Part shown: piece by piece, positions 1 to 64,000 of the stretch
Position numbering within the stretch: position 1 is the first letter of the stretch
How the letters are laid out: each line of letters opens with the position of its first letter
From: Patescibacteria group bacterium
GTDB taxonomy: Bacteria; Patescibacteriota; Microgenomatia; Levybacterales; UBA12049
Direction of reading: 5' to 3'
Length of the DNA stretch: 64,000 nucleotides
NCBI GenBank assembly: GCA_038063415.1
Contig: JBBTVD010000006.1
Location: forward strand, 9,948-73,947
Made by a program: the position numbers and the translations under genes
The notes under the pieces: generated by a model
Databases searched by the model: none
What the model saw: only the letters and a program-made list of their open reading frames with translations
Told to the model about the DNA's origin: nothing

Positions 1-1456
1 AATAAGGGAAATTATTATTAATGATTGTTGAGTAAACTGATTCTAAGTTAGTGAAAACATTTTTCAAGTTATATGTAGCATCTACTTTTGAGAACATGTC
101 CCAAACCCATCCGCCTCCTTTTCCTAGTCTTGAATAATCTCTAGCTTTATAAGGTCTTTTTATTTTTTTATTATCTTGTTTTAATAAATTCAAAAATTCC
201 ACAAACAATCCAAAAGGCATCTTATCATTACCTACCAAAACATTAGTAATTTTCTGATTGTTTTTTAGTTTGATATCTACTTTATCCCTAATCTCATTAC
301 GTTCATCATTTATGATTTCATTAATCCACGTGGGATCTAAATATCGTATCCTTCCGAAATTTATTCTTTGTTTAAAATTATTTCTGTCTTTTTCTACAAG
401 AAAATTAAAAGCTTCTTTTAACCAAAGAGGAAGATAGATATTAAAAGCTCTTTCAATTTCTACAATACTGTATTCATCTCTTTTCTCTAATCCCATTTGA
501 ATATTGAATTCATCTATAAAAGCAAAAATAAATTCTCGTGCTAAAAAATCACTTCCTTTATGACTGAGTAGTTTTTTTTCAACAATTTTTAAAACTTTTG
601 GTTGAATAATTTCTTTTGCGTATTCTGTAGGTCTTTTTTCAATTGGGTTTTCGATTGAATGTCCCGTAAAGCCTAACCCTTCTCTTGTAATTTGATTATG
701 GAGATTATCATCAACTTCTTTTATTTGCACATCATTTGTATCATACCCAATCGGATATAGGGTATATATTACGCTTGTATCTATATACTCGTAATAAGCT
801 AAACCAATCTTCCATGTTTTGGGGTAATATATATTTTTTACAATTTTAAATTCATTATCAATTAAACTATTTAATCGATCTAAGAAAAAATGTGCATTTA
901 TAAAAGATTTTTGAACTTTTCCTAGAGCGGGATTAGAATTTTTCAGAATTGTATCATAAGCTTTTTTTAATTCATCAAAATTTTGATATTTACGGATATG
1001 ATTTCGAGTAAGTATTTCCCATGCATCAATATAATCTATTGTATTTTTATCTAAATATTGTTGCGGATTAAAATTTATGGTTTTAGTATATTTGTTCTTA
1101 CCCAAACTAATTTTTTTTATTGTTTGAGCATCAAAATAGAGCCAATAGATTTTTTCATTTTTGTTATCGACACCCAATAATAAGCATGGGTTTATCTCAC
1201 AGTAAGTAAAGAAAGAAATAGGACAAGCAAATTTTAGTTTATGGTTTATAGGAAGAGTTTTTGCCTGTACAAATAGAGTGCCTACAAAAATATTTTGAAT
1301 GTCTTGCACATCGACATATCCATCGATATTCGGCCACTTATCGATAGAAAAAAGTCTTGGCATAACTCTTTTATGTGATGCCAAAACTTTATTAATCAAA
1401 CCAATAGATTCTGTGTCTGTAAAACTTGTAGAATCATGTGAAGGTACATTTCCCAT
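1..1456 (-). CDS. hypothetical protein; its start is in the window, its C-terminus runs off the left edge
   Basis: Open reading frame on the minus strand begins at an ATG (plus 1454-1456, translation MGNVPSHDST...) and continues past position 1. No recognisable motif. Sits 9 bp downstream of the DUF2779 gene on the same strand, so likely the same operon. Not in the ORF track because no stop lies in the window. Confidence 0.45.
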   Translation of the reverse strand, partial: MGNVPSHDSTSFTDTESIGLINKVLASHKRVMPRLFSIDKWPNIDGYVDVQDIQNIFVGTLFVQAKTLPINHKLKFACPISFFTYCEINPCLLLGVDNKNEKIYWLYFDAQTIKKISLGKNKYTKTINFNPQQYLDKNTIDYIDAWEILTRNHIRKYQNFDELKKAYDTILKNSNPALGKVQKSFINAHFFLDRLNSLIDNEFKIVKNIYYPKTWKIGLAYYEYIDTSVIYTLYPIGYDTNDVQIKEVDDNLHNQITREGLGFTGHSIENPIEKRPTEYAKEIIQPKVLKIVEKKLLSHKGSDFLAREFIFAFIDEFNIQMGLEKRDEYSIVEIERAFNIYLPLWLKEAFNFLVEKDRNNFKQRINFGRIRYLDPTWINEIINDERNEIRDKVDIKLKNNQKITNVLVGNDKMPFGLFVEFLNLLKQDNKKIKRPYKARDYSRLGKGGGWVWDMFSKVDATYNLKNVFTNLESVYSTIINNNFPY

Positions 1457-1465
1457 ATGGATTTT

Positions 1466-2971
1466 CTATGCTAAATTACTTGTCGATATTTCAACTTGCA
1501 GGACTTTAAAAAGCTGTACCATAGCGAGCGTATCAAGCTTACAATACTCGATTAGATCAGTCATAATCTGATTTTTTGTTTCTGCATTTTTTCCATCAAG
1601 TACCGTCTCCATCCAGAGCCGTTGCGCTGATGCTCCTTCCTGGATATTGAGTTCCTTATATGATAATTCCGATACCAGAACAGGCAATACTTTCTTGATT
1701 GATGCACTTCCATAAAAATCTTTATCAACAAACCAACCCTCAGCAAACGGAGTCATGAGATCAATTACTCTGTTATTTAGACTTTGCATAAAGTCCGCAT
1801 ACTCGGGAAACATTACACCAAGTTCTTTATTTCGACTCTTTTCAAATTTTTCGTACCATACAAGAACCGTTCCAGTCTCACCTATATCTTCTTTGAGTCT
1901 TTCGAGAAGAGGAAGGCCTGGATGAGTGTTTTCTGTATGCAGATACTCTTTGTGTTGTATAAGAGCATCAGGGCTTTCAATGATATGAAGTGAATATTGA
2001 AATGGAACTTGTTGATAGGGTCTAATGCCGTCAAAGGATGGAATGACGCTACTGAGTGTTTCGTAATCCAGGAAATAGAGAGGGTACTGGATATTCTTCA
2101 TAAATTCACTGATTTTTGTTTTCTCAATAAGACGCTGATTGGTCTTTGTCGCGTGCACTTGCCGTTTTTGTTTTTCTGAGAGGGCGATATGGTCTGGGAT
2201 GTCTTTAATGTGTGTAATCCCGAGATCTTCAAGCTCACCAACGAGCTGTGGTTTGAGTGTTGCAAGGTGATAAATGCTATGTGGATCAAGATCAGTATAG
2301 AGAGATTTATAAATGGCAAGCCATTCATCAATTGGTCCAAATCGAACAAAGCGAGGTGACATGCCTGGTGGAGTCTCTGATTGGATTGTTCTAATGGCTT
2401 GTTGGATATTTAGTTTTGTTTCATCAATGAGAAGCCTGACCGCCTCTGTGACATCAGTTGTCTTTGTTAGTGCTTTTGTATCAATTGGTCCTTTTCGTAC
2501 ATATTGATTATTAACATGGATGACACCGACATTTCTAATTGTTAACCCTGCGAGCTCAAGCACAACGACTTGAAACGCGAGATCATACTCATGATCTATC
2601 TTAACTGAGGTACTGGATTTTATTTCGTATAAATCAAACACATTGCCTTCAACTCTATCTAATACATCAAAAATACAAGTTATATTATCCGTCCCAACTC
2701 TTCCTTGCAAAATTGTTTTTGTACCATTTTCTATTGCATCAGTCGTTCGTTTTGGCAAAGTTATATATTCTTGATAACCATTAAATCCGAGAAGTGTACT
2801 ATTCGGAAACAATTTTTCGGCATATGTTTCAACCAAATGCCCATTATCAAACATAGCTTGCAATGCTTGATCTACTTCAGGGAGTTTGGCTTTATCATGC
2901 TTCTTAAGCCATAACCATGCAGGTTGTTTAAGAAACATCATATATTCTGATTTAGAAATAATCATTGTCAT
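1466..2971 (-). CDS. DUF2779-family protein with an N-terminal PD-(D/E)xK nuclease-like domain and a C-terminal DEDD-type 3'-5' exonuclease-like domain
   Basis: 501 aa. N-terminal DLYEIK (D..ExK) motif. C-terminal exonuclease-like motifs FLDYET (DxE) and YCKLDTLAM (Yx3D). Size and architecture are typical of DUF2779 proteins. Confidence 0.6.
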   Translation of the reverse strand: MTMIISKSEYMMFLKQPAWLWLKKHDKAKLPEVDQALQAMFDNGHLVETYAEKLFPNSTLLGFNGYQEYITLPKRTTDAIENGTKTILQGRVGTDNITCIFDVLDRVEGNVFDLYEIKSSTSVKIDHEYDLAFQVVVLELAGLTIRNVGVIHVNNQYVRKGPIDTKALTKTTDVTEAVRLLIDETKLNIQQAIRTIQSETPPGMSPRFVRFGPIDEWLAIYKSLYTDLDPHSIYHLATLKPQLVGELEDLGITHIKDIPDHIALSEKQKRQVHATKTNQRLIEKTKISEFMKNIQYPLYFLDYETLSSVIPSFDGIRPYQQVPFQYSLHIIESPDALIQHKEYLHTENTHPGLPLLERLKEDIGETGTVLVWYEKFEKSRNKELGVMFPEYADFMQSLNNRVIDLMTPFAEGWFVDKDFYGSASIKKVLPVLVSELSYKELNIQEGASAQRLWMETVLDGKNAETKNQIMTDLIEYCKLDTLAMVQLFKVLQVEISTSNLA

Positions 2972-3020
2972 TTTATTTTAACCTATATTATTGATGATAC
3001 TTCTATGACATAACTAAAGC

Positions 3021-4907
3021 TTATCGCCAATTATCTGTTAGAATAATCGTCTTATTTTTTGGTTCGTGTTTAAGTGGCTCAATTTTGCCTATATCAATAA
3101 CTACAGGAACATTTGCTAAAAGGCCTGCCAAAATACAAGTTCCTGTTGGTAAAATTGGCAAATACTCAAATGAGACTTTATCTAAATAAGAGATTGTTTG
3201 TTTTACGGCATTAATATCTTCATTGTTAATAAGTCGATGGAGAAAATAGTTATGTAATTGTGAGATAATCGTCGGTGAAATATCCGATGGTCTCTGGCTT
3301 GCAAGAGTAAGGAAGACTCCAAACTTTCGACCCTCTTTAATAATTTCTTCAAAGGTTTCCAGACGATAATCCTTCCATTGCTCACTTTCTCGTTCAGAGT
3401 TCTCTGAGAGAATATTGTGGGCTTCATCAATTATGATATTTAAATATTTTCGATCATCATTTTCTATCTTTTTGTCGTTGTACAATTTCTTGCACAAGAG
3501 TAAAGGAAGAATTTTCCTCATATGCATATTAACATCCTTTAACGACACAATAGTAATATTTTTCCTTCCATCAATTTCTTCAATCGTCCTAATTTCGATA
3601 ACTTTTTTTAGATCATCAATTCTTTTATCTAATCGTTTAATAAGAGGCGAAAGATGTTCCTTGTTAGAAAATCCTCGAATTATGTCATTATAGTATTGAA
3701 TTACAATTTGCAATCTTACTTCGTCTATAGGTGTAACTTGAGTAATATCAATCTGTAGTAGAGTGATTTTACTATCAATAAAATCTGTTCTAAAAGTAGC
3801 TTGATCACTAAAGGTTTTTATTCCGTTTTCTTGATAATAATACTTATTAACTCCGCTATGGAACTTAAGGTGTTCATTATAATCTTCCAAGAGTGTAGTA
3901 ATAGTTGCATTGCCACCTAGGCAGTCTATAAGTTCTTTTAGTAAATTGAAAATTATTGTTTTTTCAACGTTTCTATCACTCTCAGTCGTAGCTTCATATA
4001 TCATTTGTCCAATTAGATTTTTTAACTCAGCTTCTTCTCGTATTTTGGGAGCAAGATAGCTGTTATCTACTGAACGACGTAAAAAGGGCATTTGTGTTTT
4101 TTCGGTTGCTTCTAAAAATACCACCCAAAAATCTGAATCATTAAGGCTCTCTCTTGTAATCGGAAACTTATCTCCTCCAGTTGTGCGTGTGGAAAGCTGA
4201 TAAGTATTCTTATATTTTTTGTCTATAATGACATGATCTCGTCTGTTACCATTTACATATTCGCCATTAAAATCAATTAGAAAAAATTTAGCGTTTCTTT
4301 TGAATTTTCTTTTATCTTTATATTTCAAAAAAAGCTCACGATAAATTTTTGCGAGTGTATATGATTTACCACTACCTGTGTTACCAAAAATGCCGATATG
4401 GCTTGCCATAAGTCCATTAACTCCTACTCGTATCTCTTGACCTTTCTCAAATGATAATGTACCTATGGTTAAAGGATCGTCATTATCTCTTATAAAGTCG
4501 TGCACTTGTTCAAATTCTTTTTTATGAAGTAGAAAACATTCATTGTCGAGCAATGGAAGCTCCTTAATGCCACGTTCAAAATGCTTTCCTTTAAAAAAGC
4601 CCAGTAGGCTGAGACTTAAAACTCTATTAACTTTTTCTTTCTCATTACCATACCCTTGTTTTTTAATAAATTGCTTATCTTCATTTACAAACTCACCTTC
4701 AACCTTACCTATGATTATGGTAAATCCTTTTATGATTTTAATATAGCCGCCAACGGAAATATTTTTTAGAAGTTCGCCTTTATATACAAGATGTGAGGTG
4801 TTCTTTGTTTTATCCACCTTTACTTCTACTGTTCTACCTTTAACTGAGATGACTTTCCCAATTTTGAAAATAGAATCCTCAGATAATTGATCGTTTTTTA
4901 TAGGCAT
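3021..4907 (-). CDS. herA: HerA/FtsK-like ATPase (DUF87), the HerA partner of a SIR2-HerA defence pair
   Basis: 628 aa. Walker A GIFGNTGSGKSY, Walker B IIIDEAHN, sensor TLASQRPSDIS. N-terminal beta-barrel-like region. Starts 5 bp after the upstream SIR2 gene on the same strand. Confidence 0.8.
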   Translation of the reverse strand: MPIKNDQLSEDSIFKIGKVISVKGRTVEVKVDKTKNTSHLVYKGELLKNISVGGYIKIIKGFTIIIGKVEGEFVNEDKQFIKKQGYGNEKEKVNRVLSLSLLGFFKGKHFERGIKELPLLDNECFLLHKKEFEQVHDFIRDNDDPLTIGTLSFEKGQEIRVGVNGLMASHIGIFGNTGSGKSYTLAKIYRELFLKYKDKRKFKRNAKFFLIDFNGEYVNGNRRDHVIIDKKYKNTYQLSTRTTGGDKFPITRESLNDSDFWVVFLEATEKTQMPFLRRSVDNSYLAPKIREEAELKNLIGQMIYEATTESDRNVEKTIIFNLLKELIDCLGGNATITTLLEDYNEHLKFHSGVNKYYYQENGIKTFSDQATFRTDFIDSKITLLQIDITQVTPIDEVRLQIVIQYYNDIIRGFSNKEHLSPLIKRLDKRIDDLKKVIEIRTIEEIDGRKNITIVSLKDVNMHMRKILPLLLCKKLYNDKKIENDDRKYLNIIIDEAHNILSENSERESEQWKDYRLETFEEIIKEGRKFGVFLTLASQRPSDISPTIISQLHNYFLHRLINNEDINAVKQTISYLDKVSFEYLPILPTGTCILAGLLANVPVVIDIGKIEPLKHEPKNKTIILTDNWR

Positions 4908-4912
4908 ATATT

Positions 4913-6094
4913 TTACTCTTCTGCTTCAGGATTGTTGATTTTTTCTTCTGTTACAATATTCTCTACGTTTTCTTCTTCCAGTAAACATCCAAATATATTT
5001 TTATTGATTGTTGGAAAGTCATATTCGAATTTGTCAATTTTTGATCCGTCACCTGTTACTTCTTGTTCCGGGGCAATAATTTCAATATTATTATTTTTAA
5101 TATTATTCTTTCCAAATTTTTCTTCTATACCTATTTTTGCCTTTGAACTATGAGCAATAACATAAATCATAAGAGTAGGATTAGAATTAGCAGCTCTTAA
5201 CGTTATCTCTTTAAGATGCTCGTCTGCAAAGGAAAATCCCATTACAAAAAGAACAGTATTATCTTTTTCAAGTTCATTTGAGTATAAACGCAAGAGTTCA
5301 TAATATGTCTGGTTCATGAGTGTATGCTTGAATTTCTCCTTTGTAGGATTAACAACAATCAGCAGTTTTTCATAGGCTTCCATAAATGCGTCAGTAGAAG
5401 CATCAGTAGTTTTTCCGGTCGCAGCTGTTATTAGTTTTGCTATTGTCGCATCTTCAGGGATATCTATAATATGTGCCGGAGAAATTGTTTTGCTTGAAAC
5501 TTCTTTAACGTGTTTTAACTCACAAGAAAAGATAATATCATTTGGTGTAATTTCCCAAGATAATGATCCATGTAATTTTGAAAGGTTAAATACTGGAAGC
5601 TCTGCTGTATTATCATAATGTAAACTTTTCTTGAAATGCGATTTTTTAAAATTACTGAGGCTAAATTTGGGTTTAAATCGTCCATTAAAACCGTCGTTGT
5701 ATTCAAGATTAAGATCTTCCAAAGCTTTTTCTAAAAAAATATCAATATTTGTAGTAAAAAGGTTTACTTCTTTGCTGAGAAGGGTAACTTTGCGTTTAAG
5801 CAGAATAGAATTTAATATGTTGAGAAAATTACGATAGGTTTCTAGGACCTCTTGTGCAGTAACATCAGATTCAAGTATTTTTGGATTTTTAGAAATTACG
5901 TCATCAAAATATTTTTTATAAAGAGATGCTCGTATAAGTTTTTTTTTGCTAGCGCTCATATTTTGTTTTTCTTCAAGCTCCGTAAGTAATTTCTCAATAT
6001 TTCCGAGCGTTTTGAGATACGGCAAAGATAGACCTGATCCTATGAGAAAGTTTATATTACAATCTTGAATTATATTTTTAATTTTATCGTTCAT
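4913..6094 (-). CDS. SIR2-family (NAD-binding GxGxS) protein, the SIR2 partner of the SIR2-HerA pair
   Basis: 393 aa. N-terminal FLIGSGLS motif (SIR2 GAGxS-type dinucleotide-binding loop). Tightly coupled to the HerA-like gene downstream. Confidence 0.75.
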   Translation of the reverse strand: MNDKIKNIIQDCNINFLIGSGLSLPYLKTLGNIEKLLTELEEKQNMSASKKKLIRASLYKKYFDDVISKNPKILESDVTAQEVLETYRNFLNILNSILLKRKVTLLSKEVNLFTTNIDIFLEKALEDLNLEYNDGFNGRFKPKFSLSNFKKSHFKKSLHYDNTAELPVFNLSKLHGSLSWEITPNDIIFSCELKHVKEVSSKTISPAHIIDIPEDATIAKLITAATGKTTDASTDAFMEAYEKLLIVVNPTKEKFKHTLMNQTYYELLRLYSNELEKDNTVLFVMGFSFADEHLKEITLRAANSNPTLMIYVIAHSSKAKIGIEEKFGKNNIKNNNIEIIAPEQEVTGDGSKIDKFEYDFPTINKNIFGCLLEEENVENIVTEEKINNPEAEE

Positions 6095-6105
6095 AGAGTT
6101 TATAA

Positions 6106-6288
6106 CTATGTGCTCTTTATAAATTTTTCGATATCCTTTTTATGATATCTTCTTACTCTTTTAATCCCAATTTTCATCGCAATAAGAATGCCTTTTTTAT
6201 CCCAAGCTCTGAGTGTATTCGGATGTACTTTTAATATTTTTGCCGTTTCTTTGAGCGTTAATAATTCTTCCATATATAATGCGGTCAT
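6106..6288 (-). CDS. HTH_17 (MerR/excisionase-family) small DNA-binding protein
   Basis: 60 aa, LLTLKETAKILKVHPNTLRAWDKKGIL helix-turn-helix. A paralog lies at 24320-24508. Confidence 0.7.
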   Translation of the reverse strand: MTALYMEELLTLKETAKILKVHPNTLRAWDKKGILIAMKIGIKRVRRYHKKDIEKFIKST

Positions 6289-6401
6289 TCTACATCATTT
6301 TTCATTATATTACAATACATTACATAACAACTGAATACAAAAGACGATGAGAATAAGAATTAAAAATTATGCAGAGAGTAATAATTAATGAGGGTCTGTA
6401 T

Positions 6402-6605
6402 TTAAAAAAGTTCTGGTACCTTTACTTTCAAAGCTCGAGCCAGTTTATCCATCAACTTAATAGATGGTGACTTTCTGCCTTGTTCAATATGCCCCATATG
6501 TGTCCTGCTTATGCGTAACTTTTCGGCTAGTTCTTCTTGCGTATATCCTATTGCCTTTCTTAACTTTTGAATCTTTCTGCCTTGTTTTTCTGGTGTAGTA
6601 GCCAT
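6402..6605 (-). CDS. XRE-family HTH transcriptional regulator
   Basis: 67 aa, IGYTQEELAEKLRISRTHMGHIEQGRKSPS is a classic XRE HTH. A paralog lies at 24005-24217. Confidence 0.75.
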   Translation of the reverse strand: MATTPEKQGRKIQKLRKAIGYTQEELAEKLRISRTHMGHIEQGRKSPSIKLMDKLARALKVKVPELF

Positions 6606-6725
6606 ATGAACATTATCGATAGCTTTGAGTTCTCAATCCACTAGCTTAAAGCGAGCATTTAGCCTCAACTACTACTTGATTTTATCTTTTGTTTCATTTA
6701 TGATCAGGAAGAGCTTCGAAAGGAG

Positions 6726-7175
6726 GTGATTTATATGAAGAAATTCTTAAAATGGGGAGGAATTGCCCTTATTATTATAATCGTGCTTGCTGTTATTGGC
6801 GGTGGTGGTAAATCAAGTAATAGTACAAACTCCACGGGAAATAGTGGACAAGCACAAGAACAACCGAAAACGCCTGAGATGGTTACAGCACAACAAATTG
6901 CTGATGACTTTGATGGCAATCAAGTTACTGCTGAAAAGACATGGAATGGTAAATTTGTACAATTTACAGCTACTGTTTCAAATATAACTGATACAGGGCT
7001 TTCTTTTACTAATGTTGCTTCAAAGCAATTTTCAATGGCACAAATAAGCTGTAAGGTAAAAGATACACAACAGCTATTGTCGCTTAAAAACGGAGAATCA
7101 GTCACAGTCAATGGAGTTATTGGCAAACAAACAATTGGTGTTATCGATATGAGCGACTGTGAAGTTGTAAAGTAA
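6726..7175 (+). CDS. small membrane-anchored secreted protein (OB-fold/BOF-like)
   Basis: 149 aa. N-terminal signal-anchor MKKFLKWGGIALIIIIVLAVIGGGG. Strong RBS aaaggaggtgat 7 nt upstream. The same N-terminus and RBS context recur in the gene at 35077. Confidence 0.6.
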   Translation: MIYMKKFLKWGGIALIIIIVLAVIGGGGKSSNSTNSTGNSGQAQEQPKTPEMVTAQQIADDFDGNQVTAEKTWNGKFVQFTATVSNITDTGLSFTNVASKQFSMAQISCKVKDTQQLLSLKNGESVTVNGVIGKQTIGVIDMSDCEVVK

Positions 7176-7190
7176 GCTCATCTTTCTAAG

Positions 7191-7230
7191 ACATTTCGGG
7201 TTAGAGTGCCTATCCTCCGAAATGTTTTTA
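7191..7230 (+). terminator. rho-independent terminator after the 6726-7175 gene
   Basis: Inverted repeat acatttcgg...ccgaaatgt followed by a T-run. Confidence 0.5.
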
Positions 7231-7569
7231 GTTGTATTCATCTTCTCGATAAGAGAATAGTAAAAAAAGATATTAAGGCACCTGCAATCGGACCACTCAA
7301 AATTATTAATTTACCCTCTGGGGATGACGCATTGTAGAGTCCCACTATATAAGTATAAAAATTAAATATTTGTTCCTTGAAAATAAAAACTAAACTTAGA
7401 AAAGCAAAGAAGAAAATAGTTTTTTTATTTTCGTAAATAAAAACTACGGGACGAAGAATAATGTATTCTAAAAATAATTCAAAAAAATCTTCATGAGTTA
7501 AGCGATTATATCATGCTACATAAAGTGTATTAAAATATTTTTTCATATATATTCTGTCGTATTTTGCGT

Positions 7570-7606
7570 CTGGACTTCGAATGGCTTTAGCGGTATCGTC
7601 TGCCCT
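7570..7606. repeat. CTGGACTTC...CGGTAYC motif, copy 1 of 3, upstream of recombinase A
   Basis: ctggacttcgaatggctttagcggtatcgtctgccc. Related copies at 34781-34815 and 35700-35735. Confidence 0.4.
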
Positions 7607-7753
7607 GATGAAAAAAGAGGAAGACATAGAAAAAGCGCTGCATATTCTTCAGAAATGCGAAAAGTACTTTTATTGGTATCTTTTGAAACACGATAAAATT
7701 TATATCGAACGCTTCTTTATTCACACCAAGAAACTAAAAAGGATGGTGCAAAA

Positions 7754-9055
7754 ATGGAAAACAAAGTAAATAATCCAATTGTTGAATATTGTTTATATGC
7801 AAGAAAATCATCAGAAGATGACGAGCGTCAGGCAATGTCCATTGATTCCCAAATTAAAGAGATGAATGAGATGGCAGTAAAAGAAGGATTGTTTATTAAA
7901 GAAATCCGCAGAGAAAGTCACTCAGCAAAAATGTCAGGACAACGCCCGGTATTTATGAAAATCATAGAGGATCTTCGTTCAGGGCTCTTCTCAGGCATCC
8001 TCACATGGGCACCAGATCGCCTGAGTCGCAACGCAGGAGATTTAGGGATGCTTGTAGATCTTATGGATCAAGAGAGGCTTGTTCATATAAAAACTTTTAC
8101 TCAAGCATTTTCAAATACTCCTTCTGAAAAGTTTTTGCTCATGATTCTTTGCTCACAAGCTAAGCTAGAAAACGACCAGAAAGGCATAAATGTAAAACGA
8201 GGAATTCGTGCAAAATGCCAAATGGGCTGGAGACCAGGACCTCCTCCGATTGGATACTTTAATAGAGCATTTAATGGGATAAAAGATATTGTGATTGATC
8301 CAGAAAGAGCATCTTTTGTTACAGAAATGTTTGAACGGGTCGCAAAAAATGGAGATAGTGGCAGAACGATAAAGCGATGGCTTGATAGAGAAGGGATGAC
8401 AACAAGAGCAGGTAAAGGAGTAACGCTTAGCCAAATTTATATGATGCTAAAAAATCCTTTTTACTATGGAAAGTTTGAGTACCCTATTGGGGGTGGAAAT
8501 TGGTATGAAGGTAAACACACACCACTAGTTAGTAAAGAAACTTTTGATAAAGTGCAAAAACAGTTGATTACTTATCCAAAGTCAGCATGGGGTGGGAAAA
8601 TTATTGCCTTTAAAGGATTGTTTAAATGTGGAAACTGTGGCAGAAATATCGTAGGAGAAGAAAAATGGAGAAAACGGAAATGGGCAGAGCCAGTAAAACA
8701 TGTTTATTATCACTGCGCTCCTATCCTCAATCGTTGTACTGAGCCTTATATTAGTGAGGAAAAGTTGATAAAGCAGATTCTAAGATATATTAATTTTATG
8801 AACATTGCTCATCCAAAACACTTAAAATTAACAGAAACACTTAAATCAAGCATTTCTGCATATATGGCAATACGAGAAGAAGTTTTATATGAACAAGAAA
8901 TTAATCCTAATGATTCACCAATAAATGTAGTCGAATTTGCTGCGTATGTTTTCAGGAGTGGGTCAATAAGTGAAAAACGAGATTTAGTACTTGCGTTAGA
9001 TAGACAGCTTTATATTAAAAATCAATTTATTTCATCTTTAAATGAAAATACATAG
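7754..9055 (+). CDS. large serine recombinase (resolvase-domain integrase)
   Basis: 433 aa. N-terminal resolvase catalytic region YARKSSEDDERQAMSIDSQ with the catalytic Ser context. Later recombinase domain and zinc-ribbon cysteines (CGNCGR...HCAP). Strong paralog at 35728-37062. Confidence 0.85.
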   Translation: MENKVNNPIVEYCLYARKSSEDDERQAMSIDSQIKEMNEMAVKEGLFIKEIRRESHSAKMSGQRPVFMKIIEDLRSGLFSGILTWAPDRLSRNAGDLGMLVDLMDQERLVHIKTFTQAFSNTPSEKFLLMILCSQAKLENDQKGINVKRGIRAKCQMGWRPGPPPIGYFNRAFNGIKDIVIDPERASFVTEMFERVAKNGDSGRTIKRWLDREGMTTRAGKGVTLSQIYMMLKNPFYYGKFEYPIGGGNWYEGKHTPLVSKETFDKVQKQLITYPKSAWGGKIIAFKGLFKCGNCGRNIVGEEKWRKRKWAEPVKHVYYHCAPILNRCTEPYISEEKLIKQILRYINFMNIAHPKHLKLTETLKSSISAYMAIREEVLYEQEINPNDSPINVVEFAAYVFRSGSISEKRDLVLALDRQLYIKNQFISSLNENT

Positions 9056-9056
9056 A

Positions 9057-12000
9057 CTAATCATTATATTGCCTCGTACCTCTGCAATAGGGGAACTTAC
9101 TACATCCATAGAATTTTCCGTATTTGCCATTTCTCAATACCATTTTTGAATTACAGTTAGGACAGTTTTCATGGTCAGATAAATATATAGGTGTCTGAGA
9201 AGAAACACTTTTCTTTTTACATAAATTACAAAATTTACCAATTCCGGTTATAAGAGATTTATCTTCAAACTGATAAGCATCTCTAAATTCTCCACATTTG
9301 GGACATTCTTTCATTTTTCCATTCTGCAAATTTTCAATTGTAGAATGAATATCGTCTAGTAATGGGTTTACTCTATGACGGTTTTTTACTAACTCTTCGA
9401 TTCTTTGATTTAATGTCTCAATTGGAGATTTTCCAATATTAAATCGATTAATTCTAAGGAATTTATATCCATAGCTTTCTAATACTTTTTCTCGATAAAC
9501 ATCTTGATCATTGTAATAATCTTGATAATTGAATTCATTTACGTCTTCATCCTCTTTAAAGTGTTCTTTAAATCCATCGTATTCAATTATTATTTTGTGT
9601 TCTCGCTTTCGTTCATCTATATAAACAAGCAAGAAATCTGTTTTATACGCAGGATGATTATATGATTTATTTAATTGTTTTAAATATTGACCGAGTTCAA
9701 ATTGTGGGAAAAAGTCTATATTGTCTTTATTATTTTTCCAAAACTGAGTTTGATAAAACCAATTCATTACTTCTTTCTCCATAGGGGAGTTCTTATCAGT
9801 CTCACTTACATCTCGTTCTTTTTTGGCTTCTTCCAAAGCAAACTTATAATGCATTAAAGCATTCCCAATAGATCCGCTAAATTCCTCTGGCTTTTTACTT
9901 AATACAAAATGCATGGTTTCTTGAGCACGACTAAAGCCAACATTTAAACGCTGCGCCTTAATCTTTCCGTCTTCTTCAATGTTAATACTATTTAAATCAC
10001 TGATGAAGATATATCCTAATCGATCATCTTGAGGAGTTGCTACCATTGAGTAAAAGATTGTATCTCGCTCTTCTCCTTGGCAGGTATCAAACGTCATGAT
10101 TTTCAATTTCAAATCCTTAAAATAGTAATCTCTTTCAGGTAATTTATTAATTCGATCACTTAATAATTTTTGTTGATCTGTATGTGGAGTTATTATTCCA
10201 ACACTTATTTTCTGATCATCTTTATGCATTTTTTCTAGCTCACTTATTATGTAGTCAATCTCTAACGAATTAGTTGTAGGAATCAAGTCTGTTTTGCCAT
10301 CAGATTCAATAATTTTAAATTTAAGCACATCGCTAATCTTTTTACCTCTTATCTTCATTACCTGAAGACTATCTTGATAGAAATATTTATTTGAATAAGA
10401 AATAATTTCTTTGTATCCTCTAAAATGCTTGATGAGTTGAATATTATAATTACTAATAAATTCAAAAAAGTCCAGTATGGAGGTTTTTATATTAAACTTT
10501 TCAAGCTTAACTAATTTTGCATTTTCTTTGGATATGTGTTTTGTGAACACTGATTTAAGATTATTCAGATACTCGGTATTTGTGTCAGATCGAGCTTGAG
10601 CTGCTTTTACATTACTAAACTGTTTCTTATCACCCAAAATTAGTACCTTTTTAGCTCTCAACAATGCAGGGAATGCTTGAGCAATACTTACCTGAGATGC
10701 TTCATCAATAATTACTAGATCAAAAATATCTGGCTCAAGAGGTATGTATTCAGCATAATCTCTTATTCCAGCTAAAATACAAGGAAATGCTTCTTTTAAT
10801 TTCGAAAATTCATCTTTGGGAAATTTTTGCTTCTTTTTAATTATTTCTCTCAATGTTTTTGCAGTTGCTCTACTATTTTCGTAAAAATCAATTAAACGCC
10901 CATCCATAATATAAGTCATCTGAGTTATCATTAGGTCTTCAATTATCTTTTTTTGATTGGAGTAATCACTAAAAGATATGCCCTTAAATTCTTTGGAAAT
11001 CTTTTGTAGTAAGCTTAAGTAGCGGAGTAACTTTTCAAAATCTAAATCTGTCATTCCTGTTAATTTATTATTATGAAAAGTCTCAAGAGAATTATTTATA
11101 CCAATATTCTGTGCGGACAAAGGATATATCTCTTTGAATAAATTAACACTTGAAAATAGAGCTTCGAGTGTTTCAATTTTTTCTAAATAATTTTCAAATT
11201 GATCGCTTATAATAAAAGTGCTGACAAACTTTATATAATCGAATTTATCTCCTTTTACGCTTAGCAACTGCTTTTGCAATTCGTCTGCGGATTTATAGAT
11301 ACGTACACACTCTTCAAGCAAGCTAATTTTGCTATGGGCATCTTTGATGGTTGATTGAGGAAATGAGATTTGAAAATCTGCATCTAATTTTTTAATTTTA
11401 TCTTTCTTAAATGTGTAGCCTAAAATCCAATTTTTTTCATTTTCATATTTAGTTACATATTCTTCTAATACAACGACATCTTTATCTGAAATTGGACCTA
11501 GTTGCTTTAAATTATTAATATTATCTTTATATATCTCATGCAACTTTAAAAAAATAGTTTTTACTTCTGCAAGGAATATTTTATGCGTCTGTAACTCTTC
11601 TATATTTTTAAGTTTGGAAAAGGAAAAACCGCTCAGTTTAATATATAATTGCTCTTCATCTGTTAAAGAAGAATCTTCAAGTTTGCCTTTAATTTCTAAG
11701 AATATACTTCTCAATTCATCGAGATCAGAAATGCCGTTGTCATTAGACACAATCTCTTCTTTGTCTACAATTGCCTTACTAGTTATAAAAAACTCTTCAA
11801 GATTAAAAAATTCATATATCTCATCGATATTTATATGACTATATGAATAAATTTCTGCTTGCAAATCCTCATTTAGAGAATTTAATCTTTTATCTATATC
11901 ACTTTCGACAGACGCATGATTGCTTTTTACAACTCTGTAATTAGCTTTAATATTCTCAATTGCAGAAGTAGCTAAAATTTGATTATAAGTACTCCCTGTT

Positions 12001-13625
12001 TTACCTAATCTTAAAAGAGGGTTTTGAAAATTCTTATCCAGTCTAACTTTATTTAAGGTCTGAGTAATTTTATCTTCTACAACATCTAATGCTTCTTTTT
12101 TATCTGAAAGGACCAAGATGGATTTATTTTCTAAAATGGCATTAAAAGCAATTGCCGTTATTGTATGACTCTTCCCAGTACCAGGAGGACCCTCAACGGT
12201 AATATAACTACAATCATCTTTTTTTAATGCAGAAAGTAGCTGTAATTGCTCACTATTTAGAGGAATTGGACTTCTCGCTATTAATTTCTCGCTCACCTCT
12301 AAGTTATCCCACTCTTCCTCTACAGCTGGATTAAATGGAGAAGGATCTTTGTATAGGAAGTCATTAATAAGTGAATTAAATTTCTCACCTAATATACTTT
12401 CTTCTTCTGCGCTTAATAACTGAAGAATATCTTCATAGTCATTAACTAACGCCTCATCAGATTTATCAAATAATGAAAAATATATGCTATTCGAAATTCT
12501 TACTGTAAAACTTTTTGCTAATTGTAATTTTGAGTCCTTGGTATCAAGCTTTTCATCCAGGCTAAAGAAGTTAACAAGCTCATCAAATATATCTTGGATA
12601 TTTGTGGCAAAAAGGCTTGGATCATCATTAATATAAATTATTCTTTCTGTAATCAACTTTAAATTGCCTCTTTTTTCCTGCTCTCTATTAAATTCTTGAG
12701 TAATAAACTCCAAGGCTTTTTTATTTATATAAACTTGAGGTTCAAAGTTTATATTTATTGAATCGCTTATCCTCTCCACAGAAAACGGAATGTAAAAAAT
12801 TGGATATTTTATATTGCTATATGTAATATCTCCAAAATACAAATAAAACTCTTGCTTATCGAGTATATTTTGATTCTTCATTAACTCATATACTTCTGAA
12901 AATAAATCGGTGACTTTAAAGGCTTCAAAAAAAGTGGTAATTATTGCTTTTACATCTTTAAGATCAAGAAGAGGCTTCAATTCTTGTTCAACGTTAACCT
13001 TTTCCTTTGCAATTAATAATTGTAGGATTTCAGATATTTTACTTTCAACCTGTTTAGTAAGTATATCCGTTAACTCTACCTCCATCAGATAGATACCATT
13101 CTCGTCAGTTAAATGCAGATTATCTAATGGTTTTTCTATACTTGAGAGAAATGGGAGGACAAAAGTTGTCTTTATCGCTTTAGATACGTTTTCTAAAGTA
13201 TTTGCGAGAGCTTGATCATATTCTTGCTTATTTATAATTGATTCTTCCTGAACTTCTTTGGATATCTTTGTAATAATCTGATTTATATCTTTACTACTAA
13301 TTTTCCCTATCTGAATCTTGATAAGATTAAGTAAGTTTTCTGGAATATTTACTTTATACACTCCTTTAGAAACAGTTTTCAACTGATCTTCACCGAATGA
13401 ATGACGAATAGTATTCCAAATAACATCAACGAATGTAGGATATTTTCCTAGATTCACTCCGACTAAAAGGTTGTCATTATTATGAAGTTTAATTGTTCTC
13501 CGAGGATTTTTATGCTTATGGAAATCTGACTCAAGAAAATCCATAAAGTACTTAGCAACTTCAATGATAAATTCTTTTCCACTACCTTGAAATGAAGCCA
13601 TTTTTTGTTTTACAGAGTCTTCCAT
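9057..13625 (-). CDS. giant SF1 helicase-nuclease: DUF4011-like N-terminus, AAA_11/AAA_12 Upf1/DNA2-like helicase, DUF559/Vsr-like endonuclease domain and a topoisomerase-type zinc ribbon (Hhe-like)
   Basis: 1522 aa. Helicase motifs GPPGTGKSHT, VIIDEASQV, TCQGEERD, RLNVGFSRAQ. C-terminal region EYDGFKEH resembles DUF559/PD-(D/E)xK. Terminal CPKCG...CPNCNSKMVLRNGKYGKFYGCSKFPYC resembles the Topo I C4 zinc ribbon. Confidence 0.75.
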   Translation of the reverse strand: MEDSVKQKMASFQGSGKEFIIEVAKYFMDFLESDFHKHKNPRRTIKLHNNDNLLVGVNLGKYPTFVDVIWNTIRHSFGEDQLKTVSKGVYKVNIPENLLNLIKIQIGKISSKDINQIITKISKEVQEESIINKQEYDQALANTLENVSKAIKTTFVLPFLSSIEKPLDNLHLTDENGIYLMEVELTDILTKQVESKISEILQLLIAKEKVNVEQELKPLLDLKDVKAIITTFFEAFKVTDLFSEVYELMKNQNILDKQEFYLYFGDITYSNIKYPIFYIPFSVERISDSININFEPQVYINKKALEFITQEFNREQEKRGNLKLITERIIYINDDPSLFATNIQDIFDELVNFFSLDEKLDTKDSKLQLAKSFTVRISNSIYFSLFDKSDEALVNDYEDILQLLSAEEESILGEKFNSLINDFLYKDPSPFNPAVEEEWDNLEVSEKLIARSPIPLNSEQLQLLSALKKDDCSYITVEGPPGTGKSHTITAIAFNAILENKSILVLSDKKEALDVVEDKITQTLNKVRLDKNFQNPLLRLGKTGSTYNQILATSAIENIKANYRVVKSNHASVESDIDKRLNSLNEDLQAEIYSYSHINIDEIYEFFNLEEFFITSKAIVDKEEIVSNDNGISDLDELRSIFLEIKGKLEDSSLTDEEQLYIKLSGFSFSKLKNIEELQTHKIFLAEVKTIFLKLHEIYKDNINNLKQLGPISDKDVVVLEEYVTKYENEKNWILGYTFKKDKIKKLDADFQISFPQSTIKDAHSKISLLEECVRIYKSADELQKQLLSVKGDKFDYIKFVSTFIISDQFENYLEKIETLEALFSSVNLFKEIYPLSAQNIGINNSLETFHNNKLTGMTDLDFEKLLRYLSLLQKISKEFKGISFSDYSNQKKIIEDLMITQMTYIMDGRLIDFYENSRATAKTLREIIKKKQKFPKDEFSKLKEAFPCILAGIRDYAEYIPLEPDIFDLVIIDEASQVSIAQAFPALLRAKKVLILGDKKQFSNVKAAQARSDTNTEYLNNLKSVFTKHISKENAKLVKLEKFNIKTSILDFFEFISNYNIQLIKHFRGYKEIISYSNKYFYQDSLQVMKIRGKKISDVLKFKIIESDGKTDLIPTTNSLEIDYIISELEKMHKDDQKISVGIITPHTDQQKLLSDRINKLPERDYYFKDLKLKIMTFDTCQGEERDTIFYSMVATPQDDRLGYIFISDLNSINIEEDGKIKAQRLNVGFSRAQETMHFVLSKKPEEFSGSIGNALMHYKFALEEAKKERDVSETDKNSPMEKEVMNWFYQTQFWKNNKDNIDFFPQFELGQYLKQLNKSYNHPAYKTDFLLVYIDERKREHKIIIEYDGFKEHFKEDEDVNEFNYQDYYNDQDVYREKVLESYGYKFLRINRFNIGKSPIETLNQRIEELVKNRHRVNPLLDDIHSTIENLQNGKMKECPKCGEFRDAYQFEDKSLITGIGKFCNLCKKKSVSSQTPIYLSDHENCPNCNSKMVLRNGKYGKFYGCSKFPYCRGTRQYND

Positions 13626-13788
13626 AAGTTATTACCATTGTCCTTTATATGAACTTAAAATTCAAGGGTATTGAAGCAAAATGCTGCACATCTTGGCTAC
13701 TGAAGAGCAATTATCATCCTAGCTTTATTATAAAAAATCCAGATTCGACTATAAAGGGAATCTAGCCTTATGGTGTTATAATCTAATA

Positions 13789-14775
13789 ATGCATTTTAAT
13801 AAAACAATCTTACTTTTGGGTGCCGGGTTTTCAAAGAATTTTGGTGGACTCCTAGCAAGAGAAATGTGGGCAAAAATATTTAATCATCCTTTATTGGATA
13901 CTGCTGGAGACGTAAAGTTAGCTTTAAGGCATGATTTTAATTTTGAAACTGTCTATTCTGCAATGTATAACTTTACTGAGAATGGGAAAAAAGATCAATT
14001 TAAAGTTTTGGAACAAATTTTACAAGATGTTTATAAAAATATGAACGATATATTACTCAACCCGGCTGCTGATACTGGAGTAAATATTAGTTTGCTACAA
14101 AATAATTTTATAAACAAATTCACGGATGATGGTAGTGGAGGGTTTGGTGCATGTTTTTCATTGAATCAAGATTTATTTTTTGAGAAATTCTTTAATAGAA
14201 ATCCACTAGGTCCAGCATCAATAATTTATGGAACTAACCCTAATACTGTTCATGCAGGCGAACTTAATATAGATAAAAATCTTCCAACTCCAGAACAAAT
14301 GGATGCTTATAAAGCACAATTTCAGGAACGAGGGTTTGGATTTATTAAATTGCATGGTTCATTAAACTGGATTACCGCGGATGGTAATTCCGCCAAAGTC
14401 ATTGGAATAAATAAACCTGAAATCATCTCATCCATCCCTTTACTCAAATGGTATAGAGAATTATTTGCACAAGCTGTTCAACAAGAAAATATTAAATTAG
14501 TTGTTTATGGATACAGCTTTAATGATAAGTATATCAACGATATTATTGTAGATGCCATTCATGGTAAGCCTGATAGAAAAGCAAGTAATGCGAAAATTTA
14601 TATTGTTTCACCAGAGAATCCTAAAGATTTGAAGGAGAGACTTGAAAAGACAGATCATGGCGAAATATGGAATGCTGTAGATGGTTATTTCCCATATCTT
14701 ATGCGTGATTTATTCCCAGCTAATGGACAAACTACTTCTCAGTATAATGAACTTATTACGCGTATTGGATTTTAA
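13789..14775 (+). CDS. stand-alone SIR2-like domain protein
   Basis: 328 aa. N-terminal LLLGAGFSKNFGG (SIR2-type GAGxS loop). Divergent from the helicase-nuclease gene. Confidence 0.65.
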   Translation: MHFNKTILLLGAGFSKNFGGLLAREMWAKIFNHPLLDTAGDVKLALRHDFNFETVYSAMYNFTENGKKDQFKVLEQILQDVYKNMNDILLNPAADTGVNISLLQNNFINKFTDDGSGGFGACFSLNQDLFFEKFFNRNPLGPASIIYGTNPNTVHAGELNIDKNLPTPEQMDAYKAQFQERGFGFIKLHGSLNWITADGNSAKVIGINKPEIISSIPLLKWYRELFAQAVQQENIKLVVYGYSFNDKYINDIIVDAIHGKPDRKASNAKIYIVSPENPKDLKERLEKTDHGEIWNAVDGYFPYLMRDLFPANGQTTSQYNELITRIGF

Positions 14776-14964
14776 TAGCATTGTCTGTTTAAGAGTATTC
14801 ATGAGATAACTATCTCGAATTACAGTCTCATGGTTCTAATCCGTATTGAACGACCTCACGAACATATCCGAACGCTAGCTTCTGTATCCATTCTTTGAGG
14901 GTGTGAATCATGAGGGTACGGTTGCGATACCGCACGTCTTTGCTGAGCGGTCCGGTCTAGAACC
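14776..14964. repeat. att-arm-like segment, paralogous to 37063-37243 and ending in a degenerate copy of the tRNA-Gln 3' end
   Basis: Richer in G+C than the flanks. Shares blocks (acctc.cg.acat..cgaac..tagc; atatccga...ctttgagggt.t; ggtacg) with the sequence between recombinase B and tRNA-Gln. Ends ...cggtccggtctagaacc, similar to ccggacctggattcgaacc of the tRNA. Confidence 0.45.
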
Positions 14965-15118
14965 TTCTTATCCTTATAACGATTGTCTCACATCAAGGCT
15001 AAACGAGACAAATGAGACACTATAAAAAGGGATGTCTCAAATGATAATGATGTAGTTTGATATAGAAGACCACCACATTGGAACTCTCTTCCTGTAAGGA
15101 ATATACTTGAACTAATAT

Positions 15119-15763
15119 ATGGCAAAAAAGACAAAACTAATGAGCATGCGAAAGCTGATCTATTTAGTACTATCTATAGTAATTCTTGGTCTTGGTGCTC
15201 TAGTTTGGTATAAAAACTGGCAAAGCAAGTTTGAAGCTCCTAGACAAAATACTCAATCAATTGGGTTTACTTTTAAGAAAGATACCTCCTTAACGGCAGT
15301 AGTTGGTGATCTTCACTATTACGGATTCATTAAAGATGAAGGTGCGTTTATATACGCATTAGCGCACACAAAAGATAATACTCCAGGCAAAGAGAGTGCT
15401 CTTACTATTGGGAGTAACACCATCAACCGAGAAGCTAGATATAAAATCTCTCAAAGTATGACTGCTTGGCAAATAGCGGACGTACTACTTAACCAAGGTG
15501 AACTTAGTACATGTGACCACGGCTGTCCTGATAGTAACTTTGATCCTGAACTTCTTCCGGGTGGCGATTTGGCACCCACTCTGAAAGAAAAGTACTCTGG
15601 GGTTAAAACCTACGAAGATTGCACCAAGGCGATTGGCCACGATGGCGGGCAACTTTCTTCAGAACAATATGCTCAGAGAACTGGAATTAGGAGATGTGTC
15701 GCTCCTGATGGGCGAGAATTTACTCAAGGGAAAGAAGGTTGGTCAGATGTCCCTACTCCTTAG
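15119..15763 (+). CDS. membrane-anchored hypothetical protein
   Basis: 214 aa with an N-terminal TM helix (LIYLVLSIVILGLGALVWY). Composition is more G+C-rich than neighbouring island genes. No recognisable catalytic motif. Confidence 0.5.
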   Translation: MAKKTKLMSMRKLIYLVLSIVILGLGALVWYKNWQSKFEAPRQNTQSIGFTFKKDTSLTAVVGDLHYYGFIKDEGAFIYALAHTKDNTPGKESALTIGSNTINREARYKISQSMTAWQIADVLLNQGELSTCDHGCPDSNFDPELLPGGDLAPTLKEKYSGVKTYEDCTKAIGHDGGQLSSEQYAQRTGIRRCVAPDGREFTQGKEGWSDVPTP

Positions 15764-16415
15764 GTGGTCGACCCCTTTTTACAGTAACTGTTCCTGGTAT
15801 ATTAGTTTGAGCTAGTTTGTGGCTAATCGCTCCTATATTTACGTCGTACGCCTCCAATCTAGGACTGTAGGACACAACACGAGCAATAGTATCAGGATGA
15901 TTGGAAACTTCTTGGACTGAAAATGCTTTTAAGTCAGTTTTCAAAGCCAATAGGTTATCTGTTACGGCTTGGTGATCAATTTCTAAATCCTTGCCAATAT
16001 GAATAAGAATCCAGTATCCTTCTGGTAACTGGAACTTACCCCCACGCTCACTTAATTTTTCTACCAATGATTTTTTAGGTAAACCAAGTTTGTTTCTACC
16101 ATAAAATGTCATTTCAATAGGAGCTATTTCTTGTGTTTCATCAGAGACTGGTCGCATTAGAAATGCATCAGGCGAATCATCAATATTATTCATTTGTACG
16201 AAGCATGAATGCTCTTGCATTGTATAGAAAGCTAAGCCAAAGATCGCCAAGTCGCGTAGTTCGCGAATCCTTTTATGCTTGCCGTTGTACTCAATCTCAT
16301 CATGACCAATGCCTGTGGCTTGTTTTTGATACTCAAAATAAGCCATATCAGGTCTTAGCCACACCTTATCGTGAGGAATCGTAAATTTTCTCGATGGTTT
16401 CTGCGCGTCTTTCAT
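15753..16415 (-). CDS. hypothetical protein, gene 4 of a four-gene operon
   Basis: 220 aa, no recognisable domain. Overlaps or abuts upstream genes on the same strand. Confidence 0.55.
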   Translation of the reverse strand: MKDAQKPSRKFTIPHDKVWLRPDMAYFEYQKQATGIGHDEIEYNGKHKRIRELRDLAIFGLAFYTMQEHSCFVQMNNIDDSPDAFLMRPVSDETQEIAPIEMTFYGRNKLGLPKKSLVEKLSERGGKFQLPEGYWILIHIGKDLEIDHQAVTDNLLALKTDLKAFSVQEVSNHPDTIARVVSYSPRLEAYDVNIGAISHKLAQTNIPGTVTVKRGRPPKE

Positions 16416-16423
16416 ATATTAAA

Positions 16424-17440
16424 TTAATCTTTGGACTTCTTGATTCCGACCCTCCCGAGTATAACAAAATATAAGTAGAGAACGAGGGTAGTATTTTGGA
16501 AATTACACTCCGCAGGAGCTATTTCACCATGAGCGATTTTATGTCTGAGCTTATATCCCATGGGCTCAAAGAGAACGAACTTAATTTGCCTACAGAAGTC
16601 TTCTCCAAATATTTTTATAAAATCTTCTGAATCAAAATCTCTTTCAGAAAGTACTTTCGTACGTGTGGCTGTATCGACTGTGGTATCTAAGGCGACAGTA
16701 CTAATGCCCAGTTGTTTGGCTATGCTTAATAAAAATGATTCAAACTGTGGAACTAAAATATGAAGAGCAGAAATATAATCCTCCTCATAATATTTTTTAA
16801 TACCAACAAGTACTATCTTAAGTTGATTGGGAGTAAACAATTCTGATTTAGAAAAATAATCAGATATTTCTTCAATGTTCATCATCTCTCCATAAGGGTT
16901 GCCATTTATTAGCATATACATTAATCGATTTAGACACAAAGTAACTATCTGTTTCAAACTTAAATCATACATTTGCATAAACCATGAGTATTCTGCTAAC
17001 GAGCCCCCACGCAAGTTGTGACCTTCGTCTGAAATAGTAGTTAATGTTGCAAACTGATAAGTGATTGGCATTGTTCTCTTAGCCAAAATATCCACATCTT
17101 TAACTTTGGGCATAAAATCAGGGTGCTGGCCAATAATCTTCAGTACTCGGTTTTTATCATCGATCTTGAGAATACCTACAATAAAGTTTTTAAGAGAATT
17201 ACTTTGTTCTTCGGTCAGATCATGTACAAACTCATGTTCTTGAAAATCCTTGCCAGACTCAATAGATTTTTTATTCATTTCCACAACCTTCGCCTTACAA
17301 AGTTTTATGGATACAGAGTCTTCAAGTTTTTTTGCCATTTCAAGCGCTTCCTTATATATAATCGCGGCACTAAAGAAACTTTCTGAATTTTCAGCTGTCT
17401 TTGCCTCCTCAATTTTTTTGTTAAGATCCGTTTTGTTCAT
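16424..17440 (-). CDS. hypothetical protein with a C-terminal HEPN-like (Abi_2-type R-x-x-I-A-H) motif
   Basis: 338 aa. C-terminal LRHKIAHGE fits the Rx4-6H HEPN signature and the Abi_2 (AbiD/AbiF) RxxxAH pattern. 4-bp overlap with the upstream gene. Confidence 0.55.
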   Translation of the reverse strand: MNKTDLNKKIEEAKTAENSESFFSAAIIYKEALEMAKKLEDSVSIKLCKAKVVEMNKKSIESGKDFQEHEFVHDLTEEQSNSLKNFIVGILKIDDKNRVLKIIGQHPDFMPKVKDVDILAKRTMPITYQFATLTTISDEGHNLRGGSLAEYSWFMQMYDLSLKQIVTLCLNRLMYMLINGNPYGEMMNIEEISDYFSKSELFTPNQLKIVLVGIKKYYEEDYISALHILVPQFESFLLSIAKQLGISTVALDTTVDTATRTKVLSERDFDSEDFIKIFGEDFCRQIKFVLFEPMGYKLRHKIAHGEIAPAECNFQNTTLVLYLYFVILGRVGIKKSKD

Positions 17441-18264
17441 TGTGATTTCCCAAAGTTAATCTGTTGCATCCACTCTTTTTGATTATGCGCTGACATAAAT
17501 GATGGATCTTGAGAAACCATAGCAAAAAGTATGGACATAACTGGTTTACTCTCTTTATCGTAAGGGAAAGTTAGTAAACAAATAAATCCCATTGATTCAG
17601 AAGAAATAGAAGAGCGAAGATCATCTGTAGCCTTCTTTAAATCGATACTCAAGTTTGTTTCACTTGAATATGGCATGACTAGAACACAATTAATGCTTGC
17701 GGGTTTTTGAAAGTACTTTTTATATATTTTAAGTCCTTCAGTAAGTTGATAATTAGGATTGCCTTTAACAGAAATCTTTGGGTTGATCATCAAAGATTTT
17801 AATTCTAACGGAATAGATATAGTCTCTTTAGCGGTGTTTTTTGGTAATCCAAGTAAAAAACCGTCCCAGCTACCTTTTCTGAAATGTGCTTTTACACCTA
17901 TTGTCTGATCAGGGAGTTGCCATGATGGAATTAACGTATAGTCAGTGCTATGTTTGCCTAATGTGTATGTCGTCTGGAGCACTCCTACCAAAATAGCTAG
18001 CTCGATTGCTCTCAAATCATTATCAAAGTCGAACTCGTTGAGAAGTTGGATATCCTTAGCTCTTTTCATGAGTACATTTTGCAAATGCTCAGTGTTAGAT
18101 AGCTGTTTGGAATTGCTGAGCAACTCTTGCTCGAAATACTTTTTTATTTGTCTGTAGAGATATTTGACATCATATGCGGCCTGAAAATTTATTGTTCCGT
18201 TGACCGTTTTGGCTAAAATATTTATGACCTTTGGTTTATCATTCTTCAAAACTGGACTTTCCAT
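17437..18264 (-). CDS. hypothetical protein, gene 2 of the operon
   Basis: 275 aa, no recognisable motif. Translationally coupled to the downstream gene. Confidence 0.55.
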   Translation of the reverse strand: MESPVLKNDKPKVINILAKTVNGTINFQAAYDVKYLYRQIKKYFEQELLSNSKQLSNTEHLQNVLMKRAKDIQLLNEFDFDNDLRAIELAILVGVLQTTYTLGKHSTDYTLIPSWQLPDQTIGVKAHFRKGSWDGFLLGLPKNTAKETISIPLELKSLMINPKISVKGNPNYQLTEGLKIYKKYFQKPASINCVLVMPYSSETNLSIDLKKATDDLRSSISSESMGFICLLTFPYDKESKPVMSILFAMVSQDPSFMSAHNQKEWMQQINFGKSQ

Positions 18265-18276
18265 AGTATTCTTGCA

Positions 18277-19953
18277 TTATAGTTCAATAGGTTTGCCATC
18301 TTTACCAACAATTGTTTCTCTAATTTTCTTATCTTTTCTTGGGTATTTCTTCAAAAACTCTTGATTCTCTGAAACCAGATAAATAGTGTAGTAAATCTGT
18401 CCTTTTTCATTCTTCAAGTCGCGACCTTTTAGCAACCCCTCTCTTTTTAATTTACCTCTTGTCGCAGGATGTACCCCAAAGTCTGATTCTATCTGCCAAT
18501 CTTGGAAGTAAATATTATCCTTGTCATATCTATGCTTTAGTGGAGGAATCACTCCTGATTTGATATTATTCCAGCAATTTCTGCACCACAAGCCATTTAG
18601 CGTCCACCAAATGTCTTTTCCATATGCTCCTTCACCACAAATTCCGCAAGAATACGGCCCTTTACCATCATCAAGGAAGAATCCTTCTGGCTCTTTCTCC
18701 AGCCTTCTTTTTCGTGTTGCTTCAATACCATCAAACTCTCCAGACATTTTTGCGAGCTGTACGAGATTATGGTTCGCATACTTAGCTCGCTTTTCTGGAT
18801 CTATTTTTGATTTAGAAGCTTTAACCTCTTTTTTAGCTCCTACCAACTCATGCAGATCTTCTTCTTGTTCGTACGCTTTCAGAGTGCCGGAGAGATATCC
18901 AATGCGGTAGCGTATCCCATCACTCATTAGTCTCCAATTGGTGTCTTCTAATGTGTCTTTCAGGAGCTTCTTGAGAGTTGCTTCACTTATATTAGGATTT
19001 CGTGTTGAATTAGCATCTAGAACATTAAAGGGAATCGTAACAAACCTTCCCATATCTGGTTTATCCAGCGTGAACTTAACATATTTTTCCTTCTCTAGTT
19101 TTTCAGTAAGCAGTTTCTCGACTTCAAGAACAGTTAACCTTTTTAGATTGACTGCCGTTTGGTAGGCTTTGTCATCGTATTTCTGTTTTTCTTCTTCATA
19201 TACCTCATGACCTACTTCCATGGCTTCAAGTGTTTCAACGTGTTCTATTCCATCCTTTTCATTTAAACAAAACTCTTCTCGATACTTCTCAAGAAGCTTT
19301 TTGCCTTCTTCGTCCTTACTCTTTTGCTCTTCCTTCCATTTTTTGTGTTCCTCATCATGTTTACCAAGATCCTCAATTTCAATTTTTGTATAACCACAGG
19401 CTTTGCATTTGTGTTTCCAAGTAATGATTTTGCCTTTTCGAGTAGCTATTATATCTATTTCTTCTTTGCACTTTGGACAAAGATCAGGTTTTGAAACGCG
19501 AATCTCACCATCGTCATATACCCACTGTTGTTTCTCGCAGTTACTGCATTTAAAAAGAAACATCATCCTTATGATTGGGCTGTCGTAAGTAGAGTCGAGA
19601 TGTTTTGTGATATTGAAATGCATCGGAGCATTACAGAGAGGACAGACAATACCTTCGGGAGTTGGAGTGTAATCTTGCTTATCTTGTTTTAACTTATCTT
19701 CTTCCATCCACTTCTGGATAGTTTCTTGCTTCTTCTCATACCTTTTGCCTTTTACAACAAGAAGCATTCGACTGAGCATGAGATTTACATCGTGTAACTT
19801 ATCTTCTTGGGAAATATCTTTTATTTCTTGGCTAGTTAGGCTTTTTTGATAAATATCCTGGAACATTTTTACCGTATCGAGGCATTCTTCAACGGTATGA
19901 AGATCGTAGCGATCTATATAGTGTTGCTCATCTTCCAGGTATTTCATTGGCAA
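18277..19953 (-). CDS. multi-zinc-ribbon hypothetical protein, first gene of the operon
   Basis: 558 aa with at least three CxxC...CxxC pairs (CPLC/CSNC, CPKC/CKAC, CGIC/CRNC) and charged coiled-coil-like linkers. No enzymatic motif recognised. Confidence 0.6.
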   Translation of the reverse strand: MPMKYLEDEQHYIDRYDLHTVEECLDTVKMFQDIYQKSLTSQEIKDISQEDKLHDVNLMLSRMLLVVKGKRYEKKQETIQKWMEEDKLKQDKQDYTPTPEGIVCPLCNAPMHFNITKHLDSTYDSPIIRMMFLFKCSNCEKQQWVYDDGEIRVSKPDLCPKCKEEIDIIATRKGKIITWKHKCKACGYTKIEIEDLGKHDEEHKKWKEEQKSKDEEGKKLLEKYREEFCLNEKDGIEHVETLEAMEVGHEVYEEEKQKYDDKAYQTAVNLKRLTVLEVEKLLTEKLEKEKYVKFTLDKPDMGRFVTIPFNVLDANSTRNPNISEATLKKLLKDTLEDTNWRLMSDGIRYRIGYLSGTLKAYEQEEDLHELVGAKKEVKASKSKIDPEKRAKYANHNLVQLAKMSGEFDGIEATRKRRLEKEPEGFFLDDGKGPYSCGICGEGAYGKDIWWTLNGLWCRNCWNNIKSGVIPPLKHRYDKDNIYFQDWQIESDFGVHPATRGKLKREGLLKGRDLKNEKGQIYYTIYLVSENQEFLKKYPRKDKKIRETIVGKDGKPIEL

Positions 19954-20195
19954 TAAAATCTCCAGAACTTATACACATAATCTAACACAAACGACCCTAT
20001 TTTTTAATGGTATTTCAACACGAATACCTGTTTTTTTAAAACCTTGTCAAGGGGTATTTTCATCAAACAATTCGAAAAAGTGAAATTCAGATTAGCCCAA
20101 TAAATCAAGCTATTCTCTATGTAACCCAGGTTGTCACCTAGCCCCCTCCTTGTCACGGGGGGTCAGCGAAATCGATGGTACATTTAGCTTAATCT

Positions 20196-21536
20196 ATGAA
20201 AAATATATCAATCCAAACAGTCGAAGTACCAATCAATGATTTAATCCCAGCTGATTACAATCCGCGCAAGCATGATGATATAGCAACAGAGCAACTCAAA
20301 CAAAGTATTACACGTTTCGGCCTTGTCGATCCAGTTATTGTCAACTCATCTCCAGATCGTAAGAACATTATTATTGGTGGGCACTTTAGATGGGAAGTAG
20401 CTAAAACACTTGAATATGAGACAGTCCCTGTAGTCTATGTCGATATTCCTGATCTTGAAAAAGAAAAGGAATTAAACCTTCGCCTCAATAAAAATACTGG
20501 TGAGTTTGATTGGGATCTACTCGCTAAATTTGATGAGTCATTTCTGACAGATGTTGGTTTCTCCAGTGGAGAACTTGATGGAATTTTTGATGTCGATGTA
20601 CCAGAAGAGTTTGACCTCGAAAAAGAACTTAAGAAATTAAATATCCAAAATATTAATACCCAAAAAGGTGATATATACGATTTGGACGGTAGCCGTCTTA
20701 TGTGTGGCGACTCAACAATAGAAGAAGACTTTCTAAAACTAATGAGTGGTGAGAAAGCGGACATGTGTATGACCGACCCACCATATATTTTGGACTACCT
20801 TCATGGCAAGAAAAAGCATGGCAAACCAATAACGGGCTTCGGTGCTAAAAGAGATAGAAGATATTTGGAAACAGACTCTCTCCCTCCTGATTTCACTGAA
20901 AAGTGGATGGGCAATATAAACAAGATTCAAAAAGAACATTTCAGCATTATTGTCTACGAAAACTGGAAAAACTTAAGGACTATCTGGGGTGAGATGGAAA
21001 AGTATTGGAAAGTGAAAAACATGATTGTCTGGCATCTGCCAAATAGACATCAGGGATTTTCAGCTAAATATAAATTCTTTTCCAAACATGATATCGCCAT
21101 GGTTGGTGCTTCTCCTGACAAAGATATTCCATTTAATCTCGAGGAGGAAATTGATGGACTCCAAGAAGAATATGAAACGGCTCTCTACGCCATCGCTGGA
21201 AAACCTCACTGGGAAGGCTACCAAAAAGGTAGGAAGAACCAACCAACTGATTTCATCGAATATGTGGCTTCAGACGAAAAACATTCCGGGCAAGGTGTGA
21301 TCTTTGGGACTAAACCAGTCGAGATTCTCATTCCCTATATAAAGATGCTCACAAAACGTGGAGATTTGGTTGTTGAGCCATTCTCGGGCAGTGGTAGCAC
21401 TCTCATTGCCTCGACCAAGATGAAGCGTCGTTGTTTCGGCATGGAAAAGTCTCCAGTATATGCGGAGGTCATCATCAAACGTTGGGAAAAGTTAACAGGC
21501 AAGAAACCCAAAAAAATATATGGACAAAACAATTGA
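20196..21536 (+). CDS. ParB-like nuclease domain fused to a DNA N6-adenine/N4-cytosine methyltransferase
   Basis: 446 aa. ParB N-terminal motifs (NPRKHD..., GGHFRWE). Methyltransferase motif IV DPPY (MTDPPYILDY) precedes motif I FSGSGST (beta-class order). Fusion typical of phages and plasmids. Confidence 0.8.
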   Translation: MKNISIQTVEVPINDLIPADYNPRKHDDIATEQLKQSITRFGLVDPVIVNSSPDRKNIIIGGHFRWEVAKTLEYETVPVVYVDIPDLEKEKELNLRLNKNTGEFDWDLLAKFDESFLTDVGFSSGELDGIFDVDVPEEFDLEKELKKLNIQNINTQKGDIYDLDGSRLMCGDSTIEEDFLKLMSGEKADMCMTDPPYILDYLHGKKKHGKPITGFGAKRDRRYLETDSLPPDFTEKWMGNINKIQKEHFSIIVYENWKNLRTIWGEMEKYWKVKNMIVWHLPNRHQGFSAKYKFFSKHDIAMVGASPDKDIPFNLEEEIDGLQEEYETALYAIAGKPHWEGYQKGRKNQPTDFIEYVASDEKHSGQGVIFGTKPVEILIPYIKMLTKRGDLVVEPFSGSGSTLIASTKMKRRCFGMEKSPVYAEVIIKRWEKLTGKKPKKIYGQNN

Positions 21537-21939
21537 AAAAAGACAGTCAAAAAATAAAGAACAATTGTTGGAGATATTAAAGAAGACTCCGATTGTTCAA
21601 ATCGCTTGCGAAAAAGCTGGAATTGGTCGAGCAACTTATTATCGTTGGAGAAAAGAAGATGCTGGATTTGCTCAGGTGAGCGATCAAGCACTTCTGGATG
21701 GAAACTTGCTTGTAAATGATATGGCAGAGAGCCAAATGATGAGTGCCATTAAAGACAAAAACATGACTGCTATCATATTTTGGCTTAAGCACCATCATCC
21801 TGCCTATGCAACCAAGATAGAAATCATGGCTTCAAATAAAAACCAAGACATAGTTCTTACCGACGAACAAAAAGAACTCTTAAACAAGGCATTAGAAATG
21901 GCGGCACTTATTCCGCCTCAAGAAAAAGATCATGAATGA
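21520..21939 (+). CDS. HTH protein, probably a terminase small subunit-like protein
   Basis: 139 aa. HTH IACEKAGIGRATYYRWRK. Overlaps the upstream gene and immediately precedes the large terminase. Confidence 0.5.
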   Translation: MDKTIEKRQSKNKEQLLEILKKTPIVQIACEKAGIGRATYYRWRKEDAGFAQVSDQALLDGNLLVNDMAESQMMSAIKDKNMTAIIFWLKHHHPAYATKIEIMASNKNQDIVLTDEQKELLNKALEMAALIPPQEKDHE

Positions 21940-23479
21940 ACAACAAAAGATAATTAAACAGATCCAAGAAAGTCCTGATTTTCGAAAAGCATTAACGCAG
22001 GAGAATTTTTATTGGTTCTTCACTACCTACTTTCCTCACTACATCACCTGTCCAACTGCTGATTTCCAAAAGGAAATCTTTAATCTTATCCAAAATGAGG
22101 AATTAGAAAAGATTTCTATTACCGCCTTTCGTGGCTCGGCTAAATCAACAATAGCAACCTTGGCACTACCTATCTGGGCAATGGTTGGTAAGCCAAGCAA
22201 GAAATATACCCTGCTTGTGAGTTTAACTCAGGGATTGGCAAAACAAATCCTTACCAATATAAAACAGGAACTTTCATCAAATGAACTGTTGATACGGGAT
22301 TTTGGACCATTCTCAGAAGTAGCCGATGAATGGCGATCCAATTCACTAGTGATCCCGCATTACAATGCTAGAGTTTCAGCTATATCTCAAAGCGAAAGAA
22401 TCAGAGGACTCAGGCATCGACAATACCGACCCGACCTTATTATCATCGATGATGTTGAGGACTTAGAATCAGTTAAGACGAGAGAAAGCAGAGATAATCT
22501 ATGGAACTGGTTTTCTGGTGAGATAAAGCCAATTGGAGATAGTGGCACTAGAATAATTACTGTAGGCAACCTGTTACATGAGGATTCGCTGATGATGCGA
22601 ATTAAGCAAAATATCCAAACAGGGGGAACGGGTGGTATTTATAAGGAATTTCCATTGTTAGACGATAACGGAAATATTGCTTGGCCTGGAAAGTTTCCAA
22701 CCATGGAACACATTGAAGCCAAAAGAAAAGAGATCGCTGATGAGTCAGCATGGTACCGAGAGTTCTTGTTAAAAATTATTGCTGACGAAGACCGAATTGT
22801 AAAAGGTTCTTGGATAAAATCCTACGACATTCTTCCTAGCTCTGATCGCTACCCAGCCAGACTTGTAGCAATTGGTGTTGACTTAGCTATTTCACTTTTG
22901 GAATGGGCGAACTTCACGGCCTTAGTTCCAGCGTATGTCGTGGGTTACGGTGACAATCTTCAAGTTTACATTTTGCCTTATATCTTAAACAAAAAATTAG
23001 ATTTCCCACAAACAATTCAGGCAATAAAAACACTGACCGAGCAACTTAAAGTAGGTTATAGACCATATCCTGTAGCTTACATAGAAAGTGTTGGCTATCA
23101 AAGTGCCGCAGCGCAACAACTGACAGTAGAACACGTACTTGCTGAGGAAGTGAGAATTCCACATATGGATAAGAGATCAAGACTATCCATAGTGTCTCCC
23201 CTTATTCAACAAGGGAAAGTATTTTTTCCAAGAACAGGTGCAGAAGTATTAATAGGTCAACTTGTAAATTTCGGTGTGGAGAAATACGATGATTTAGCGG
23301 ATGCTTTTACCTTGCTAATGGCAAAAGTCATAGAGTCAGACCGACCATCAAGCAGACGTAAACCGGGCGAAGTGTCTGCAACAGAACCTGATCCTCATCC
23401 TGGATTAACGTGGTCTTTGCAACACATGAATGATTTAGGATTTGATTTTGAACCAATTACACTTGATACGAAATTCTAA
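21932..23479 (+). CDS. terL: phage terminase large subunit
   Basis: 515 aa. Walker A-like AFRGSAKST, Walker B LIIIDDVED, C-terminal RNase-H-like nuclease region. Architecture of Terminase_6-type TerL. Confidence 0.8.
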   Translation: MNEQQKIIKQIQESPDFRKALTQENFYWFFTTYFPHYITCPTADFQKEIFNLIQNEELEKISITAFRGSAKSTIATLALPIWAMVGKPSKKYTLLVSLTQGLAKQILTNIKQELSSNELLIRDFGPFSEVADEWRSNSLVIPHYNARVSAISQSERIRGLRHRQYRPDLIIIDDVEDLESVKTRESRDNLWNWFSGEIKPIGDSGTRIITVGNLLHEDSLMMRIKQNIQTGGTGGIYKEFPLLDDNGNIAWPGKFPTMEHIEAKRKEIADESAWYREFLLKIIADEDRIVKGSWIKSYDILPSSDRYPARLVAIGVDLAISLLEWANFTALVPAYVVGYGDNLQVYILPYILNKKLDFPQTIQAIKTLTEQLKVGYRPYPVAYIESVGYQSAAAQQLTVEHVLAEEVRIPHMDKRSRLSIVSPLIQQGKVFFPRTGAEVLIGQLVNFGVEKYDDLADAFTLLMAKVIESDRPSSRRKPGEVSATEPDPHPGLTWSLQHMNDLGFDFEPITLDTKF

Positions 23480-23480
23480 A

Positions 23481-23894
23481 CTAAATTCCAAGAATCTGTT
23501 TCTTTTTCTGATCAAATTCTTCTTGAGACAAGATACCTTTTTCTTTTAACTCATTTAGTTTAACGAGCTCATCAGCATCGCTTGTCTGATGATTGTTTCC
23601 TGAGAAATGAGCTTGTGCGTCATATATAGCTTTTTGAACCTCTTTCTTTTTGGAAGTTGGTACGGCGTATTTCTTTCCTCCTGTTGTTTCTAAAGTTATT
23701 TTCCATATACCCATCATAGGTAGTTGAACGCTTGCTATCTGATTTATCGGAATACTTTGAGAACCAACTCCTGCCTTGAATTCAACTCTGTTGGGGAAAA
23801 TCTTAATCCAAAAGCCAGCATAGCTTGTTTCGTATAAAGGTTTTTCTCCGGTTTGTTGTTTATTTCCAAATAGTCCCATTTTGTTCACCTCCAA
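23481..23894 (-). CDS. hypothetical protein with a C-terminal SHOCT domain
   Basis: 137 aa. C-terminus ELVKLNELKEKGILSQEEFDQKKKQIL is the SHOCT signature. Confidence 0.6.
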   Translation of the reverse strand: MEVNKMGLFGNKQQTGEKPLYETSYAGFWIKIFPNRVEFKAGVGSQSIPINQIASVQLPMMGIWKITLETTGGKKYAVPTSKKKEVQKAIYDAQAHFSGNNHQTSDADELVKLNELKEKGILSQEEFDQKKKQILGI

Positions 23895-24004
23895 TCATAA
23901 GTTAATTGCTTAGTCCACCTTAGCATAAAATACCCCTGTATTCAAGGCTAAACTCTTAGTGTGGCTAAGTGGAGTAATGGTCAAGCGTTTTAGACAATAT
24001 ATAC

Positions 24005-24217
24005 ATGAGGAAAAACGCAACGCTTCCAAAAGCCATAGGGAAGAAAATCCAGAAGCGAAGAAAACAAATAGGGATTACTCAGGAGGAAGCCGCCGAAAGA
24101 GCAGGTATCAGCCGAGCCTATATGGGGTATATTGAACAAGGTAGACACGCTCCTTCTCTCGAAGTACTCCAAAAAGTAGCAAAAGCCCTCAAATCTTCCA
24201 TGAGTGACTTCGTTTAA
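24005..24217 (+). CDS. XRE-family HTH transcriptional regulator (paralog of 6402-6605)
   Basis: 70 aa, IGITQEEAAERAGISRAYMGYIEQGRHAPS. Confidence 0.75.
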   Translation: MRKNATLPKAIGKKIQKRRKQIGITQEEAAERAGISRAYMGYIEQGRHAPSLEVLQKVAKALKSSMSDFV

Positions 24218-24245
24218 GGAATTTCTCCTGTACTACCTAAATTTC

Positions 24246-24266
24246 GACCTTTTTGAGGTCTTTTTT
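24246..24266 (+). terminator. rho-independent terminator after the XRE gene
   Basis: gacct-ttttg-aggtc hairpin followed by tttttt. Confidence 0.5.
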
Positions 24267-24279
24267 CGTATAAAAATGG

Positions 24280-24308
24280 TTGAAAAAGCCTAGCTAACTC
24301 TATATAAT
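24280..24308 (+). promoter_or_regulatory. sigma70-type promoter (TTGAAA-N17-TATAAT) for the HTH_17/hsd operon
   Basis: ttgaaa at 24280-24285, 17-nt spacer, tataat at 24303-24308. Confidence 0.55.
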
Positions 24309-24319
24309 ATTGTTATCAA

Positions 24320-24508
24320 TTGGTAAGTAATGTTCATATGGAAAAACTACTAACAATCAAAGAGGCAGCTGAGATACTCAATGTCCACGCCAACACCCTA
24401 CGTTTGTGGGATAAAAAAGGCATTCTGGTAGCTGTGAGGATAGGAGAAAAGCGTACTAGACGTTATCGACAGTCAGATTTAGAAAAGTTTATTAGTCACA
24501 AGAAGTAA
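24320..24508 (+). CDS. HTH_17 (MerR/excisionase-family) DNA-binding protein (paralog of 6106-6288)
   Basis: 62 aa, LLTIKEAAEILNVHANTLRLWDKKGIL. True start may be the internal Met (MEKLL). Confidence 0.7.
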   Translation: MVSNVHMEKLLTIKEAAEILNVHANTLRLWDKKGILVAVRIGEKRTRRYRQSDLEKFISHKK

Positions 24509-24517
24509 TAATTAACT

Positions 24518-26032
24518 ATGGCAAAAAATAATAAAACAGAATCATTCGAAAAAACACTCTTTAAAGCTGCTGACAAGCTCAGAAAGAATATGGACGCGGC
24601 TGAATATAAGCATATTGTGCTTGGTTTGATTTTTCTAAAGTTTATCTCTGACTCTTTCGAAGAAATGTATATAAAATTGTCGGAAGGTAAAGGTGACTAT
24701 TCTGGAGCAGATCCCGAAGATGCTGATGAATATCGTGCAGAGAACGTCTTTTTTGTGCCTCAATTAGCTAGGTGGTCATATCTCTACTCTCGGGCAAAGC
24801 AACCTACAATTGGAACTGATATTGACTCAGCGATGGAGGCAATTGAAAAAGAAAATCCCACACTAAAAGGAATTCTTCCAAAAGTTTATGCTCGTCCCAA
24901 TCTTGATAAGACTGCTTTAGGTGGACTTTTGGACTTAATAGGAAATATTGCTCTTGGCGATACGGCTTCGAAGACTAAAGATTTACTCGGAAAAGTCTAT
25001 GAGTACTTCTTGGGTGAATTCGCACTTGCTGAAGGCAAAAAAGGCGGGCAGTTTTATACTCCACGTAGTGTTGTTCAAATCCTAGTAGAAATGCTTGAGC
25101 CATATAAAGGTCGTGTTTTTGATCCATGCTGTGGTAGCGGTGGAATGTTTGTTATGAGTGAAAAATTCGTTCAGTCGCATCAAGGAAAAATTGATGATAT
25201 TTCAATTTATGGTCAAGAAAGCAACCAAACAACTTATCGACTATGTCGAATGAATCTTGCCATTCGTGGCATTGATGGCTCTCAGGTTAAATGGAACAAT
25301 GAGGGATCATTCCTTAATAATGCACACAAAGATCTTAAGGCAGATTTTGTCATTGCTAATCCACCTTTTAATGACAGTGATTGGAGCGGTGAGCTACTTC
25401 AAAATGATGCTAGATGGAAGCATGGCACCCCCCCAGCTGGAAATGCTAACTATGCTTGGATTCAACACTTCTTATATCATCTTAGTCCTACTGGTAAAGC
25501 AGGTTTCGTTTTATCTAAAGGCTCCTTAACTACTAAAACTAGTAACGAAGGTGAAATAAGAAAAAATCTTATTGAATCAGATTTAGTTGACTGCATTGTC
25601 AATCTCCCAGCCAAGCTATTTCTTAACACACAAATTCCAGCTTGTTTGTGGTTTATGAATCGCAATAAAACTCAGAAAAAAGGAGAGATACTTTTTATTG
25701 ATGCTCGTAACCTTGGGCATTTAATTAATAGAAGAACACTGGAGCTATCAAATGAAAATATCCAGCAAATTTCCCAGACATATCATGATTGGAAAAATGG
25801 TAATGACTACGCAGATAAAGCAGGGTTTTGTAAATCTTCAACGATAGAGGATGTCAAAAAATTAGATTATGTTTTAACACCAGGTCGATATGTAGGGCTA
25901 CCTGATGAAGATGAAGAAATCAACTTCGAAGAGAAATTAGGTCAACTACGATCAGCTTTAAATGATCAAATTAACGAAGAGAATATCCTGAATAAAGAAA
26001 TTCTAGATAAACTTACAAAAATTAAGATATGA
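24518..26032 (+). CDS. hsdM: Type I restriction-modification methyltransferase subunit
   Basis: 504 aa. [19 protein letters not shown] (AdoMet motif I), VIANPPFN (motif IV). Confidence 0.9.
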
Positions 26033-27198
26033 ATAGCAATTCTAATAATATTTGGAGAGAATATCGGCTTGAAGAAGTTGTAGAAACTTTTATTGATTAT
26101 CGTGGAAAAACTCCAACTAAAACCGCATTTGGAGTGCCTCTTGTTACTGCAAAAATAATAAAGAATGGACGCTTACTCCAACCAAATGAATTTATAGATG
26201 AGAATTATTACAAAACTTGGATGACACGCGGCTTCCCAGAAAAAAATGACGTCTTATTAACTACAGAGGCTCCGCTTGGTGAAGTAGCATTGTTAAACAA
26301 TCCTAAGGTTGCATTGGGACAGAGGGTAATTACGATTCGTGGAAAAAAAGGATTTTGTGACAGCATATTTTTAAAATACTATTTCCAAAGTCCATTAGGA
26401 CAAAACTCTCTTTTATCTAGAGCGCAAGGTAGTACCGTTGAAGGAATTAAAGCGGCTGAACTTAAAAAGATGAAGATTCTGATGCCAAATTATGAAACCC
26501 AAATTGAATTATCCAGAGTATTATTTGTGCTTGACCAAAAAATTGACGTTCTTCTTGAGCAAAACAAAACTCTTGAGGATCTAGCGGAAACATATTTTCT
26601 TAAATTATTTGAAGCAGTCTCAGGCGAGAATTCTGGAACACTTGGTGACTACATTGATTTAGATCCTAAAGAAAAAATTAATCGCAACGAAGAATATCGT
26701 TTTTTTGATATGAAGACACTTTCCGAAAACTCTATGTCCATTGCAAACGGGCTGTATCGTATCGTAAATTCGGCATCTTCATTTAGAAATCTTGATACTT
26801 TATTAGCCAAAATTACGCCATGTTTAGAAAATGGAAAAACTGGTTTTGTCATGAATTTGGAAGATAATGAAGTTGCAAGAGGCTCAACAGAGTTTATTGT
26901 AATGAGGTCAAAAGGTTTAGTTAGTCCATATTGGATTTATTGTCTTGCCAGAAGCAAGAATTTTAGAGATGAAGCAATACAATCAATGACGGGTACGTCA
27001 GGTAGGCAGAGGGTTCAAACCTCACAGCTAAAAAATATTAAGGTTAGTTTTAATAAGAGAGACATGGAATCATTCAATGAGATGTGTAAAGGATTTTTTA
27101 ATAAGGTTAAAGAAAATTCTTCTCAAGTGCGCACATTGATAACTCTTAGAAACTTATTATTACCTAAACTAATGAGTACAGAGATTAGATTAAATTAA
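26029..27198 (+). CDS. hsdS: Type I R-M specificity subunit
   Basis: 389 aa with two target-recognition-like halves separated by conserved repeats. 4-bp overlap with hsdM. Confidence 0.8.
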
Positions 27199-27204
27199 AT
27201 TAAT

Positions 27205-28050
27205 ATGGCAAATTTAAGTAGCGTTGATAAGGTTAAAATTGAAAGACTTTTCGGAATGGGAAGTGGTTATGTGTTGGATTTTTCTAACCGCTCACTTCAG
27301 GACTTTATTTTAACCTGCTGCAAAAAAGATATTTTTAATGATAGATATAATCAAGGGTCTGGGTCAAAAGCCAATCGGTTAAGAGCTTTTTGGGATGCCG
27401 AATTAGATAGTGTTGTTGGGAAAGTCTTAACTGAAATGTTGGAGTATTGGAGAACACAAAAAGCATATTCTGATACTGGTATTCCTAAGGGGGAAGAGAC
27501 ACTATACAAAGATTGTTTAGTTATCGCACAAAGATTATCTGGTAAGACTACTAAAACAGAAGTCACTGAGGAAGAATTTCTACAAAAAGAATATAAAATT
27601 ATTTCTGTATCTGCATTAAATATAGATGGAAATGTCGGCGATGTAGTTAAACAAAGAATCAAAGAAATTGATATATGTATGAAGGCAAAAGCACCCCTTG
27701 CCTCAATTTTTCTGGCGGGAAGCACCCTAGAAGGAATACTTTTAAGCACCGCTATTAGCAATCCAAAAGTTTTTAACCAGTCCACATCTGCACCTAAAGA
27801 TAAAGAAGGAAAGGTTTTAAAGTTGAATGAATGGAAATTAAGTCAGTTAATTGATGTCGCCTGCGAAATTGGCTATTTGGATTTAGATATTAAAAAATTT
27901 AGCCACTCACTGAGAGATTTTCGTAACTATATTCATCCTTATGAACAAGCTTTAGCTGGATTTAACCCAGATGATGATACTGCTCAGATATGCTGGCAGG
28001 TATTAAAGGCTGCCATATCAGATTTAGGCAAAAAACAAACAACACTATGA
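27205..28050 (+). CDS. hypothetical protein embedded between hsdS and hsdR (possible HEPN-like motif)
   Basis: 281 aa. C-terminal [13 protein letters not shown] loosely fits Rx4-6H(xY). Contains AQRLSGKTT, a possible degenerate P-loop. Position is analogous to prrC-type genes inserted in hsd loci. Stop overlaps the hsdR start (ATGA). Confidence 0.55.
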
Positions 28051-31000
28051 CACAAATATTTGAATCAGATGTAGAAAAATTAACGGTCGACCTATTGATT
28101 AATCAAGGGTTTACTTATCTGTCTCCTGAAGAACAGGAATTAGAGCGGCAGAATCTAAAAGACGTTTTATTAGTAAATCGATTGAAGGTTTCCATAGATC
28201 GTTTAAATCCATCAATTACTGCTGACGCAAAAGCCCAAGCTCTAAAACAAGTTTTAAACCTTCCAACACAAAACCTACTTGAGAACAATGAGGCATTCCA
28301 CCGAATGCTTACAGAAGGCATCGAAGTTGAATATATGAGTAATGAAGGTGTCAGAGGTGAAAAAGTTTGGCTTGTTGATTTTAATGATATTGCCAACAAC
28401 GAACTTATCGTCACCAATCAATTTACTGTTATAGAAAATAACATTAACAAAAGACCAGATGTCATTATCTTTATTAATGGTTTGCCTCTCGTTGTTATCG
28501 AACTTAAAAACCCTACTGACGAAAATGCTACGGTTCAAAAAGCATTTACTCAACTACAAAATTATAAAAATGCAATTCCTTCACTTTTTTACTACAACAG
28601 TATTTTAATTGCGTCCGATGGTCTAGATGCTAAAGTCGGAACTATTTCTTCTGATTATTCTCGTTTTCTTGCTTGGAAATCTAAAGATGGATATAGGGAT
28701 GACAAGACAGTTGTTCCTCAAATAGAAACGCTGATCGATGGAATGTTAGTAAAAAATGTTCTTATTGATTTGATCAAACAATTCATTGTCTTTGAAAAAT
28801 CCAGTCATATCGATAGTAATACCGGGCTAACGACTATTAGTACAATCAAGAAAATAGCTGCTTATCACCAGTACTATGCAGTTAATAAAGCTGTTGAATC
28901 TACAATAAGAGCGTCAGATGACGATAGCTTAGAATCTACTGCTTTATTAGTAAGAGAAAAACCAGAAGAGTATGGTTTATCTTCAACTGTTAAACAGCCT
29001 AAGGGTGATCATAAAGCTGGTGTCGTGTGGCACACGCAAGGTAGTGGAAAATCTCTTTCAATGGTTTTTTATGCTGGAAAAATTGTATTGGCACTTAATA
29101 ATCCCACCGTGGTTGTCATAACAGATCGCAATGACCTAGACGAGCAATTATTTGATACATTTGCCAACTGTAAGCAACTCCTTAGACAAGATCCTGTTAA
29201 GGCTGAAAATCGCGATCACCTTAAAAAATTACTGAAAGTAGCTGGTGGTGGAATTGTATTTACAACAATTCAAAAGTTCTTTCCTGAGGATGGATCATCA
29301 ACTTACGATGAACTTTCAGACCGCAGTAATATTATTGTTATTGCTGATGAAGCCCATCGAAGTCAGTACGGATTCGGAGCCAAAACTACTTATACAGTTG
29401 ATGGCGTAAAAACGGGTTACGGGTTTGCAAAATATCTAAGAGATGCATTGCCATCAGCCTCATTTATTGGCTTTACGGGTACTCCTGTAGAAAAAGAGGA
29501 TGCAAATACCCCAGCAGTCTTCGGAAATTATATAGACGTTTATGATATTGCTAAGGCCGTAGAAGACGGTGCAACAGTTCGTATTTATTACGAATCAAGA
29601 CTTGCTCAGATTCATCTTAAACCAGATGAAAAGGCACAACTAGATGCAGAAGTAGAAGCTATCACAGAAGGTGAAGAAAGTACTGCTAAAGAAAAGGCAA
29701 AAGCAAAATGGGCTCAGCTGGAAGCTGTAGTTGGACACAGAGACAGGCTTGGAGTAATTGCTTCTGACATTGTTGACCACTTCGAGAAGCGACAGGAAGT
29801 CTTTGAAGGCAAGGCAATGATTGTTGCTATGAGTCGGCGAATTGCTGTTGAGCTCTTTGAAGAAATTGTTAAATTACGACCAGACTGGTTTGACAAAGAT
29901 CTTAGAAAAGGTGCCGTTAAAGTTGTAATGACATCCACCTCTTCCGATCCAGAGAGTTGGCAAATTCACAACACCACTAAACAAAACCGTAAGGATCTTG
30001 GAGAACGATTTAAAAATCCTATCGATCCATTAAAACTCGTTATAGTGCGTGATATGTGGCTCACTGGTTTTGACGCGCCATGTCTTAACACGATGTACGT
30101 TGATAAGCCAATGCAGGGACATAACCTTATGCAAGCGATTGCTCGTGTAAACAGAGTATTTAAAGATAAACCAGGTGGATTAATTGTTGATTACATTGGT
30201 ATTGCTTCTGATCTAAAGAATGCTTTAGCGACATATACCGCAAGCGGTGGTGAAGGCACGCCAACTTTAGATCAAGAAGAGGCTGTTGCGGCGATGCTTG
30301 AAAAATTTGAAATCGTTGAACAAATGTTTGATCAATACGACTTTGAACCTTACTTTACCGCTGATACTCATAAAAAATTGACCATTATCCTCGAGAGCCA
30401 AGAATATATTCTTGGACTTGAAGATGGCAAGAACCGTTTTACCAAGCAGGTAGATCTCCTATCTAAGGCTTTTGCGCTATCAGTTCCCCATCCAAAAGCA
30501 ATGGAGATAAAAGATGAAGTTGGATTTTTTCAAGCAATTAAAGCCAGACTTGTAAAGTTTGAGCCAACTTGTAGTGGAAAGTCAGATGCTGAAATTGAAA
30601 CTGCAATAAGACAGATTGTTGATAAGGCCGTGGTCTCTGATGGAATTGTTGATATATTCGATGCGGCCGGTATCAAGAAACCAGATATTTCAATTCTTTC
30701 TGATGACTTCTTAGCTGAAATTCAGGGCATGGAACGAAAAAACTTGGCAATGGAGCTTTTGAAAAAGATTCTCAATGACGAAATCAGATCACGAGTTAGA
30801 AAGAATTTCATTCAGAGCAAAAAGATGTCTGAAATGCTTGAGAATGCTATTAGAAAATATCAAAACAATTTATTAACTACAGCACAGGTTATAGAGGAGC
30901 TGATTAAACTTGCTAAAGATATTCGAGAGGGAGACAAGCGAGGTGCATCATATGGTCTAACGGATGATGAACTAGCTTTTTATGACGCTTTGGCAATTAA

Positions 31001-31238
31001 CCAAAGTGCAATGGAGGTTCTTGGTGATGCTCAACTTAGGGATTTATCAAGAGTACTTGTGCAGAGAGTTAAATCAAACACTTCAATTGATTGGACTATC
31101 AAAGAAAGTGTACAAGCCAAGTTAAGAGTGATTGTTCGTCGCACTTTACGACAATTTGGTTATCCACCAGATGCCCAATTACTTGCGACCGAAAATGTGT
31201 TGAAACAGGCTGAGCTGTTGGCCGATGATTGGAAATAA
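28047..31238 (+). CDS. hsdR: Type I restriction enzyme R subunit
   Basis: Start taken at the Met of [12 protein letters not shown]. Walker [13 protein letters not shown] box [10 protein letters not shown], helicase C-terminal motifs. Confidence 0.9.
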
Positions 31239-31247
31239 CAAAAATTT

Positions 31248-34010
31248 ATGAATGATGAAAAAATACTCATTAAACAATTCTTTCAAAATTTCCTTGTAAA
31301 AGAAAAGGGTAAAGACAATATTAGTAATGAATATGTTGCCTTCTTAAAAATTCTGTGGAACGGTCTCGATGATTTAATATCTAAAAATAAAATTGCTCGA
31401 AAGATTTACATATTAGAACATATTGAAAAATATCTTATTGAAGATACTTTTCGAACTCAAATAGATTTAAGCGAACTGCCAATTGCCAGTGAACTTGCTG
31501 CATCTCAAGATACAAACACACCTGAGATCACACTTAAAGATATTGATCTAGTCAACTTCCGAGGTTTTAGAGCTAATACTAATGGGAGCGGAAGAAAAAT
31601 TAGATTTCACGAAAAAGTGACTTTAATTTTTGCTCCAAATGGTGGAGGAAAAACTAGTCTATGTGAAAGTATTGAATGGGCACTTACCGGCGACACTTAC
31701 GAACATACAAAAAGAAAAACAGATTCAACACTTAATTATTTTCAAAATCGAAGTAATGCAGATCCGACATATCAAAACACTAAGCTTTCGTTTTTAAACA
31801 ATCAACCTACTGTTCCCAATTTAATTTTTGATCGATGTCTTCTAGAAAAAAATCGAATAGACAAATTTGCGAAACTTGCAATGCAGCCTAATAAAGATCT
31901 GCAAGAAATTCTTGGGGAGTTGTTTGGATTTTCTGATGTTGTAGATTTTTTTAAAGAGTTTGGCCAAGATCTTTCACCCACAGATAACGAAAAAGGTCGC
32001 CCAGGAAGAGAAAACTGGCAGACATGGTTAGAGTGGAGCAATAAAAAAAGTGAACTAGAAAAAATATTAGACGAATCAAAAAAAGAAGAGAAAAAAGCTA
32101 GTGAGGATTTGGAGAAACTCACAGGAGAAAAGAGTTTTGATGACAAAAAAGTTGAGATTGAAGAAAAAGGGAAAGAACTCCGCATCAAGCTTGAGAGCCT
32201 TGAGAAAAATTCTAGCAAGCAATTTTCTACAAAATCTTTTCAAGACAAGATAACTTTACATAAAGATAAAATCGAGCAGTGGAAAAAACTTGATAAGGAT
32301 ATATCTGATAATGCTAAGGATCTTGATTTTGAAAGCCTTTTCCAAGCAGCTAATAATATTTTCAAAAATAATTACAGTGATAATAAATGTCCGCTTTGCG
32401 ATACTCCTATTGAACAGAAACCAGAGAATCCCAATCATGTTTGTGTAGTTACTAGTCCTCAACTAAAGACAGAACAAGAATTGAAGAAACTTAAAAAGCT
32501 AACCGATTGGAAAGTTGAAAGGAATAAACTTGAAATAGATTTAAAAGGTACTTGCTTTAGAGAAATAAGGGACGATTGGCAAAAGATACAACATAATTTA
32601 ATAGATGAAAATTGGAAAGACATCGCGGGCGAAACTGAAAAACCATTAATTCCAGATGTCAATCTTATTGAGATTGAATCTAAGCTTGATGGGAATACAA
32701 ACTCATTTATTGACGCATATGAACTTATATTAGGTAAGGATTTCACTGCATTGGCTGAGTTAGAGGGAAAAGTAACATCTTACAAAAATTTGAAGGATGA
32801 GTTATTGAAAGATAAGCCACAGAAAGAAATTGAGATTCAAAATCTACGTGATGAATTTGCCAAACTACAGGAACAAAAAAATATACTTTCTGCAAAACAG
32901 CAAATCACAAAAAGTAGCGATGAAAGATTGAAAAAGATCCTAAATCAATCCAGCAATTCAGATTTATTTAAAAAGATGTTGGACGTTTATCCAGATTTTT
33001 ATAATGATCTGCAAAATTTTCAATCTGGTTCGATCTTATCTGAAGGTGCTGATATTGATGACTATGTAACGGGCTTTTACCGAGCTTTGAACTTACATGA
33101 TAACGTTGGCGAGATAATAAAAGAAATTAAATTCCCCAAAGGACTTCAAGAAGATTTTTGTTTAATATTTGAAAGCAATAATACCTGTAATGCCCTAGAT
33201 ATCCTCAGCGAAGGGCACTTAAAGACTCTTGGTCTTGCTGCTCTACTTGCCAGAGCAGCTAAGTACAATACGTCCCTGCTTGTCTTTGATGATGCTATCA
33301 ACGCTATCGATTCTGACCATAGAGATAACATTGCTTGTTTATTATCAGGAAGTTTCTCTGACGAAGAAGGAGTTAGTTCATTTGGAGAAAAGTGGGATCA
33401 AATAAAACAATATATAAAAGTATGCCAATTTGTAATAACGTCCCATGACCGCTTCTTTGATGAAAAAATCGCCAATCTATTTTCTAAGGACGAACAATTA
33501 AGATATGTTTTATATTGTGGAGCTGAAGGAGTTGATTTTTGTGAAAAAGGTAATCCAGCCAACTTTGAAGCTAAAGTCGAAGGCTTTTTAAACCCAGATA
33601 CTCAGGATGTTCGCTCAGCAATATTTTATTGTCGTATCTGGTTAGAAGAAATACTTATGGACATCGCAGCAAATTTTAAAAAGCCAAGTAATGGTAAACA
33701 AATCGATTTTTCCAATACTATTGATAAAAAGTCTCGCAAATTAAAAAATCCTGAATTGGCAACTGTAATTCGTAGCTTGGTTTCAAATTTGAAAGTAAAT
33801 GAGGCTTCAGATGATGAAAAAATAACAGCTGGCATTTTAGACCAGATTTATCAAGAAAAGGAAGGAAAGTATATTTGGTTTTTCGAGATCTTGAATCAAG
33901 AAAGTCATTATCGTCGACTTGATCACGTAGATATCTCTAATGCTCCAACAAGTAATGAAGTTCAAGCAATCTTTAATAAGATTCAAGAGATACAAACTCT
34001 CAATACTTAA
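31248..34010 (+). CDS. Rad50/SbcC/SMC-like ABC ATPase with a central CxxC zinc-hook-like motif
   Basis: 920 aa. N-terminal Walker A FAPNGGGKTSLCESIEWAL (RecF/SMC type). Central KCPLCDTPIE inside a predicted coiled-coil. C-terminal signature LSEGHLKTLGLAALLA and Walker B/D-loop LLVFDDAINAIDSDH. Confidence 0.75.
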   Translation: MNDEKILIKQFFQNFLVKEKGKDNISNEYVAFLKILWNGLDDLISKNKIARKIYILEHIEKYLIEDTFRTQIDLSELPIASELAASQDTNTPEITLKDIDLVNFRGFRANTNGSGRKIRFHEKVTLIFAPNGGGKTSLCESIEWALTGDTYEHTKRKTDSTLNYFQNRSNADPTYQNTKLSFLNNQPTVPNLIFDRCLLEKNRIDKFAKLAMQPNKDLQEILGELFGFSDVVDFFKEFGQDLSPTDNEKGRPGRENWQTWLEWSNKKSELEKILDESKKEEKKASEDLEKLTGEKSFDDKKVEIEEKGKELRIKLESLEKNSSKQFSTKSFQDKITLHKDKIEQWKKLDKDISDNAKDLDFESLFQAANNIFKNNYSDNKCPLCDTPIEQKPENPNHVCVVTSPQLKTEQELKKLKKLTDWKVERNKLEIDLKGTCFREIRDDWQKIQHNLIDENWKDIAGETEKPLIPDVNLIEIESKLDGNTNSFIDAYELILGKDFTALAELEGKVTSYKNLKDELLKDKPQKEIEIQNLRDEFAKLQEQKNILSAKQQITKSSDERLKKILNQSSNSDLFKKMLDVYPDFYNDLQNFQSGSILSEGADIDDYVTGFYRALNLHDNVGEIIKEIKFPKGLQEDFCLIFESNNTCNALDILSEGHLKTLGLAALLARAAKYNTSLLVFDDAINAIDSDHRDNIACLLSGSFSDEEGVSSFGEKWDQIKQYIKVCQFVITSHDRFFDEKIANLFSKDEQLRYVLYCGAEGVDFCEKGNPANFEAKVEGFLNPDTQDVRSAIFYCRIWLEEILMDIAANFKKPSNGKQIDFSNTIDKKSRKLKNPELATVIRSLVSNLKVNEASDDEKITAGILDQIYQEKEGKYIWFFEILNQESHYRRLDHVDISNAPTSNEVQAIFNKIQEIQTLNT

Positions 34011-34012
34011 TC

Positions 34013-34768
34013 ATGTCCAAATACTACAATCCAAATCGCACAAGAAATCTATATAACGCAAACTCTTCAGAATTATTTCGTTTAAGTCGTTCTAAGATTG
34101 ATCTTTTCTTAAATTGTCCTCGTTGTTTTTACCTTGATCGTCGATTAGGAGTGGGTCAACCACCTGGATATCCATTTTCTCTCAATTCTGCTGTAGATAA
34201 GCTTCTAAAGAAAGAATTTGATACATACAGAGCCAATAAGACGTCACATCCATTAATGAAAACGTACGGTATCGATGCCGTTCCACTTGCTCATGAAAAA
34301 ATCGATGAATGGAGAGATTCATTGCGGGCAGGTATAACTTTCAAAATTAATGATGAAAATGTTGTCATAACTGGTGGCGTAGACGACGTGTGGGTAACTC
34401 CAGAAGGTGAATTCATCATTGTGGACTACAAAGCGACTTCTAAAGACGCTGAGGTAACGCTCGATGCAGACTGGCAAATCGGTTACAAACGGCAGATGGA
34501 GATATATCAGTGGTTATTCCGTCAAAACGGCTTTAAGGTTTCTCCTGTAGGTTACTTTGTGTATTGTAATGGCGATACCGACCCAGCGGCATTCGACGGG
34601 AAACTGGAGTTTGATATAAAAGTAATTCCTTATGAAGGCAATACCGATTGGGTTGAACGAACGATTTTAGATGCAATCAAATGCCTCAAGGCAGATGAAA
34701 TGCCTGATCCAGGCGAAGATTGCGATTTTTGCAAGTACCGTCAGGCCGTACGACAATTTGAGAAATAA
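34013..34768 (+). CDS. Cas4/RecB-like PD-(D/E)xK nuclease with cysteine pairs compatible with an Fe-S cluster
   Basis: 251 aa. GGVDDVW...EGEFIIVDYK (D/ExK), QMEIYQW (QxxxY motif), N-terminal CPRC and C-terminal CDFC. Starts 3 bp after the SMC-like gene. Confidence 0.75.
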   Translation: MSKYYNPNRTRNLYNANSSELFRLSRSKIDLFLNCPRCFYLDRRLGVGQPPGYPFSLNSAVDKLLKKEFDTYRANKTSHPLMKTYGIDAVPLAHEKIDEWRDSLRAGITFKINDENVVITGGVDDVWVTPEGEFIIVDYKATSKDAEVTLDADWQIGYKRQMEIYQWLFRQNGFKVSPVGYFVYCNGDTDPAAFDGKLEFDIKVIPYEGNTDWVERTILDAIKCLKADEMPDPGEDCDFCKYRQAVRQFEK

Positions 34769-34780
34769 CTCATTCTAAAC

Positions 34781-34815
34781 CTGGACTTCCTCGCTTTTTC
34801 CCGATACCTTGTGCT
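34781..34815. repeat. CTGGACTTC...CCGATACCTTG motif, copy 2 of 3
   Basis: ctggacttcctcgctttttcccgataccttgtgct. Closely related to the copy at 35700-35735. Confidence 0.4.
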
Positions 34816-35076
34816 GGGATGGATAGCAAAAATCAAAAAGACAAGGTACTCGTACTTCTCCGAAGGTCAGAAAAATACTTCTACAAGTATCTCCTCACGC
34901 ATGATTCTGTGTATTATTGATCGATTTTTCTCCGTAACTAAGAAATTAAGGAGATTAATAGAGAAATTTGAGCATAAATGAGATGTTGAGTGTCACTTAG
35001 CATTTACGCATGAAAACTGATATAATCTTGCTAAGCTAGACTAAGCATTTAGCCTGAAAAAGGAGGTGATATACAT

Positions 35077-35625
35077 ATGAAGAAATTACTTAAATGGGTA
35101 GGAATAGGATTTATCATCCTTATAGTAATCGGAGTTATTGGCAGTATGGGAAGTGACAGTAAAAAAGTAGGATCAACTACTGATACTACTCAAACTTCAA
35201 ATACAAAAGAGCAACCAACTCAGGAAACGTACAAAGTTGGTGATAAAGTCCAAATGTCAGATATTATCCTTACTGTAAATAAAGTAGAAACAGCCCAAGG
35301 AGGTCAGTACACAAAGCCATCTGAAGGTAATCAGTGGATTGATGTAAACATGACTCTTGAGAATACAGGATCAAGTCAGCAGTACATTACAACAATGGGT
35401 CAGATGTTCGTCATAGATGGCGAAAATAATCAGTACCAAGTTGCAGTAACTGGAAAAAGACTAGAAAATGCTGGTTCTTTAGGAATGGATGGTGCATTAA
35501 TTGCAAAAGCCAAGAAAACTGACTGGGTAGGATTTGAAGTACCAAAGACTGCAAAAGGTCTCAAGCTTCAGTACAACGCAAGTTTTTATAGTAATAAGAA
35601 AATATTGGTCGATCTTGGAATGTAA
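35077..35625 (+). CDS. DUF4352-like membrane-anchored secreted protein
   Basis: 182 aa. Signal-anchor MKKLLKWVGIGFIILIVIGVIG. DUF4352-type beta-rich domain (GDKVQM...NQWIDVNMTLENTG...FVIDGENNQY). RBS aaaaaggaggtgat. Paralogous context to 6726-7175. Confidence 0.7.
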   Translation: MKKLLKWVGIGFIILIVIGVIGSMGSDSKKVGSTTDTTQTSNTKEQPTQETYKVGDKVQMSDIILTVNKVETAQGGQYTKPSEGNQWIDVNMTLENTGSSQQYITTMGQMFVIDGENNQYQVAVTGKRLENAGSLGMDGALIAKAKKTDWVGFEVPKTAKGLKLQYNASFYSNKKILVDLGM

Positions 35626-35649
35626 TTATTACTATCTAAAGACGAAAAG

Positions 35650-35676
35650 TGCCTGAATAACATCGGGCATTTTTTG
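35650..35676 (+). terminator. rho-independent terminator
   Basis: tgcctga-ataaca-tcgggca stem (one G-U pair) followed by tttttt. Confidence 0.55.
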
Positions 35677-35699
35677 TGATGTTTTATAGTATTTTGAAG

Positions 35700-35735
35700 C
35701 TGGACTTCTCGAGAGGTTCCCGGTACCTTGACCAC
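35700..35735. repeat. CTGGACTTC...CCGGTACCTTG motif, copy 3 of 3, immediately upstream of or overlapping the recombinase B start
   Basis: ctggacttctcgagaggttcccggtaccttgacc. Confidence 0.4.
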
Positions 35736-37062
35736 TGAAATGGCTAAGATACCCGCCCCCGCAAACCAAATAATGCCTCCAATATTAAGCGTGGAATATT
35801 GCTTATACGCAAGAAAATCAAGCGAGGATGATGAACGCCAAGCCATGTCGATTGACTCTCAGATTAAAGAAATGACCGATCTTGCATCTAGAGAAGGCTT
35901 CTTCATCAAAGAAATTCGGCGAGAAAGCCATTCAGCCAAAGAATCAGGACAACGACCAGTTTTTAAGAAACTTCTGGAAGATATTCGAGATGGAATGTTT
36001 ACTGGCATTCTTTCATGGGCTCCTGATCGACTCAGTCGAAATGCTGGGGATTTGGGAATGGTTGTCGATCTTATGGACCAAGGCAAACTACAGCAAATTA
36101 AGACCTTCTCGCAAAGCTTCTCGAACAATCCTAATGAAAAGTTTTTACTCATGATCCTCTGCTCTCAGGCGAAACTGGAGAATGATCAAAAAGGAATCAA
36201 TGTAAAAAGAGGTATTCGAGCCAAATGTGAAATGGGCTGGCGACCAGGGATGCCTCCCATCGGCTATTACAATAGAGCTTTTGCAGGTGTTAAAGATATT
36301 GTGATAGATCCGGACAGAGGGCACATTGTTGCTGAGATGTTTGAACGAGTAGCAAGAGATGGAGATAGTGGTAGGACACTGAAGAAATGGCTCGATACTT
36401 GCCTCACCACAAGAACAGGTAAACAAGTTACATTAAGCCAGATTTATCTCATGCTGAAAAATCCATTCTATTATGGAGAATTTGAATACCCAATTGGTGG
36501 TGGCAATTGGTACAAAGGTGCATACAAACCACTAATTACTCGAGATATATTTGATCAAGTACAAAAACAATTAATTGTTCCTAAGAAATCAAAATGGGGA
36601 GGCAAAACATTTACTTTCAAAGAATTGTTTAAATGTGCAAGCTGTAGGTCATTGGTTATTGGTGAGGATAGATATAGAAAACGAAAGTATAACGAGCCAC
36701 GCTATCATATTTACTATCATTGTACGAGGCAAAAGAAATATGGCTGTCCTGAACCATATATCACTGAAGAAAAACTAATAAAACAGATTCTTCGTTACAT
36801 CAATTTCATGTATATGGCACATCCTCAGCTTTTCGAGTTAAATAACTTTTTGAAATATAGTATGGGCGAGTACAAGAAAATGAGAGATGAAATTCTGTGG
36901 GCACAAGATATTAATCCAGATAACAAACCAATCAACCTTATGGATTATGCCAACTACGCATTTCGCAACGGGACAATGCAGGAAAAGAGAGAAATAACCA
37001 ATGTATTAAAGAGACAACTGTATATTCATAACGAAACAGTTACTTCATTACCTCTTATCTAA
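35728..37062 (+). CDS. large serine recombinase (paralog of 7754-9055)
   Basis: 444 aa. N-terminal VEYCLYARKSSEDDERQAMSIDSQIKEM is nearly identical to recombinase A and the two align along their full length. The true start is possibly the in-frame ATG at 35773 (MPPILSVEY...), which aligns with recombinase A's N-terminus and avoids the upstream repeat motif. Confidence 0.85.
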   Translation: MTTEMAKIPAPANQIMPPILSVEYCLYARKSSEDDERQAMSIDSQIKEMTDLASREGFFIKEIRRESHSAKESGQRPVFKKLLEDIRDGMFTGILSWAPDRLSRNAGDLGMVVDLMDQGKLQQIKTFSQSFSNNPNEKFLLMILCSQAKLENDQKGINVKRGIRAKCEMGWRPGMPPIGYYNRAFAGVKDIVIDPDRGHIVAEMFERVARDGDSGRTLKKWLDTCLTTRTGKQVTLSQIYLMLKNPFYYGEFEYPIGGGNWYKGAYKPLITRDIFDQVQKQLIVPKKSKWGGKTFTFKELFKCASCRSLVIGEDRYRKRKYNEPRYHIYYHCTRQKKYGCPEPYITEEKLIKQILRYINFMYMAHPQLFELNNFLKYSMGEYKKMRDEILWAQDINPDNKPINLMDYANYAFRNGTMQEKREITNVLKRQLYIHNETVTSLPLI

Positions 37063-37243
37063 TCAAGAGTAAATCTTCCGTTCAAATCCGATTACTCTGG
37101 TTACCTCGGACATCATCGAACCGTAGCTACAATATCCGAGCTTTGAGGGTATTTTTGCGGTACGAATGTTTTGAACAAAAATGAGGCGTTTAGCAAGCCA
37201 GTTCGGGCTTTTTAGAGAGTACGGTCACTCTCGGTTCTTATAT
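37063..37243. repeat. att-arm-like segment between recombinase B and tRNA-Gln (paralog of 14776-14964)
   Basis: G+C-richer than surroundings. Conserved blocks shared with 14776-14964. Confidence 0.45.
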
Positions 37244-37317
37244 TGGCTGCCGGACCTGGATTCGAACCAAGATGAAAGGATTCAGAGTCCTCTATCCTAC
37301 CATTAGATGATCCGGCA
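37244..37317 (-). tRNA. tRNA-Gln (anticodon CUG), 74 nt with encoded CCA
   Basis: Minus-strand sequence TGCCGGATCATCTAATGGTAGGATAGAGGACTCTGAATCCTTTCATCTTGGTTCGAATCCAGGTCCGGCAGCCA. 7-bp acceptor stem with U1:A72 (as in E. coli tRNA-Gln), anticodon arm GAGGA-CUCUGAA-UCCUU, T-arm CTTGG-TTCGAAT-CCAGG, discriminator G, CCA. Confidence 0.85.
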
Positions 37318-37543
37318 GTGAAGCTATTTTACTAAAATTCCACTCAAAAAGCCAATTGCTCTTTAATGGTCTAATTACTCTAGATCAAACTTGTTATTCT
37401 AGACTTTGAGCCGACTGAGATTTTGAGGCTGTTCCTGTTGATTATTTTGCACCAGCTTTCGAAGATATACTGACCTATCTCGAACATATAGAAAAATAGC
37501 TTGCAAAATGGTCGAGATACTGTACAATAAGATCCACTAACCT

Positions 37544-40303
37544 ATGTCACTTGGTAATATCGTTCTTCTTGGTTTTGTCGTCCTCTTCTTCTTCACGTCC
37601 TTTTTTAATAATGGCATTATGCTCCTTACTGACTGGTGGTGGTTTCAAGAGGTTGGCTATACTGACGTCTTTACCAAACCGGTTATCACCCAATTTGCTC
37701 TCGGAATTGCCGTTGGATTATTCACTTTTCTTTTTCTGTCAGGTAACTTCTGGGTAGCAAGCAAAGCACGGATTCCTTGGATCGTCTTTTTGCCACAGCA
37801 ACTCCTTGGAAGATATATCACGCTCACTGGTGCTGCTGTGAAGAAGACAACCTATGTCATCAGCCTTCTCTTAGCATTTTTTATCGGGCTTATCTCCTCT
37901 GTTTTTTGGCAAGAAGTCCTTCTGTTTATGCACCAGACACCTTTCGGGCAGACAGATCCTATTTTTGCCCATGATATCTCCTTTTATCTTTTTACCCTCC
38001 CTATTTTAGGTATTGGACTGCAACTTGTGTGGTTTATTTTGCTCCTGACGATCCTTGGCTGTGGCATTATCTACGCCCTTCGAGGAAGTTTTGGCTGGCT
38101 CAATTTTCTAGCAAAGAAACAAGCAAAAGCTGAGGTAGCCGAAAAGAACACCCAACGCAATGCACGGATACATATGGCAGTACTTTTTGCGCTTTTCCTC
38201 GCAACGATTGCAGCACAAACCTATTTGGGGATGTATGATCTGCTGACTCGAGATAATGGCGCAGTATTTGGTGCGGCATTTACGGATGTAACACTGCTTA
38301 TTCCCTTCCACAAAATACTTGCCGCTCTTCTTGCTGTTTGTGCTCTTGCAACCCTCCTCTATGGAGCAATAAATAGCCGAAAACCCCTCTTTGTAACTGC
38401 TGGTCTGACAGCAATTATTGGAGTAGCTATGATTGTCATGCCACCGCTCTATCATCAATTTATCGTCGCTCCAAATGAACTGGTCAAAGAAACGCCATTT
38501 ATCAAACACAATATTACCGCGACCAGAGAAGCATTTGGACTACAAGAGATAGCTGCACGAGAGCTTTCTGGAGATAAGCCTTTGACGGCTGAAGATATCG
38601 CGGATAATGATCTGACGATCAAAAACGTCCGACTGTGGGATCGTGGACCGCTACTTTCTACCTTCTCGCAGATTCAGGAAATACGAACGTACTACGAATT
38701 TACTGCCGTTGATAACGATCGTTATGTAATCGACGGGCAACTCAGGCAAATTATGCTTTCACCTCGAGAGCTGTCTTCAGCCAATCTGCCAAATAAGAAC
38801 TGGATCAATGAACACCTTATCTTTACCCATGGCTATGGGACAGCTGCAGGGCCGGTTAATCAGGTAACCGAGGAGGGACTTCCAGTATTATTTGTGAAGA
38901 ACTTGCCCCCAGTCGCTGAGAAAAAAGAATTGGCAATTACCCGTCCTGAAATCTACTACGGAGAACTTGCCAACGATCATATTTTTGTCAAAACCAAAGC
39001 CAAAGAATTTGATTATCCTAAAGGTGATGAAAATGTCTCGACAGTTTATGCAGGAGAAGGTGGTGTTCCAATTGATTCATTCGTCAAAAAAAGTGCATTT
39101 GCTCTGCGGTTTAACTCACTCAAAATGCTCCTCTCTGAAGATATCACGGGCGAAAGTCGGGTTATGTATTACCGTACGATTAAAGAACGTATGGAGAAAT
39201 CAGCGCCCTTCCTGACCTTTGATAAAGATCCATACAGCGTGATTGTCGATGGCAAGATTTATTGGATTGCTGATGCCTATACGATAAGTAGGAACTATCC
39301 CTATGCAAAAGCAATGATGCTCAATGGACAGGACATTAACTACATCCGCAACTCCGTCAAAGTAGTGATTGATGCTTATAATGGAACAATAACCTATTAT
39401 CAGGTCGACCAGAATGATCCTATCATAAACGCTTATGCACAAGTTTTCCCTGGAATGTTTCGACCCATCAATGAGATGCCGACAGCACTCTTCGCACATA
39501 TCCGTTATCCTGAGGATATCTTTACCCTCCAAACGAACATTTATAGTACCTATCATATGGGCGATCCTGAAATCTTTTATAACAAAGAAGACCAATGGGA
39601 CATCCCGGCTATTGCCGTAGAAGGAGAAGCTACAACCACAGACATCCCACCGATGGCTCCACGTCATATGATTATGAAGCTTCCAGGACAGGAACGTGAA
39701 GAATATATCCTGATGCTTCCTTTTATCCCACGAGGCAAGGACAATATGGCTGCCTGGATGGTCGCTCGAAATGACCAAGAGAATTATGGTAAATTACAGA
39801 TTTATCAATTCCCCAAGCAAAAGCTGATCTACGGACCAAAACAAATTATGGCACGTATTAATCAAGATGCTGAGATTGCAAGGCAAATATCGCTTTGGGA
39901 TCAGCGTGGATCACAAGTAATCCAAGGGCCGCTCCTTGTCATCCCAATTGAGGAATCATTGCTGTACGTCAGACCGTTATATCTAAAGGCAGAATCCGGT
40001 AAAATTCCAGAACTGAAAAGAGTTATTGTGGCCTATGAAAATAAAATTGCTATGGAGCCAACGCTTGAAGCAGGACTTGGGAAGATCTTTGGCACAGATA
40101 CCACTCAAGAAGCAGAAACAACAATGCAACAAAAGCCTACGGATAAAGTTGCCGAGGCACAGGCACCAACTGCGGTGACACAAGATCAACAGATTATCCA
40201 GGCGAATCAAGCATATGATGCTGCTATGCAAGCCCTCCGAGATGGCAATTGGACACTGTTTGGCGAGGAGATCCAGAAGGTAGGAGAAATACTAAAGAAG
40301 TAA
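37544..40303 (+). CDS. UPF0182-family large integral membrane protein
   Basis: 919 aa. Multiple N-terminal TM helices followed by a large extracytoplasmic domain. N-terminal sequence (LLTDWWWFQEVGY...) and size typical of UPF0182. Confidence 0.8.
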   Translation: MSLGNIVLLGFVVLFFFTSFFNNGIMLLTDWWWFQEVGYTDVFTKPVITQFALGIAVGLFTFLFLSGNFWVASKARIPWIVFLPQQLLGRYITLTGAAVKKTTYVISLLLAFFIGLISSVFWQEVLLFMHQTPFGQTDPIFAHDISFYLFTLPILGIGLQLVWFILLLTILGCGIIYALRGSFGWLNFLAKKQAKAEVAEKNTQRNARIHMAVLFALFLATIAAQTYLGMYDLLTRDNGAVFGAAFTDVTLLIPFHKILAALLAVCALATLLYGAINSRKPLFVTAGLTAIIGVAMIVMPPLYHQFIVAPNELVKETPFIKHNITATREAFGLQEIAARELSGDKPLTAEDIADNDLTIKNVRLWDRGPLLSTFSQIQEIRTYYEFTAVDNDRYVIDGQLRQIMLSPRELSSANLPNKNWINEHLIFTHGYGTAAGPVNQVTEEGLPVLFVKNLPPVAEKKELAITRPEIYYGELANDHIFVKTKAKEFDYPKGDENVSTVYAGEGGVPIDSFVKKSAFALRFNSLKMLLSEDITGESRVMYYRTIKERMEKSAPFLTFDKDPYSVIVDGKIYWIADAYTISRNYPYAKAMMLNGQDINYIRNSVKVVIDAYNGTITYYQVDQNDPIINAYAQVFPGMFRPINEMPTALFAHIRYPEDIFTLQTNIYSTYHMGDPEIFYNKEDQWDIPAIAVEGEATTTDIPPMAPRHMIMKLPGQEREEYILMLPFIPRGKDNMAAWMVARNDQENYGKLQIYQFPKQKLIYGPKQIMARINQDAEIARQISLWDQRGSQVIQGPLLVIPIEESLLYVRPLYLKAESGKIPELKRVIVAYENKIAMEPTLEAGLGKIFGTDTTQEAETTMQQKPTDKVAEAQAPTAVTQDQQIIQANQAYDAAMQALRDGNWTLFGEEIQKVGEILKK

Positions 40304-40817
40304 TAATCCTTATACTCGGACAAAAGATTTTCTACGAGGCTGAGGCTGTGCAGGAACCTGAAGTGAATCCCGTCGACCCCTCCTTTGTCTCATTGCATCA
40401 AAGATGAGGTGTTGTGCAGCGCGAGCATTTCGTCTTTCAGAGCCATTGGTATTGCGATCAGAGGTACGTACCGCTAATGCTGCCAAGATGATCCCTTGAT
40501 CAGCATCAGGCAATTCCAATAATCTTTCTACTCCTTGGCTCATCTGCCCGGAATTGATAGTCACAGACCTATCATTTCCATCTAATTTTTACTGATCTCA
40601 CATCCTCGACAATAACACCCGGTTTAGCTAGCTCACCGAGACGATGCTGTAAGGAATTAAGTTCGTCCAATACAGGTGGTGGTGTAGATGTCTTAAATTC
40701 TACTGGTTCAACTTCTCCTCCAAGCATAGGATGTTATCTTATACCCAAAATAACTGGGCTTCATTGACTTTGCTGTCAAATTTTATGGTTGAATTAATAA
40801 TCGAAGATCTGAAGTAA

Positions 40818-41765
40818 TTATTTCTTTTTGGGTGCTGGCTGAAGAGCTGCTTCAACATCTTTCATTTCAATCTTTGACTTATAGAAGAAGTATCCCACCG
40901 TCCCAAAGGTAATTACTGGAGAGAGCCAATGTGGGATATGGAAACCAAAACTATCAAGAATCATAATTGCTCCAAGGAAAAGAATTGAGTACATTGCACC
41001 GTTCTTAAGGAATCTGTATTGCTTGATCCGTTCAATATTGCTGACTGTCAGATGTCGAAGCACCAACGCACCAATACCATTTCCGATAAGAATAAGAGGT
41101 ACAAAGAAAGTGAAAGCAAAAGCACCAATGACTCCGTCAATCGAGAAGGTTGAATCAAGTACTTCAAGATAGGCAATTTTACTGATATCTGACATCCCTC
41201 CACTCAGAAGCTTTTTCTCCTGTGCTTCAGCAAACTGACGAAAGCCGTGAATGATAAAGAATGCTGTTGAACCAATGACTGCCGCAAAACCTAACATTGG
41301 GTCAATTTGCATGCCGTTCCACACAATTACTGTCAAAAGTATCGAAACGATAGCAAAGAACCATGCTCCTTGTGTCTGGAAAAATCGCTCACCTTTAAGG
41401 CCAAAATTCTTGGGTTCAAGAAATAGCCAATGGAAGAAAAGAAAAATGAGAAAAACTCCTCCGCCAAGAAGTAAATAGGGTGACGTCTTTTCAATTGCTT
41501 CAACGACTTGTGGGTCGTTCGTAAATGCCGCCGTAAGCACTCCCATAGCACCAATACCGGGATTGGCAATAAAGACAATAAGAAAAGGAAGCAGTCCACG
41601 GACAACAAAAACAGCAAAGAGAAACCCCCAAAGAAGGAACCATCGTTGGGCTTTTTTGCTCATACCGGAAAGTACTTCAGCGTTAATAATCGCGTTATCA
41701 ATACTGGTAATAATTTCAAAGAGTGCTAGTCCAAAAACAGTAAGAATAAGAAAAATAATTTCCAT
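40818..41765 (-). CDS. TerC/Alx-like integral membrane protein (DUF475-like)
   Basis: 315 aa, 7+ TM helices. Conserved SIDNA motif in TM1 and a second DxxF(S)IDG repeat, as in TerC-family proteins. Confidence 0.55.
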   Translation of the reverse strand: MEIIFLILTVFGLALFEIITSIDNAIINAEVLSGMSKKAQRWFLLWGFLFAVFVVRGLLPFLIVFIANPGIGAMGVLTAAFTNDPQVVEAIEKTSPYLLLGGGVFLIFLFFHWLFLEPKNFGLKGERFFQTQGAWFFAIVSILLTVIVWNGMQIDPMLGFAAVIGSTAFFIIHGFRQFAEAQEKKLLSGGMSDISKIAYLEVLDSTFSIDGVIGAFAFTFFVPLILIGNGIGALVLRHLTVSNIERIKQYRFLKNGAMYSILFLGAIMILDSFGFHIPHWLSPVITFGTVGYFFYKSKIEMKDVEAALQPAPKKK

Positions 41766-41832
41766 AATAGCTTTATTTTAGCAGAATTTTAGCTGAGAAG
41801 GAAGCTGGTTATTTGTCATCCTGAGTGTTTTT

Positions 41833-42210
41833 TTAAATATTCCAATGGAAATAACGAAGGAGATAGGGCGTAAAGACCAAAATTCCGATAATAATAGAAC
41901 CAATGGCTGTCACAAGTACCATACCAGAGGAAACATCTTTGGCAATTTTTGCTTCCATTCGATGCTCTTTGGTAATCAGATCGACCATTTTTTCAATGGC
42001 AGAATTAATCATCTCAGCTGCGATAACAAGCAAAATAGTAAGACCCAAAATACCCATCTCAAACGGAGAAATATCAAAAATAATACTCGCAATAACCACA
42101 CAGAGAGCAGCAATAAAATGCACAACCAAGTTTTGGTCATTATTGAGCGCGTAATTAATACCTTCAAGCGCAAATTTAAATGATTTGACAAAACGTTTGA
42201 TATCAATCAT
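41833..42210 (-). CDS. dgkA: diacylglycerol kinase (prokaryotic DgkA type)
   Basis: Start placed at the internal Met (MIDIKRFVKSFKFALEGINYAL), giving ~125 aa. Hallmark EMINSAIEKMVDLI and three TM helices. The longer 187-aa ORF has a non-homologous N-terminal extension. Confidence 0.8.
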   Translation of the reverse strand: MIDIKRFVKSFKFALEGINYALNNDQNLVVHFIAALCVVIASIIFDISPFEMGILGLTILLVIAAEMINSAIEKMVDLITKEHRMEAKIAKDVSSGMVLVTAIGSIIIGILVFTPYLLRYFHWNI

Positions 42211-42790
42211 AGATATGTTGCGAAAAAATATAGAGTAGTAATGATAACAGACTTCCAAAAATTCCGCCAACAATAAGTTCTGGCACTGTATGACGCTTAA
42301 TGCGTACTCTCGCCCATCCAACAACAGGGATAAGGCCAAGTAAGACAACAGATATTCTCCGTTGGGAAAGGATAATTGGCGTGATGAGCCCAACAAGCGT
42401 TGCCATATGCATACTGGCCTTAATACGAGTATTGATTAGTCCAACAACAACAAGCCCCCCGAGCATGCCTATACTGACAATGACTAAAATTGTGGGACCA
42501 TGGAAGAAAAAAATACCTCCTACATAGAGAACGAGTAAAAGCATGCTAATCGTAAAGAGCAATGGACGCTGCTTGCGATTGGAGACATCAAAATTGTTAA
42601 ATTTTTTCTTCTTCACTCCATAGTAGAGAATGGCAAGCATAACAAGAAGAAAAAGCGATGAGTATCCTGTCCAGAAAAGTGCTATCGAAAGATCTGAGGG
42701 TACACGATAAATAAGAAAAAAAGGCATGAGGACGAGCAAAATAAGTGGATTAAAAATAAATGAAATGATACGAGCAAGTTTGTCCGTCAC
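42203..42790 (-). CDS. PAP2-family membrane phosphatase-like protein
   Basis: 195 aa, 6 TM helices. Degenerate PAP2 motifs (..RKQRP.., KASMHMA ~ PSGH, ARVRIKRHTVPE ~ SRxxxxxHxxxD). Confidence 0.55.
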   Translation of the reverse strand: MTDKLARIISFIFNPLILLVLMPFFLIYRVPSDLSIALFWTGYSSLFLLVMLAILYYGVKKKKFNNFDVSNRKQRPLLFTISMLLLVLYVGGIFFFHGPTILVIVSIGMLGGLVVVGLINTRIKASMHMATLVGLITPIILSQRRISVVLLGLIPVVGWARVRIKRHTVPELIVGGIFGSLLSLLLYIFSQHIYD

Positions 42791-44178
42791 AGTGTAATAA
42801 GTTGCTGCAACCGTGCAAGTGTCTTCTCTTTCCCCAGAAGGGTTATTGTCTCTGGCAAGGGCAACCCTTTTGGCTTACCAGTCAAAAGAACATACAGCAC
42901 GGGCATGCGTACTTTATATTGTAGCAAAATTTCCTTCATTACTGTAAAGAGGGTAGTTGCTTCCCAAGCATCTAATTTCTCAAAAGCTTTTTGTAAATCC
43001 TGTGCTATTTGCTTTTCTTGTTCTGTTACTGATTCTGGAATAGAGGGGGCAACAAATACTTCAGTGAGCGTATCAAAATCTTTGAGCGTCTCCATGCGAG
43101 TCTTTAGCAGAGGGAGTAATCCTGCAAATAGCGTATCAGAAAATTCCTGGGCTCGCTTGGAAAAAGCTACTATGCGAGTCTTTAACTCCTCTTCACTCAG
43201 GTTTTGAATATACTGCTGATTCATCCACGTAAGCTTTACCAGGTCAAAAATGGGTCCAACGGGTTTGATATCTTTCAAATCAAACAAACGCACAAATTCC
43301 TCAAGTGAAAAAATTTCTTTTTCTTCTGGATGACTCCAGCCAAGAAGTGCCAGATAATTAAGCATAGCTTCTGGAAGAAATCCTTGCTCTAGATACCATG
43401 ATGCCCATACAGGGTTTTTACGCTTTGAAAGCTTTGATTTGTCAGGATTACGGAGAATTGGCATATGAGCAAAAATAGGCTGCTCCCAACCAAAAGCTTC
43501 GTAGAGAATAATATGTTTAGGCGTTGAGGATATCCATTCTTCAGCACGGATAATATGCGTTATTTCCATGAGATGATCATCAACCACCACGCCCAGATGA
43601 TAGGTTGGATAGCCATCTGATTTAAGCAGCACCTGATCATCAACTTCATTTGAATTTACGATAATCTGTCCACGAATGAGATCTTTAAACCAAAGTTTTT
43701 TATCGGGGAGAACGTTTAAACGAACCACATAAGACTCCCCCTTTTCAATACGCTCTTTGGCATTTGTTCCATGTGTTAGACAATATTTATCATAACGGGG
43801 TGTCTTTTTTTCTTTCTGCTGCTGTGCACGTACTTCATCAAGGCGTTCTTTTGTACAAAAACAATAATAAGCAGCACCTTTTTCGATAAGTTCCTCTGCA
43901 TATTTTTTGTAGAGAGGTAATCTTTCTGACTGTCGATAAGGAGCAAAAGGTCCACCAATGTCTGGTCCTTCATCATAATCTAAACCAAAAGCCTTTATCG
44001 AAGAAAGAATTTTTTCTTCAGCACCTTCCTGAAAACGAGTTCTATCAGTATCTTCAATACGAATAATAAATTTCCCATTGTTTTTTCTCGCCTGAGCCCA
44101 GTTCATAAGAGCCGTATAAAGATTGCCGACATGTATATCTTGCCCTGTTGGACTTGGGGGAATACGTGTTCTAACCAT
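42787..44178 (-). CDS. gltX: glutamate--tRNA ligase
   Basis: 463 aa. Class I HIGH variant PSPTGQDIHVGN and KLSKRK (KMSKS) motif. Confidence 0.9.
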   Translation of the reverse strand: MVRTRIPPSPTGQDIHVGNLYTALMNWAQARKNNGKFIIRIEDTDRTRFQEGAEEKILSSIKAFGLDYDEGPDIGGPFAPYRQSERLPLYKKYAEELIEKGAAYYCFCTKERLDEVRAQQQKEKKTPRYDKYCLTHGTNAKERIEKGESYVVRLNVLPDKKLWFKDLIRGQIIVNSNEVDDQVLLKSDGYPTYHLGVVVDDHLMEITHIIRAEEWISSTPKHIILYEAFGWEQPIFAHMPILRNPDKSKLSKRKNPVWASWYLEQGFLPEAMLNYLALLGWSHPEEKEIFSLEEFVRLFDLKDIKPVGPIFDLVKLTWMNQQYIQNLSEEELKTRIVAFSKRAQEFSDTLFAGLLPLLKTRMETLKDFDTLTEVFVAPSIPESVTEQEKQIAQDLQKAFEKLDAWEATTLFTVMKEILLQYKVRMPVLYVLLTGKPKGLPLPETITLLGKEKTLARLQQLITL

Positions 44179-44238
44179 ACCTGCATTGTACCATATCTTG
44201 CATTGTGCTTGGTCTTTTGCGTATACTCAAAGGAGCCT

Positions 44239-45396
44239 ATGACGCTCCACGAAACAGTTGAAATATCCAAAAAAGTAAGTATTGGTGCAGGTTTTGCCAT
44301 TGTTGTCATCGGTGTGCTTGTTCTGTTATTTCGAGGTGGCGTAGCAATCAAAGAGATTCTTTTTCCCCGCAAGATTCAACCTCCGACTTTTGCGTATGAT
44401 GTGCTTCCTCCTCTTGCCTTCCCACCAAACGTAAAAGAAGGAAATTTCACCTATACCCTCAACACGATTGATGGAGAGTTTCCTGTCTTCCCTGATAGAC
44501 TCAATGTCTTTCCTATCGTGCAGAACGAACCAAACTTTCTGAACCTCGACAAAGCAAAGCAGAAAGCTGCTGCTCTTGGATTTGTGAATAGATTGGGAAC
44601 GGTACTCCCGGAAACCCCACTTGGAGGTGTTGATTATCAATGGGCAGAACAAGGCGGTCTCAGTAGAGTATTTACCATAGATATTGTTAATTTTGACTTT
44701 GATCTTACATCAAGATTTCTCTCTTCACTCACGGTGCTAGCGGCACAAGATATTTCAAATCAGCAAAGCGCCATTACGAGTACCACAGAATTTCTTGGAC
44801 TTATTACACTCTTTCCTGACGATATTGATCTAACAAAGACATCGACACCTGACCCTATTGAAAATTATGTCACCTATCCAGAACTGTTTGATATTCAAAA
44901 CGGACAACTTGTCCCGGCAACAAGTCTCTCACGTACCAAAGTTATCCGGGTAAATTTATATCAGAAAAATATAGAGTATGAGCTTATCACAGGTAAAAGT
45001 GATAATGCTAATGTTATGGAAAAAGTTGAACAAAAACTTCCGATACTCTATCCAAATCCTCCTTATTCAACGATGAGTTTCTGGGTTGCTTCTGGAGATA
45101 GTAATCCTCAAGTAATGGAGTCACAATTTGTTTACCAGGAAGTTACTCGTGAACCAGAGGTAGAAGCATCGTATGCTATTAAAACACCTCAGGAAGCATT
45201 TGAAGAACTCAAACAAGGAAAAGGCTATATTGCTTCTTACAAAGGTGATGATGGTGAAATACTTATCAACAATATTTTCCTTGCATATTATATGGGAGAA
45301 GATAGACAGCAATATCTTATGCCGATTATTGTTTTTGAAGGAGATAATGGCTTTTTTGCCTACATCTCAGCCGTCAGAAATGACTGGATCCAATAG
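44239..45396 (+). CDS. hypothetical membrane-anchored protein
   Basis: Start taken at MTLHETVEISKK, with RBS aggagc and an N-terminal TM helix GAGFAIVVIGVLVLLF. The upstream part of the ORF-track ORF overlaps gltX antisense and is rejected. Confidence 0.55.
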   Translation: MTLHETVEISKKVSIGAGFAIVVIGVLVLLFRGGVAIKEILFPRKIQPPTFAYDVLPPLAFPPNVKEGNFTYTLNTIDGEFPVFPDRLNVFPIVQNEPNFLNLDKAKQKAAALGFVNRLGTVLPETPLGGVDYQWAEQGGLSRVFTIDIVNFDFDLTSRFLSSLTVLAAQDISNQQSAITSTTEFLGLITLFPDDIDLTKTSTPDPIENYVTYPELFDIQNGQLVPATSLSRTKVIRVNLYQKNIEYELITGKSDNANVMEKVEQKLPILYPNPPYSTMSFWVASGDSNPQVMESQFVYQEVTREPEVEASYAIKTPQEAFEELKQGKGYIASYKGDDGEILINNIFLAYYMGEDRQQYLMPIIVFEGDNGFFAYISAVRNDWIQ

Positions 45397-46539
45397 CTAC
45401 TGAACCACTTGAGGTGGTGAAGAGACCACGTCTACATATTGCACTTGCTTCTCAATAAACGTTAACAGTGCCTGGGTATCAACAAATCGCTGTTCGCTAT
45501 GCATCACAACGACGATATATCGATGGCCTTTGATGGTCGCTGCGGTAAGGAGTACTTCTCCTGCACCCTCGGTCGTGCCTGTTTTAATCCCAGTCACCCC
45601 ATTAATCCCCAGCAATTGATTAAGATTATTTAAAGGATATGCTTGAGTTTCGGAAATGTTTGTAATCGTCTTTGCCTTGCTTGACGTTACCTGGACAAAT
45701 GTTTTGTTTCCAATTGCATAAGCTCCCAGTCGAGCAAGATCAACTACGGTTGTATAATCCCCATCATCCTCAAGGCCTGCCGGATCAGCAAAATGTGTGT
45801 CGGAGAGATGCAAACTAATGGCTTTTTCATTCATCTTTGCAACAAAGGCTGTGACTCCACCTGGATAATTATCAGCAATTGCAACGGCTGCATCATTGGC
45901 AGAAGGAAGCATCATTGCGTAGAGGAGATCAAGAAAAGTAAACTGTTCTCCGAACGTAAGACCTAATCCACTTCCCTCGACGGTGGGCGTCTTAATCGTG
46001 AGTACCGCATCAAGTGGATAATAATCAAGCGCTGTCAGTGCTGTCATGACTTTGGTCGTTGAAGCCATAGAAAACCGTACGTTGGGATTTTTGGAAAAGA
46101 GAATAACCTGTGAATCTGCATCAGTAATAATTGCTGCTTTGGCTGAAAGCTCAGGAGTAAAAATCGCGTTAACTAAAGGATACGGATACATTTTGACAAG
46201 TGATTCTTCAGATCGGATTTTTTGCTCTTGTAACTGCTGGTGTGTCTGACGATTTACTCCCAAAAGAATGACCAATACGACAAAGAGGACTAAAGGGATC
46301 AAAGCCAAAAAGAAATCTCCACTGGATCTACTTGCACGCTTAGCAAAAGAGAACGGAGGAGTTTCAGGTTGTTTTTTTATGATGGAACGAGTTGGCGCTT
46401 CTTGAGGACGAGCGAGTTGTTTAGCTTTTCTAAACTTTCTTATTTTCTTCTTTGGTTGTTTTGCTTTTTGCTGCAATGACTGAGAATCGTTCATCAACAC
46501 GCTCCATATCTCTTGGGAAGAGTGACGCTTCCCGCACAT
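45397..46539 (-). CDS. dacA: serine-type D-Ala-D-Ala carboxypeptidase (PBP5/6-like, peptidase S11)
   Basis: SxxK ASTTK, SxN SAND, KTG KTGTTE motifs. Lys-rich N-terminal tail and TM anchor. Start uncertain (Met at 46539 or 46494) and overlaps the 3' end of aspS. Confidence 0.75.
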   Translation of the reverse strand: MCGKRHSSQEIWSVLMNDSQSLQQKAKQPKKKIRKFRKAKQLARPQEAPTRSIIKKQPETPPFSFAKRASRSSGDFFLALIPLVLFVVLVILLGVNRQTHQQLQEQKIRSEESLVKMYPYPLVNAIFTPELSAKAAIITDADSQVILFSKNPNVRFSMASTTKVMTALTALDYYPLDAVLTIKTPTVEGSGLGLTFGEQFTFLDLLYAMMLPSANDAAVAIADNYPGGVTAFVAKMNEKAISLHLSDTHFADPAGLEDDGDYTTVVDLARLGAYAIGNKTFVQVTSSKAKTITNISETQAYPLNNLNQLLGINGVTGIKTGTTEGAGEVLLTAATIKGHRYIVVVMHSEQRFVDTQALLTFIEKQVQYVDVVSSPPQVVQ

Positions 46540-47854
46540 TGGATAACTCCAATAATTTCATTGTAATTCTTTCGAGACCAAATGAAAAGCCTCCCTCTGG
46601 TGGCATACCGTATTTAAAGGCCTGAAGATACATGCCAAAGTTATCAGGATCAATACCTCTTTCATCCATTGCCGTCAGCAATTGCTGATAGTCATTAATA
46701 CGTCGACTCCCACTGAGGATTTCTGTTCCTTTAAAAAGCAAATCATAACTCAGACTATACTCTGGATCTTTTGGATCAGGATAGGTATAAAAAGCGCGCT
46801 TTTTGGTCGGATAGTGTGTAATAGTTACAAAATCTGATTTGTGTTCTTCTTTAGCCCAGAGACAAATTTCTTTTTCATCTTCAGGATTGAGATCCTGCTC
46901 TTTTGATAAATCTCGACCAGTTCTCTTGGTAATAATTGCTTGAGCTTCTCGAAGCGTTAATCGTGGAACCTGTGTTGGAATAAGTGGCTTTTGAATACCA
47001 AAGTCTGCAAGGATGTCTGCATGCTTTTCTGAGACATGTTTCATAATACTCGTCCCAACGAGTTCTACTGCATCAAGAAGTTCTTCAAAAGAATTAATAA
47101 ATGCCATTTCAATATCAATCATCGTTACCTCAGCAAGATGTCGAGACGTTACCGAAGGTTCAGCCCGATATGCTTTGGTAATAACAGAAACACGCTCAAA
47201 AACTCCAACCATCATCTGTTTGTATAGTTGTGGACTCTGAATCATAAACGCCGGATGCCCATAATAATCAACTTTGAAGACATCAGCTCCACCTTCTGTT
47301 GCTCCAGCCGCAATTGTTGGGACAAAGATTTCAGTACAATCAAGCTCTTTTGCTGCATTACGAAAACCTTCAGCAACTGCTGCTTGTACCAAAAATATCT
47401 TACGGACTTTATCATGTCGAAGAGTCAAGGATCGGTAATCAAGGAGTGTCGGAAGTTCAAGATGTAGTTCTTCTCCCCCCATATCAAAAGGCAAGGTTTC
47501 GGCTTCAGCAAGGATTTCAAGTTGTGTTGCTTCAAGCTCGACCGTCCCACTGGCAATTTTTGCATTAACAAGTCTCTCGGGACGAGCATTGATTTTACCT
47601 TTGATCGAGACGACAAATTCAGGACGAAGCGTCTGGGCAATCTTATGTGCCTCTTCTGAAACTCGTGGATTAAAAACGATTTGGAGAAGTCCTGACCGAT
47701 CACGAAGGTCGATAAAAAGGAGTTTCCCATGATCACGTCTGGCATGCACCCACCCCTGAACGAGCACTTCCTGGTCAATATGCTGAGGTGTTTCGGCTGT
47801 CAGTATTCTTTGCTTCATACGTTGTATCATACCCCACTTAGCCTCAATTCGCAA
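46430..47854 (-). CDS. aspS: aspartate--tRNA ligase, type 2 (archaeal-like, no GAD insertion), possibly non-discriminating
   Basis: 474 aa. N-terminal OB fold GWVHARRDHGKLLFIDLRDRSGLLQIV. Class II motifs (FRAEPSVTSRHLAEVTM, GGFSFGLERI) and LFPRD near the C-terminus favour AspRS over AsnRS. Has a ~20-aa C-terminal extension. Confidence 0.75.
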   Translation of the reverse strand: MRIEAKWGMIQRMKQRILTAETPQHIDQEVLVQGWVHARRDHGKLLFIDLRDRSGLLQIVFNPRVSEEAHKIAQTLRPEFVVSIKGKINARPERLVNAKIASGTVELEATQLEILAEAETLPFDMGGEELHLELPTLLDYRSLTLRHDKVRKIFLVQAAVAEGFRNAAKELDCTEIFVPTIAAGATEGGADVFKVDYYGHPAFMIQSPQLYKQMMVGVFERVSVITKAYRAEPSVTSRHLAEVTMIDIEMAFINSFEELLDAVELVGTSIMKHVSEKHADILADFGIQKPLIPTQVPRLTLREAQAIITKRTGRDLSKEQDLNPEDEKEICLWAKEEHKSDFVTITHYPTKKRAFYTYPDPKDPEYSLSYDLLFKGTEILSGSRRINDYQQLLTAMDERGIDPDNFGMYLQAFKYGMPPEGGFSFGLERITMKLLELSNVREASLFPRDMERVDERFSVIAAKSKTTKEENKKV

Positions 47855-49661
47855 GAGGACCTTTAATATCTTTCACCTTCAATTGGATCTTTGTCCGACC
47901 ATTCCACGTGTTTTCATCAAGTGAGTATGCTACATCAATCGTGTCACCAATTTTTAAGACACCCGCCATTTCCCCCATCTTAAAAGCAATTGCTTCAAAT
48001 GATTGTCCTTCTTGAGAAAGAACGAGCTTCAAATGATTTCCTTCTTTTCCGAGTACCCGCATCTCTTCAATCATGACTCCCCTGGTTGCAAAGACAGGTT
48101 CTGGGTTTCCCATGCCAAAAGGAGAAAGTTTCTGTAGCTTTTTGTAAAGACCTTTGGTTATCTCAAAAAAGGGCAACTCACAATCAATCTTGAGCACTCG
48201 GAAAAGTATCTCTTCGGTGAGTAAACCATCGGCTGATGTTTCAAGTGTTTCTTGTAAAAGGGTTAGCTTTTCGGTTTCAACAGAAAATCCCGCCGCCATA
48301 GGGTGCCCTCCAAGAGTGAGAAACATCTGCTCATATTGTCGGAGAAACTCGATGATATTGAATCCATGCACCGAACGAACCGAAGCTTTACTCTGTTTTT
48401 CTCTTTTGGAGATGACAATTGCTGGACGATAAAATTCTTCGACTAACCTCCCGGCAATAAGGCCAATAACTCCCTCTTGATAGCTATCATGTGAAACAAT
48501 AAGAAGTTTTTTCACTTCCGCTCCTTGTTCTCTTACTATTGCAACAGCATGTTCTGTGGAATCTTTCATGAGTGTTTGTCGTTCTCTATTAATAAGTTCA
48601 ATCTTGGCAGCAAGTTCGAGAGCTCGTTTTTTGTCTTTGGTACAGAGCAGTCGCAGGCTATCCATCCCACTTTGCAGCCTTCCAGCAGCATTCAGTCGAG
48701 GAGCAATCATATAACCGACATGATAGGTGGCAATCTCTTCCTTCTCGATTTTTGCTTGTTGAAAAAGAGCAATGAGGCCAGGCCGTTTGGTTTGTGATAG
48801 TTTGGAAAGGCCATGAGCGACAATCGCTCGGTTTGCACCAGTCAGTGGCACCAGATCGGCAATCGTCCCAAGAGTAGCAAGTTCAAGATGATTATCCTGA
48901 TTTTCCGTCATTCTGGCAAGCGAACTCCGATTAAATCGGGGGAAGTCGCGTCCAGAATCGATTCTGGAGTCCTCGCCTTTGCTCGTCCCCAGAATGACTG
49001 TTTCATTTTTTTCATTTTTAGTTTTTAGTTCCTGCGCTAGCAGGTAAGCTACCCCCGCTCCACAGAGTTTTGTGGTATGGACAATTGCCAAAGCATCAGG
49101 ATTTTTTTCTCCCGCGGCATGGTGGTCGGTAATAATGATCTCAATCCCCTGCTCGTTGGCAAACCTAACGGCTCTGTTTGCAACGATCCCATTATCAACG
49201 GTAATAATTAGTGCAATTGTTCCGAGTTCTTTTTGTAAATTCTCAATACCGATTTGCGACAATCCATATCCTTCTTCAATACGATGAGGAATATAAGGAG
49301 CTACTTTTGCTCCCATTGCGTATAATGTCTCCCAAAGAATGGCTGTCCCAGTAATGCCATCAACATCATAATCACCATAGACAACCATTTGCTCTTTGTT
49401 CTCAATTGCTTTTTGTAACCTTTTAAGCGTCTTTTTTAGATGCACTGCGTTTATCCCTACGCTTTGAGGAGTTACATCAGCTAGTTTTGGATTTAGAAAA
49501 ACTTCCCGATCTTTTTTTGTCGTTATATCTCGATTGGCAAGCAGCACATCTATCAAATCATCAACACTAAATCCCAGCTCTTTTTTCTTAAGTTTGCTAA
49601 TTATTTTCCACTGTTTCATACTATTTTTTAACTCCTTCGGCAAGCCATTCATAGATTGCAT
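47844..49661 (-). CDS. recJ: single-stranded-DNA-specific exonuclease RecJ
   Basis: 605 aa. DHH motifs VVYGDYDVDGITGTAIL and IITDHH, plus DHHA1 region. Contains an in-frame palindromic insert (see 48907-48998). Confidence 0.9.
   Translation of the reverse strand: MQSMNGLPKELKNSMKQWKIISKLKKKELGFSVDDLIDVLLANRDITTKKDREVFLNPKLADVTPQSVGINAVHLKKTLKRLQKAIENKEQMVVYGDYDVDGITGTAILWETLYAMGAKVAPYIPHRIEEGYGLSQIGIENLQKELGTIALIITVDNGIVANRAVRFANEQGIEIIITDHHAAGEKNPDALAIVHTTKLCGAGVAYLLAQELKTKNEKNETVILGTSKGEDSRIDSGRDFPRFNRSSLARMTENQDNHLELATLGTIADLVPLTGANRAIVAHGLSKLSQTKRPGLIALFQQAKIEKEEIATYHVGYMIAPRLNAAGRLQSGMDSLRLLCTKDKKRALELAAKIELINRERQTLMKDSTEHAVAIVREQGAEVKKLLIVSHDSYQEGVIGLIAGRLVEEFYRPAIVISKREKQSKASVRSVHGFNIIEFLRQYEQMFLTLGGHPMAAGFSVETEKLTLLQETLETSADGLLTEEILFRVLKIDCELPFFEITKGLYKKLQKLSPFGMGNPEPVFATRGVMIEEMRVLGKEGNHLKLVLSQEGQSFEAIAFKMGEMAGVLKIGDTIDVAYSLDENTWNGRTKIQLKVKDIKGPLAN
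48907..48998. repeat. in-frame palindromic repeat element copy (in recJ), 92 bp
   Basis: gtcattctgg ... tccagaatcgattctgga ... ccagaatgac. Terminal inverted repeats GTCATTCTGG/CCAGAATGAC and a central perfect palindrome CCAGAATCGATTCTGG. Encodes ...GEDSRIDSGRDFPRFNRSSLARMTE in RecJ. Has an extra ~31-bp internal segment relative to the other copies. Confidence 0.7.
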
Positions 49662-50364
49662 GCATAAGAGGCCACTGTTCCTTATTCATCAAAAGATGAT
49701 CGCCACCGGGGACGCCAACTAATTCTTTTCTTCCTTGTAACCTATTGAAGAAACTAAGCGATTGGATAGGTTTTACATCAGTATCTGCTTCTCCATACAC
49801 AACAAGTGTTGGAACCGAAATACCTTTACCTCGGAAATGTGTTAACCAATAAGAGATCTCACTCCAAGACTCGGGATGTGTTAACAGATACATACCAATC
49901 GCTAAAGACTGATTCCCATACATCTTTCTTGGATTAAAACTAAAAAAACCATTAATCGTTATTATCTTAGCTACCTTTTTATAGGTATTAGCTGCGATGG
50001 CAACGCTAATCCCTCCGAAACTTAATCCATATAAAATAATTTCGTCGTAGTCTTGAGAGAAATGATCAATAACCTTTCCGATATCTGAAACCCGCTGCTT
50101 CAAACTGACACGCTTTTTCCCTTCACTTTCACCATAGCCAGTAAAATCAAACGGAAAGACAGAAACGCCTATGCTATGATATGTTTCAAAAACATCAGTA
50201 ACACCCGGGAAGCCAAGTACTGGTTCAACTCCGTGACAAATAATGACGATTGTTTTTGAAGTATTTTTGTAGAGATAGCCTACCAGTTTCTCTTTTTTAT
50301 CATTAAGGATTATTACTCTCTCAGGCTTCATCTGATATACTATACCAGACATGCCAGAAGGCAA
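49621..50364 (-). CDS. alpha/beta-fold hydrolase
   Basis: 247 aa. GxSxG nucleophile elbow GLSFGG and HGV oxyanion-region motif. Start may be an internal Met because the longest ORF overlaps the divergent cca start. Confidence 0.7.
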   Translation of the reverse strand: MPSGMSGIVYQMKPERVIILNDKKEKLVGYLYKNTSKTIVIICHGVEPVLGFPGVTDVFETYHSIGVSVFPFDFTGYGESEGKKRVSLKQRVSDIGKVIDHFSQDYDEIILYGLSFGGISVAIAANTYKKVAKIITINGFFSFNPRKMYGNQSLAIGMYLLTHPESWSEISYWLTHFRGKGISVPTLVVYGEADTDVKPIQSLSFFNRLQGRKELVGVPGGDHLLMNKEQWPLMHAIYEWLAEGVKK

Positions 50365-51790
50365 ACAAGCTATGGAACAAAAGATCCCAAAGCATATTCT
50401 CGAACTTGAAAAAACATTTACGACAGCCGGCTTTACTATTTATTTTGTCGGAGGATGTGTACGGGATATGCTGGCACAGCGTCCAATAAAAGATTGGGAT
50501 TTGACAACCAATGCAACTCCTGAGCAAATGCTTGGGCTTTTTCCTGACGCCTTTTATGATAATCAATTTGGTACGGTTGGTATCCCTCTCAAAGATATCC
50601 CAGAAAGTGAACACCCAGAAGTTGTTGAAGTAACAACCTTCCGTACCGAAAAAGGCTATACAGATCGGCGCCATCCAGAGAAGGTTGAATGGGGAAAGAC
50701 CATTGAAGAAGACCTTTCCCGTCGTGACTTCACAATCAATGCGATGGCCCTACCTATTCGTCATTCTGGGGAGGAACAAAGTGACGACTCCAGAATCGAT
50801 CCTGGACAAGCCAGAATGACAGACATTATAGATCCCTATCATGGACAGGAGGATTTAAAAAATAAAGTAATTCGTGCCGTTGGTGATCCAAATTTGAGAT
50901 TTAAGGAAGATGCACTTCGACTCATGCGAGCAATTCGCTTTGCTGCACAATTAGGCTTTATCATTGAACCACAGACATTACAAGCAGTGAGTACCGATGC
51001 CCCACTTCTCTCTGAAATATCACAAGAAAGAGTACGTGATGAATTACTCAAAATTCTGGGGAGCGACTATCCCTATGAAGGAATTATGATGCTCAAAAAC
51101 ACAAGCCTTCTTCAATTTATTCTGCCGGAACTTATTGAAGGAGTTAGTATTTCTCAGAAGCGTCCAGGACGACATCATACCGAAGACGTCTTTACGCACA
51201 ACGTACTTTCTTTAAAATATTGTCCGGCAACAGATCCTGTTGTACGGTTTGCGACACTTATTCACGATGTTGGTAAACCTCGCGTCGCTGCGCAAGATGA
51301 GAATGGTTTAATCATTTTTTATAACCATGAAGTTGCCGGTGCACGAATGGCTTACAATATTGCACAACGGTTACGGCTGTCCAAAAAACAACGGGAGAAG
51401 ATAACCAAATTAATCAGATGGCATATGTTCACGGTTGATGAACATATCACAGATAGTGCAGTCAGACGGTTTATCAGACGAATTGGTGTCGAGAATGTCA
51501 AAGATATGATGGATCTACGAGTTGGAGACCGACTTGGTGGCGGGACGCAAACGGCAGAAAGTTGGCGATTGAAATTATTTAAAAAACGCCTTGAAGAACA
51601 GCTTGCTCCAGCTCCTTTCTCTATAAACAATCTAGCGATTGACGGCAATGATATCATGAAAGAATTACAAATGAAACCAGGCAAAGAGGTTGGTGAACTA
51701 TTACAAAAACTCTTTGCAGAAGTTGATGAAGATATGGAGAAAAATACGAGAGAATATTTACTCAAGAGAGTTAAGGAATTAATAGCTTAA
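50351..51790 (+). CDS. cca: CCA-adding tRNA nucleotidyltransferase with a C-terminal HD domain
   Basis: 479 aa. Pol-beta-like head YFVGGCVRDML...DWDLTT. HD-domain region (HD..KP). Contains an in-frame palindromic insert (50760-50820). Start may be the downstream Met (MEQKIPK). Confidence 0.85.
   Translation: MPEGKQAMEQKIPKHILELEKTFTTAGFTIYFVGGCVRDMLAQRPIKDWDLTTNATPEQMLGLFPDAFYDNQFGTVGIPLKDIPESEHPEVVEVTTFRTEKGYTDRRHPEKVEWGKTIEEDLSRRDFTINAMALPIRHSGEEQSDDSRIDPGQARMTDIIDPYHGQEDLKNKVIRAVGDPNLRFKEDALRLMRAIRFAAQLGFIIEPQTLQAVSTDAPLLSEISQERVRDELLKILGSDYPYEGIMMLKNTSLLQFILPELIEGVSISQKRPGRHHTEDVFTHNVLSLKYCPATDPVVRFATLIHDVGKPRVAAQDENGLIIFYNHEVAGARMAYNIAQRLRLSKKQREKITKLIRWHMFTVDEHITDSAVRRFIRRIGVENVKDMMDLRVGDRLGGGTQTAESWRLKLFKKRLEEQLAPAPFSINNLAIDGNDIMKELQMKPGKEVGELLQKLFAEVDEDMEKNTREYLLKRVKELIA
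50760..50820. repeat. in-frame palindromic repeat element copy (in cca), 61 bp
   Basis: gtcattctggggaggaacaaagtgacgactccagaatcgatcctggacaagccagaatgac, encoding RHSGEEQSDDSRIDPGQARMTD. Confidence 0.7.
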
Positions 51791-51804
51791 ACGGTAAGTA
51801 ACAC

Positions 51805-52092
51805 TTACTTCTCTTTCTTTCCAACAGCTCCATGCCCTGCATGGAAAAGACCGATGAGAAGTAGCCCTAAAGCAAATGATATAAATGAAATCATCGGATA
51901 CTGGCTCCAATCTACTCGTGTGAACAAAACTGCTGAAAGAATAAAACAAAACCATCCAGAAAGAAGATTTGGAATAGGACCATTACCAAAAGCCATAGGA
52001 TAGGATTCTTTTGTAATACCTTTTACAAAATGGGGTATAGCATTTCCCCCCAATAATCCAGAAAAAAAGCTTAAAAGAATTGCCGCGAACAT
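51805..52092 (-). CDS. small hydrophobic membrane protein (hypothetical)
   Basis: 95 aa, three predicted TM segments. No known motif. Confidence 0.45.
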   Translation of the reverse strand: MFAAILLSFFSGLLGGNAIPHFVKGITKESYPMAFGNGPIPNLLSGWFCFILSAVLFTRVDWSQYPMISFISFALGLLLIGLFHAGHGAVGKKEK

Positions 52093-52164
52093 AATTCTAT
52101 TATAACATTGTTTTCTATCTACTACAAACTAGTATCCTAAAACAAAAAATGATATCATACAACT

Positions 52165-52614
52165 ATGCTCAAAGAACAACTCAGAGAAGAACTCAAACAG
52201 GCAATGTTTGCAAAAGATGAAACCAAGAAGTCAGTACTTCGGATGCTGATATCTGCTATTGGCTACTTTGAAATCGAAAAGGGTGGTGCAGGATATGAAG
52301 CAACAGAACAAGATGTTATGGATGTTATAGGGAAACAAGCAAAACAACGACGTGACTCTATTGAGCAATTTACCACAGCCGGAAGAACAGAATTGGTTGA
52401 AAATGAGACAAAAGAACTTGCAATACTACAATCTTATCTCCCCCAGCAAATGGGTGAAGAAGAAATCAAAACATTAGTAAAAGAAGCAATTGCCGCGACA
52501 GGTGCCACCACTTCAGCTGATATGGGTAAAGTAATGGGAGCACTTATGCCAAAAACAAAAGGCAAAGCAGATGGAGCGCTCGTTAGTAAAATTGTCCGCG
52601 AATCACTCGCTTAA
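52165..52614 (+). CDS. GatB/YqeY-domain protein
   Basis: 149 aa. N-terminal LKEQLREELKQAMFAKDETKKSVLRML and overall YqeY-like pattern. Confidence 0.8.
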   Translation: MLKEQLREELKQAMFAKDETKKSVLRMLISAIGYFEIEKGGAGYEATEQDVMDVIGKQAKQRRDSIEQFTTAGRTELVENETKELAILQSYLPQQMGEEEIKTLVKEAIAATGATTSADMGKVMGALMPKTKGKADGALVSKIVRESLA

Positions 52615-52626
52615 CCTCTTTGTCGC

Positions 52627-52655
52627 TTGACAGAAGCATTTGTTTTTCCTATAAA
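52627..52655 (+). promoter_or_regulatory. candidate sigma70 promoter TTGACA-N17-TATAAA upstream of the purF leader
   Basis: ttgaca 52627-52632, tataaa 52650-52655. Confidence 0.4.
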
Positions 52656-52719
52656 TAAAGAATAAAAGATGAGACTTCTACAAAAAAAGAAATCATTAAA
52701 ATAACTCAAGGGAAATGAC

Positions 52720-52743
52720 GCCGCTTAAAAGCGGCTTTTTTTT
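52720..52743 (+). terminator. intrinsic terminator/attenuator hairpin 12 nt before the purF-purN start
   Basis: gccgc-ttaaaa-gcggc followed by tttttttt. Confidence 0.65.
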
Positions 52744-52757
52744 ATTCTCTTAATGAT

Positions 52758-54884
52758 ATGGTTCAAAGAAAACTAAAAGAAAAATGTGGCATTATCGGCG
52801 TGTATACGGCAAGTCAACACGCTTCCTCCTATGCCAAACAAGGATTGGCTGCATTGCAGCATCGGGGGCAAGAAAGTGCCGGGATGAGTATTCTTACTCC
52901 ACAAAAAAAGATCAAAACCTATACCGGCATGGGAATCATTCCGCATGTTTTAACAAATAGTGTCCTTAAAAAATTAGGGGAGAATGCTATGGCGATTGGA
53001 CATAACAGATACGCAACTTCTGGACATGGCGCATTAGGTAACGCTCATCCTATTGAAATTAAAAATAAAAAATATCAGGTTAGTATTGGACATAATGGTA
53101 ATATTCCAGAGCTTTCATCTATTCGGAAAAAACTAGGTGAGAAAAAAAGAACAATAAGCGATACGACACTTATGGCACGGCTGCTTATGCAGGAACGTCC
53201 TCAATTTACTTCATGGGAAGGAACTCTCATCAATACGCTTCCAGAATTTAAAGGGGCATATAATCTTGTTTTTTTGACAAACGATGGTTCACTCTTTGGT
53301 ATCCGTGATCCTTATGGCATACGACCCCTTTGTCTTGGGAAACTACCTGATGGTTGGGTCGTAGCTTCTGAATCGGTAGCACTTGACGCAATTGGCGCTC
53401 ACTTTGTTCGAGACATACATCCCGGAGAAATTATAAAAATAACACTCGATGGCAAAATCGAATCATACTTTTTTGGAGAACCCAAAAGGCAACAATTTTG
53501 TCTTTTTGAATTTATTTATTTTGCTCGACCGGATAGTTTTATTAATGGCAAAAGGGTTCGTACCACCCGAGAAGCAGCCGGAAAACTTCTTGGAAAAAGA
53601 CTTAAACAAAAAGATATCCGACCCGATGTCGTAGTACCAACTTTTGACTCAGGATATCCAGCCGCAAAAGGGGTAGCAGAAGAGCTTGGACTTCCGATAG
53701 TTGATGCAATCACGACAAGTCATTATATTGGGAGGACATTTATCCAACCAGGACAAGAAAATAGAGTTGCGGCTGTTAAGGGAAAACATAATATCGTCCC
53801 TGATGATATTATCGGCAAACATGTCGTCATTGTTGATGATTCCGCAGTACGATTAACAACGAGTACTGTTCTTGCACGAGAGTTTAAACAAGCAGGAGCA
53901 AAAAAAGTAACGATGGCATTTGCTAGCCCCCCAGTTATTGAACAATGTGATTTGGGCATTGATATGCGCAGTAAAAAATATCTTCCTGCCTCCCAATTTG
54001 AGAATCAACCATTTGAAGAAATTGAAAGGCAAGTTGCATCACTGATTAACGCGCATGATGTAGTATACCTACCAATTGAAGAAACAATTAAGGCAATTGG
54101 TGGTACGACAAAAGACTTTTATCACTACCCATTTGGCGGACCTCACCCTCTACGTTCAAACCAGGAAGCATTTGCAAAAAAAAGAGAAACGAAACAAGGC
54201 AAACCAAAAATCTTTGTTTTTATTTCCGGATCAGGAACAAATTTACAAGTAATTATTGATATGATTAACGAGAAAAAAATTAATGCCGAGATTGTCGCAG
54301 TTCTTTCAAATAAAGAGGATGCTTATGGACTCACCCGAGCAAAACAACACCATATTCCAACGATAATTCTTCCTTACTCAGAAAAACTAAACGATGCGAA
54401 AGCTCGACAAAGCTATGAAAAAAAGCTTATACAACAGGTGCAACTCTATAATCCTGATATTATTTTACTTTCTGGATGGACATTTATTCTGGGTGATACA
54501 TTTTTGCAAGCAATGCAAAAAACAGGTGTTCCTATCATTAACCATCACCCTGCACTTCTTTCGCAACATGCAGAAAGAGTAGTACAAACATCACGAGGAG
54601 CTATTCCAGTGATTCGCGGCCCGCATGGATTTAAAGACGCTTACGAAAAAAATCTACCGGTCTCAGGAATTACCGTCCATCAAGTATTACCAGGTAATAG
54701 CGTTGACATGGGACCAATTATTACCAAAGCAGAAGTACGAAGAAAAACAAATGATACTCCTGAAACGTTCGAAAAAAGGATCCGAGAAATGGAATATGTA
54801 TTACTTCCAACTGCTATAAAAAGAATTTTGCATGTAACCAATCACCATAATATTGATATTAGTAAAGGAGACTTTCCCTGGTAG
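52758..54884 (+). CDS. purF: fused amidophosphoribosyltransferase (PurF) + phosphoribosylglycinamide formyltransferase (PurN)
   Basis: 708 aa. N-terminal Ntn-glutaminase Cys after a short propeptide (KEKCGIIGVY). PRTase region. C-terminal PurN formyltransferase region (KIFVFISGSGTNLQVIID..., INHHPALL). Confidence 0.9.
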   Translation: MVQRKLKEKCGIIGVYTASQHASSYAKQGLAALQHRGQESAGMSILTPQKKIKTYTGMGIIPHVLTNSVLKKLGENAMAIGHNRYATSGHGALGNAHPIEIKNKKYQVSIGHNGNIPELSSIRKKLGEKKRTISDTTLMARLLMQERPQFTSWEGTLINTLPEFKGAYNLVFLTNDGSLFGIRDPYGIRPLCLGKLPDGWVVASESVALDAIGAHFVRDIHPGEIIKITLDGKIESYFFGEPKRQQFCLFEFIYFARPDSFINGKRVRTTREAAGKLLGKRLKQKDIRPDVVVPTFDSGYPAAKGVAEELGLPIVDAITTSHYIGRTFIQPGQENRVAAVKGKHNIVPDDIIGKHVVIVDDSAVRLTTSTVLAREFKQAGAKKVTMAFASPPVIEQCDLGIDMRSKKYLPASQFENQPFEEIERQVASLINAHDVVYLPIEETIKAIGGTTKDFYHYPFGGPHPLRSNQEAFAKKRETKQGKPKIFVFISGSGTNLQVIIDMINEKKINAEIVAVLSNKEDAYGLTRAKQHHIPTIILPYSEKLNDAKARQSYEKKLIQQVQLYNPDIILLSGWTFILGDTFLQAMQKTGVPIINHHPALLSQHAERVVQTSRGAIPVIRGPHGFKDAYEKNLPVSGITVHQVLPGNSVDMGPIITKAEVRRKTNDTPETFEKRIREMEYVLLPTAIKRILHVTNHHNIDISKGDFPW

Positions 54885-55022
54885 CAACGAACTATTTTAA
54901 TTTTTAGAAAGCGAGGAATATATTTTTTCGCAGTGATCAATAGTGATAATGTGGTTGAAGAATCTATCTTAAACTTTTTCGCGTGGATCACAAGAAAAAA
55001 TTTCATTCCGAGCAAATAACAT
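54885..55022 (+). promoter_or_regulatory. conserved ~115-nt leader upstream of purD-purS-purL (paralog of 59364-59505); candidate cis-regulatory element
   Basis: Shared blocks TAGAAAGYGAGGAA, TTTTTCGCAGTGATC, TTTTCGCGTGGATCACAAGAAAAA, TTTCRTTCCGARC. GTGATC/GATCAC could pair. One compensatory change in a small hairpin (TCA-ATAG-TGA vs TCG-ATAG-CGA). Confidence 0.5.
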
Positions 55023-58000
55023 ATGAAAAAAAAGAATAACATTTTGATTATTGGTTCAGGGGCACGAGAACATGCCTTGGGATGGAAATTTAAACAATCA
55101 CCAAGAATTGATAAGATATATTTTGCTCCAGGAACTGCTGGGACAGAACTTATTGGAAAAACTACCAATATAGCATTTTCTGATATTCCTTCACTAATTA
55201 CCTTTGCAAAAGAAAATGCGATAGATCTTACGGTCGCTGGACCTGATGATGCACTTGCAGCAGGAGTCGTAAATAGCTTTCAAGACAATGGGCTTAACAT
55301 TTTTGGACCAACCAAAGAAGCTGCTCAAATAGAATCGTCAAAAGCTTTTGCAAAAAAAATAATGCAAGAAGAAAACATACCAACTGCAACCTATCAAACA
55401 TTTACTTCATTTACCAAAGCAAAAAACTACCTGCAGAAGCAATCGCTCCCTATTGTTATCAAAGCCAGCGGACTTGCCCTTGGGAAAGGCGTGATCATCG
55501 CGCAAACAAAAGAAGCAGCAGAAAAAACACTTGAAGATATCCTCATTAAAAAGGTCTTTGGTGATGCGGGGAAAGAGGTCATTATTGAAGAGTTTTTGAT
55601 CGGTCCAGAAATTTCTATTCATGCATTTTCTGACGGAGAAAATGTGTCACTCTTCCCGGCAGCACGCGATCACAAGCCAATTTTTGAAGGTAATCATGGG
55701 CCAAACACAGGAGGCATGGGAACAATCGCTCCTCTTCCAGAAATAACGGACGAACAACTTGAAGAAATTAAAAAAACAATTGTCTTACCAATTATCCAAG
55801 GGCTGAAGAAACGTGGTATGCCTTTTGTGGGATGCCTTTATCCAGGATTAATCTTGACAAAAGAAGGCCCAAAAGTATTGGAGTTTAATGCTCGATTTGG
55901 CGACCCCGAAATGGAGTCCTATATGAGACTTCTTGAGACAGATATCCTTGATATCCTCATTGCTTGTACCGAAGGCAAATTAAATAAACAGAGAATTATT
56001 TGGTCGATTCAAGCTGCTTGCTGTATTGTCTTAGCTTCTGCGGGCTATCCTGTAACTTCCCATAAAGGTGATGTTATCAAAGGGTTAGAAAAAGTGGGAA
56101 AACAAAAAGATATTGTTGTCTTTCATTTTGCGACAAAAAAAGTACAGGGGGTAATGAGGACAAATGGTGGCCGAGTCCTTGGCGTTACCGCAGTTGGCAA
56201 AAACCTTGATGAGGCAGTTGATAAGGCCTATGCAGCCATTGGAAAAGATGGTATCCATTTTGCTGGGATGCAATATAGAAAAGATATTGGACGGATAAAA
56301 AAGAGTAAGATTATTGAGAGTGATGCAGGAGCGAAGCAATCTCTTCCAGAAAAGATAACAAGACTTGAGGTTTTTTCAAAAATCCCTGATACTCGGGCTG
56401 TTGTCAAAAAGAAAAAATTACAAGGGGTGAATGAAAAAATTAAAAAGGTGTCTCTTGCTGATGTGTATACCATAGATAAAGGCTTTTCAGAAAATGAGTT
56501 ACAAAGAATCGCAGAAACACTTTCTAATCCAACGACACAAAGCTATACTTTTTCACCAAACCAATCATTCAAAAAAAAGTCTTTTACGTGGGCTATTGAA
56601 ATAGGCTTCCTCCCTGGTGTTACCGATAATATTGCAACAACTGCAAAAGAAACAATTGCTGATTTACTCGATAAGCCATTTAATGAAGGAGAAAATATTC
56701 ATACATCTCAGCTTATTTTCCTTGAGGGAGATATAAACAAAAAAGAAGCAGAAGAAATTGCTACGATGCTGTATAACCCGCTAATTCAGAGAATGCATCT
56801 TAAAAGCTTTAAAGAGTATCAAAAAGATAATGGGATGGATATTATCGTTCCAAAAGTAAAACTTGAAAAAGAACCAGAGATAAGAGAAGTTAACCTTAGC
56901 GTCTCAGATGAAGAGCTTACCGTTATTGGGAAAAAAGGTATTGCAAACTCTGATGCAATCGGAGCAAGACGAGGACCACTAGCACTTGATCTTGTGTATA
57001 TGAAAATTATTCAAAAATATTTTAAAAAGCTTAAAAGAAACCCAACGGATATTGAACTTGAGTCCATTGCACAGACATGGTCGGAGCATTGTAAACATAC
57101 TATTTTTGCTGATCCTATTGACGAGATCAAAGAAGGATTATTTAAAAGGTATATCAAACAAGCTACTGAGGAAATTCGTAAGAAAAAAGGGAAACGTGAC
57201 TTTTGTGTCTCTGTCTTTACCGATAATTCAGGGGGCATCGCTTTTGATAACGAATATTTGATAACACATAAAGTAGAAACCCACAATAGTCCATCAGCAC
57301 TTGATCCTTTTGGGGGAGCAATTACAGGGATTGTGGGAGTCAATCGTGACGCGCTTGGTTTTGGTCTTGGAGCAAAACCCGTTGCAAATATGTACGGCTA
57401 TTGTCTTGCTGATCCACGAAAAGATATCCCTCTTTATAAAGGTAAAAATCAAACACAAAAAATGCTCTCATCCAGGCGGATTATGGATGGAGTTATTGAT
57501 GGCGTAAATGCTGGAGGTAACCAATCAGGGATTCCAACACCCCAAGGATTTATGTATTTTGATGAACGGTACCGCGGTAAGCCACTTGTTTTTGTCGGTA
57601 CCGTAGGTCTCATCCCACGTAAAATTCAAGGGAAGCTTTCGCATGTAAAAGAAGCACAACCCGGAGATTATATTGTCATGATTGGAGGAAGGGTCGGCAA
57701 AGATGGTATCCATGGCGCAACCTTTTCATCAGAAGCACTCGATAGTGGAAGTCCTGCAAGTGCGGTACAAATTGGTGACCCGATCACCCAGAAAAAACTC
57801 AGTGATGCCCTTGTCAAAGAAGCCCGAGACCAACTGCTCTATACAAGTATTACCGATAATGGCGCAGGAGGACTCTCTTGTTCTGTCTCTGAAATGGCCA
57901 AAGAATCAGGTGGTTGTCTGGTGGAGTTAGAAAAAATACCCCTGAAATATCCAGGACTTGATCCTTGGGAAATATGGATCTCCGAATCACAAGAGCGAAT

Positions 58001-59363
58001 GACCCTTGCCCTCCCTCCACAAAACTGGCAGATGTTTTCTGATCTGATGCAACGACGTGGCGTTGAAGCAACAGTCATTGGAACTTTCACAAAAAGCGGC
58101 AAATGTATTGTCACCTATCATGATAAAACTATCATGGATCTTGATCTTGCATTTTTACATGATGGGTTACCACAAAGACCCATGACAACAAGGAAACCCA
58201 AAAATGTCATTCTGGAGCGAAATGACAATGAAGCGATAGGATCTGTATCGAGAGATCCTATCAGTCGCTCTAGCTCCTTCCAGGATGACGGCAATAAAAT
58301 ATTGTTAAATATGCTCTCAAGACTCAATATCACCAGTTACGAATTTATTTCACAACAATATGATTCTATTGTTCAAGGAAGTGCAGTTCTTGGACCATTA
58401 CAAGGAAGAGGGAGAGTGAATGCCGATACAAGTGTTTTGAGACCAGTACTGACCTCACAAAAAGGTGTTATTCTTTCACAAGCATTATATCCTGCGTATA
58501 GTGACATTGATCCGTATGCAATGGCTGCAAGTACTATTGATACTGCTATTAGGAATGCTGTAGCAGCTGGAGCAAATCCTGATCAGCTAGCACTTCTTGA
58601 TAACTTCTGTTGGTGTAGCCCAGACGACCCAGAAAGACTTTGGCAACTAAAAGAGGCAGTAAAAGCCTGTTATGACTATGCCCTCGCCTATCAAACCCCA
58701 TTTGTTTCTGGTAAAGATAGTATGTTTAACAACTTCAATGGCTTTGATAAAAAAGGAAAGCTAATTAAAATAGCAATTCCACCAACGCTCCTTATATCTA
58801 CCTTTGGTGTAGTTGATGATATAACAAAAGTGGTATCCCTTGATAGCAAAAAAACAGGCGATCTTCTCTATATTTTAGGAGAGACATATGAAGAGCTCGG
58901 AGGATCAGAGTATTTTGCTTTACAGAATGCACAATCGCTGACTGTCCCACAGGTAAATGCGATAATTAATAGTAAACTTTACAAAACTCTTTATCAGGCA
59001 ATTCAAAAAAATCTTATTGCTTCCAGTACCAGTATTGGCAGAGGAGGACTTGCTGTCGCTGCGGCAAAAAAAGCTCTAGGAGGAATGCTTGGGCTAACGA
59101 TTGACTTACAAAAAATTCCTGGACAGCACACTCGAGATGATTTCGCACTGTACTCCGAAAGCCAAGGAAGAATTCTGATTACTGTTGCCAGGGAAAATAA
59201 AAACGCTTTTGAAGAAATAATACGAGGAAATACTTTTGCCAATATTGGTAAAATCACCAAAGATCCAGCAATAGAAATCACAGGTCTAAACGGAAAATCG
59301 ATTATAGAGATGTCACTCAAAAAAGCGCTCAAAGTATATAAGCAAACATTTAAAGATTACTAA
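55023..59363 (+). CDS. purL: fused phosphoribosylamine--glycine ligase (PurD) + PurS-like domains + FGAM synthase large subunit (PurL)
   Basis: 1446 aa. N-terminal PurD (ILIIGSGAREHALGWK, ATP-grasp). Middle PurS-like repeats. C-terminal small-type PurL (TWSEHCKHTIF, AIR-synthase-related domains). Confidence 0.9.
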   Translation: MKKKNNILIIGSGAREHALGWKFKQSPRIDKIYFAPGTAGTELIGKTTNIAFSDIPSLITFAKENAIDLTVAGPDDALAAGVVNSFQDNGLNIFGPTKEAAQIESSKAFAKKIMQEENIPTATYQTFTSFTKAKNYLQKQSLPIVIKASGLALGKGVIIAQTKEAAEKTLEDILIKKVFGDAGKEVIIEEFLIGPEISIHAFSDGENVSLFPAARDHKPIFEGNHGPNTGGMGTIAPLPEITDEQLEEIKKTIVLPIIQGLKKRGMPFVGCLYPGLILTKEGPKVLEFNARFGDPEMESYMRLLETDILDILIACTEGKLNKQRIIWSIQAACCIVLASAGYPVTSHKGDVIKGLEKVGKQKDIVVFHFATKKVQGVMRTNGGRVLGVTAVGKNLDEAVDKAYAAIGKDGIHFAGMQYRKDIGRIKKSKIIESDAGAKQSLPEKITRLEVFSKIPDTRAVVKKKKLQGVNEKIKKVSLADVYTIDKGFSENELQRIAETLSNPTTQSYTFSPNQSFKKKSFTWAIEIGFLPGVTDNIATTAKETIADLLDKPFNEGENIHTSQLIFLEGDINKKEAEEIATMLYNPLIQRMHLKSFKEYQKDNGMDIIVPKVKLEKEPEIREVNLSVSDEELTVIGKKGIANSDAIGARRGPLALDLVYMKIIQKYFKKLKRNPTDIELESIAQTWSEHCKHTIFADPIDEIKEGLFKRYIKQATEEIRKKKGKRDFCVSVFTDNSGGIAFDNEYLITHKVETHNSPSALDPFGGAITGIVGVNRDALGFGLGAKPVANMYGYCLADPRKDIPLYKGKNQTQKMLSSRRIMDGVIDGVNAGGNQSGIPTPQGFMYFDERYRGKPLVFVGTVGLIPRKIQGKLSHVKEAQPGDYIVMIGGRVGKDGIHGATFSSEALDSGSPASAVQIGDPITQKKLSDALVKEARDQLLYTSITDNGAGGLSCSVSEMAKESGGCLVELEKIPLKYPGLDPWEIWISESQERMTLALPPQNWQMFSDLMQRRGVEATVIGTFTKSGKCIVTYHDKTIMDLDLAFLHDGLPQRPMTTRKPKNVILERNDNEAIGSVSRDPISRSSSFQDDGNKILLNMLSRLNITSYEFISQQYDSIVQGSAVLGPLQGRGRVNADTSVLRPVLTSQKGVILSQALYPAYSDIDPYAMAASTIDTAIRNAVAAGANPDQLALLDNFCWCSPDDPERLWQLKEAVKACYDYALAYQTPFVSGKDSMFNNFNGFDKKGKLIKIAIPPTLLISTFGVVDDITKVVSLDSKKTGDLLYILGETYEELGGSEYFALQNAQSLTVPQVNAIINSKLYKTLYQAIQKNLIASSTSIGRGGLAVAAAKKALGGMLGLTIDLQKIPGQHTRDDFALYSESQGRILITVARENKNAFEEIIRGNTFANIGKITKDPAIEITGLNGKSIIEMSLKKALKVYKQTFKDY

Positions 59364-59505
59364 TATAAAAATGCTTGCATTATAGAAAGTGAGGAACAAA
59401 TTTTTCGCAGTGATCGATAGCGACGAAGAGTTGGAAAGAAATTATCTTTAACCATTTTCGCGTGGATCACAAGAAAAATTTCGTTCCGAACGATAATAAA
59501 TTTTT
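59364..59505 (+). promoter_or_regulatory. conserved leader upstream of purQ (paralog of 54885-55022); contains the palindrome CGTTCCGAACG
   Basis: Same conserved blocks as 54885-55022. cgttccgaacg is PurBox-like (CCGAAC). Confidence 0.5.
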
Positions 59506-60306
59506 ATGACAAAACCAAAAGCACTTATTTTTTCAGGATACGGACTGAACTGTGAAGAAGAAACCAAATATGGTTTTGAACTCGCTGGAGCAACAGCAGA
59601 TATCATCCATATCAACGATCTGATTGCGAACAAGAAACTACTTAACAACTATCAAATACTTGCTTTTGGTGGAGGATTTTCTTATGGAGATGATACAGGG
59701 GCTGGGAATGCCTTTGCCAATAAAACGCGTAATCACCTGTGGGAGACACTGAGTAATTTTATAGACAAGGATCATCTAGCTATTGGCATTTGTAACGGTT
59801 TTCAAATTATTGCAAATCTAGGACTTCTTCCAGCAATCAAAAATCAGTATGGAAAGAGACAAGCAGCCCTTGTCAATAATGAGTCGGCTCGCTATACGGT
59901 ACGATTTGTTGATCTCAAAGTTACCAATAAAACGCCTTGGCTTACGGGGATAAAAACGCTTTCGTTACCAGTTGCTCACGGTGAAGGCAAATTCTATACA
60001 ACAAAAGAAAACTTGATACTACTTAAAAAATATAAACAGATTGCCCTTACCTACTTCTCTGGAGAAGCCTGTGCATACCAAAACTATCCAGCAAATCCGA
60101 ATGGCTCACTTGCAGATATTGCCGGCATTACTGATCAAACAGGGAAAATTTTGGGATTGATGCCACATCCAGAACGAGCTCTCTTTTTTACCCAAATGCC
60201 AAACTGGCCACTACGAAAAGAAGAACTACTAAGGAAGAAAAAAGAATTGCCAATACAAGGATCTGGATTACAATTATTCAAAAATGCTGTACAATACTTT
60301 GGTTAG
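59506..60306 (+). CDS. purQ: FGAM synthase glutamine amidotransferase subunit
   Basis: 266 aa. GGFSYGD, GICNGFQ (catalytic Cys), AHGEG, MPHPER. Confidence 0.9.
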   Translation: MTKPKALIFSGYGLNCEEETKYGFELAGATADIIHINDLIANKKLLNNYQILAFGGGFSYGDDTGAGNAFANKTRNHLWETLSNFIDKDHLAIGICNGFQIIANLGLLPAIKNQYGKRQAALVNNESARYTVRFVDLKVTNKTPWLTGIKTLSLPVAHGEGKFYTTKENLILLKKYKQIALTYFSGEACAYQNYPANPNGSLADIAGITDQTGKILGLMPHPERALFFTQMPNWPLRKEELLRKKKELPIQGSGLQLFKNAVQYFG

Positions 60307-60312
60307 TCACTT

Positions 60313-61863
60313 ATGAAAAAATTTGCACTCATCAGCGTCTCAGATAAAACAGGTATTATAACTTTTGCAAAAGCATTAGTAGATTTAGGATATACGATCA
60401 TTTCAACTGGGGGAACAGCAAAAACTCTTGCGCAAAAAAATATCCCCCATACCCCAATTCAGGAAGTTACTGGTAACCCTGAAAGCTTTGATGGTCGAAT
60501 GAAAACCATTAGTTTTCAAATTGAATCAGGCATTTTATTTGATCGAACAAATCCCAACCATGTTGAAGAAGCAAAAAAACTGAAGATTAAACCAATAGAT
60601 ATCGTGGTATGCAATCTGTACCCTTTTGAAGAAACTATTAAGAAACAAAACGTTACCATGGATGAAGCAATTGAAAATATTGATGTAGGAGGTCCCACAA
60701 TGGTCAGGTCGGCAGCCAAGAACTATAAAAATGTCTTGGTCGTTGTCGAACCAAACGATTATAACCTGGTAATAAAAACCCTCAAAAATAAATCGACAGA
60801 AGAAACATTTCGGAGAGAACTTGCAGCAAAAGCATTTGGACACCTCTCCTTTTATGACGCGCAAATTGCTCAGTATCTACAGCTGGAAACCTTCCCCAAT
60901 GAAATTGTTCTGCCAGGAAGAAAATTACTCAATCTCCGGTACGGCGAAAATCCTCATCAGCAGGGAGCTGTTTATACGAGACCAAGTGTTACGACTCCAT
61001 TTAATGAGTTGACTAAACACTGGGGGAGAGATTTGTCACTTATTAACATCACCGATATTAATGCCGGACTTACCTCAGTACGGCTTTTTGGTGAACCAGC
61101 AGCAGCAGTAATCAAACACAATAGTCCCTCAGGGCTTGCTCTTGGAGAGACGATTGACGAAGCACTTACACAAGCAATTGTGGCAGATCCCGAATCAGCT
61201 TTTGGAGGTATTATTGTGCTCAATAAACCACTTGATTTGGCAACCGCAAAAATTGTCGGAGGATTTAAAGATGAACGACGAGGCAACATTGATATTATCG
61301 CGGCGCCAATCATTAAGAAGAATGCATTGGCTTTTTTGCAGAAGGTCAGAAAGACCATGGGGATTTATACCTTTGGTGAGATACCACGGGAAGAAGACCC
61401 TTGGAATCTTAAATGGATTGATGGCGGCTTTGTTCTCCAAACAGCAGATGTAGGTATCGCAGATTCATTTGGTAAATGGGAAATAGTGACCAAGAAAAAG
61501 CCAACAAAAAAACAACTGCTCCAGATGCAGATTGGTTGGAAATTTGTCAGTAGAATTCGTTCAAATACGATTCTGATTATGGATAAAAATCTGCCGATGA
61601 CCCGAGGCATTGGCTCAGGACAAACCTCTCGAATTCGCTCTACCAAAATTGCGCTTGAGCAAGCAGGAACAAAAACAAAAAGTGGCATTCTTGTGAGCGA
61701 TAGCTTCTTCCCCTTTCCTGATAGTGTTGAATTAGCCGCTAAACATGGTATTACCGCAATTGTCCAGCAAGGTGGTTCTATTAATGATACACTCTCAATT
61801 GAAGCAGCCGACAAAGCAGGCATTGCAATGGTCTTTACCCATCGTAGGGCGTTCTGGCACTAA
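60313..61863 (+). CDS. purH: bifunctional AICAR transformylase / IMP cyclohydrolase
   Basis: 516 aa. N-terminal MGS-like domain (ALISVSDKTGI...ISTGGTAKTL) and C-terminal AICARFT domain. Confidence 0.9.
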   Translation: MKKFALISVSDKTGIITFAKALVDLGYTIISTGGTAKTLAQKNIPHTPIQEVTGNPESFDGRMKTISFQIESGILFDRTNPNHVEEAKKLKIKPIDIVVCNLYPFEETIKKQNVTMDEAIENIDVGGPTMVRSAAKNYKNVLVVVEPNDYNLVIKTLKNKSTEETFRRELAAKAFGHLSFYDAQIAQYLQLETFPNEIVLPGRKLLNLRYGENPHQQGAVYTRPSVTTPFNELTKHWGRDLSLINITDINAGLTSVRLFGEPAAAVIKHNSPSGLALGETIDEALTQAIVADPESAFGGIIVLNKPLDLATAKIVGGFKDERRGNIDIIAAPIIKKNALAFLQKVRKTMGIYTFGEIPREEDPWNLKWIDGGFVLQTADVGIADSFGKWEIVTKKKPTKKQLLQMQIGWKFVSRIRSNTILIMDKNLPMTRGIGSGQTSRIRSTKIALEQAGTKTKSGILVSDSFFPFPDSVELAAKHGITAIVQQGGSINDTLSIEAADKAGIAMVFTHRRAFWH

Positions 61864-61867
61864 AATT

Positions 61868-62506
61868 ATGGATAAAAATATATGTACTATTTATATAGTC
61901 AGACATGGTGAGTCTGAAGCAAACCTTGCAGACGTGCGTGGAGCTGATACCAAATTAACCAAAACCGGCAAAAAACAAGTACAAGAATTTGCACAAAAAC
62001 ATAAGCATATTCATTTTGATGCCATTTTTTCATCTCCCCTAATTAGAGCGCAAGAAACAGCAACGATTATTGCTGAAGAAAGGAAACTCGAGATTCTCAC
62101 AAAAGAAGCCCTACGGGAAAGATTCTCAGGAGAGCTTGATGGAAAAAAGTATGAAGAGATAAAAGAAGAACTAACGAAGTATAATACTCAAAGAAAAGAA
62201 CTTCCCTATGAACAAGCAAAATCACTTGCTCCTGCACAAGGATACGAGAGTGACGAAATGATTATGTCACGTTTCATTACCGCGCTTAGAGAAATTGGTG
62301 TTGCCTATCCTGGCAAAAGAGTACTTGTTGCAGGTCACTGGGGGCTTATGCGTACCTTTCTTGTCCATACAGGATACAAGACTTTTAAAGAGCTTATTGG
62401 GTATAAATTTAACAACCTCGCATCGATTATTATTCAAACAGATGGCGTAGATTTTTTTATTATGGAAGTAAATGGACTCGAAAAGAATCCTAAGTACATG
62501 GTATGA
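61868..62506 (+). CDS. histidine phosphatase family (phosphoglycerate-mutase-like) protein
   Basis: Start at MDKNICTIYIVRHGESEANL (RHG motif). The upstream part of the longer ORF overlaps purH and is rejected. Confidence 0.7.
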   Translation: MDKNICTIYIVRHGESEANLADVRGADTKLTKTGKKQVQEFAQKHKHIHFDAIFSSPLIRAQETATIIAEERKLEILTKEALRERFSGELDGKKYEEIKEELTKYNTQRKELPYEQAKSLAPAQGYESDEMIMSRFITALREIGVAYPGKRVLVAGHWGLMRTFLVHTGYKTFKELIGYKFNNLASIIIQTDGVDFFIMEVNGLEKNPKYMV

Positions 62507-63954
62507 GCAATCTTTTTTCATCTTATCAATCAACATTTTCCTGGCGATATGGTTCAAAACCCATGCGAGAAATTTTTAGTGAAGAAAATAAATATAAACT
62601 TTGGAGAAAAATTTGGGTTGCACTCGCAATGGCACAATATGATGCAGGACTTATTACCAAAAAAGAACTCACTGATCTGAAGAATAACCAGGAGAATATT
62701 GACATCAATCAAATTCTTGAACATGAAAAAAAGACACGACATGACGTTGTTGCAGCGATTAAAGAATTTGCGGCAAAAGCAACAGATGGTGGTGGCAAGA
62801 TTCACCTCGGGGCAACCAGCATGGATATTGTCGATAATACTGATGCGATCAGGACACAACAGGCATTACACATCGTTGAGGAGAAAATTCTAGCAATTCT
62901 TGCAATCCTTACCGAAAAAATTGAACAATATGCGGATCATGTCTGCATGGGATATACCCATCTCCAACCAGCAGAACCAACAACAGTCGGGTATCGATTA
63001 AGTGTGTATGCTCAAGATCTGTTGACAGATTATCACTTCCTGCAATTTGTTAAAAAAGAAATCAAAGCAAAAGGGATGAAAGGAGCCGTCGGAACGGCAG
63101 CAAGCTATACGGCAGTACTCGATCGTCATTCTGGGGAGCAGAGCGACTCCAGAATCGATTCTGGTCAAGCCAGAATGACAGCCATGGAAATGGAACAAAA
63201 CGTTATGAACCAATTGGGTATTGAACCCGCAATTATTAGCACACAAGTTTCTCCTCGAAAATATGATTATTTAGTACTGACACTGCTTGCCAGTATCTCC
63301 TCAACGTTTGCTAAGTTTGCCGGAGATTTGCGATTACTCCAGTCACCTAGCATTGGGGAATGGGCCGAGCCATTTGGCAAAAATCAAGTTGGCTCAAGTG
63401 CTATGCCTTTTAAACGAAATCCTATCAATGCTGAAAAAATTTGTTCACTTGCTCGTTATGTGGCAGCACTACCTACGGTTGCACTTGAAAATGCTACCCT
63501 TTCATATCTCGAGCGAACACTTGATGATTCAGCCAATAAACGAATTGTCATGCCAGAGGCATTCCTTGCAACAGACGAGATATTACAAGTTGGAGAAAAA
63601 CTGCTTTCGGGTCTGGTCATTAATGAAAAGAAAATTGCTTTTAACCTTGCCCAATATGCTCCTTTTGCAGCAACAGAAGCAATCCTTATGGAAAGCGTCA
63701 AACAAGGGGCAAGCCGTCAAGACATGCATGAAACACTTCGGGATATTTCTATGAAAGCATGGGGAGAGGTGCAAGAAGGCAAACCAAATCCTATGGAAAA
63801 ACTTTTAAGGGAAAATCAATCCATTCTGAAATATCTTTCGAAAGAACACATTATTTCACTGATTGAAGTAAAGCATCATATTGGTAATGCTCCAGAACGA
63901 GCAAAAAAATTAGTAAGGAATATTGAAAAATTAAAAAAAGGAAGTAAACTATAA
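62503..63954 (+). CDS. purB: adenylosuccinate lyase
   Basis: 483 aa. Fumarate-lyase signature GSSAMPFKRNP. Contains an in-frame palindromic insert (63125-63179). Confidence 0.9.
   Translation: MSNLFSSYQSTFSWRYGSKPMREIFSEENKYKLWRKIWVALAMAQYDAGLITKKELTDLKNNQENIDINQILEHEKKTRHDVVAAIKEFAAKATDGGGKIHLGATSMDIVDNTDAIRTQQALHIVEEKILAILAILTEKIEQYADHVCMGYTHLQPAEPTTVGYRLSVYAQDLLTDYHFLQFVKKEIKAKGMKGAVGTAASYTAVLDRHSGEQSDSRIDSGQARMTAMEMEQNVMNQLGIEPAIISTQVSPRKYDYLVLTLLASISSTFAKFAGDLRLLQSPSIGEWAEPFGKNQVGSSAMPFKRNPINAEKICSLARYVAALPTVALENATLSYLERTLDDSANKRIVMPEAFLATDEILQVGEKLLSGLVINEKKIAFNLAQYAPFAATEAILMESVKQGASRQDMHETLRDISMKAWGEVQEGKPNPMEKLLRENQSILKYLSKEHIISLIEVKHHIGNAPERAKKLVRNIEKLKKGSKL
63125..63179. repeat. 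in-frame palindromic repeat element copy (in purB), 55 bp
   Basis: gtcattctggggagcagagcgactccagaatcgattctggtcaagccagaatgac, encoding RHSGEQSDSRIDSGQARMTA. Confidence 0.7.
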
Positions 63955-63958
63955 AATT

Positions 63959-64000
63959 ATGAAACCTCTTATTAGTATTATTCTAGGTTCTGACTCTGAC
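63959..64000 (+). CDS. purE: N5-carboxyaminoimidazole ribonucleotide mutase, N-terminal fragment (runs off the window)
   Basis: MKPLISIILGSDSD is the characteristic PurE N-terminus. Starts 5 nt after the purB stop. Confidence 0.6.
   Translation, partial: MKPLISIILGSDSD

Follow-up and report, generated by a model that had tools for sequence, protein, structure and literature searches.

Hhe is a single-gene anti-phage protein in which a DUF4011 helicase is combined with a Vsr-like endonuclease (NCBIfam NF042953, PADLOC Hhe). A comparable combination is found in Mokosh, although there the nuclease belongs to the PLD family and is either a separate protein (MkoB) or fused to the helicase. Among NAD+-linked systems, the SIR2 domains of Thoeris ThsA, DSR1/DSR2 and SPARSA (SIR2-APAZ/pAgo) are fused to or paired with a sensor, namely SLOG, a large C-terminal domain or pAgo. 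The immune repertoires of CPR bacteria are poorly known. In the 64,000-nucleotide stretch of Patescibacteria-group DNA analysed here (the window), a gene for a predicted helicase-nuclease of 1522 aa and a gene for a SIR2-like protein of 328 aa stand back to back, an arrangement that the initial annotation took as suggestive of a two-component system with a helicase sensor and a SIR2 effector. The two are probably independent single-gene cargo modules that have become chance neighbours in a 37-kb array of serine-recombinase elements at a tRNA-Gln gene. The locus is best read as holding two uncharacterised single-gene defence candidates and not a new two-gene system. For both genes we infer a defence function, as well as the substrates and the activation outlined below.

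Layout of the locus and its mobile-element setting

The two divergent open reading frames are present as first annotated, with 163 bp between them. The features that define the locus and its surroundings are as follows.

3021-4907: HerA, paired with its own SIR2 (4913-6094)
7754..9055, plus strand: Rec1, a large serine recombinase with Resolvase, Recombinase and Zn_ribbon_recom matches
9057..13625, minus strand: helicase-nuclease reading frame, 1522 aa, one gene combining an SF1 helicase, a putative nuclease and zinc ribbons
13626..13788, no strand: spacer between the divergent reading frames, with no recognisable shared regulatory feature
13789..14775, plus strand: SIR2-like reading frame, 328 aa, a stand-alone single-domain SIR2_2 protein with its catalytic motif set intact
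20196..23479, plus strand: element backbone, comprising a ParB-N6/N4 methylase, a small HTH (terS-like) protein and a 515-aa terL-like protein
35728-37062, plus strand: Rec2, a second serine recombinase, 68% identical to Rec1
37244-37317, minus strand: tRNA-Gln, after Rec2

The spacer had been described as a shared control region. Promoter-like sites are not enriched in it, it contains no notable repeat or palindrome, and it has no Rfam match; the idea of a shared regulatory element was therefore dropped. At its other end, the helicase-nuclease gene converges on Rec1, the two stop codons lying 1 bp apart.

Integrative elements of the serine-recombinase type are arrayed in tandem at tRNA-Gln across the first 37.2 kb of the window (1-37.2 kb). 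The features of such an element are present: a recombinase at the end, an adjacent tRNA, foreign composition, and variable cargo on a conserved backbone. Rec2 and the tRNA-Gln (35728..37317) form the right-hand end of the mobile region, past which core genes begin and G+C climbs from 0.30-0.39 to 0.40-0.44. Short blastn detected no att repeats around tRNA-Gln and Rec2, which is unsurprising for serine integrases. In addition to the two genes considered here, the region carries SIR2-HerA, a type I R-M system and a Lamassu-like pair (LmuB-like ATPase and Cas4-like nuclease). Five or six SIR2-like loci and one helicase-nuclease locus (L083) have the same backbone, made up of recombinase, ParB-methylase, terS-like and terL-like genes. 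The methylase/terS-like/terL-like trio recurs in L015, L017, L019, L021 and L023, as it does in L083, and L080, a locus cut inside the methylase match, has the methylase and terS-like genes without the terL-like one. Homologues of Rec1 are found close to the SIR2-like gene in 18 of 80 loci and close to the helicase-nuclease gene in 9 of 80.

Domains of the two proteins

The 1522-aa protein can be divided into seven segments, all encoded on the minus strand and given here from the N-terminus.

12261..13625, minus strand: N-terminal domain, aa 1-455, built of a helical bundle and a beta-sheet, the hallmark of the family
11763..12260, minus strand: first part of helicase RecA1, aa 456-621, with Walker A GPPGTGKSHT (K485) and AAA_11 and AAA_30 matches
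10746..11762, minus strand: insertion inside the helicase core, aa 622-960, ~340 aa, mostly helical, the most variable part of the family
9879..10745, minus strand: helicase motif II through RecA2, aa 961-1249, with DEASQ (D974/E975) and an AAA_12 match
9396..9788, minus strand: putative Vsr/DUF559/MTES_1575-like PD-(D/E)xK nuclease domain, ~aa 1280-1410, with the motif D1330, E1348-x-D1350-G, H1355, R1391, N1393
9219..9305, minus strand: first C4 zinc ribbon (C1441, C1444, C1466, C1469), the four cysteines invariant in alignment A2, with weak zinc-ribbon Pfam matches
9066..9170, minus strand: second C4 zinc ribbon, topoisomerase-I-type, aa 1486-1520, Zn_ribbon_Top1

Pfam matches to AAA_11 (aa 456-621, E 6e-17), AAA_12 (aa 1061-1241, E 1.5e-16) and Zn_ribbon_Top1 (aa 1486-1520, E 9e-12) bear out the Upf1-like helicase and the topoisomerase-type C4 zinc ribbon of the initial annotation, although no more than 11 of the 32 diverse family members show this second ribbon. 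The SF1 ATPase motifs are intact, with an invariant Walker A and motif II. The RecA1 part (aa 456-621) contains residues that are invariant in the family, and it aligns with Upf1, IGHMBP2, Sen1 and DNA2 in the PDB. The insertion that follows has no match in Pfam, PADLOC or NCBIfam and shows low consensus in family alignments.

The N-terminus had been called DUF4011-like, an assignment that was rejected: aa 1-455 match no Pfam, PADLOC or NCBIfam model even at E<=10, and DUF4011 (PF13195) occurs in 0 of 32 family members. The AlphaFold model of this domain (pLDDT 78) has no Foldseek match in PDB or BFVD. Phmmer finds the domain in 439 cluster representatives (50% identity), always at the N-terminus of long proteins, and its constant fusion to the same long architecture indicates that the family is self-contained.

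The Vsr/DUF559-like nuclease is weakly confirmed, in that its motif and predicted fold point to a nuclease and its Pfam scores remain below threshold. The isolated C-terminus matches MTES_1575 at E 4e-4 (20.7 bits, below the cut-off of 38.2) and DUF559 at E 1.8e-3 (18.6 bits, below the cut-off of 20.6). Of the 32 diverse family members, 6 match MTES_1575 at E<=1e-3, and a precomputed match exists for another sequence of the family, P0160. Little or no variation is seen in the motif D1330...E1348-Y-D1350-G...H1355...R1391-x-N1393, and the top Foldseek matches of the AlphaFold model (pLDDT 72.5) are mostly PD-(D/E)xK nucleases, all at E>1e-3.

These domains suggest a working scheme in which the N-terminal domain would be a sensing or regulatory module, the ATP-driven motor and the ssDNA-binding zinc ribbons would load on and track along invader ssDNA or replication/recombination intermediates, and the Vsr-like domain would nick or cut the tracked nucleic acid. 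The protein would then act by itself as a restriction factor that unites helicase and nuclease, broadly comparable to Hhe.

The 328-aa protein is a SIR2-like enzyme with its catalytic residues intact and, judged from its sequence, is predicted to be competent; here the initial annotation was correct. SIR2_2 (PF13289; aa 123-287, E 1e-8, 35.8 bits against a cut-off of 24.5) is its only Pfam match, so the protein looks single-domain. GAGF, N126-Q-D128 and H189 are invariant in 47 sequences of the family, whose lengths are uniformly about 320-350 aa, and these conserved residues align with solved SIR2 proteins. An origin by duplication of the SIR2 gene of the island's SIR2-HerA pair was rejected, the similarity between the two being only at the level of motifs. 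The protein probably acts alone or as a homo-oligomer, and it would represent a separate, minimal NAD+-consuming enzyme (NADase or ADP-ribosyl-transferring) in a cassette of its own.

Spread and co-occurrence of the two genes

The helicase-nuclease belongs to a widespread, unnamed family with members of about 1300-1715 aa. The 1522-aa protein is 100% identical to a sequence from a Patescibacteria-group MAG (P0121) and has more than 1500 homologues, the best 120 of which are 55-73% identical over their full length. The family is large, heavily transferred and moving between bacteria and archaea. Neighbours vary among the three closest relatives (68-73% identity), and a copy on a Priestia plasmid is a solo gene; three further copies lie on predicted viral contigs (IMG/VR). 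Across 80 metagenomic loci (the best 80 of at least 482 candidates), only recombinases and integrases recur beside the gene.

The company of recombinases and integrases and the plasmid and viral-contig copies would also suit a protein that is not immune at all and instead serves mobile-element maintenance, repair or a selfish function, for instance by processing the DNA of the element or by using its nuclease to favour its own inheritance; in a defence island it would then be plain mobile-element cargo. Its conservation is additionally unusual for a defence gene, with 55-59% identity over ~1520 aa and almost no length variation across CPR bacteria, DPANN and ANME archaea, Syntrophaceae and Pedobacter. 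In P. aeruginosa, the related DUF4011 gene belongs to the core genome and not to its variable part (PMC10250203), a status that likewise favours a non-immune role. Such a role is nevertheless unlikely, because the helicase core is closest to defence or defence-candidate models (PDC-S37, MkoA/MkoC, Hhe, ProA) and the neighbourhood in the window is dense in defence systems. Nor is the gene fixed in the element backbone, which occurs without it in L015-L023, and a search of 50,697 phage genomes returned no member of the family, only generic helicase-core matches.

The pairing of the two genes is almost absent elsewhere. The SIR2-like gene is present at 0 of 87 helicase-nuclease loci overall. Tblastn and the family HMM found it at none of the 80 metagenomic loci, many of which lie on short contigs, with upstream flanks of 1.2 kb or more in 46 and downstream flanks of that length in 47; it is likewise missing beside the three closest relatives (0/3) and the plasmid copy (0/1), and from the fetched flanks of the viral-contig copies (0/3). 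In the reverse direction, the helicase-nuclease is carried by 1 of about 85 SIR2-like loci, or 1 of 80 when the genomic loci are considered (the best 80 of 197 candidates). The closest SIR2-like relatives, L001 (78%), L002 (61%) and P0004/P0005/P0006 (54-61%), do not have it, so that for each gene the other is missing from its closest relatives (54-78% identity). The co-occurrence that a two-component arrangement had called for thus failed to appear, and its near-absence across about 200 related loci argues for independent cargo and against a two-part immune system.

Other properties of the SIR2-like gene are in keeping with this. The 13789-14775 region shares 76% DNA identity with L001 by blastn, confined to 13789-14745; because the homology stops at the boundaries of the reading frame, the gene behaves as a single-gene cassette. 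Its 139 immediate neighbours, spread over 142 different Pfam families, include no conserved partner, and the only recurrent neighbour family is the large serine recombinase. The 25 Pfam families listed for these neighbours do not include any HerA family.

The sole exception is L028, from Ca. Methanoperedens, where the SIR2-like gene and the helicase gene form an isolated AT-rich insert of ~6 kb (G+C 0.32 and 0.28) between CODH/ACS genes with a G+C of 0.44-0.50. For an isolated low-G+C block within a core operon, joint transfer is an easier explanation than two insertions, and on account of this case a facultative link retains a low probability. The two genes might accordingly form a facultative or lineage-restricted module, sometimes moving as one mobile unit, in which invader nucleic acid is sensed or processed by the helicase-nuclease and NAD+ depletion comes in addition from the SIR2-like protein; an SF1 helicase-nuclease paired with a stand-alone sirtuin would be a combination not yet described. 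Adjacency in two unrelated hosts (the window and L028) and the compact block in L028 speak for it. Phage NAD+-reconstitution genes, moreover, are reported to counter the single-gene Hhe helicase-nuclease in part, a hint that defence by helicase-nucleases can touch NAD+ metabolism (preprint 10.1101/2024.10.10.617714). Against this, the genes are divergent in the window and in tandem in L028, and the identity between the two SIR2-like copies is 35%, no more than family background. With the partner also missing from all 87 other helicase loci and from about 84 of 85 SIR2-like loci, the closest relatives of both genes unpaired, and the homology block to L001 bounded by the gene's own reading frame, a two-gene module is quite improbable.

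Independent cargo remains the preferred reading, and each gene alone may represent a new single-gene defence family, which is more probable than a facultative pair. The negative result removes a tempting, unsupported 'new two-component system' and illustrates how adjacency in defence islands can mislead. What the locus offers instead is a very widespread and conserved helicase-nuclease family, whose N-terminal domain has no matching family model or solved fold, and a minimal, stand-alone SIR2-like family that moves as a single-gene cassette, together with a serine-recombinase element family through which cargo of this kind is shuffled in CPR bacteria.

Comparison with described systems

Like Hhe, the 1522-aa protein is found in defence islands, lacks a conserved partner and has an AAA_11/AAA_12 SF1 helicase in one polypeptide chain; the C-terminal Vsr/DUF559/MTES_1575-type nuclease that follows the helicase in Hhe has a putative counterpart here, at sub-threshold scores. 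The Hhe-type architecture first proposed therefore holds as a general kind (SF1 helicase, putative Vsr-like nuclease, zinc ribbon) and does not extend to membership of the family. Alignment with Hhe is restricted to aa 943-1249, in the helicase core: NCBIfam Hhe_antiphage gives 94.1 bits against a cut-off of 2000 over aa 943-1243 only, and the PADLOC Hhe match (1.6e-17) in its best stretch places aa 947-1249 on profile positions 1360-1643 of 1911. The N-terminal 455 aa resemble neither DUF4011 nor the Hhe model, the 340-aa motor insertion and the C-terminal zinc ribbons are further differences, and the protein has 1522 aa compared with about 1800-1900 positions in the Hhe profile.

Membership in PDC-S37, ProA or Mokosh was rejected, as for Hhe, on score and coverage. 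The PADLOC candidate PDC-S37 (4e-43) and ProA (NCBIfam NF058533, 1.6e-40) are the best-scoring defence models. PDC-S37 has a profile of similar length (1550 positions) and a colinear match, yet the best stretch of that match covers only aa 958-1289. ProA reaches 138.5 bits against a cut-off of 1500. Both matches are limited to the helicase core (aa about 943-1289), with the N-terminus, insertion and C-terminus unmatched at E<=10; a search of a literature library turned up no papers naming either model. Across the PDC-S37, Mko, Hhe and ProA models, aa 961-1249 is the only part of the protein that matches. Mokosh MkoA/MkoC has the same Upf1/COG1112-type helicase core (E about 1e-32), but the predicted nuclease of the 1522-aa protein is Vsr-like, and no PLD domain is present in it or its neighbours. 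The motor motifs also align with those of the solved SF1B helicases Upf1, IGHMBP2, Sen1 and DNA2, and DNA2 likewise combines an SF1B helicase with a PD-(D/E)xK nuclease; the similarity to these eukaryotic proteins is confined to core motifs (E 7e-9 and weaker), and domain order and accessory domains differ.

The 328-aa protein differs from Thoeris ThsA, DSR1/DSR2 and SPARSA in having no such fused or paired sensor. It is likewise distinct from SIR2-HerA and pAgo-associated SIR2 proteins, since no HerA, pAgo/APAZ, SLOG or other sensor accompanies it, either as a domain or as a partner, and the genes around it are of mixed kinds; 13789-14775 is not flanked by the HerA gene that characterises SIR2-HerA (Nezha). 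Its likeness to the SIR2-HerA-type SIR2 (PDB 8yhx, 8j4u, 8w9l) and the pAgo-associated SIR2 (PADLOC Aga_SIR2) resides in the shared motifs FT(L/T)N(Q/Y)DL, K(L/I)HGS..W and GY(S/G)FxDxHxN.

Co-occurrence of the two genes

The initial annotation placed two divergent open reading frames here, and both are present, separated by 163 bp:

9057..13625, minus strand: large protein, a helicase-nuclease of 1522 aa
13789..14775, plus strand: small SIR2-like protein of 328 aa

The annotation also placed a shared control region between the genes and took their adjacency as suggestive of a two-component arrangement. A search of the 163-bp spacer found no shared regulatory feature, and the two-component reading is not supported by the distribution of either gene. 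The SIR2-like family was searched for in 185,579 species genomes, and inspection of the best 80 of 197 candidate loci (at least 1.2 kb of flanking DNA upstream in 60 and downstream in 69) revealed the helicase in one. No SIR2-like gene was detected by tblastn or a family HMM in the best 80 of at least 482 metagenomic helicase loci, 46 of which include at least 1.2 kb of upstream DNA, or within the flanks fetched for three IMG/VR helicase copies. The closest relatives are likewise unpaired. The helicase is absent beside the SIR2-like genes of loci L001 (78% identity) and L002 (61%) and of homologues P0004, P0005, and P0006 (54–61%), and similarity between L001 and window DNA ends at the boundaries of the SIR2-like ORF. 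The closest helicase relatives (68–73% identity) instead neighbor UvrD-PDDEXK, TerB_N, an SbcCD-like pair, or PDDEXK_1 with DUF2779, and the copy on a Priestia megaterium plasmid is a solo gene. The 139 immediate neighbors of the SIR2-like gene map to 142 different Pfam families, with large serine recombinases the sole recurrent kind. The pair in the window is thus likely to comprise two independent, uncharacterized single-gene defense candidates on a serine-recombinase element.

The exception, locus L028 of Ca. Methanoperedens, encodes a SIR2-like gene (9968-11053) and, 80 bp further on and in the same orientation, the helicase (11134-15717). Flanked by cdhC and a cooC-like gene (G+C 0.48 and 0.50), these two genes stand alone as an AT-rich insert (0.32 and 0.28), suggesting that they can move together. 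The insert (L028:9660-15735), which interrupts the CODH/ACS operon of the MAG (G+C 0.44-0.50), is the sole other adjacency found. Their presence in one such insert would fit a facultative link between helicase and SIR2-like gene, a reading that we regard as improbable given the change from divergent orientation in the window to tandem in L028 and the mere 35% identity of the two SIR2-like copies. The sole external hint tying helicase-nucleases to NAD+ comes from a preprint in which Hhe is reported to be partly countered by phage NAD+-reconstitution genes (10.1101/2024.10.10.617714).

The mobile element and its cargo

The first 37.2 kb of the window are mobile DNA, with the following landmarks:

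7754-9055: Rec1, large serine recombinase
20196: ParB-methylase gene, element backbone
21520: terS-like gene, element backbone
21932: terL-like gene, element backbone
35728-37062: Rec2, second large serine recombinase, 68% identical to Rec1
37244-37317: tRNA-Gln, adjoining Rec2

This backbone (large serine recombinase, ParB-methylase, terS-like, and terL-like genes) recurs at SIR2-like loci L015, L017, L019, L021, and L023, partly at L080, and at helicase locus L083. Past the tRNA lie core genes (UPF0182, TerC, GluRS), and G+C rises. The paralogous recombinases, one of them beside tRNA-Gln, suggest tandem integration of two related elements; a short blastn around tRNA-Gln and Rec2 detected no att repeats. 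Among the cargo are a DUF2779/Cas4-like nuclease, SIR2-HerA, the helicase-nuclease, the SIR2-like gene, an operon of four genes that encodes a DUF4209/PDC-S39-like protein, a type I R-M system, and an LmuB-like ATPase paired with a Cas4-like nuclease. Adjacency of two defense-type genes is what such a cargo region produces.

SIR2-HerA is complete (3021-6094, minus strand; PADLOC E-values of 4e-175 for HerA and 3e-63 for SIR2), so one SIR2 of the island already has a partner, and it differs from the stand-alone protein. In five of about 45 helicase loci with enough flank (L083:14614-16089; L087:12025-13581; L109; L125; L163), a DUF2779/Cas4-like nuclease is encoded 3' of the helicase and in the same direction, at a distance of 22–33 bp in L083 and L087. 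At 1466-9056 of the window the two genes are co-oriented, with HerA, SIR2, an OB-fold protein, and Rec1 between them (3021-9055). This intervening segment looks like a serine-recombinase mini-element of ~6 kb that carries SIR2-HerA and was inserted precisely at the stop codon of the helicase. The tightly packed four-gene operon (15753-19953, minus strand; 558, 275, 338, and 220 aa) may be another candidate defense system. Only its 338-aa protein has matches (DUF4209 and the C-terminal part of PADLOC PDC-S39), and locus L161 encodes a 50%-identical homologue of the 558-aa protein ~4 kb from a helicase homologue. Just ahead of Rec2 is a Lamassu-like pair (31248-34768, plus strand), a 920-aa AAA_23/SMC-like ATPase (best PADLOC match LmuB, 5e-15) followed by a 251-aa PDDEXK_1/Cas4-like nuclease.

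The SIR2-like protein

Annotation of the small gene as a SIR2-like NAD-binding protein holds: SIR2_2 scores above threshold, with no extra domain, and GAGF, N126-Q-D128, and H189 are invariant across a family of ~320–350 aa and align with motifs in the solved structures of SIR2 subunits from SIR2-HerA-type complexes. Direct comparison rejects it as a copy of the SIR2 in the island's own SIR2-HerA. A 58%-identical gene occupies the last cargo position in a ~7-kb serine-recombinase element (L165:856-12372). A UPF0182 gene lies ~1.5 kb from that element, and the core gene nearest to the island in the window (37544-40303) belongs to the same family. A NUDIX hydrolase is encoded two genes downstream of a 54%-identical relative and a 2',5'-RNA-ligase/LigT-like protein near a 61%-identical one (L166:1794-2201; L167:1794-2201; L168:104-676), anecdotal neighbors with ADP-ribose-type products as possible substrates.

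The helicase-nuclease and known defense helicases

The large protein, 100% identical to P0121 from a Patescibacteria-group MAG, contains the helicase domains and topoisomerase-type ribbon of the initial annotation, all three matched by Pfam:

aa 456-621: AAA_11 (Pfam)
aa 1061-1241: AAA_12 (Pfam)
C1441/C1444/C1466/C1469: second C4 ribbon, invariant (alignment)
aa 1486-1520: topoisomerase-I-type C4 zinc ribbon (Pfam)

In a PDB sequence search, Upf1, IGHMBP2, Sen1, and DNA2 align with the motor only, which by sequence makes this an SF1B/Upf1-like helicase. Walker A (K485), motif II (D974/E975), and later motifs are invariant in alignments, even among members 28–48% identical, while a poorly conserved ~340-aa insertion (aa 622-960) interrupts the motor. 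The annotated Vsr/DUF559-like nuclease stands in part. A Vsr-type signature (D1330...E1348-Y-D1350-G...H1355...R1391-x-N1393) shows little or no variation in family alignments, and JGI annotators label many homologues 'very-short-patch-repair endonuclease'. The Pfam matches at ~aa 1280-1410 fall under gathering score (MTES_1575, E 4e-4; DUF559, E 1.8e-3), with MTES_1575 reaching E<=1e-3 in six of 32 diverse members. With aa 1250-1522 modeled by AlphaFold (pLDDT 72.5), the highest Foldseek ranks go mostly to nucleases (BstEII, TnsA, VRR_NUC, I-Bth0305I, and cap-snatching endonucleases), all at E>1e-3. A nuclease fold in this region is likely, as predicted from signature and model.

The N-terminus was annotated as DUF4011-like, an assignment we reject: aa 1-455 have no match at E<=10 in Pfam, PADLOC, or NCBIfam, and PF13195 is found in none of 32 family members. 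The domain is modeled confidently (pLDDT 78, approaching or exceeding 90 over long stretches) and has no significant match in PDB or BFVD. A phmmer search of 1.84 billion representatives returned 439 clusters (288 at E<=1e-10), always at the N-terminus of ~1300–1715-aa proteins; the domain thus marks out a distinct, self-contained family. The best 120 of >1500 relatives are 55–73% identical over full length and come from CPR bacteria, Aenigmarchaeota, other archaea, Syntrophaceae, Zixiibacteriota, and Pedobacter, a host spread that implies frequent horizontal transfer. Helicase genes of very different hosts (window 9076-13575 versus metagenomic loci L081-L160) retain 64–73% nucleotide identity over kilobases, and the L028 copy is AT-rich, as is that of the window, suggesting recent spread from AT-rich donors.

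We propose that the large protein probably acts alone, with the N-terminal domain as sensor or gate, the SF1B motor and ssDNA-binding zinc ribbons engaging invader ssDNA or replication intermediates, and the Vsr-like domain cutting. The SIR2-like protein, with its predicted activity, would probably consume NAD+ on its own trigger.

Matches to known or candidate antiphage helicases are confined to the helicase core: PADLOC PDC-S37 (E 4e-43), MkoA/MkoC (E ~1e-32), and Hhe (1.6e-17), and NCBIfam ProA (138 bits, cut-off 1500) and Hhe (94 bits, cut-off 2000). On these grounds membership in PDC-S37, Mko, Hhe, or ProA is rejected. The annotation as Hhe-like survives as a statement about predicted architecture, which the large protein has in common with Hhe-type helicase-nucleases.

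Follow-up and report, generated by a model that had tools for sequence, protein, structure and literature searches.

A conserved zinc-ribbon gene marks a defence hotspot in Patescibacteria and probably adjoins exchangeable cargo

Introduction

Flanked defence hotspots are known from P2/P4 prophages and satellites, and hotspots have been used for defence mining in E. coli and Pseudomonas. Among phage satellites, PICIs and capsid-forming PICIs offer another point of comparison. Shedu, Dsr1, AbiV and Hhe are established as systems that work autonomously. The core defence hotspots of Pseudomonas are an example flanked by core genes (PMC10250203), and recombinase-marked islands are a further example of a defence hotspot (PMC13552941). 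In the Patescibacteria (CPR), organisms that are hard to grow, anti-phage immunity is poorly charted.

We analysed a stretch of 64,000 nucleotides of patescibacterial DNA (the window, to which all positions refer). An earlier note had drawn attention to four minus-strand genes, here called A to D, and had read them as a single phage-defence or abortive-infection module. Our analysis favours another reading, to which we assign a probability of about 0.7: the block is a composite in which A is an element backbone gene that marks a defence hotspot, while B, C and D are exchangeable cargo.

Results

The four open reading frames are tightly packed where they had been placed, with A and B 12 bp apart, B and C overlapping by 4 bp, and C and D 8 bp apart.

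18277 to 19947, minus strand: gene A, 556-aa multi-zinc-ribbon protein, probable backbone or anchor gene of the element, not cargo-specific
17437 to 18264, minus strand: gene B, 275 aa, predicted PD-(D/E)xK nuclease of a very rare family, probable cargo
16424 to 17440, minus strand: gene C, 338-aa HEPN protein of the DUF4209 (C6orf70) family, probable cargo, most recurrent unit of the block
15753 to 16415, minus strand: gene D, 220-aa protein of PD-(D/E)xK fold, probable promiscuous cargo or accessory, sometimes paired with C

Since homologues were found elsewhere for all four, a chance open reading frame is excluded for each. The packing is as tight as in a true operon, the block is not interrupted by any signal resembling a promoter or terminator that exceeds the expectation from shuffled sequence, and an Rfam search of it gave no match. 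The loci compared below (numbered L) are a modest sample of 31 genome loci and 25 metagenome loci plus a few look-ups; their neighbour families were grouped by BLASTP at 1e-5 after simple ORF calling, which very distant B-like or D-like partners may escape. The proteins had been described as having no recognisable enzymatic domains. By HMM libraries this stands: A, B and D gave nothing in Pfam, NCBIfam, PHROGs or PADLOC beyond weak or sub-threshold matches. It fails for B, which carries an invariant PD-(D/E)xK signature, and for D, which has a PD-(D/E)xK fold. Sequence and profile searches of the PDB with all four proteins returned noise only, including a match of A to POP6 at E=0.012.

All homologues of A begin with MxYL, so that translation must start at the ATG at 19947 and the protein has 556 residues, not the 558 first claimed. 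There are 504 strongly conserved homologues at 45-89% identity, the best 120 of which are all full length at 50-100%; going by entry titles, they are largely confined to Patescibacteria. The repeated CxxC zinc ribbons seen earlier were corroborated, as all Cys pairs are invariant in 17 divergent homologues. They make up three ribbons (C102/C105+C134/C137, C157/C160+C181/C184 and C434/C437+C455/C458).

19396 to 19644, minus strand: two N-terminal zinc ribbons of A, eight Cys (C102-C184) invariant in the 17 homologues
18328 to 18726, minus strand: C-terminal module of A (about residues 408-540), the third zinc ribbon (C434/C437/C455/C458) plus a small helix/strand domain

The AF2 model of A (pLDDT 82) has beta-strand ribbons at residues 108-193 and matches no enzymatic fold, in keeping with the original description of a multi-zinc-ribbon protein without one. 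The N-terminal ribbons match Zn_ribbon_IS1595 below threshold. The C-terminal module also exists as stand-alone proteins of 142-197 aa in the same hotspot (L030-L036). Because A combines three zinc ribbons with a C-terminal module that exists alone, we propose that it probably binds nucleic acid. An excisionase-type wHTH was considered for this module; the match, from a single short homologue at E=0.041, is non-significant and was kept as a lead only. No match to A was found in 50,697 phage records, and the one IMG/VR contig that carries it is another island of the same kind, without structural genes; this is not the distribution of a typical phage gene.

The genes beside A differ from locus to locus. 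In 36 A-type loci the neighbouring genes fall into 29 families downstream and 26 upstream, mostly on the strand of A and at gaps of -59 to about 20 bp, and A is far more conserved than these neighbouring genes. Its immediate neighbours include Shedu SduA in L018 (1.6e-80), Dsr1 in L005 (4e-126), PDC-S37/Hhe in L006 (9e-133), PDC-S53 in L030 (E=0), AbiV in L036 and a NACHT protein in L039, as well as a KAP NTPase with an SNase in L003, DUF4238 in L001 and DUF5677 in L009. Cargo types are common to the short and long forms of A (L032 and L001; L034 and L008). An empty site was seen in L031, where a short A-type gene overlaps by 11 bp a homologue (67% identical) of the gene that bounds the block in the window AAGGAGTAG; neither B, C nor D separates the two. 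In the window, D overlaps this gene by the same 11 bp.

15119 to 15763, plus strand: 214-aa membrane-anchored protein, convergent, 3' end overlapping D by 11 bp, distal boundary of the cargo slot

Such varied neighbours, known systems among them, together with an empty site make the locus a defence hotspot of which A is the conserved anchor. An alternative is that A is a shared component (a DNA-binding sensor, a transcriptional activator or an adaptor) of modular systems that pair A with a variable effector. A is co-oriented with its upstream and downstream neighbours and often translationally coupled to them by overlaps of 4-59 bp, which would fit functional partnership too; its much stronger conservation and the retention of the C-terminal zinc-ribbon module alone, at the same position and with the same cargo types, point the same way. 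However, many neighbours (Shedu, Dsr1, AbiV, Hhe) are known to work alone, most B, C and D loci lack A, and A lies in a backbone of terminase, recombinase and methyltransferase genes, the setting expected of a core gene of an element. We consider such a partnership unlikely.

The region divergent from A, and the right end of the element, are laid out as follows.

19948 to 20195, no strand: intergenic region between A and the ParB-methyltransferase, presumed divergent promoters, weak consensus promoter matches only
20196 to 21536, plus strand: ParB-N6/N4 methyltransferase (Pfam ParB_N and N6_N4_Mtase; phrog_498)
21520 to 21939, plus strand: small terminase TerS (phrog_4044 and others)
21932 to 23479, plus strand: large terminase TerL (phrog_38, E=1e-76)
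20196 to 23479, plus strand: backbone module formed by these three genes; 9 or more further loci have the trio divergent from A
35728 to 37317, no strand: right end of the element, a large serine recombinase adjoining tRNA-Gln
35728 to 37062, plus strand: large serine recombinase (Pfam Resolvase, Recombinase, Zn_ribbon_recom)
37244 to 37317, minus strand: tRNA-Gln (ARAGORN)

The ParB-methyltransferase had been counted among the flanking defence systems; it turned out to be the first gene of a phage-type ParB-methyltransferase/TerS/TerL module and hence element backbone. Among the 36 A-type loci, ParB-methyltransferase occurs in 16, TerS in 9, and TerL and a serine recombinase in 7 each; DUF2779 and an XRE-type gene are each present in 12 and a LexA-like gene in 10. 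The recombinase lies 1-3 genes beyond TerL in other loci. From the recurrent linkage of A to this backbone we conclude that A anchors the defence hotspot of an integrative element. The integrative defence-island context itself was confirmed, with two serine recombinases (the one at 7754-9055 is a paralogue and shows that a second element lies in tandem), tRNA-Gln, a Hhe/PDC-S37-like helicase, SIR2, SIR2-HerA and Type I R-M. The element does not qualify as a prophage, as no capsid, portal or tail gene was found among all annotated open reading frames of at least 110 aa from 9 to 37 kb. Neither a copy of the tRNA-Gln end nor flanking direct repeats were detected, which is expected since the element uses serine recombinases.

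This setting raises the question of whether the four genes serve the mobile element itself, A as a recombination-directionality or late-regulatory factor, D as an XisH-like excision factor, B as a homing or recombination nuclease and C as an addiction toxin. The XisH match of D is, however, one among numerous unspecific PD-(D/E)xK matches, the excisionase match is the non-significant one given above, and B, C and D do not belong to the conserved backbone, making such a service role distinctly improbable.

In C, the Rx4H HEPN motif reported earlier is firmly conserved: R299, H300, K301, A303, H304 and G305 are invariant in 23 homologues of 46-65% identity.

16529 to 16546, minus strand: HEPN Rx4H motif R299-H-K-I-A-H304 of C, in RHKIAHG (residues 299-305)

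Its assignment to the Abi_2 type, on the other hand, had to be abandoned, because Pfam Abi_2 gave no match even at E<=1 and the sole Pfam family at that level was DUF4209 (PF13910), whose gathering score was passed (25.2 bits for a cut-off of 22.3, E=1.8e-5, residues 269-325). The DUF4209/C6orf70 family has been assigned to HEPN and reported in R-M-related operons (Anantharaman et al. 2013, PMC3710099). C also matches phrog_5183 and PADLOC PDC-S39 (E=7e-16, model positions 468-593 of 615 to C residues 197-328), and its N-terminal 190 residues are unrelated to anything in the libraries. Full membership of PDC-S39 was rejected, as the match does not extend over the model of about 600 positions. 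Full-length homologues of C occur in at least 27 loci, usually alone and among mostly unrelated neighbours; six of these loci place C beside a divergent methyltransferase (L044, L045, L051, L052, L055, L060). C comes after A in only 4 of the 35 other A loci, directly so in L019, L058 and L068. C may be an abortive-infection-type RNase that is switched on by stress or infection and in most cases acts by itself.

D has about 110 homologues, in which E52, D83 and E101-x-T103 are invariant, and it adopts the PD-(D/E)xK (restriction-endonuclease-like) fold with Thr in the third position in place of the canonical Lys of ExK. As ExT is found in all homologues and the canonical Lys is missing, D may be non-catalytic; K48 and K127, also invariant, could replace the missing Lys. 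D is absent from all 35 other A loci. Some 30% of the C loci have D beside C, and both orders occur (C then D in the window, L047 and L063; D then C in L051 and L052); D is found without C in L041, L042, L043, L070 and L072, and also accompanies unrelated large defence-like proteins. Within the block, nothing but C, with or without D, recurs as a unit, and D would be a facultative DNA-binding or nuclease accessory.

B is very rare, with 6 homologues among 5.8 billion clusters, and a profile search of 1.84 billion proteins gave 25 representatives. Q62, R85, D134, G135, E154, K156 and S157 are invariant across 19 sequences that reach as low as 20% identity, and E88 is kept in at least 90% of them; the residues E … D … ExK follow one another in the order of a PD-(D/E)xK signature.

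17797 to 17865, minus strand: catalytic-type signature of B, S-W-D134-G … E154-L-K156-S, invariant alignment columns

No PDB sequence matched B. A weak AbiEii match (E=0.008) covers the helical N-terminal stretch only. In hhalign, SWDG/ELK of B aligned on SPDA/IEMT of D at a probability of only 8.5%; although the motifs are in register, we do not claim that the two are paralogues. The five contexts of B are all different, and C or D lies near none of them outside the window. Among the other A loci B is present only in L039, with a different partner, in the order A, a 1345-aa NACHT protein, then B. On its conserved residues, B is predicted to be an independent, very rare PD-(D/E)xK nuclease.

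These contexts bear on whether B, C and D moved into the hotspot as a three-gene cassette of nuclease, HEPN and nuclease-like proteins. They are closely spaced (the 4-bp B/C overlap, the 8 bp between C and D) and all lie between the conserved flanks A and the 15119-15763 gene, but B stands beside C or D in 0 of 4 other contexts, and an unrelated 184-aa P-loop kinase-like gene takes the place upstream of C in L021 and L047; joint movement is thus very improbable.

The conservation of the A-B-C-D neighbourhood in other genomes, on which its reading as one system depended, is absent. Across 36 loci of A, 27 of C and 5 of B and about 10 contexts of D, the set was seen in the window only. The four genes accordingly are no conserved system. 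A new four-gene defence or abortive-infection system, with A as zinc-ribbon sensor and nuclease and HEPN effectors, would account for the single strand, the spacings of 12, -4 and 8 bp, the lack of an internal promoter or terminator signal and the defence-island context, but is scarcely credible when the combination is missing from 35 other A, 25 C and 4 B loci and 5 D contexts and every gene has unrelated partners elsewhere. A housekeeping role was ruled out for all four genes, which lie in variable, element-type contexts.

Discussion

Our results are best explained by a composite block in which A would be a conserved backbone gene of a family of patescibacterial integrative elements, laid out as a large serine recombinase … TerL-TerS-ParB-methyltransferase, divergent from A. 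The chief significance of A would be positional, with defence genes exchanged on both of its sides. In the window, the slot between A and the convergent 15119-15763 gene would hold B, C and D as cargo, probably co-transcribed with A. B would be an independent rare nuclease, found elsewhere behind other proteins such as a NACHT-type NTPase, C an abortive-infection-type RNase as in the single-gene candidate PDC-S39, and D a facultative accessory. An abortive-infection or nuclease role of this cargo is likely; we infer an action against phage, and RNase or DNase activities.

The apparent four-gene system would then be a chance juxtaposition of independent cargo, and a false catalogue entry is avoided. 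The only recurrent unit worth testing is C (HEPN), with or without D. With some 500 homologues, each flanked by different defence genes, A provides a handle for guilt-by-association mining of CPR defence. It is also conceivable, if doubtful, that A and its backbone (serine recombinase, TerL, TerS, ParB-methyltransferase) represent an undescribed class of capsid-less, terminase-encoding, satellite-like elements in Patescibacteria, in which A binds DNA as an active regulator or adaptor and either controls the adjoining defence cargo or acts together with it. If so, those homologues would flag a rich stock of new defence genes in CPR, among them the two nuclease families (B and D) and the short HEPN of DUF4209.

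Compared with described PD-(D/E)xK nucleases (restriction endonucleases, CdiA-CT toxins, Hachiman HamA), B and D share the signature or fold without an HMM family match; D differs in having ExT for ExK, and B in belonging to a family of only 25 representatives in 1.84 billion proteins. C resembles Abi_2 proteins (AbiD/AbiF) in its Rx4H motif near the C-terminus, its length of about 340 aa and its defence-island setting, but it matches DUF4209 significantly and not Abi_2. It is like PDC-S39, for which we found no experimental support in the literature, in matching the DUF4209 region with an invariant Rx4H; it differs in having 338 aa against models of about 600-615 positions, of which only the C-terminal 126-130 match.

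With PICIs the element shares an integrative nature, its own TerS/TerL, repressor-like genes (XRE, LexA-like) and defence cargo. It differs from them in its large serine recombinase and in encoding both terminase subunits without capsid or portal genes; no helper phage is known.

The closest likeness in organisation is to known defence hotspots: a conserved flanking gene, A, has highly variable, mostly defence-type genes alongside, Shedu, Dsr1, Hhe-like, AbiV and R-M alternate at one position, and L031 provides an empty site. Unlike in those hotspots, the anchor is an uncharacterised 556-aa zinc-ribbon protein, largely patescibacterial by entry titles, cargo flanks it on either side, often with translational coupling, and the element backbone has TerS and TerL and no capsid genes.

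The four-gene block

Four tightly packed genes were recovered at exactly the coordinates called in the earlier note, with a fifth gene running towards them:

18277-19953 as first called, minus strand: gene A, 556 aa from the ATG at 19947
17437-18264, minus strand: gene B, 275 aa
16424-17440, minus strand: gene C, 338 aa
15753-16415, minus strand: gene D, 220 aa
15119-15763, plus strand: 214-aa membrane-anchored protein, convergent with D

A 12-bp gap separates A from B and an 8-bp gap C from D, and B and C overlap by 4 bp. Since all A homologues begin with MxYL, the start of A was placed at the ATG at 19947, which corrects its length from 558 to 556 aa. Inside the block, no promoter-like or terminator-like signal was found above shuffle expectation and Rfam gave no match; the four genes are probably co-transcribed. 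Searches of A, B and D against Pfam, NCBIfam, PHROG and PADLOC returned no family at meaningful E-values, and PDB sequence and profile searches with all four proteins yielded noise only.

Gene A behaves as the anchor of a defence hotspot

A has 504 homologues, the best 120 of which are all full length (50-100% identity). The best match is a protein of a Patescibacteria MAG, and some MAG titles (Gammaproteobacteria, Pseudomonadales, Methanobacterium, Omnitrophota) are at odds with a Patescibacteria assignment. The zinc ribbons proposed for A were borne out: six CxxC pairs make up three ribbons, with all twelve Cys invariant among 17 homologues (51-86% identity). In the AlphaFold model (pLDDT 82, pTM 0.59), an N-terminal helical hairpin is followed by two Zn-ribbon beta units, a long coiled coil, a small ferredoxin-like alpha/beta domain and, at the C-terminus, a Zn ribbon with a helix/strand domain. 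DNA binding by A is probable.

Other loci carrying homologues (genome or metagenome contigs, L numbers) were searched with the window proteins, and all ORFs were clustered by simple ORF calling and BLAST, on limited locus samples. Homologue-encoding contigs, a genome scan and a metagenome scan made with C provided 36 loci with an A-type gene. The immediate neighbours of these genes, mostly co-oriented and closely spaced, fell into 29 families downstream and 26 upstream, and include autonomous, named defence systems as well as candidates.

Neighbours of A in individual loci
L018: Shedu SduA (1.6e-80)
L005: Dsr1, split into SIR2 and a 957-aa part (4e-126)
L006: PDC-S37/Hhe (9e-133)
L030: PDC-S53 (E=0)
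L036: AbiV
L003: KAP NTPase and SNase
L001: DUF4238
L009: DUF5677

Other genes kept company with A repeatedly: a ParB-methyltransferase in 16 of the 36 loci, a DUF2779/Cas4-like nuclease and an XRE-type HTH gene in 12 each, a LexA-like S24 repressor in 10, the small terminase TerS in 9, and the large terminase TerL and a serine recombinase in 7 each, the recombinase lying in several loci just 1-3 genes past TerL. Its neighbours vary and these backbone genes recur; A therefore behaves as a conserved anchor gene, marking a defence hotspot within an integrative element.

In L030-L036 (for example L031 9863-10453 and L030 7063-7629), proteins of 142-197 aa consist only of the C-terminal Zn-ribbon module of A (about residues 408-540). 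These short A-type genes hold the same hotspot position, and cargo families are common to long and short forms (L001/L032, L008/L034).

L031 provides an empty site: neither B, C nor D separates its short A-type gene from a 67%-identical homologue of the 15119-15763 gene, and the former ends within the 3' end of the latter. In the window, it is D that overlaps this convergent gene, by 11 bp (15753-15763). The identical sequence AAGGAGTAG terminates both D and the L031 short A-type gene (10443-10453), and the cargo junction therefore lies within ~10 bp of the convergent gene's stop; whichever gene is inserted takes its last codons from the flanking gene.

A could also work with variable effectors as a functional partner common to them, as its translational coupling with neighbouring genes might suggest, but those neighbours include autonomous systems and we consider this unlikely. 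Roles of the four genes in element maintenance or excision appear more doubtful still.

Genes B, C and D as candidate cargo

Homologues of B numbered 6 among 5.8 billion clusters, and a profile search gave 25 family representatives among 1.84 billion proteins, all single-domain and of 250-300 aa. An alignment of 19 sequences, the most distant at 20% identity, shows no variation at D134-G135, E154, K156 or S157, and at least 90% of the sequences keep E88; at the sequence level, this E…D…ExK pattern is that of PD-(D/E)xK nucleases. The four other contexts of B were all different: in L039 it comes after a NACHT-type protein, in L037 after a 943/206/354-aa trio and in L040 after RadC, and in L038 it lies beside an HTH_17/HNH/1417-aa operon. 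Neither C nor D was found in any of them, making it very improbable that B, C and D form one cassette.

The RHKIAHG motif of C was confirmed at residues 299-305, and R299, H300, K301, A303, H304 and G305 are invariant in 23 full-length homologues (46-65% identity). The assignment of C to Abi_2-type HEPN proteins was right as to HEPN and wrong as to subfamily, because the protein matches Pfam DUF4209 (25.2 bits, cut-off 22.3) and not Abi_2. DUF4209 is the C6orf70 family of the HEPN superfamily and is found in R-M-related operons (Anantharaman et al. 2013, PMC3710099). C also matches phrog_5183 and, over the C-terminal 126-130 model positions only, the PADLOC candidate PDC-S39 (~600 positions; E=7e-16). 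The metagenome scan with C added 25 loci. Unrelated genes surround most copies of C, often with a divergent methyltransferase immediately adjacent (L044, L045, L051, L052, L055, L060); this is the hotspot position held by A in the window.

In L021 (11596-12150) and L047, a 182-184-aa P-loop kinase-like gene with weak dNK/AAA_17 matches precedes C, filling the slot that B has in the window. A family of 338-341 aa with another Rx4H HEPN-like motif, YKLRNS(I/V)VHG, turns up repeatedly near A or in convergent orientation to C (L021 13160-14176, L001 13506-14531, L062); it had no match in Pfam or PADLOC.

D has a nuclease fold in which E52, D83 and E101 are invariant; since its motif reads ExT in place of ExK, catalysis is uncertain. 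D adjoins C in 5 of ~17 C loci with readable flanks, C preceding D in the window, L047 and L063 and following it in L051 and L052. This pairing is far above chance for two rare families and, both gene orders occurring, points to a link that is real but facultative. Elsewhere D stands without C. It precedes a 1439-aa protein in L041, two small genes amid ribosomal-protein and other housekeeping genes in L042, and an MmeI-type R-M accompanied by a helicase and a T5orf172 gene in L043; in L072 it comes after a 1255-aa protein, and in L070 it is on its own.

Various defence-like operons open with a D-like domain that is either fused to a small HTH_17 (excisionase/MerR-type) gene or has one in front of it (L005 5232-6125, L041 7634-7867, L042 7750-7938). 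In L038 (6849-7943) the equivalent place, ahead of a homologous protein of ~1420 aa, is taken by an HNH-type 299-aa protein. D may be one of a class of "leader" genes with which defence operons begin.

The block as a whole, whose context the earlier note had called typical of a phage-defence or abortive-infection module, is not conserved across the 36 A loci: B is absent from the others except L039 (order A, 1345-aa NACHT-type protein, B), D is absent save for a 27%-identical HTH_17-fused relative in L005, and C follows A directly in L019, L058 and L068 (the first two may be one sequence) and with one gene in between in L021. A single four-gene system is thus refuted as a conserved unit, and we regard it as the least probable reading of all.

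The surrounding element

1466-2971: DUF2779/Cas4-like gene of the family recurring with A, adjoining SIR2-HerA
3021-6094: SIR2-HerA, complete defence system in the neighbouring element (HerA, PADLOC 4e-175; SIR2, 3e-63)
7754-9055: large serine recombinase
20196-23479: ParB-N6/N4 methyltransferase (20196-21536, plus strand), small terminase and large terminase (phrog_38, 1e-76), divergent from A
31248-34768: 920-aa AAA_23/SMC-like ATPase (weak LmuB match, 5e-15) and 251-aa Cas4-like PD-(D/E)xK nuclease
35728-37062: second serine recombinase, abutting tRNA-Gln (37244-37317)

A 1522-aa SF1 helicase (PDC-S37 4e-43, Hhe 2e-17), a SIR2_2 protein and a Type I R-M system also lie around the block. The flanking defence island described previously held for the Hhe-like helicase, SIR2 and Type I R-M; the ParB-methyltransferase counted in it is instead the first gene of a phage-type terminase module, whose terminase pair had been overlooked.

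The methyltransferase/TerS/TerL trio was seen beside a large serine recombinase in the window and in L001, L006, L009, L015, L016, L020, L021, L025, L027 and L055, with TerL full length at 38-50% identity. No capsid, portal or tail genes were found anywhere in the element, which could represent a satellite-like Patescibacteria element that encodes terminase but no capsid. The two recombinases, 28 kb apart, share 73-75% DNA identity over ~540 nt, and the presence of such paralogues suggests a tandem integration of two elements, the one with the block spanning ~9.06-37.1 kb. A search for att repeats found none.

The LmuB-like ATPase and Cas4-like nuclease, with the Type I R-M on one side and the recombinase on the other, lie in a second cargo slot (serine recombinase to TerL), and are a possible two-gene defence candidate. 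A 281-aa ORF without family match (27205-28050) sits between hsdS and hsdR in the Type I R-M operon, overlapping the hsdR start.

Overall reading

The best reading, to which we give a probability of about 0.7, is that A is a backbone gene, probably DNA-binding, and that exchangeable cargo, transcribed together with A, fills the slot from A to the 15119-15763 gene. C would most likely act as an abortive-infection-type HEPN RNase, D would be a facultative nuclease-fold accessory that may serve as DNA sensor/binder or second effector, and B would be an independent nuclease; the defence role of this cargo is likewise putative. As a new four-gene system the block is refuted. The anchor gene is a useful marker with which to mine Patescibacteria defence genes. 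Literature searches found no earlier description of the anchor protein, the B and D families, the short DUF4209 HEPN or the capsid-less terminase-bearing backbone. As a kind of feature, a defence hotspot on a mobile element, with HEPN and nuclease genes as cargo, is well known.

Follow-up and report, generated by a model that had tools for sequence, protein, structure and literature searches.

A complete phage-type terminase without virion genes at the core of a putative satellite-like island in Patescibacteria

The three genes at positions 20196-23479 are, by a judgement only slightly better than even, the functional core of an island of about 28 kb that depends on a helper and lives in a satellite-like manner, with a complete terminase of its own and no capsid gene. 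Positions refer to the window, that is, the whole 64-kb stretch of DNA that was analysed. A satellite-like lifestyle had already been suggested in the sequence-only reading of this DNA, and it is still the best available reading. Patescibacteria, to which the genome belongs, are ultra-small bacteria; their genomes span about 1 Mb, and only a small number of mobile elements and phages have been recognised in them. Taking the island together with its relatives, a wider reading can be proposed, which we hold tentatively and rate just short of an even chance: the elements would form an unrecognised, phylum-wide class of satellites that carry a TerS and TerL holoenzyme and a protective ParB-methyltransferase (ParB-MTase) and no capsid gene. 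They would be inserted by a serine recombinase, often by tRNA genes and sometimes in tandem, and would be the main vehicle of defence systems and the first satellite-helper system of the phylum.

The packaging module

The three genes are intact open reading frames on the same strand that overlap by 17 bases (genes 1 and 2) and 8 bases (genes 2 and 3). Their assignment as ParB-MTase, TerS-like protein and TerL had been made without database searches and is borne out by the open reading frames and by Pfam, PHROG, hhalign and structure matches (Table 1). The first protein matches Pfam ParB_N (6e-12) and N6_N4_Mtase (1e-22) as well as phrog_498 (4e-81), and its translation shows the methyltransferase motifs DPPY and FSGSGS. 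Comparison with locus L001 gave a pN of 0.07 and a pS of 0.78.

The second protein has the properties of a small terminase subunit: it is small, has an N-terminal HTH, is encoded directly 5′ of TerL and is homologous to known TerS proteins. Its Pfam HTH matches are weak; five PHROG small-terminase families were matched (best 6e-8), and the family profile aligns over 104 columns to the TerS encoded directly 5′ of TerL in real phages (hhalign probability 90%, E 1.7e-6). The AlphaFold model, which was examined for the TerS fold and the ring-forming oligomerisation core, has a pLDDT of 75, and its top PDB matches, the phage protein 2ao9 and Sf6 TerS (gp1), are non-significant (E 0.4-4). Homologues make up 2193 clusters in a public protein collection, and those with a name are all annotated as hypothetical protein or "ACT domain-containing protein". 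The dN/dS ratio is 0.03-0.14.

TerL (MEK7570902.1, from a MAG of the Patescibacteria group) gave no match in the Pfam search; its homologues carry PF17289 (Terminase_6C), and the protein itself matches the phrog_38 TerL family with 1e-76. The top of the PDB search with the AlphaFold model (pLDDT 80.9) consists exclusively of large terminases (8dgc_E 1.7e-18, T4 gp17 5.7e-14). The N-terminal ASCE ATPase domain has FRGSAKST as Walker A, LIIIDDVED as Walker B and the catalytic Glu, and Foldseek pairs it with its counterparts in T4 gp17 and P74-26, while the C-terminal RNase H-like nuclease domain has the conserved acidic residues and matches the nuclease domains of G20c and RB49. The C-terminal tail of approximately 45 aa is disordered. 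Residues K71/S72/T73, D173/D174/E176, D317, E385 and D454/D457 do not vary among 20 homologues, and dN/dS is 0.043-0.071 at dS values of 0.54-1.8. The trio is an intact phage DNA-packaging set under purifying selection; pseudogenisation, which had been named beforehand as a refuting finding, was found in none of the three genes. Satellites are expected to have functions of their own that redirect packaging, and here an intact TerS and TerL under selection would probably serve to package the DNA of the island itself.

The divergent intergenic region 5′ of the module had been proposed as the place of a pac or cos site. The TTGTCAC repeats and the CCCCC/GGGGG hairpin described there do exist (20130-20172), but the block is conserved in the three closest relatives alone (L010, L011 and L024) and the motif is not enriched across the family, so that the pac role is unsupported. 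No pac or cos site was found. Most relatives have at this position a gene for a protein of 190-300 aa and/or a LexA/S24 repressor. The window copy lacks both the upstream gene and the LexA-type repressor and could therefore be partly defective. In 21 loci a LexA/S24 CI-like repressor adjoins the module, as would suit an inducible element.

Virion genes in the island and in related phages

The earlier observation that no capsid, portal or tail genes follow the trio holds for the whole window. When all six frames of the 64 kb (of a 380-kb contig) were searched with proteins from the related phage lineage, no homologue of portal, capsid, protease, adaptor or tail proteins was detected at E<=0.01. 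A head-tail cluster, which in gene transfer agents is under host control and packages random host DNA, was not found within this distance. HMMs derived from the phages had no match in the window, and in more than 140 element loci with 10-kb flanks they yielded nothing convincing, just two portal matches to short ORFs. The window does not hold the combination of TerL with portal, HK97-fold major capsid protein (MCP), tail and lysis genes that makes an intact Caudoviricetes prophage. A complete set of virion and lysis genes, which satellites lack, is missing from the window, from approximately 140 related loci and from a 17.3-kb copy described below; likewise, none of the approximately 140 related loci has a complete prophage contiguous with the trio, which had also been named as a refuting finding.

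Related HK97-type phages are represented by the uncultivated IMG/VR contigs L133, L153, L155 and L165-L168 and the JGI contig L170. They share with the island a homologous ParB-MTase, TerL (35-45% identity) and the TerS family in the same order. In contrast to the island, they continue past TerL with genes for portal, protease, capsid, adaptor and tail, a serine recombinase is not found beside TerL, and the TerL proteins end without the long C-terminal tail. PHROGs readily detect the portal, protease, MCP, adaptor and tail genes of these phages (3e-104, 1e-21, 6e-90), also in L170, and the absence of such genes from the element loci is therefore real. None of the portal homologues of the related phages bears a Patescibacteria name. 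In a neighbour-joining tree of TerL proteins from loci that had been selected with peptide patterns of element TerLs, phage-type and element-type proteins are split with a bootstrap of 100/100 and do not interleave, which argues for one lineage and against repeated decay. Since the family has no capsid genes, it probably spreads by borrowing the capsids of another phage.

The island and its relatives

The island extends from about 9056 to about 37243. The left end is placed there because the stop codon of the helicase gene is 1 nt away from the stop codon of the recombinase of the neighbouring island A. At the right junction, a block of approximately 100 nt within the spacer is conserved in six loci, and this junction is a candidate attachment region. 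Direct repeats flanking the island were not found, as is expected with serine recombinases, and the ends are thus approximate. The GC content is 0.33-0.36 in the island and 0.40 in the core. That the island carries an integrase had been noted before; this is the large serine recombinase beside tRNA-Gln, and the island is in this respect what a satellite generically is, an integrated element with its own integrase.

Table 1. Features of the island and of the neighbouring island A in the 64-kb window.
Feature	Position	Strand	Description and evidence
Island A, neighbour, cut at window start	1-9055		HTH_17, XRE, DUF4352-like, serine recombinase (7754-9055)
SF1 helicase with C-terminal Top1-type zinc ribbon, Mokosh MkoA/PDC-S37-like	9057-13625	-	Left-arm cargo; 1522 aa; Pfam AAA_11/AAA_12/Zn_ribbon_Top1; PADLOC PDC-S37 4e-43, MkoA 2e-32
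SIR2-like protein	13789-14775	+	Left-arm cargo; Pfam SIR2_2 1e-8; PADLOC SIR2 families
214-aa protein, cluster u213	15119-15763	+	ORF clustering; recurs near left end in 11 related loci
Four-gene left-arm operon	15753-19953	-	220, 338, 275 and 558 aa; Pfam/PHROG/PADLOC searches
Divergent intergenic control region	19954-20195		Near-palindrome CCTTGTCAAGGGG and TTGTCAC repeats
ParB_N/N6_N4 DNA methyltransferase fusion	20196-21536	+	Module gene 1; 446 aa; Pfam, PHROG
TerS-like HTH protein	21520-21939	+	139 aa; PHROG TerS families, hhalign
TerL	21932-23479	+	515 aa; phrog_38, AlphaFold model and structure matches
SHOCT/bPH_2 protein	23481-23894	-	Recurrent post-TerL accessory gene, 12 loci
XRE-family HTH regulator	24005-24217	+	70 aa; cluster 4, adjoins TerL in 50 loci; Pfam HTH_3/HTH_31 on orthologues
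Right-arm defence cargo	24320-34768	+	HTH_17 regulator first, then the genes below
Type I R-M hsdM	24518-26032	+	Right arm
Type I R-M hsdS	26029-27198	+	Right arm
Type I R-M hsdR	27990-31238	+	Right arm
SMC/LmuB-like ATPase	31248-34010	+	Right arm
Cas4-like PD-(D/E)XK nuclease	34013-34768	+	Right arm
DUF4352 protein	35077-35625	+	Recurrent accessory gene 5′ of recombinase, 32 loci
Large serine recombinase (Resolvase, Recombinase, Zn_ribbon_recom)	35728-37062	+	Island integrase; Pfam; intact
Right junction with tRNA-Gln(CTG)	37063-37317 (tRNA 37244-37317)	-	Spacer of 181 nt, then tRNA, 3′ end facing recombinase

Locus L010 has the same order as the window, with a serine recombinase, a helicase of 1578 aa and the module. 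None of the four proteins of the left-arm operon is portal- or capsid-like; the 338-aa protein has a DUF4209/PDC-S39-like C-terminus, and the 558-aa protein, which is seen again in 10 loci, carries several zinc ribbons of the CxxC type. The 214-aa protein has no Pfam, PHROG or PADLOC match. On the other side of the module, the next gene is the SHOCT gene on the opposite strand and the restriction-modification locus comes later, as had been described, with the XRE and HTH_17 regulators between them. The XRE regulator is a candidate switch or repressor of the element. A 281-aa protein without assigned function is encoded between hsdS and hsdR. A replication gene was not recognised in the window or among the conserved accessory genes. 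Island A has the same backbone as the trio-bearing island and carries DUF2779 and HerA-SIR2 cargo; its visible part contains no packaging genes. The recombinases of the two tandem islands are 68% identical.

Relatives of TerL are encoded by 561 stretches from species-representative genomes and by 347 IMG/VR contigs, and the TerL profile matches 1380 clusters (50% identity) at E<=1e-30. ORF clustering of 139 non-phage loci showed that the ParB-MTase is encoded within four genes 5′ of TerL in 133 of them. A co-oriented serine recombinase lies 3′ of TerL in 86 of these loci, in 33 directly after it. Six contigs that were looked up independently all have the ParB-MTase, a protein of 136-149 aa and TerL, then XRE and/or SHOCT genes or cargo, and in five the serine recombinase follows. 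Members of the family begin with variable cargo, followed by ParB-MTase, TerS and TerL; small XRE/LexA-type regulators and more cargo come next, and the large serine recombinase stands last. The trio had been regarded as cargo within the island; the 139 loci reverse this, since the trio is the conserved backbone and the flanking defence genes are the variable cargo. Restriction, SIR2, Mokosh-like, Thoeris-like and DGR cargo was seen in the family.

A minus-strand tRNA is located 95-251 bp past the recombinase in 18 of 78 loci. The backbone is present in hundreds of species-level genomes, some contigs carry two copies or three (one contig bears three), and the module shows mosaic similarity. 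One Falkowbacteria contig of 17.3 kb, the two 44-bp ends of which are identical, has the full core and is apparently circular, a single case that could be an assembly effect. This copy has no structural match and encodes no non-core protein longer than 386 aa. The element family is widespread in many Patescibacteria lineages and apparently undescribed.

Comparison with known elements and alternative explanations

Mycobacterial phiRv1/phiRv2-type elements are small, are integrated by a large serine recombinase and keep few phage head and packaging genes. They retain capsid, prohead-protease and primase, whereas the island family keeps ParB-MTase, TerS and TerL alone. PICI-type elements were found to be common in mycobacteria with SatelliteFinder (PMC10085698). 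The PICI core set consists of an integrase, AlpA or a Stl/master repressor, a primase-replicase and TerS, and the TerL of the helper is used (PMC10085698, PMC10690885). Like the island, classical PICIs and SaPIs are small integrated elements without virion genes, often with accessory cargo such as defence genes. Helper packaging is redirected by a TerS of their own together with the helper TerL, whereas the island has the full TerS and TerL pair, and its host phylum is Patescibacteria. The earlier label "PICI-like" does not fit, since a tyrosine integrase and the AlpA and primase-replicase set were not recognised and TerL is present. cf-PICIs are set apart from PICIs by TerL among other genes (PMC10085698) and encode capsid, portal, protease, head-tail adaptor and connector and HNH besides TerS and TerL (PMC10085698, PMC10690885). 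They resemble the island as integrated elements with TerS and TerL of phage origin that rely on a helper for the remaining virion. However, their 11 core genes include the major capsid protein, portal, protease, head-tail adaptor/connector and HNH, and the helper supplies tails alone. The island has none of these capsid, portal and adaptor genes and is thus not a cf-PICI either; its integrase is a large serine recombinase, and AlpA and primase-replicase were not found. Both terminase subunits without a capsid gene represent an architecture intermediate between the SaPI type (TerS only) and cf-PICIs (full head). P4-like and PICI-hotspot defence islands also have a conserved mobile backbone with set sites for variable anti-phage systems, but differ in backbone genes, recombinase type and host phylum.

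The element might be a mobile defence island with an exapted terminase, in which TerS and TerL, together with the ParB-MTase, act on infecting phages and do not serve the transfer of the island. Possible actions are the cutting or mis-packaging of phage concatemers, competition for phage portals or processing of the element's own replication products. Interference of known satellites with helper packaging is a precedent (PMC10690885), defence systems dominate the arms, the trio is under strong selection, and neither a replication module nor a helper phage was found. We nevertheless regard this explanation as unlikely: the conservation of motor and nuclease sites and of a cognate TerS is what one expects of true packaging, and the link to the recombinase and the tandem, multi-copy and mosaic distribution point to frequent horizontal movement, which needs a vehicle. 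Moreover, interference and self-transfer are mutually compatible.

It is quite improbable that the virion genes are encoded in cis, with the module as the packaging half of a split prophage or GTA-like system whose capsid and tail genes lie elsewhere in the chromosome, or as part of a complete virus with structural genes too divergent to be seen. The structural genes of related phages are readily recognised, yet absent from the more than 140 loci and their flanks, and the apparently complete circular copy has none that match. Several left-arm proteins have no recognisable function and the search covers 64 kb of the contig, but arm content differs from locus to locus, which leaves no conserved candidate capsid set.

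Slightly less probable still is an integrative plasmid-like element, the excised circle of which would be partitioned by ParB, with the terminase resolving or linearising concatemers and transfer by natural transformation instead of capsids. The circular 17.3-kb contig, the ParB_N domain and the competence machinery that many Patescibacteria possess would agree with this. However, ParB_N and the methyltransferase form a single fusion protein, as they do ahead of TerS and TerL in phages of this lineage, a replication initiator was not recognised, and we know of no role of terminases outside capsid packaging.

A decayed prophage, which the sequence-only reading had kept as its alternative and in which the trio would be the remnant of a temperate phage that has lost its structural and lysis genes and is drifting to loss, is very improbable and essentially refuted: the module is phage-derived with the gene order of real phages, the window copy lacks accessory genes of its relatives and the visible part of island A lacks packaging genes, which may be taken as decay within the family, but approximately 140 loci, spread over many lineages of Patescibacteria, are truncated in the same way right after TerL and include no intermediate in which portal or capsid is retained, the element TerLs form a clade apart from phage TerLs (100/100), TerL dN/dS is 0.04-0.07 at dS up to 1.8, the catalytic residues are all invariant and the recombinase is intact.

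If the island is a helper-dependent satellite, the trio would derive from an HK97-type phage lineage, in which these genes open the late operon and portal, protease and capsid come next. In the island lineage, everything past TerL would have been lost once, long ago, and the remainder kept by selection. The serine recombinase would excise the island as a circle. In a host in which a helper phage, on which the island presumably depends, is making empty procapsids, the island TerS would bind island DNA, and the island TerL would cut this DNA and pump it into the helper procapsids. The ParB-MTase may have a protective role, its methylation allowing the DNA to survive restriction in the next cell, where the recombinase would re-insert the island beside tRNA-Gln. 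The defence cargo might "pay" for the keep of the island in its host. Should the satellite reading be true, the backbone family would be a major route of gene flow and defence turnover in Patescibacteria, and the question is raised how a foreign TerL docks onto the portal of a helper.

IMG/VR lists element loci among its "viral" contigs, so that the numbers of prophages and viruses counted in Patescibacteria can come out too high. In GenBank, TerL and TerS of the family are labelled "hypothetical protein".

Genes of the packaging module and of its islands

The three overlapping, co-oriented genes of the packaging module in island B encode a ParB-methyltransferase fusion (ParB-MTase), a small terminase subunit-like protein (TerS) and a large terminase (TerL) (Table). 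The translated ParB-MTase shows the motifs DPPY and FSGSGS, and TerL has a Walker A motif (FRGSAKST), a Walker B motif (LIIIDDVED) and the acidic residues of the nuclease. Because a search of the PDB with the TerL sequence gave only marginal matches to T7 and PhiV-1 (~1e-3), a fold search with its AlphaFold model (pLDDT 80.9) was needed. The top PDB matches were large terminases only, with PhiV-1 (1.7e-18) and T4 gp17 (5.7e-14) followed by T7, D6E, HK97 and Sf6; the ATPase and nuclease domains were each matched separately. The protein is deposited as MEK7570902.1 and annotated as a hypothetical protein in its Patescibacteria group bacterium MAG. Directly after TerL lies a SHOCT gene on the opposite strand; genes for an XRE and an HTH_17 regulator come next, and then a type I R-M locus. 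The sequence-only reading had described this trio and the SHOCT and R-M genes behind it, and ORFs, Pfam, PHROG and fold matches confirm the description.

Positions, strands and assignments of features in the window
Feature	Position	Strand	Assignment or context
HTH_17 gene	6106-6288	-	island A backbone
XRE gene	6402-6605	-	island A backbone
DUF4352-like gene	6726-7175		island A backbone
Serine recombinase	7754-9055		island A backbone, end of island A
556-558 aa protein and ~275-aa partner	15753-19953	-	left arm of island B
ParB_N + N6_N4 methyltransferase fusion	20196-21536	+	Pfam 6e-12 and 1e-22; phrog_498 4e-81
139-aa HTH protein, TerS-like	21520-21939	+	five PHROG small-terminase families, best 6e-8
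TerL	21932-23479	+	phrog_38 (large terminase) 1e-76; no Pfam match
C-terminal tail of TerL	23340-23479		residues ~470-515
SMC/LmuB-like ATPase and Cas4-like nuclease	31248-34768		directly after hsdR
Serine recombinase	35728-37062		end of island B
Spacer between recombinase and tRNA-Gln	37063-37243		contains conserved ~100-nt block

The window from position 1 to ~37.2 kb consists of two tandem islands with a GC content of 0.33-0.36, and the core genes that follow have a GC content of 0.40. Each island is terminated by a large serine recombinase, and the two recombinases are 68% identical to each other. Island B spans ~9056-37243, and its left part encodes a Mokosh-like helicase of 1522 aa, a SIR2 protein and five unknown or weakly assigned proteins in front of the trio. 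To the right, the SHOCT, XRE, HTH_17 and type I R-M genes are followed by those for an SMC/LmuB-like ATPase with a Cas4-like nuclease, a DUF4352 protein and the recombinase; 182 bp separate the stop codon of the latter from the 3′ end of a tRNA-Gln gene. No virion or lysis gene could be recognised in island B, and an Rfam search of the whole window found tRNA only. The neighbouring island A (1-9055), which is cut by the window start, has the backbone of the family without packaging genes: merely 113 bp are present where its relatives encode ParB-MTase, TerS and TerL, and its cargo is a DUF2779 gene and a HerA-SIR2 pair. Island A has the look of a derivative without packaging genes, placed in tandem with island B, whose terminase it might depend on.

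Distribution of the family and its phage relatives

A tblastn search of 50,697 deposited phage genomes with the window TerL gave nothing above 28% identity, which rules out that the module is a piece of a known phage. Relatives in metagenomes number thousands, with Beckwith-, Shapiro- and Roizmanbacteria as named sources. A scan with one genome per species revealed 561 stretches encoding TerL relatives; the best 80 belong to Microgenomates, Parcubacteria, Saccharibacteria, Berkelbacteria, Peribacteria, WWE3 and Dojkabacteria. Complete genomes bear the element too, for example CP011210.1, CP011214.1, OY970175.1 and OZ246402.1. A further 347 contigs with TerL relatives are listed as viral in IMG/VR and are mostly capsid-less islands. 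Many TPA MAG records containing this Patescibacteria-type element bear titles such as "uncultured Gammaproteobacteria", "Pseudomonadales" or "Bacteriovorax" (relative loci L010, L012, L016-L018, L020-L022 and others); these titles are probably unreliable placeholders.

Six of seven contigs looked up for TerL homologues have a common gene order: a variable, mostly minus-strand stretch, often a gene for an unknown protein of 190-300 aa, ParB-MTase, a 136-149 aa protein and TerL, followed by XRE and/or SHOCT genes and variable cargo (type I R-M, DGR, Dcm-Vsr). In five of the six, a large serine recombinase stands at the end of the row, once with a Thoeris-like TIR/SLATT pair just past it. Searches of Pfam, PHROGs and the PDB gave no match for the 190-300 aa proteins. 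The ORFs of every fetched locus were clustered, and among these loci are 139 non-phage ones with a full-length TerL; ParB-MTase is located at most four genes upstream of TerL in 133 of them, and a co-oriented serine recombinase lies downstream, within the 10-kb flank, in 86 (immediately after TerL in 33).

The more distant relatives in IMG/VR, with 35-45% identity in TerL, are ordinary phages. They begin with ParB-MTase, sometimes a C5-methyltransferase, TerS and TerL; next come a portal of 730-770 aa (matching phrog_2662 at 3e-104), the protease, the major capsid protein (matching phrog_10 at up to 6e-90), a head-tail adaptor and the tail genes. The same order was found in a JGI contig. A search with the portal yielded almost no named sources for the host of these phages.

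Proposed helper-dependent transfer and alternative explanations

To our knowledge, a terminase works only on a portal-bearing procapsid. The elements never encode one, and helper-dependent transfer of the island is therefore the most economical explanation, which we consider, on balance, somewhat probable. The serine recombinase would excise the island, TerS would recognise the island's own DNA, and TerL would cut this DNA and translocate it into procapsids of a helper phage, after which the island would re-integrate near a tRNA gene. Methylation by ParB-MTase might shield the island DNA from restriction, a role likened to that of the ParB-methyltransferase fusions that occur on phages and plasmids. 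Neither a helper phage nor a pac site turned up among the sequences analysed.

The terminase could instead have been exapted for an anti-phage or a processing role, which seems unlikely to us; the TerS family of the elements is homologous to phage-type TerS (hhalign probability 90%, E 1.7e-6, 104 columns). That virion genes are present elsewhere in the genome or went unrecognised is quite improbable. HMMs built from the phage-type virion genes match every phage locus; no gene of the element loci was matched apart from two short ORFs, and the six-frame translation of the window gave nothing. Virion genes are so easy to recognise in this lineage that their absence from the elements is genuine and does not stem from poor sensitivity.

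For a plasmid-like lifestyle we see a very low probability, and no replication gene was recognised in island B. One family copy (L039), the whole contig JAFGMD010000010.1 from a Candidatus Falkowbacteria MAG, is 17,334 bp long and has identical 44-bp ends, which suggests a circular copy of 17.29 kb. Among the loci whose ends were compared, L039 alone has such ends; two further contigs of ~18-29 kb have a like architecture. This copy has no structural gene; besides TerS, TerL and a ParB-MTase split into two genes, it has two serine recombinases and ten small cargo genes, one of them for a protein with an Ntox44 toxin domain.

A neighbour-joining tree of 163 TerLs separates all phage-type proteins from all element-type proteins, and this bipartition has a bootstrap support of 100/100 (75-taxon subsample). 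The dN/dS values of the window TerL are 0.043, 0.071 and 0.043 against the relatives L010, L001 and L011 (dS 0.54, 0.59 and 1.8, respectively); for TerS they are 0.03-0.14, and ParB-MTase has a pN of 0.07 and a pS of 0.78. The Walker and nuclease residues of TerL are invariant in 20 homologues, down to 48% identity. Because of the 100/100 split, the low dN/dS and the invariant catalytic residues, these sequence comparisons refute a recent or repeated origin by prophage decay, and plain decay retains next to no probability. The decayed prophage that the sequence-only reading had offered as its alternative is thus refuted by purifying selection, invariant residues and a single separate TerL lineage; neither pseudogenised genes nor a complete prophage contiguous with the module in relatives was found.

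The module is mosaic: compared with L010, TerL is 95%, TerS 61% and ParB-MTase 36% identical, and the pattern is reversed against L004, L006 and L014 (TerS 87-88%, ParB-MTase 79-84%, TerL 61-65%). These identities imply recombination near the TerS/TerL boundary.

In its working the element would most resemble a satellite. The satellite-like interpretation given earlier is accordingly still the best reading, and its more specific part, PICI-like cargo, is unsupported by the core-gene definitions (PMC10085698, PMC10690885). The element differs from PICIs in having its own TerL and no AlpA or primase-replicase, and from cf-PICIs in lacking capsid, portal, protease, adaptors and HNH; judged by gene content, it is neither. 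Its architecture is intermediate, with a full terminase and no head, and both its integrase type and its host phylum differ from theirs, the phylum being new. No published description of the family was found in the full-text literature, the coverage of which is incomplete (most subscription journals are outside), and a prior description is possible.

Junctions, regulation and accessory genes

Several observations point to movement of the elements, among them the mosaic module and the apparently circular L039 copy. Tandem arrays are present in the window and in several other loci, and one 150-kb contig contains three copies. In 18 of 78 loci the recombinase is followed, at a distance of 95-251 bp, by a minus-strand tRNA gene (Gln, Ser, Glu or Asp). 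In the spacer that separates the stop of the recombinase from the 3′ end of tRNA-Gln, a block of ~100 nt with repeated TACGGTC-like words and no Rfam match is conserved in six loci from different genomes (the window, L018, L023, L040, L049 and L090), which makes it a candidate for an att arm or for a conserved element of the host. Direct repeats that could mark att sites were sought between the junction of recombinase and tRNA, that of islands A and B and the remaining window, and none exceeded chance. An excisionase role of the HTH_17 proteins was considered and dropped: they head cargo operons, and HsdM is the fusion partner of one orthologue.

A CI-like repressor with LexA_DNA_bind and Peptidase_S24 domains adjoins the module in 21 loci (for example L011 7448-8062, minus strand, and L014 7021-7653, plus strand), which suggests SOS-type induction. 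The window copy lacks this repressor and the conserved upstream gene found in most relatives and may therefore be a reduced variant. A pac site had been proposed at TTGTCAC repeats upstream of ParB-MTase; such words are not enriched there across 117 loci and the window block is common to L010, L011 and L024 only, which leaves the proposal unsupported. A promoter scan of 19800-24600 gave fewer sites than shuffled sequence.

The 556-558 aa protein has at least four CxxC pairs and recurs beside its ~275-aa partner in 10 loci (L006, L011, L074, L082 and others). It has no Pfam, PHROG, PADLOC or PDB match, and the pair may represent a defence or accessory system of the islands that is so far uncharacterised. 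The 558-aa protein was also considered as a disguised portal and rejected as a multi-CxxC zinc-ribbon protein without PDB or PHROG match. The SMC/LmuB-like ATPase (920 aa) and the Cas4-like PD-(D/E)XK nuclease (251 aa) could be partners in a two-gene system that is Lamassu-like or associated with R-M.

Element TerLs have an additional C-terminal tail of 30-45 aa, poorly conserved and of low model confidence, with homologous tails in relatives. It often terminates in Phe or Trp, is absent from sister-clade phage-type TerLs and could be a portal-docking adaptation. Six loci (L066, L096, L100, L102, L105 and L107) encode two tandem full-length TerL paralogues from two distinct subclades; in several of these the crude gene caller left the TerS ORF uncalled. 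In a member from Roizmanbacteria (L008/L009, 16054-20373), the cargo between TerL and the recombinase is a diversity-generating retroelement (RVT_1 and bAvd) with an AAA_5 protein.

Follow-up and report, generated by a model that had tools for sequence, protein, structure and literature searches.

Second-line, RNA-directed immunity is productively sought among the genes nested in restriction operons, and to our knowledge PrrC is almost the only case of such nested immunity that is understood at the level of mechanism. The kind of system is already known, with PrrC as its experimental paradigm. HEPN genes in restriction-modification (R-M) operons were predicted systematically in 2013, when an architecture joining DUF4145 to an AbiJ-NTD and, separately, DUF4145 genes in R-M operons were both listed (PMC3710099). 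DUF4145 is a HEPN family fused to many partners, AbiJ-NTD1 among them, and found in operons with R-M genes, while AbiJ-NTD modules are putative sensors fused to AbiJ, DUF4145, Ymh, Mrr, TIR, and other domains (PMC3710099). The DUF4145 HEPN defence proteins RAZR and Ishtar and the embedded protein HEC-08 have been tested experimentally since then. RAZR is a DUF4145 HEPN RNase that is activated by phage proteins and requires R146 and H154 for both defence and RNA cleavage (PMC13017515), and HEC-08 needs its HEPN histidine (bioRxiv 10.1101/2024.01.29.577857; bioRxiv 10.64898/2026.07.06.735840).

Here, we analysed a stretch of 64,000 nucleotides from a Patescibacteria group bacterium (referred to below as the window), in which a type I R-M operon carries an additional gene, encoding a protein of 281 aa, between hsdS and hsdR (Table 1). 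It had been proposed from the sequence that this open reading frame begins 6 nt after hsdS, that its stop overlaps the start of hsdR, and that it is embedded in the type I operon, and the sequence confirms this arrangement. The hsdS stop ends at 27198 and is followed by the 6-nt gap ATTAAT and the ATG of the gene at 27205, while its TGA (28048-28050) overlaps the hsdR ATG at 28047 in an ATGA; translation from 28047 gives a protein in which the Pfam domain HSDR_N starts at residue 6. The hsdM stop also overlaps the hsdS start, and the spacings along the co-oriented array, from hsdM to the nuclease gene, are -4, 6, -4, 9, and 2 nt. The gene is tightly coupled to, and runs in the same direction as, hsdM, hsdS, and hsdR. 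With one promoter-like site upstream and, in a consensus scan, no terminator-like site on the + strand between 24518 and 34768, the array is consistent with a single transcript. The 281-aa gene is probably co-transcribed with hsdM-hsdS-hsdR, and coupling at translation is likely.

Table 1. Features of the operon and of the 281-aa protein, numbered from the first letter of the window
Feature	Coordinates	Strand	Evidence
Terminator-like hairpin just 5' of the promoter-like site	24246-24260		
Promoter-like site upstream of hsdM	24280-24308	+	TTGAAA-17-TATAAT, 11/12; consensus match only
hsdM, type I N6-adenine methyltransferase	24518-26032	+	Pfam N6_Mtase 3.7e-113, HsdM_N 3.2e-24
hsdS, specificity subunit	26029-27198	+	Pfam Methylase_S 6.7e-17
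281-aa gene, two-domain all-alpha Abi-like HEPN protein	27205-28050	+	ORF, 6,210 homologues, AF2 mean pLDDT 89.2
N-terminal domain (residues 1-113), AbiJ-NTD-type presumed sensor/regulatory module	27205-27543	+	
AQRLSGKTT (residues 108-116), Walker-A-like	27526-27552	+	Rejected as P-loop
C-terminal domain (about residues 122-281), divergent HEPN of the DUF4145 lineage, predicted RNase effector	27568-28047	+	
R237-D-F-R240-N241-Y-I-H244, predicted HEPN catalytic motif (Rx6H, inner R-N)	27913-27936	+	
hsdR, restriction subunit	28047-31238	+	Pfam HSDR_N 4.3e-46, SWI2_SNF2 1.1e-79, T1RH-like_C 1.7e-129
920-aa SMC/ABC-type ATPase	31248-34010	+	Starts 9 nt past hsdR; AAA_23 2.9e-13, PADLOC LmuB 4.8e-15
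Cas4-like PD-(D/E)XK nuclease	34013-34768	+	PDDEXK_1 5.8e-15

The array continues past hsdR with genes for an SMC/ABC-type ATPase and a Cas4-like nuclease. Both were considered as partners of the family and rejected, as they do not co-occur with it elsewhere (homologues of the SMC-like ATPase are absent from all 80 related loci searched), and for the 281-aa gene they are context only. The island that holds the operon also has a terminase gene and, beside a tRNA-Gln gene, one for a large serine recombinase.

The 281-aa open reading frame is a real gene, since it has 6,210 homologues at E<=1e-3 in a 90%-clustered collection and is modelled by AlphaFold2 with a mean pLDDT of 89. These homologues are 45-96% identical, and most are full length, with 275-290 aa and 48-96% identity; 2,781 representatives of 50%-identity clusters were matched, some of which share just one of the two domains. 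With one genome scanned per species, at least 573 encoding loci were recovered, and the 80 kept for a survey of genomic context cover Patescibacteria, Bacteroidota, Pseudomonadota, Acidobacteriota, Planctomycetota, Nitrospirota, Spirochaetota, Actinomycetota, Methanosarcinaceae, Micrarchaeota, and others, the nearest relatives (85-96% identical) being Patescibacteria. The gene is a host-side one, with no homologues found in phages. Pfam, NCBIfam, PADLOC v2, and PHROGs hold no model covering the family, and the window protein gave no match in any of them at default thresholds, nor did we find experimental work on this subfamily in the literature. Searches of the PDB were uninformative, the single sequence retrieving only 3d5n (E 0.98) and the family profile only FAM118B (E 0.18), and no HEPN protein. 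Being very large and spread over many phyla and some archaea, the family is one whose functional annotation could reach thousands of 'hypothetical proteins'.

In the AlphaFold2 model the protein is all-alpha, lacks any beta-sheet, and consists of two domains (mean pLDDT 89.2); the pLDDT dips (to 68) around residues 113-121, which we read as an inter-domain linker. A Foldseek search with the full-length model returned noise, with a sole HEPN match (1ufb) ranked 24th. With a model of the C-terminal domain only (residues 118-281; pLDDT 85, pTM 0.82), places 1, 2, 4, 5, 6, and 7 of the PDB list were taken by HEPN structures, namely the HEPN toxin 7ae8, the classical HEPN domains 1o3u, 1wwp, 1ufb, and 1wol, and the sacsin HEPN 3o10. 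Further HEPN structures in the list are 5yjc (Csm6), the HEPN-MNT toxins 8xeh, 6m6u, 7bxo, 8xdj, and 5yep, and the classical domains 2q00 and 2hsb. No match is significant by itself (probabilities 0.4-0.8, TM-scores 0.4-0.59, E 0.7-5), and the support for a HEPN-like fold comes from the consistency of the list and not from any single match. Both the domain-only model and the Foldseek pattern agree with the four-helix up-and-down bundle that forms the core of HEPN domains.

The profile of DUF4145 (PF13643), a family of the HEPN clan, matches 25 of 32 diverse relatives at E<=10, weakly (best E 2.2e-5), and one relative (P0016) has a precomputed PF13643 match. In the window protein, residues 154-245 align with positions 2-71 of the 88 in the profile (E 0.21), and the score of 12.1 bits is below the gathering threshold for Pfam membership (23.1 bits), so we treat the protein as a divergent relative in the DUF4145 lineage and not as a curated Pfam member. 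The HEPN-like C-terminus with an R...H motif, which had been noticed in the window sequence alone, recurs throughout the family. The motif falls within residues 237-246 (27913-27942), and L236, R237, F239, R240, N241, I243, H244, and P245 are invariant in the 32 diverse relatives, as are R151, E154, G172, S173, L175, E176, and G177 elsewhere in the domain. Of 74 species-level orthologues, 72 fit the pattern R.F[RK]N.[IVL]HP, and each of the remaining two differs by a conservative substitution (M for I243 in one, K for R237 in the other). In the AlphaFold2 models the motif follows helix 227-236 and precedes helices 245-251 and 255-280, which agrees with the Rx4-6H motif that HEPN proteins carry close to where the last core helix starts, although the R-to-H geometry is unusual (Rx6H if counted from R237, Rx3H from R240). 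The motif is more than a chance occurrence, and we assign the C-terminal domain to the DUF4145 lineage, as a divergent HEPN domain whose R...H site is intact. The same domain is also found behind other N-termini, such as TPR repeats in P0214. An Abi_C identity was rejected, as none of the 32 relatives matches Abi_C at E<=10 and hhalign gave a probability of 0.9% between the C-terminal profile and an Abi_C protein; one member (P0044) is named 'Abortive infection protein-like C-terminal domain-containing protein' in UniRef, a label that probably goes back to the N-terminal region in common or to an earlier annotation.

The N-terminal domain has its own set of invariant residues (G21, V23, S54, K55, R58, R60, W63, and G72) and two motifs, GYVLDFSN and SKANRLRxFW. 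In a tblastn search against plasmids, residues 1-113 matched alone, and the matched N-termini (40-43% identical) belonged to 'abortive infection family proteins' and to a 'restriction endonuclease'. One of these plasmid Abi proteins (274 aa) ends in an Abi_C domain and adjoins an Eco57I-type methylase and a BsuBI/PstI endonuclease. Its N-terminus was aligned by hhalign with the family profile over 113 residues (99.7%, E 1.8e-26, 39% identity), with GYVL[DN]FS and SKANR[LM]RxFW common to both, while the C-terminal domains of the two gave no alignment. The same N-terminal domain is fused to Mrr_cat in a Leptospira protein (L082) and to TIR in another (P0272). Fused in this way to four effector types (two HEPN families, Mrr, and TIR), the module is a candidate for a general infection sensor. 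It has the size (about 100-140 aa), the mostly alpha composition, and the presence in several effectors that characterise the AbiJ-NTD class, and its behaviour matches that class as described in 2013 (PMC3710099). AbiJ_NTD3 was ruled out as the identity of the domain, a search with the PF18860 model giving no match; AbiJ-NTD1, 2, and 5 are the candidates.

The window protein had also been credited with a P-loop-like stretch, and this proposal fails. The string AQRLSGKTT fits the expression [AG]x4GK[ST] through A108, G113, K114, and T115, but only G113 is invariant in the family, whereas K114, T115, and T116 vary. Furthermore, it spans the point where helix 95-112 gives way to the linker, with no preceding beta-strand, in an all-alpha protein. 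A P-loop NTPase has a conserved Walker A in an alpha/beta fold and the 281-aa protein has neither; the Walker-A-like string is a chance match.

The position between hsdS and hsdR is shared by part of the family only. Type I genes are present in 38 of the 80 surveyed loci (a lower bound, with type I called by similarity to the Hsd proteins of the window), and there the homologue is always on the same strand and between hsdS and hsdR; the other 42 copies are elsewhere. The gene directly upstream is hsdS in 25 of the 38 type I loci, but hsdR is directly downstream in only eight, and usually 0.6-3.8 kb of other genes intervene. Among these are RhuM (nine loci, directly after the homologue), proteins with AbiJ_NTD3 and Abi_C (six), Schlafen AlbA_2 with HATPase_c_4 (six), Macro, and an M78 peptidase with DUF4411. 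Such genes are the familiar repertoire of R-M-embedded accessory genes. In six alphaproteobacterial or Bacteroidota loci, the homologue directly follows an MmeI-type enzyme, overlapping its stop in five of them, and a DEAD-box helicase and a T5orf172 protein are often next. For the remaining 36 copies, no type I or MmeI partner lies within 8 kb, and their neighbours are heterogeneous, some defence-like (C5 methylase with a HerA-like ATPase, Schlafen-type helicase, DruA, ApeA_NTD1, AbiJ, AAA_21, DUF3800, HNH) and others housekeeping (aconitase, glycosyl hydrolases, carboxyl transferase, aminotransferase). The closest relative of the window protein, 85% identical, belongs outside any hsd operon, after an HTH gene and with convergent neighbours, and a type IIG enzyme is encoded 5.5 kb away on the other strand. 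Clustering the neighbours in the 80 loci revealed no general conserved partner gene.

Context is tied only weakly to phylogeny. Nearest neighbours in the family agree in context in 46 of 74 cases where 31 would be expected (p about 0.002), mean identity is 49% within context classes versus 47.6% between them, and pairs as close as 83% and 77% identical are found in different contexts. Judging from these genomes, the family is not bound to R-M loci. The original prediction had named two observations that would speak against it, the lack of a HEPN-like fold and homologues found mainly outside R-M contexts; the predicted fold is HEPN-like, and the second is true of roughly half of the copies. Because the hsdS-hsdR gap elsewhere carries RhuM, AbiJ, Schlafen-ATPase, Macro, and M78/DUF4411 genes, it looks like a hotspot for cargo rather than the site of a dedicated partnership. 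The occurrence of the same protein in and out of R-M operons provides a natural experiment in which functional coupling can be set against co-transfer.

The 281-aa protein is most likely a small two-domain suicide RNase of a widespread family, its RNase activity being a prediction. As for how it works, we consider it somewhat more probable than not that it is an autonomous, single-chain abortive-infection protein, sensor and RNase in one, carried as cargo in the hsdS-hsdR hotspot. By analogy with the HEPN literature, two HEPN domains would dimerise so that R237 (or R240) and H244 form a metal-independent endoRNase site, which the N-terminal module would hold off until an infection cue is sensed; once active, the site would cut tRNA, rRNA, or mRNA, halting translation and aborting the infection. 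The analogy extends to the autoinhibition, the trigger, and the defence phenotype that this scheme supposes. As a mobile defence cargo co-expressed with the restriction enzyme, the protein would provide a second, RNA-directed layer beside the DNA-directed one, and it would work without needing the restriction enzyme. Autonomy is favoured because 42 of the 80 loci lack type I genes, near-identical orthologues are found in differing contexts, and the closest relative is outside an hsd operon. Against the cargo model, it leaves unexplained the regular placement of the gene, directly after hsdS in 25 of the 80 loci and overlapping the MmeI stop in five of the six MmeI-linked ones, which could reflect a functional link to the specificity/methylase module.

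This placement is the best argument for a guard of the PrrC type, the model behind the original prediction, in which HsdM/HsdS/HsdR, or the methylase-TRD part of MmeI, would hold the protein inactive until a phage anti-restriction protein such as Stp, Ocr, or ArdA disabled the enzyme, releasing the RNase and killing the cell. The regular spot is right after a TRD-encoding gene in type I and MmeI loci alike: in the window, where the gene is squeezed between hsdS (6 nt) and hsdR (the ATGA overlap), in the 38 type I loci, always co-oriented between the two genes and 25 times directly after hsdS, and in the six further copies that follow TRD-carrying MmeI-type enzymes, five of them across the stop. 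The excess of context concordance between nearest neighbours (46 of 74 versus 31, p about 0.002) points the same way, and there is the precedent of PrrC-EcoprrI, extended as a proposal to R-M-linked HEPN clades generally (PMC3710099). Nevertheless, we think such a guard unlikely. An obligatory partnership is disfavoured by the many solitary copies (36 of 80 without a type I or MmeI partner within 8 kb, some among housekeeping genes) and by the rapid switching of context, as seen in pairs 77-83% identical, in the closest relative at 85% identity outside any hsd operon, and in a within-class identity (49%) barely above that between classes (47.6%). Many unrelated cargo genes occupy the same hsdS-hsdR gap, and the protein lacks the ABC ATPase by which PrrC is regulated. 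A more general form of the idea, which we hold to be a little less likely again, is that the N-terminal domain docks on the TRD and methylase part common to HsdS/HsdM and MmeI-type enzymes, and that the RNase would be set off by DNA-mimic or Stp-like anti-restriction proteins through displacement or distortion of this module. If true, the family would be an ATPase-free, PrrC-like backup pluggable into two classes of R-M enzymes, and its solitary copies would be recent escapes or guards of enzymes encoded elsewhere in the genome.

Two other explanations of the protein's role are, in our view, both improbable. As an addiction module, a HEPN toxin controlled by an unrecognised partner would stabilise the R-M island or a mobile element after segregation, a role that would suit the many HEPN proteins that are toxins of toxin-antitoxin systems (PMC3710099), the recombinase and terminase genes of the island around the operon, and the high mobility of the family between contexts. 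However, no small neighbour gene is conserved, the immediate neighbours being heterogeneous across the 42 non-type-I loci; the gaps of 6 and -4 nt in the window leave no room for an RNA antitoxin; and an N-terminal domain common to other effectors is typical of single-chain sensor-effector defence proteins. Slightly less probable still is a non-catalytic accessory factor, whose HEPN-like domain would bind RNA, nucleotides, or protein and modulate restriction or modification without killing, for example in restriction alleviation or specificity control. Some HEPN domains are indeed non-catalytic binders, such as MtlR (PMC3710099), the HEPN similarity is weak here, and the regular position after the specificity gene would be natural for such a factor, but the R...H motif and the residues around it do not vary from phylum to phylum, as expected of an active site, for half of the copies there is no R-M enzyme that could be modulated, and elsewhere the N-terminal domain is fused to overt effectors (Mrr nuclease, TIR, and Abi_C).

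Compared with the systems described to date, the 281-aa protein resembles PrrC and RloC in being the product of a HEPN-superfamily gene inside a type I hsd operon, with RNA cleavage as the predicted second line of defence. The original prediction placed it apart from them as a possible distinct family, and rightly so, since in PrrC and RloC an N-terminal ABC/Rad50-like ATPase regulates the nuclease, whereas the 281-aa protein is all-alpha, lacks a conserved Walker A and any ABC ATPase domain, and matched neither PrrC nor RloC in PADLOC nor any ATPase model in PADLOC, Pfam, or NCBIfam. Moreover, embedding in type I R-M systems is nearly universal for PrrC (bioRxiv 10.1101/2024.01.29.577857), while it applies to only about half of this family (38 of 80 in type I loci and 42 not). 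RAZR (PD-T7-4) is also a single chain that joins a small module at the N-terminus to a DUF4145-type HEPN domain at the C-terminus (PMC13017515), but its N-terminus is a zinc ribbon instead of an all-alpha AbiJ-NTD-like module, its arginine and histidine are separated by seven residues and not six, and the family profile found no sequence-level match to any RAZR chain in the PDB. HEC-08 (DUF3644 HEPN with zinc fingers, in Hma systems) and Ishtar (DUF4145 or DUF3644 HEPN, anti-plasmid) are likewise small, single-gene HEPN proteins embedded in or next to defence systems; both, however, carry the HEPN domain at the N-terminus, with different partner domains, and neither family turned up in any of our searches.

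The lactococcal AbiJ/Abi_C proteins (PF14355) have the same layout, an N-terminal AbiJ-NTD module followed by a C-terminal HEPN domain, and the Abi_C protein found beside a type II R-M system on a plasmid has an N-terminus clearly homologous to that of the family, but the C-terminal domain of the 281-aa family is not Abi_C. The subfamily lacks the features that define PrrC/RloC (the ABC ATPase) and AbiJ (Abi_C). With DUF4145 (PF13643), and in particular with the 'AbiJ-NTD + DUF4145' architecture (PMC3710099), it differs in the score of the window protein (12.1 versus 23.1 bits) and in having no Pfam, NCBIfam, or PADLOC model of its own, but it shares weak, recurrent PF13643 matches over the core that include the R...H motif, the HEPN-like fold, the AbiJ-NTD-type N-terminus, and the frequent embedding in R-M systems.

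The hsd operon that carries the 281-aa gene appears to belong to an integrated island (window 20196-37317), possibly a satellite-like element or what is left of a prophage; the genes of the island are listed below. A tRNA-Gln gene adjoins its large serine recombinase.

Features of the island around the hsd operon and of other ORFs in the window
Feature	Window coordinates	Strand	Position or match
338-aa ORF	16424-17440	-	DUF4209 (PF13910, 1.8e-5)
Flanking ORF	17437-18264		no Pfam match
Flanking ORF	18277-19953		no Pfam match
ParB_N+N6_N4 methyltransferase	20196-21536		island gene
HTH protein			island gene, between methyltransferase and terminase large subunit
Terminase large subunit	21932-23479		island gene; PHROG 38, 9.5e-77
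SHOCT protein			island gene, between terminase large subunit and defence operon
144-aa antisense ORF	27351-27785	-	within the 281-aa gene
SMC/ABC-type ATPase, 920 aa	31248-34768 (pair)		first of pair; PADLOC LmuB 4.8e-15; AAA_23
Cas4-like PD-(D/E)XK nuclease, 251 aa	31248-34768 (pair)		second of pair
DUF4352 protein			island gene, between defence operon and large serine recombinase
Large serine recombinase	35728-37062		island gene
tRNA-Gln gene	37244-37317	-	adjoins large serine recombinase

The 144-aa antisense ORF has a low-complexity composition and was taken as spurious, since the sense frame is strongly conserved. About 7 kb upstream of the hsd operon, the 338-aa ORF, with the two ORFs lacking a Pfam match beside it, represents a second HEPN-type gene, judging from its match to DUF4209, which the 2013 HEPN survey (Anantharaman et al. 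2013, PMC3710099) equates with the C6orf70-type HEPN family, found in R-M-related operons.

Some homologs of the 281-aa protein in other genomes have recurrent neighbors. At nine loci (those given are L009, L017, L018, L023, L031, L050, L057, and L059), the gene directly downstream of the homolog encodes a member of the RhuM family (PF13310, E about 1e-110); one of these loci, L018, has no type I genes. The two genes may form a recurrent cassette. In Alphaproteobacteria (L061, L070, L071, L076, and L080, and also L022), we found a conserved array in which the gene for an MmeI-type R-M enzyme runs into that for the 281-aa homolog, so that the MmeI stop and the start of the homolog overlap; next come a DEAD/ResIII helicase carrying a PMBR repeat and then a T5orf172/MUG113 protein. 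At L071, the array is flanked by a UvrD helicase upstream and an HsdR-like gene downstream. This arrangement looks like a multigene defense system. As for the closest relative, its contig ends about 160 to 195 nt upstream of the gene in three independent assemblies (L001, L084, L085, and L086), and this shared stopping point suggests a repeat or a strain-variable junction there.

Among the 80 related loci, none contained a homolog of the 920-aa ATPase encoded 3' of hsdR. In the window, only 9 nt separate hsdR from the ATPase gene and 2 nt separate the latter from the nuclease gene, no terminator-like site was found along this stretch, and the two genes may constitute a Lamassu-like pair added onto the R-M operon.
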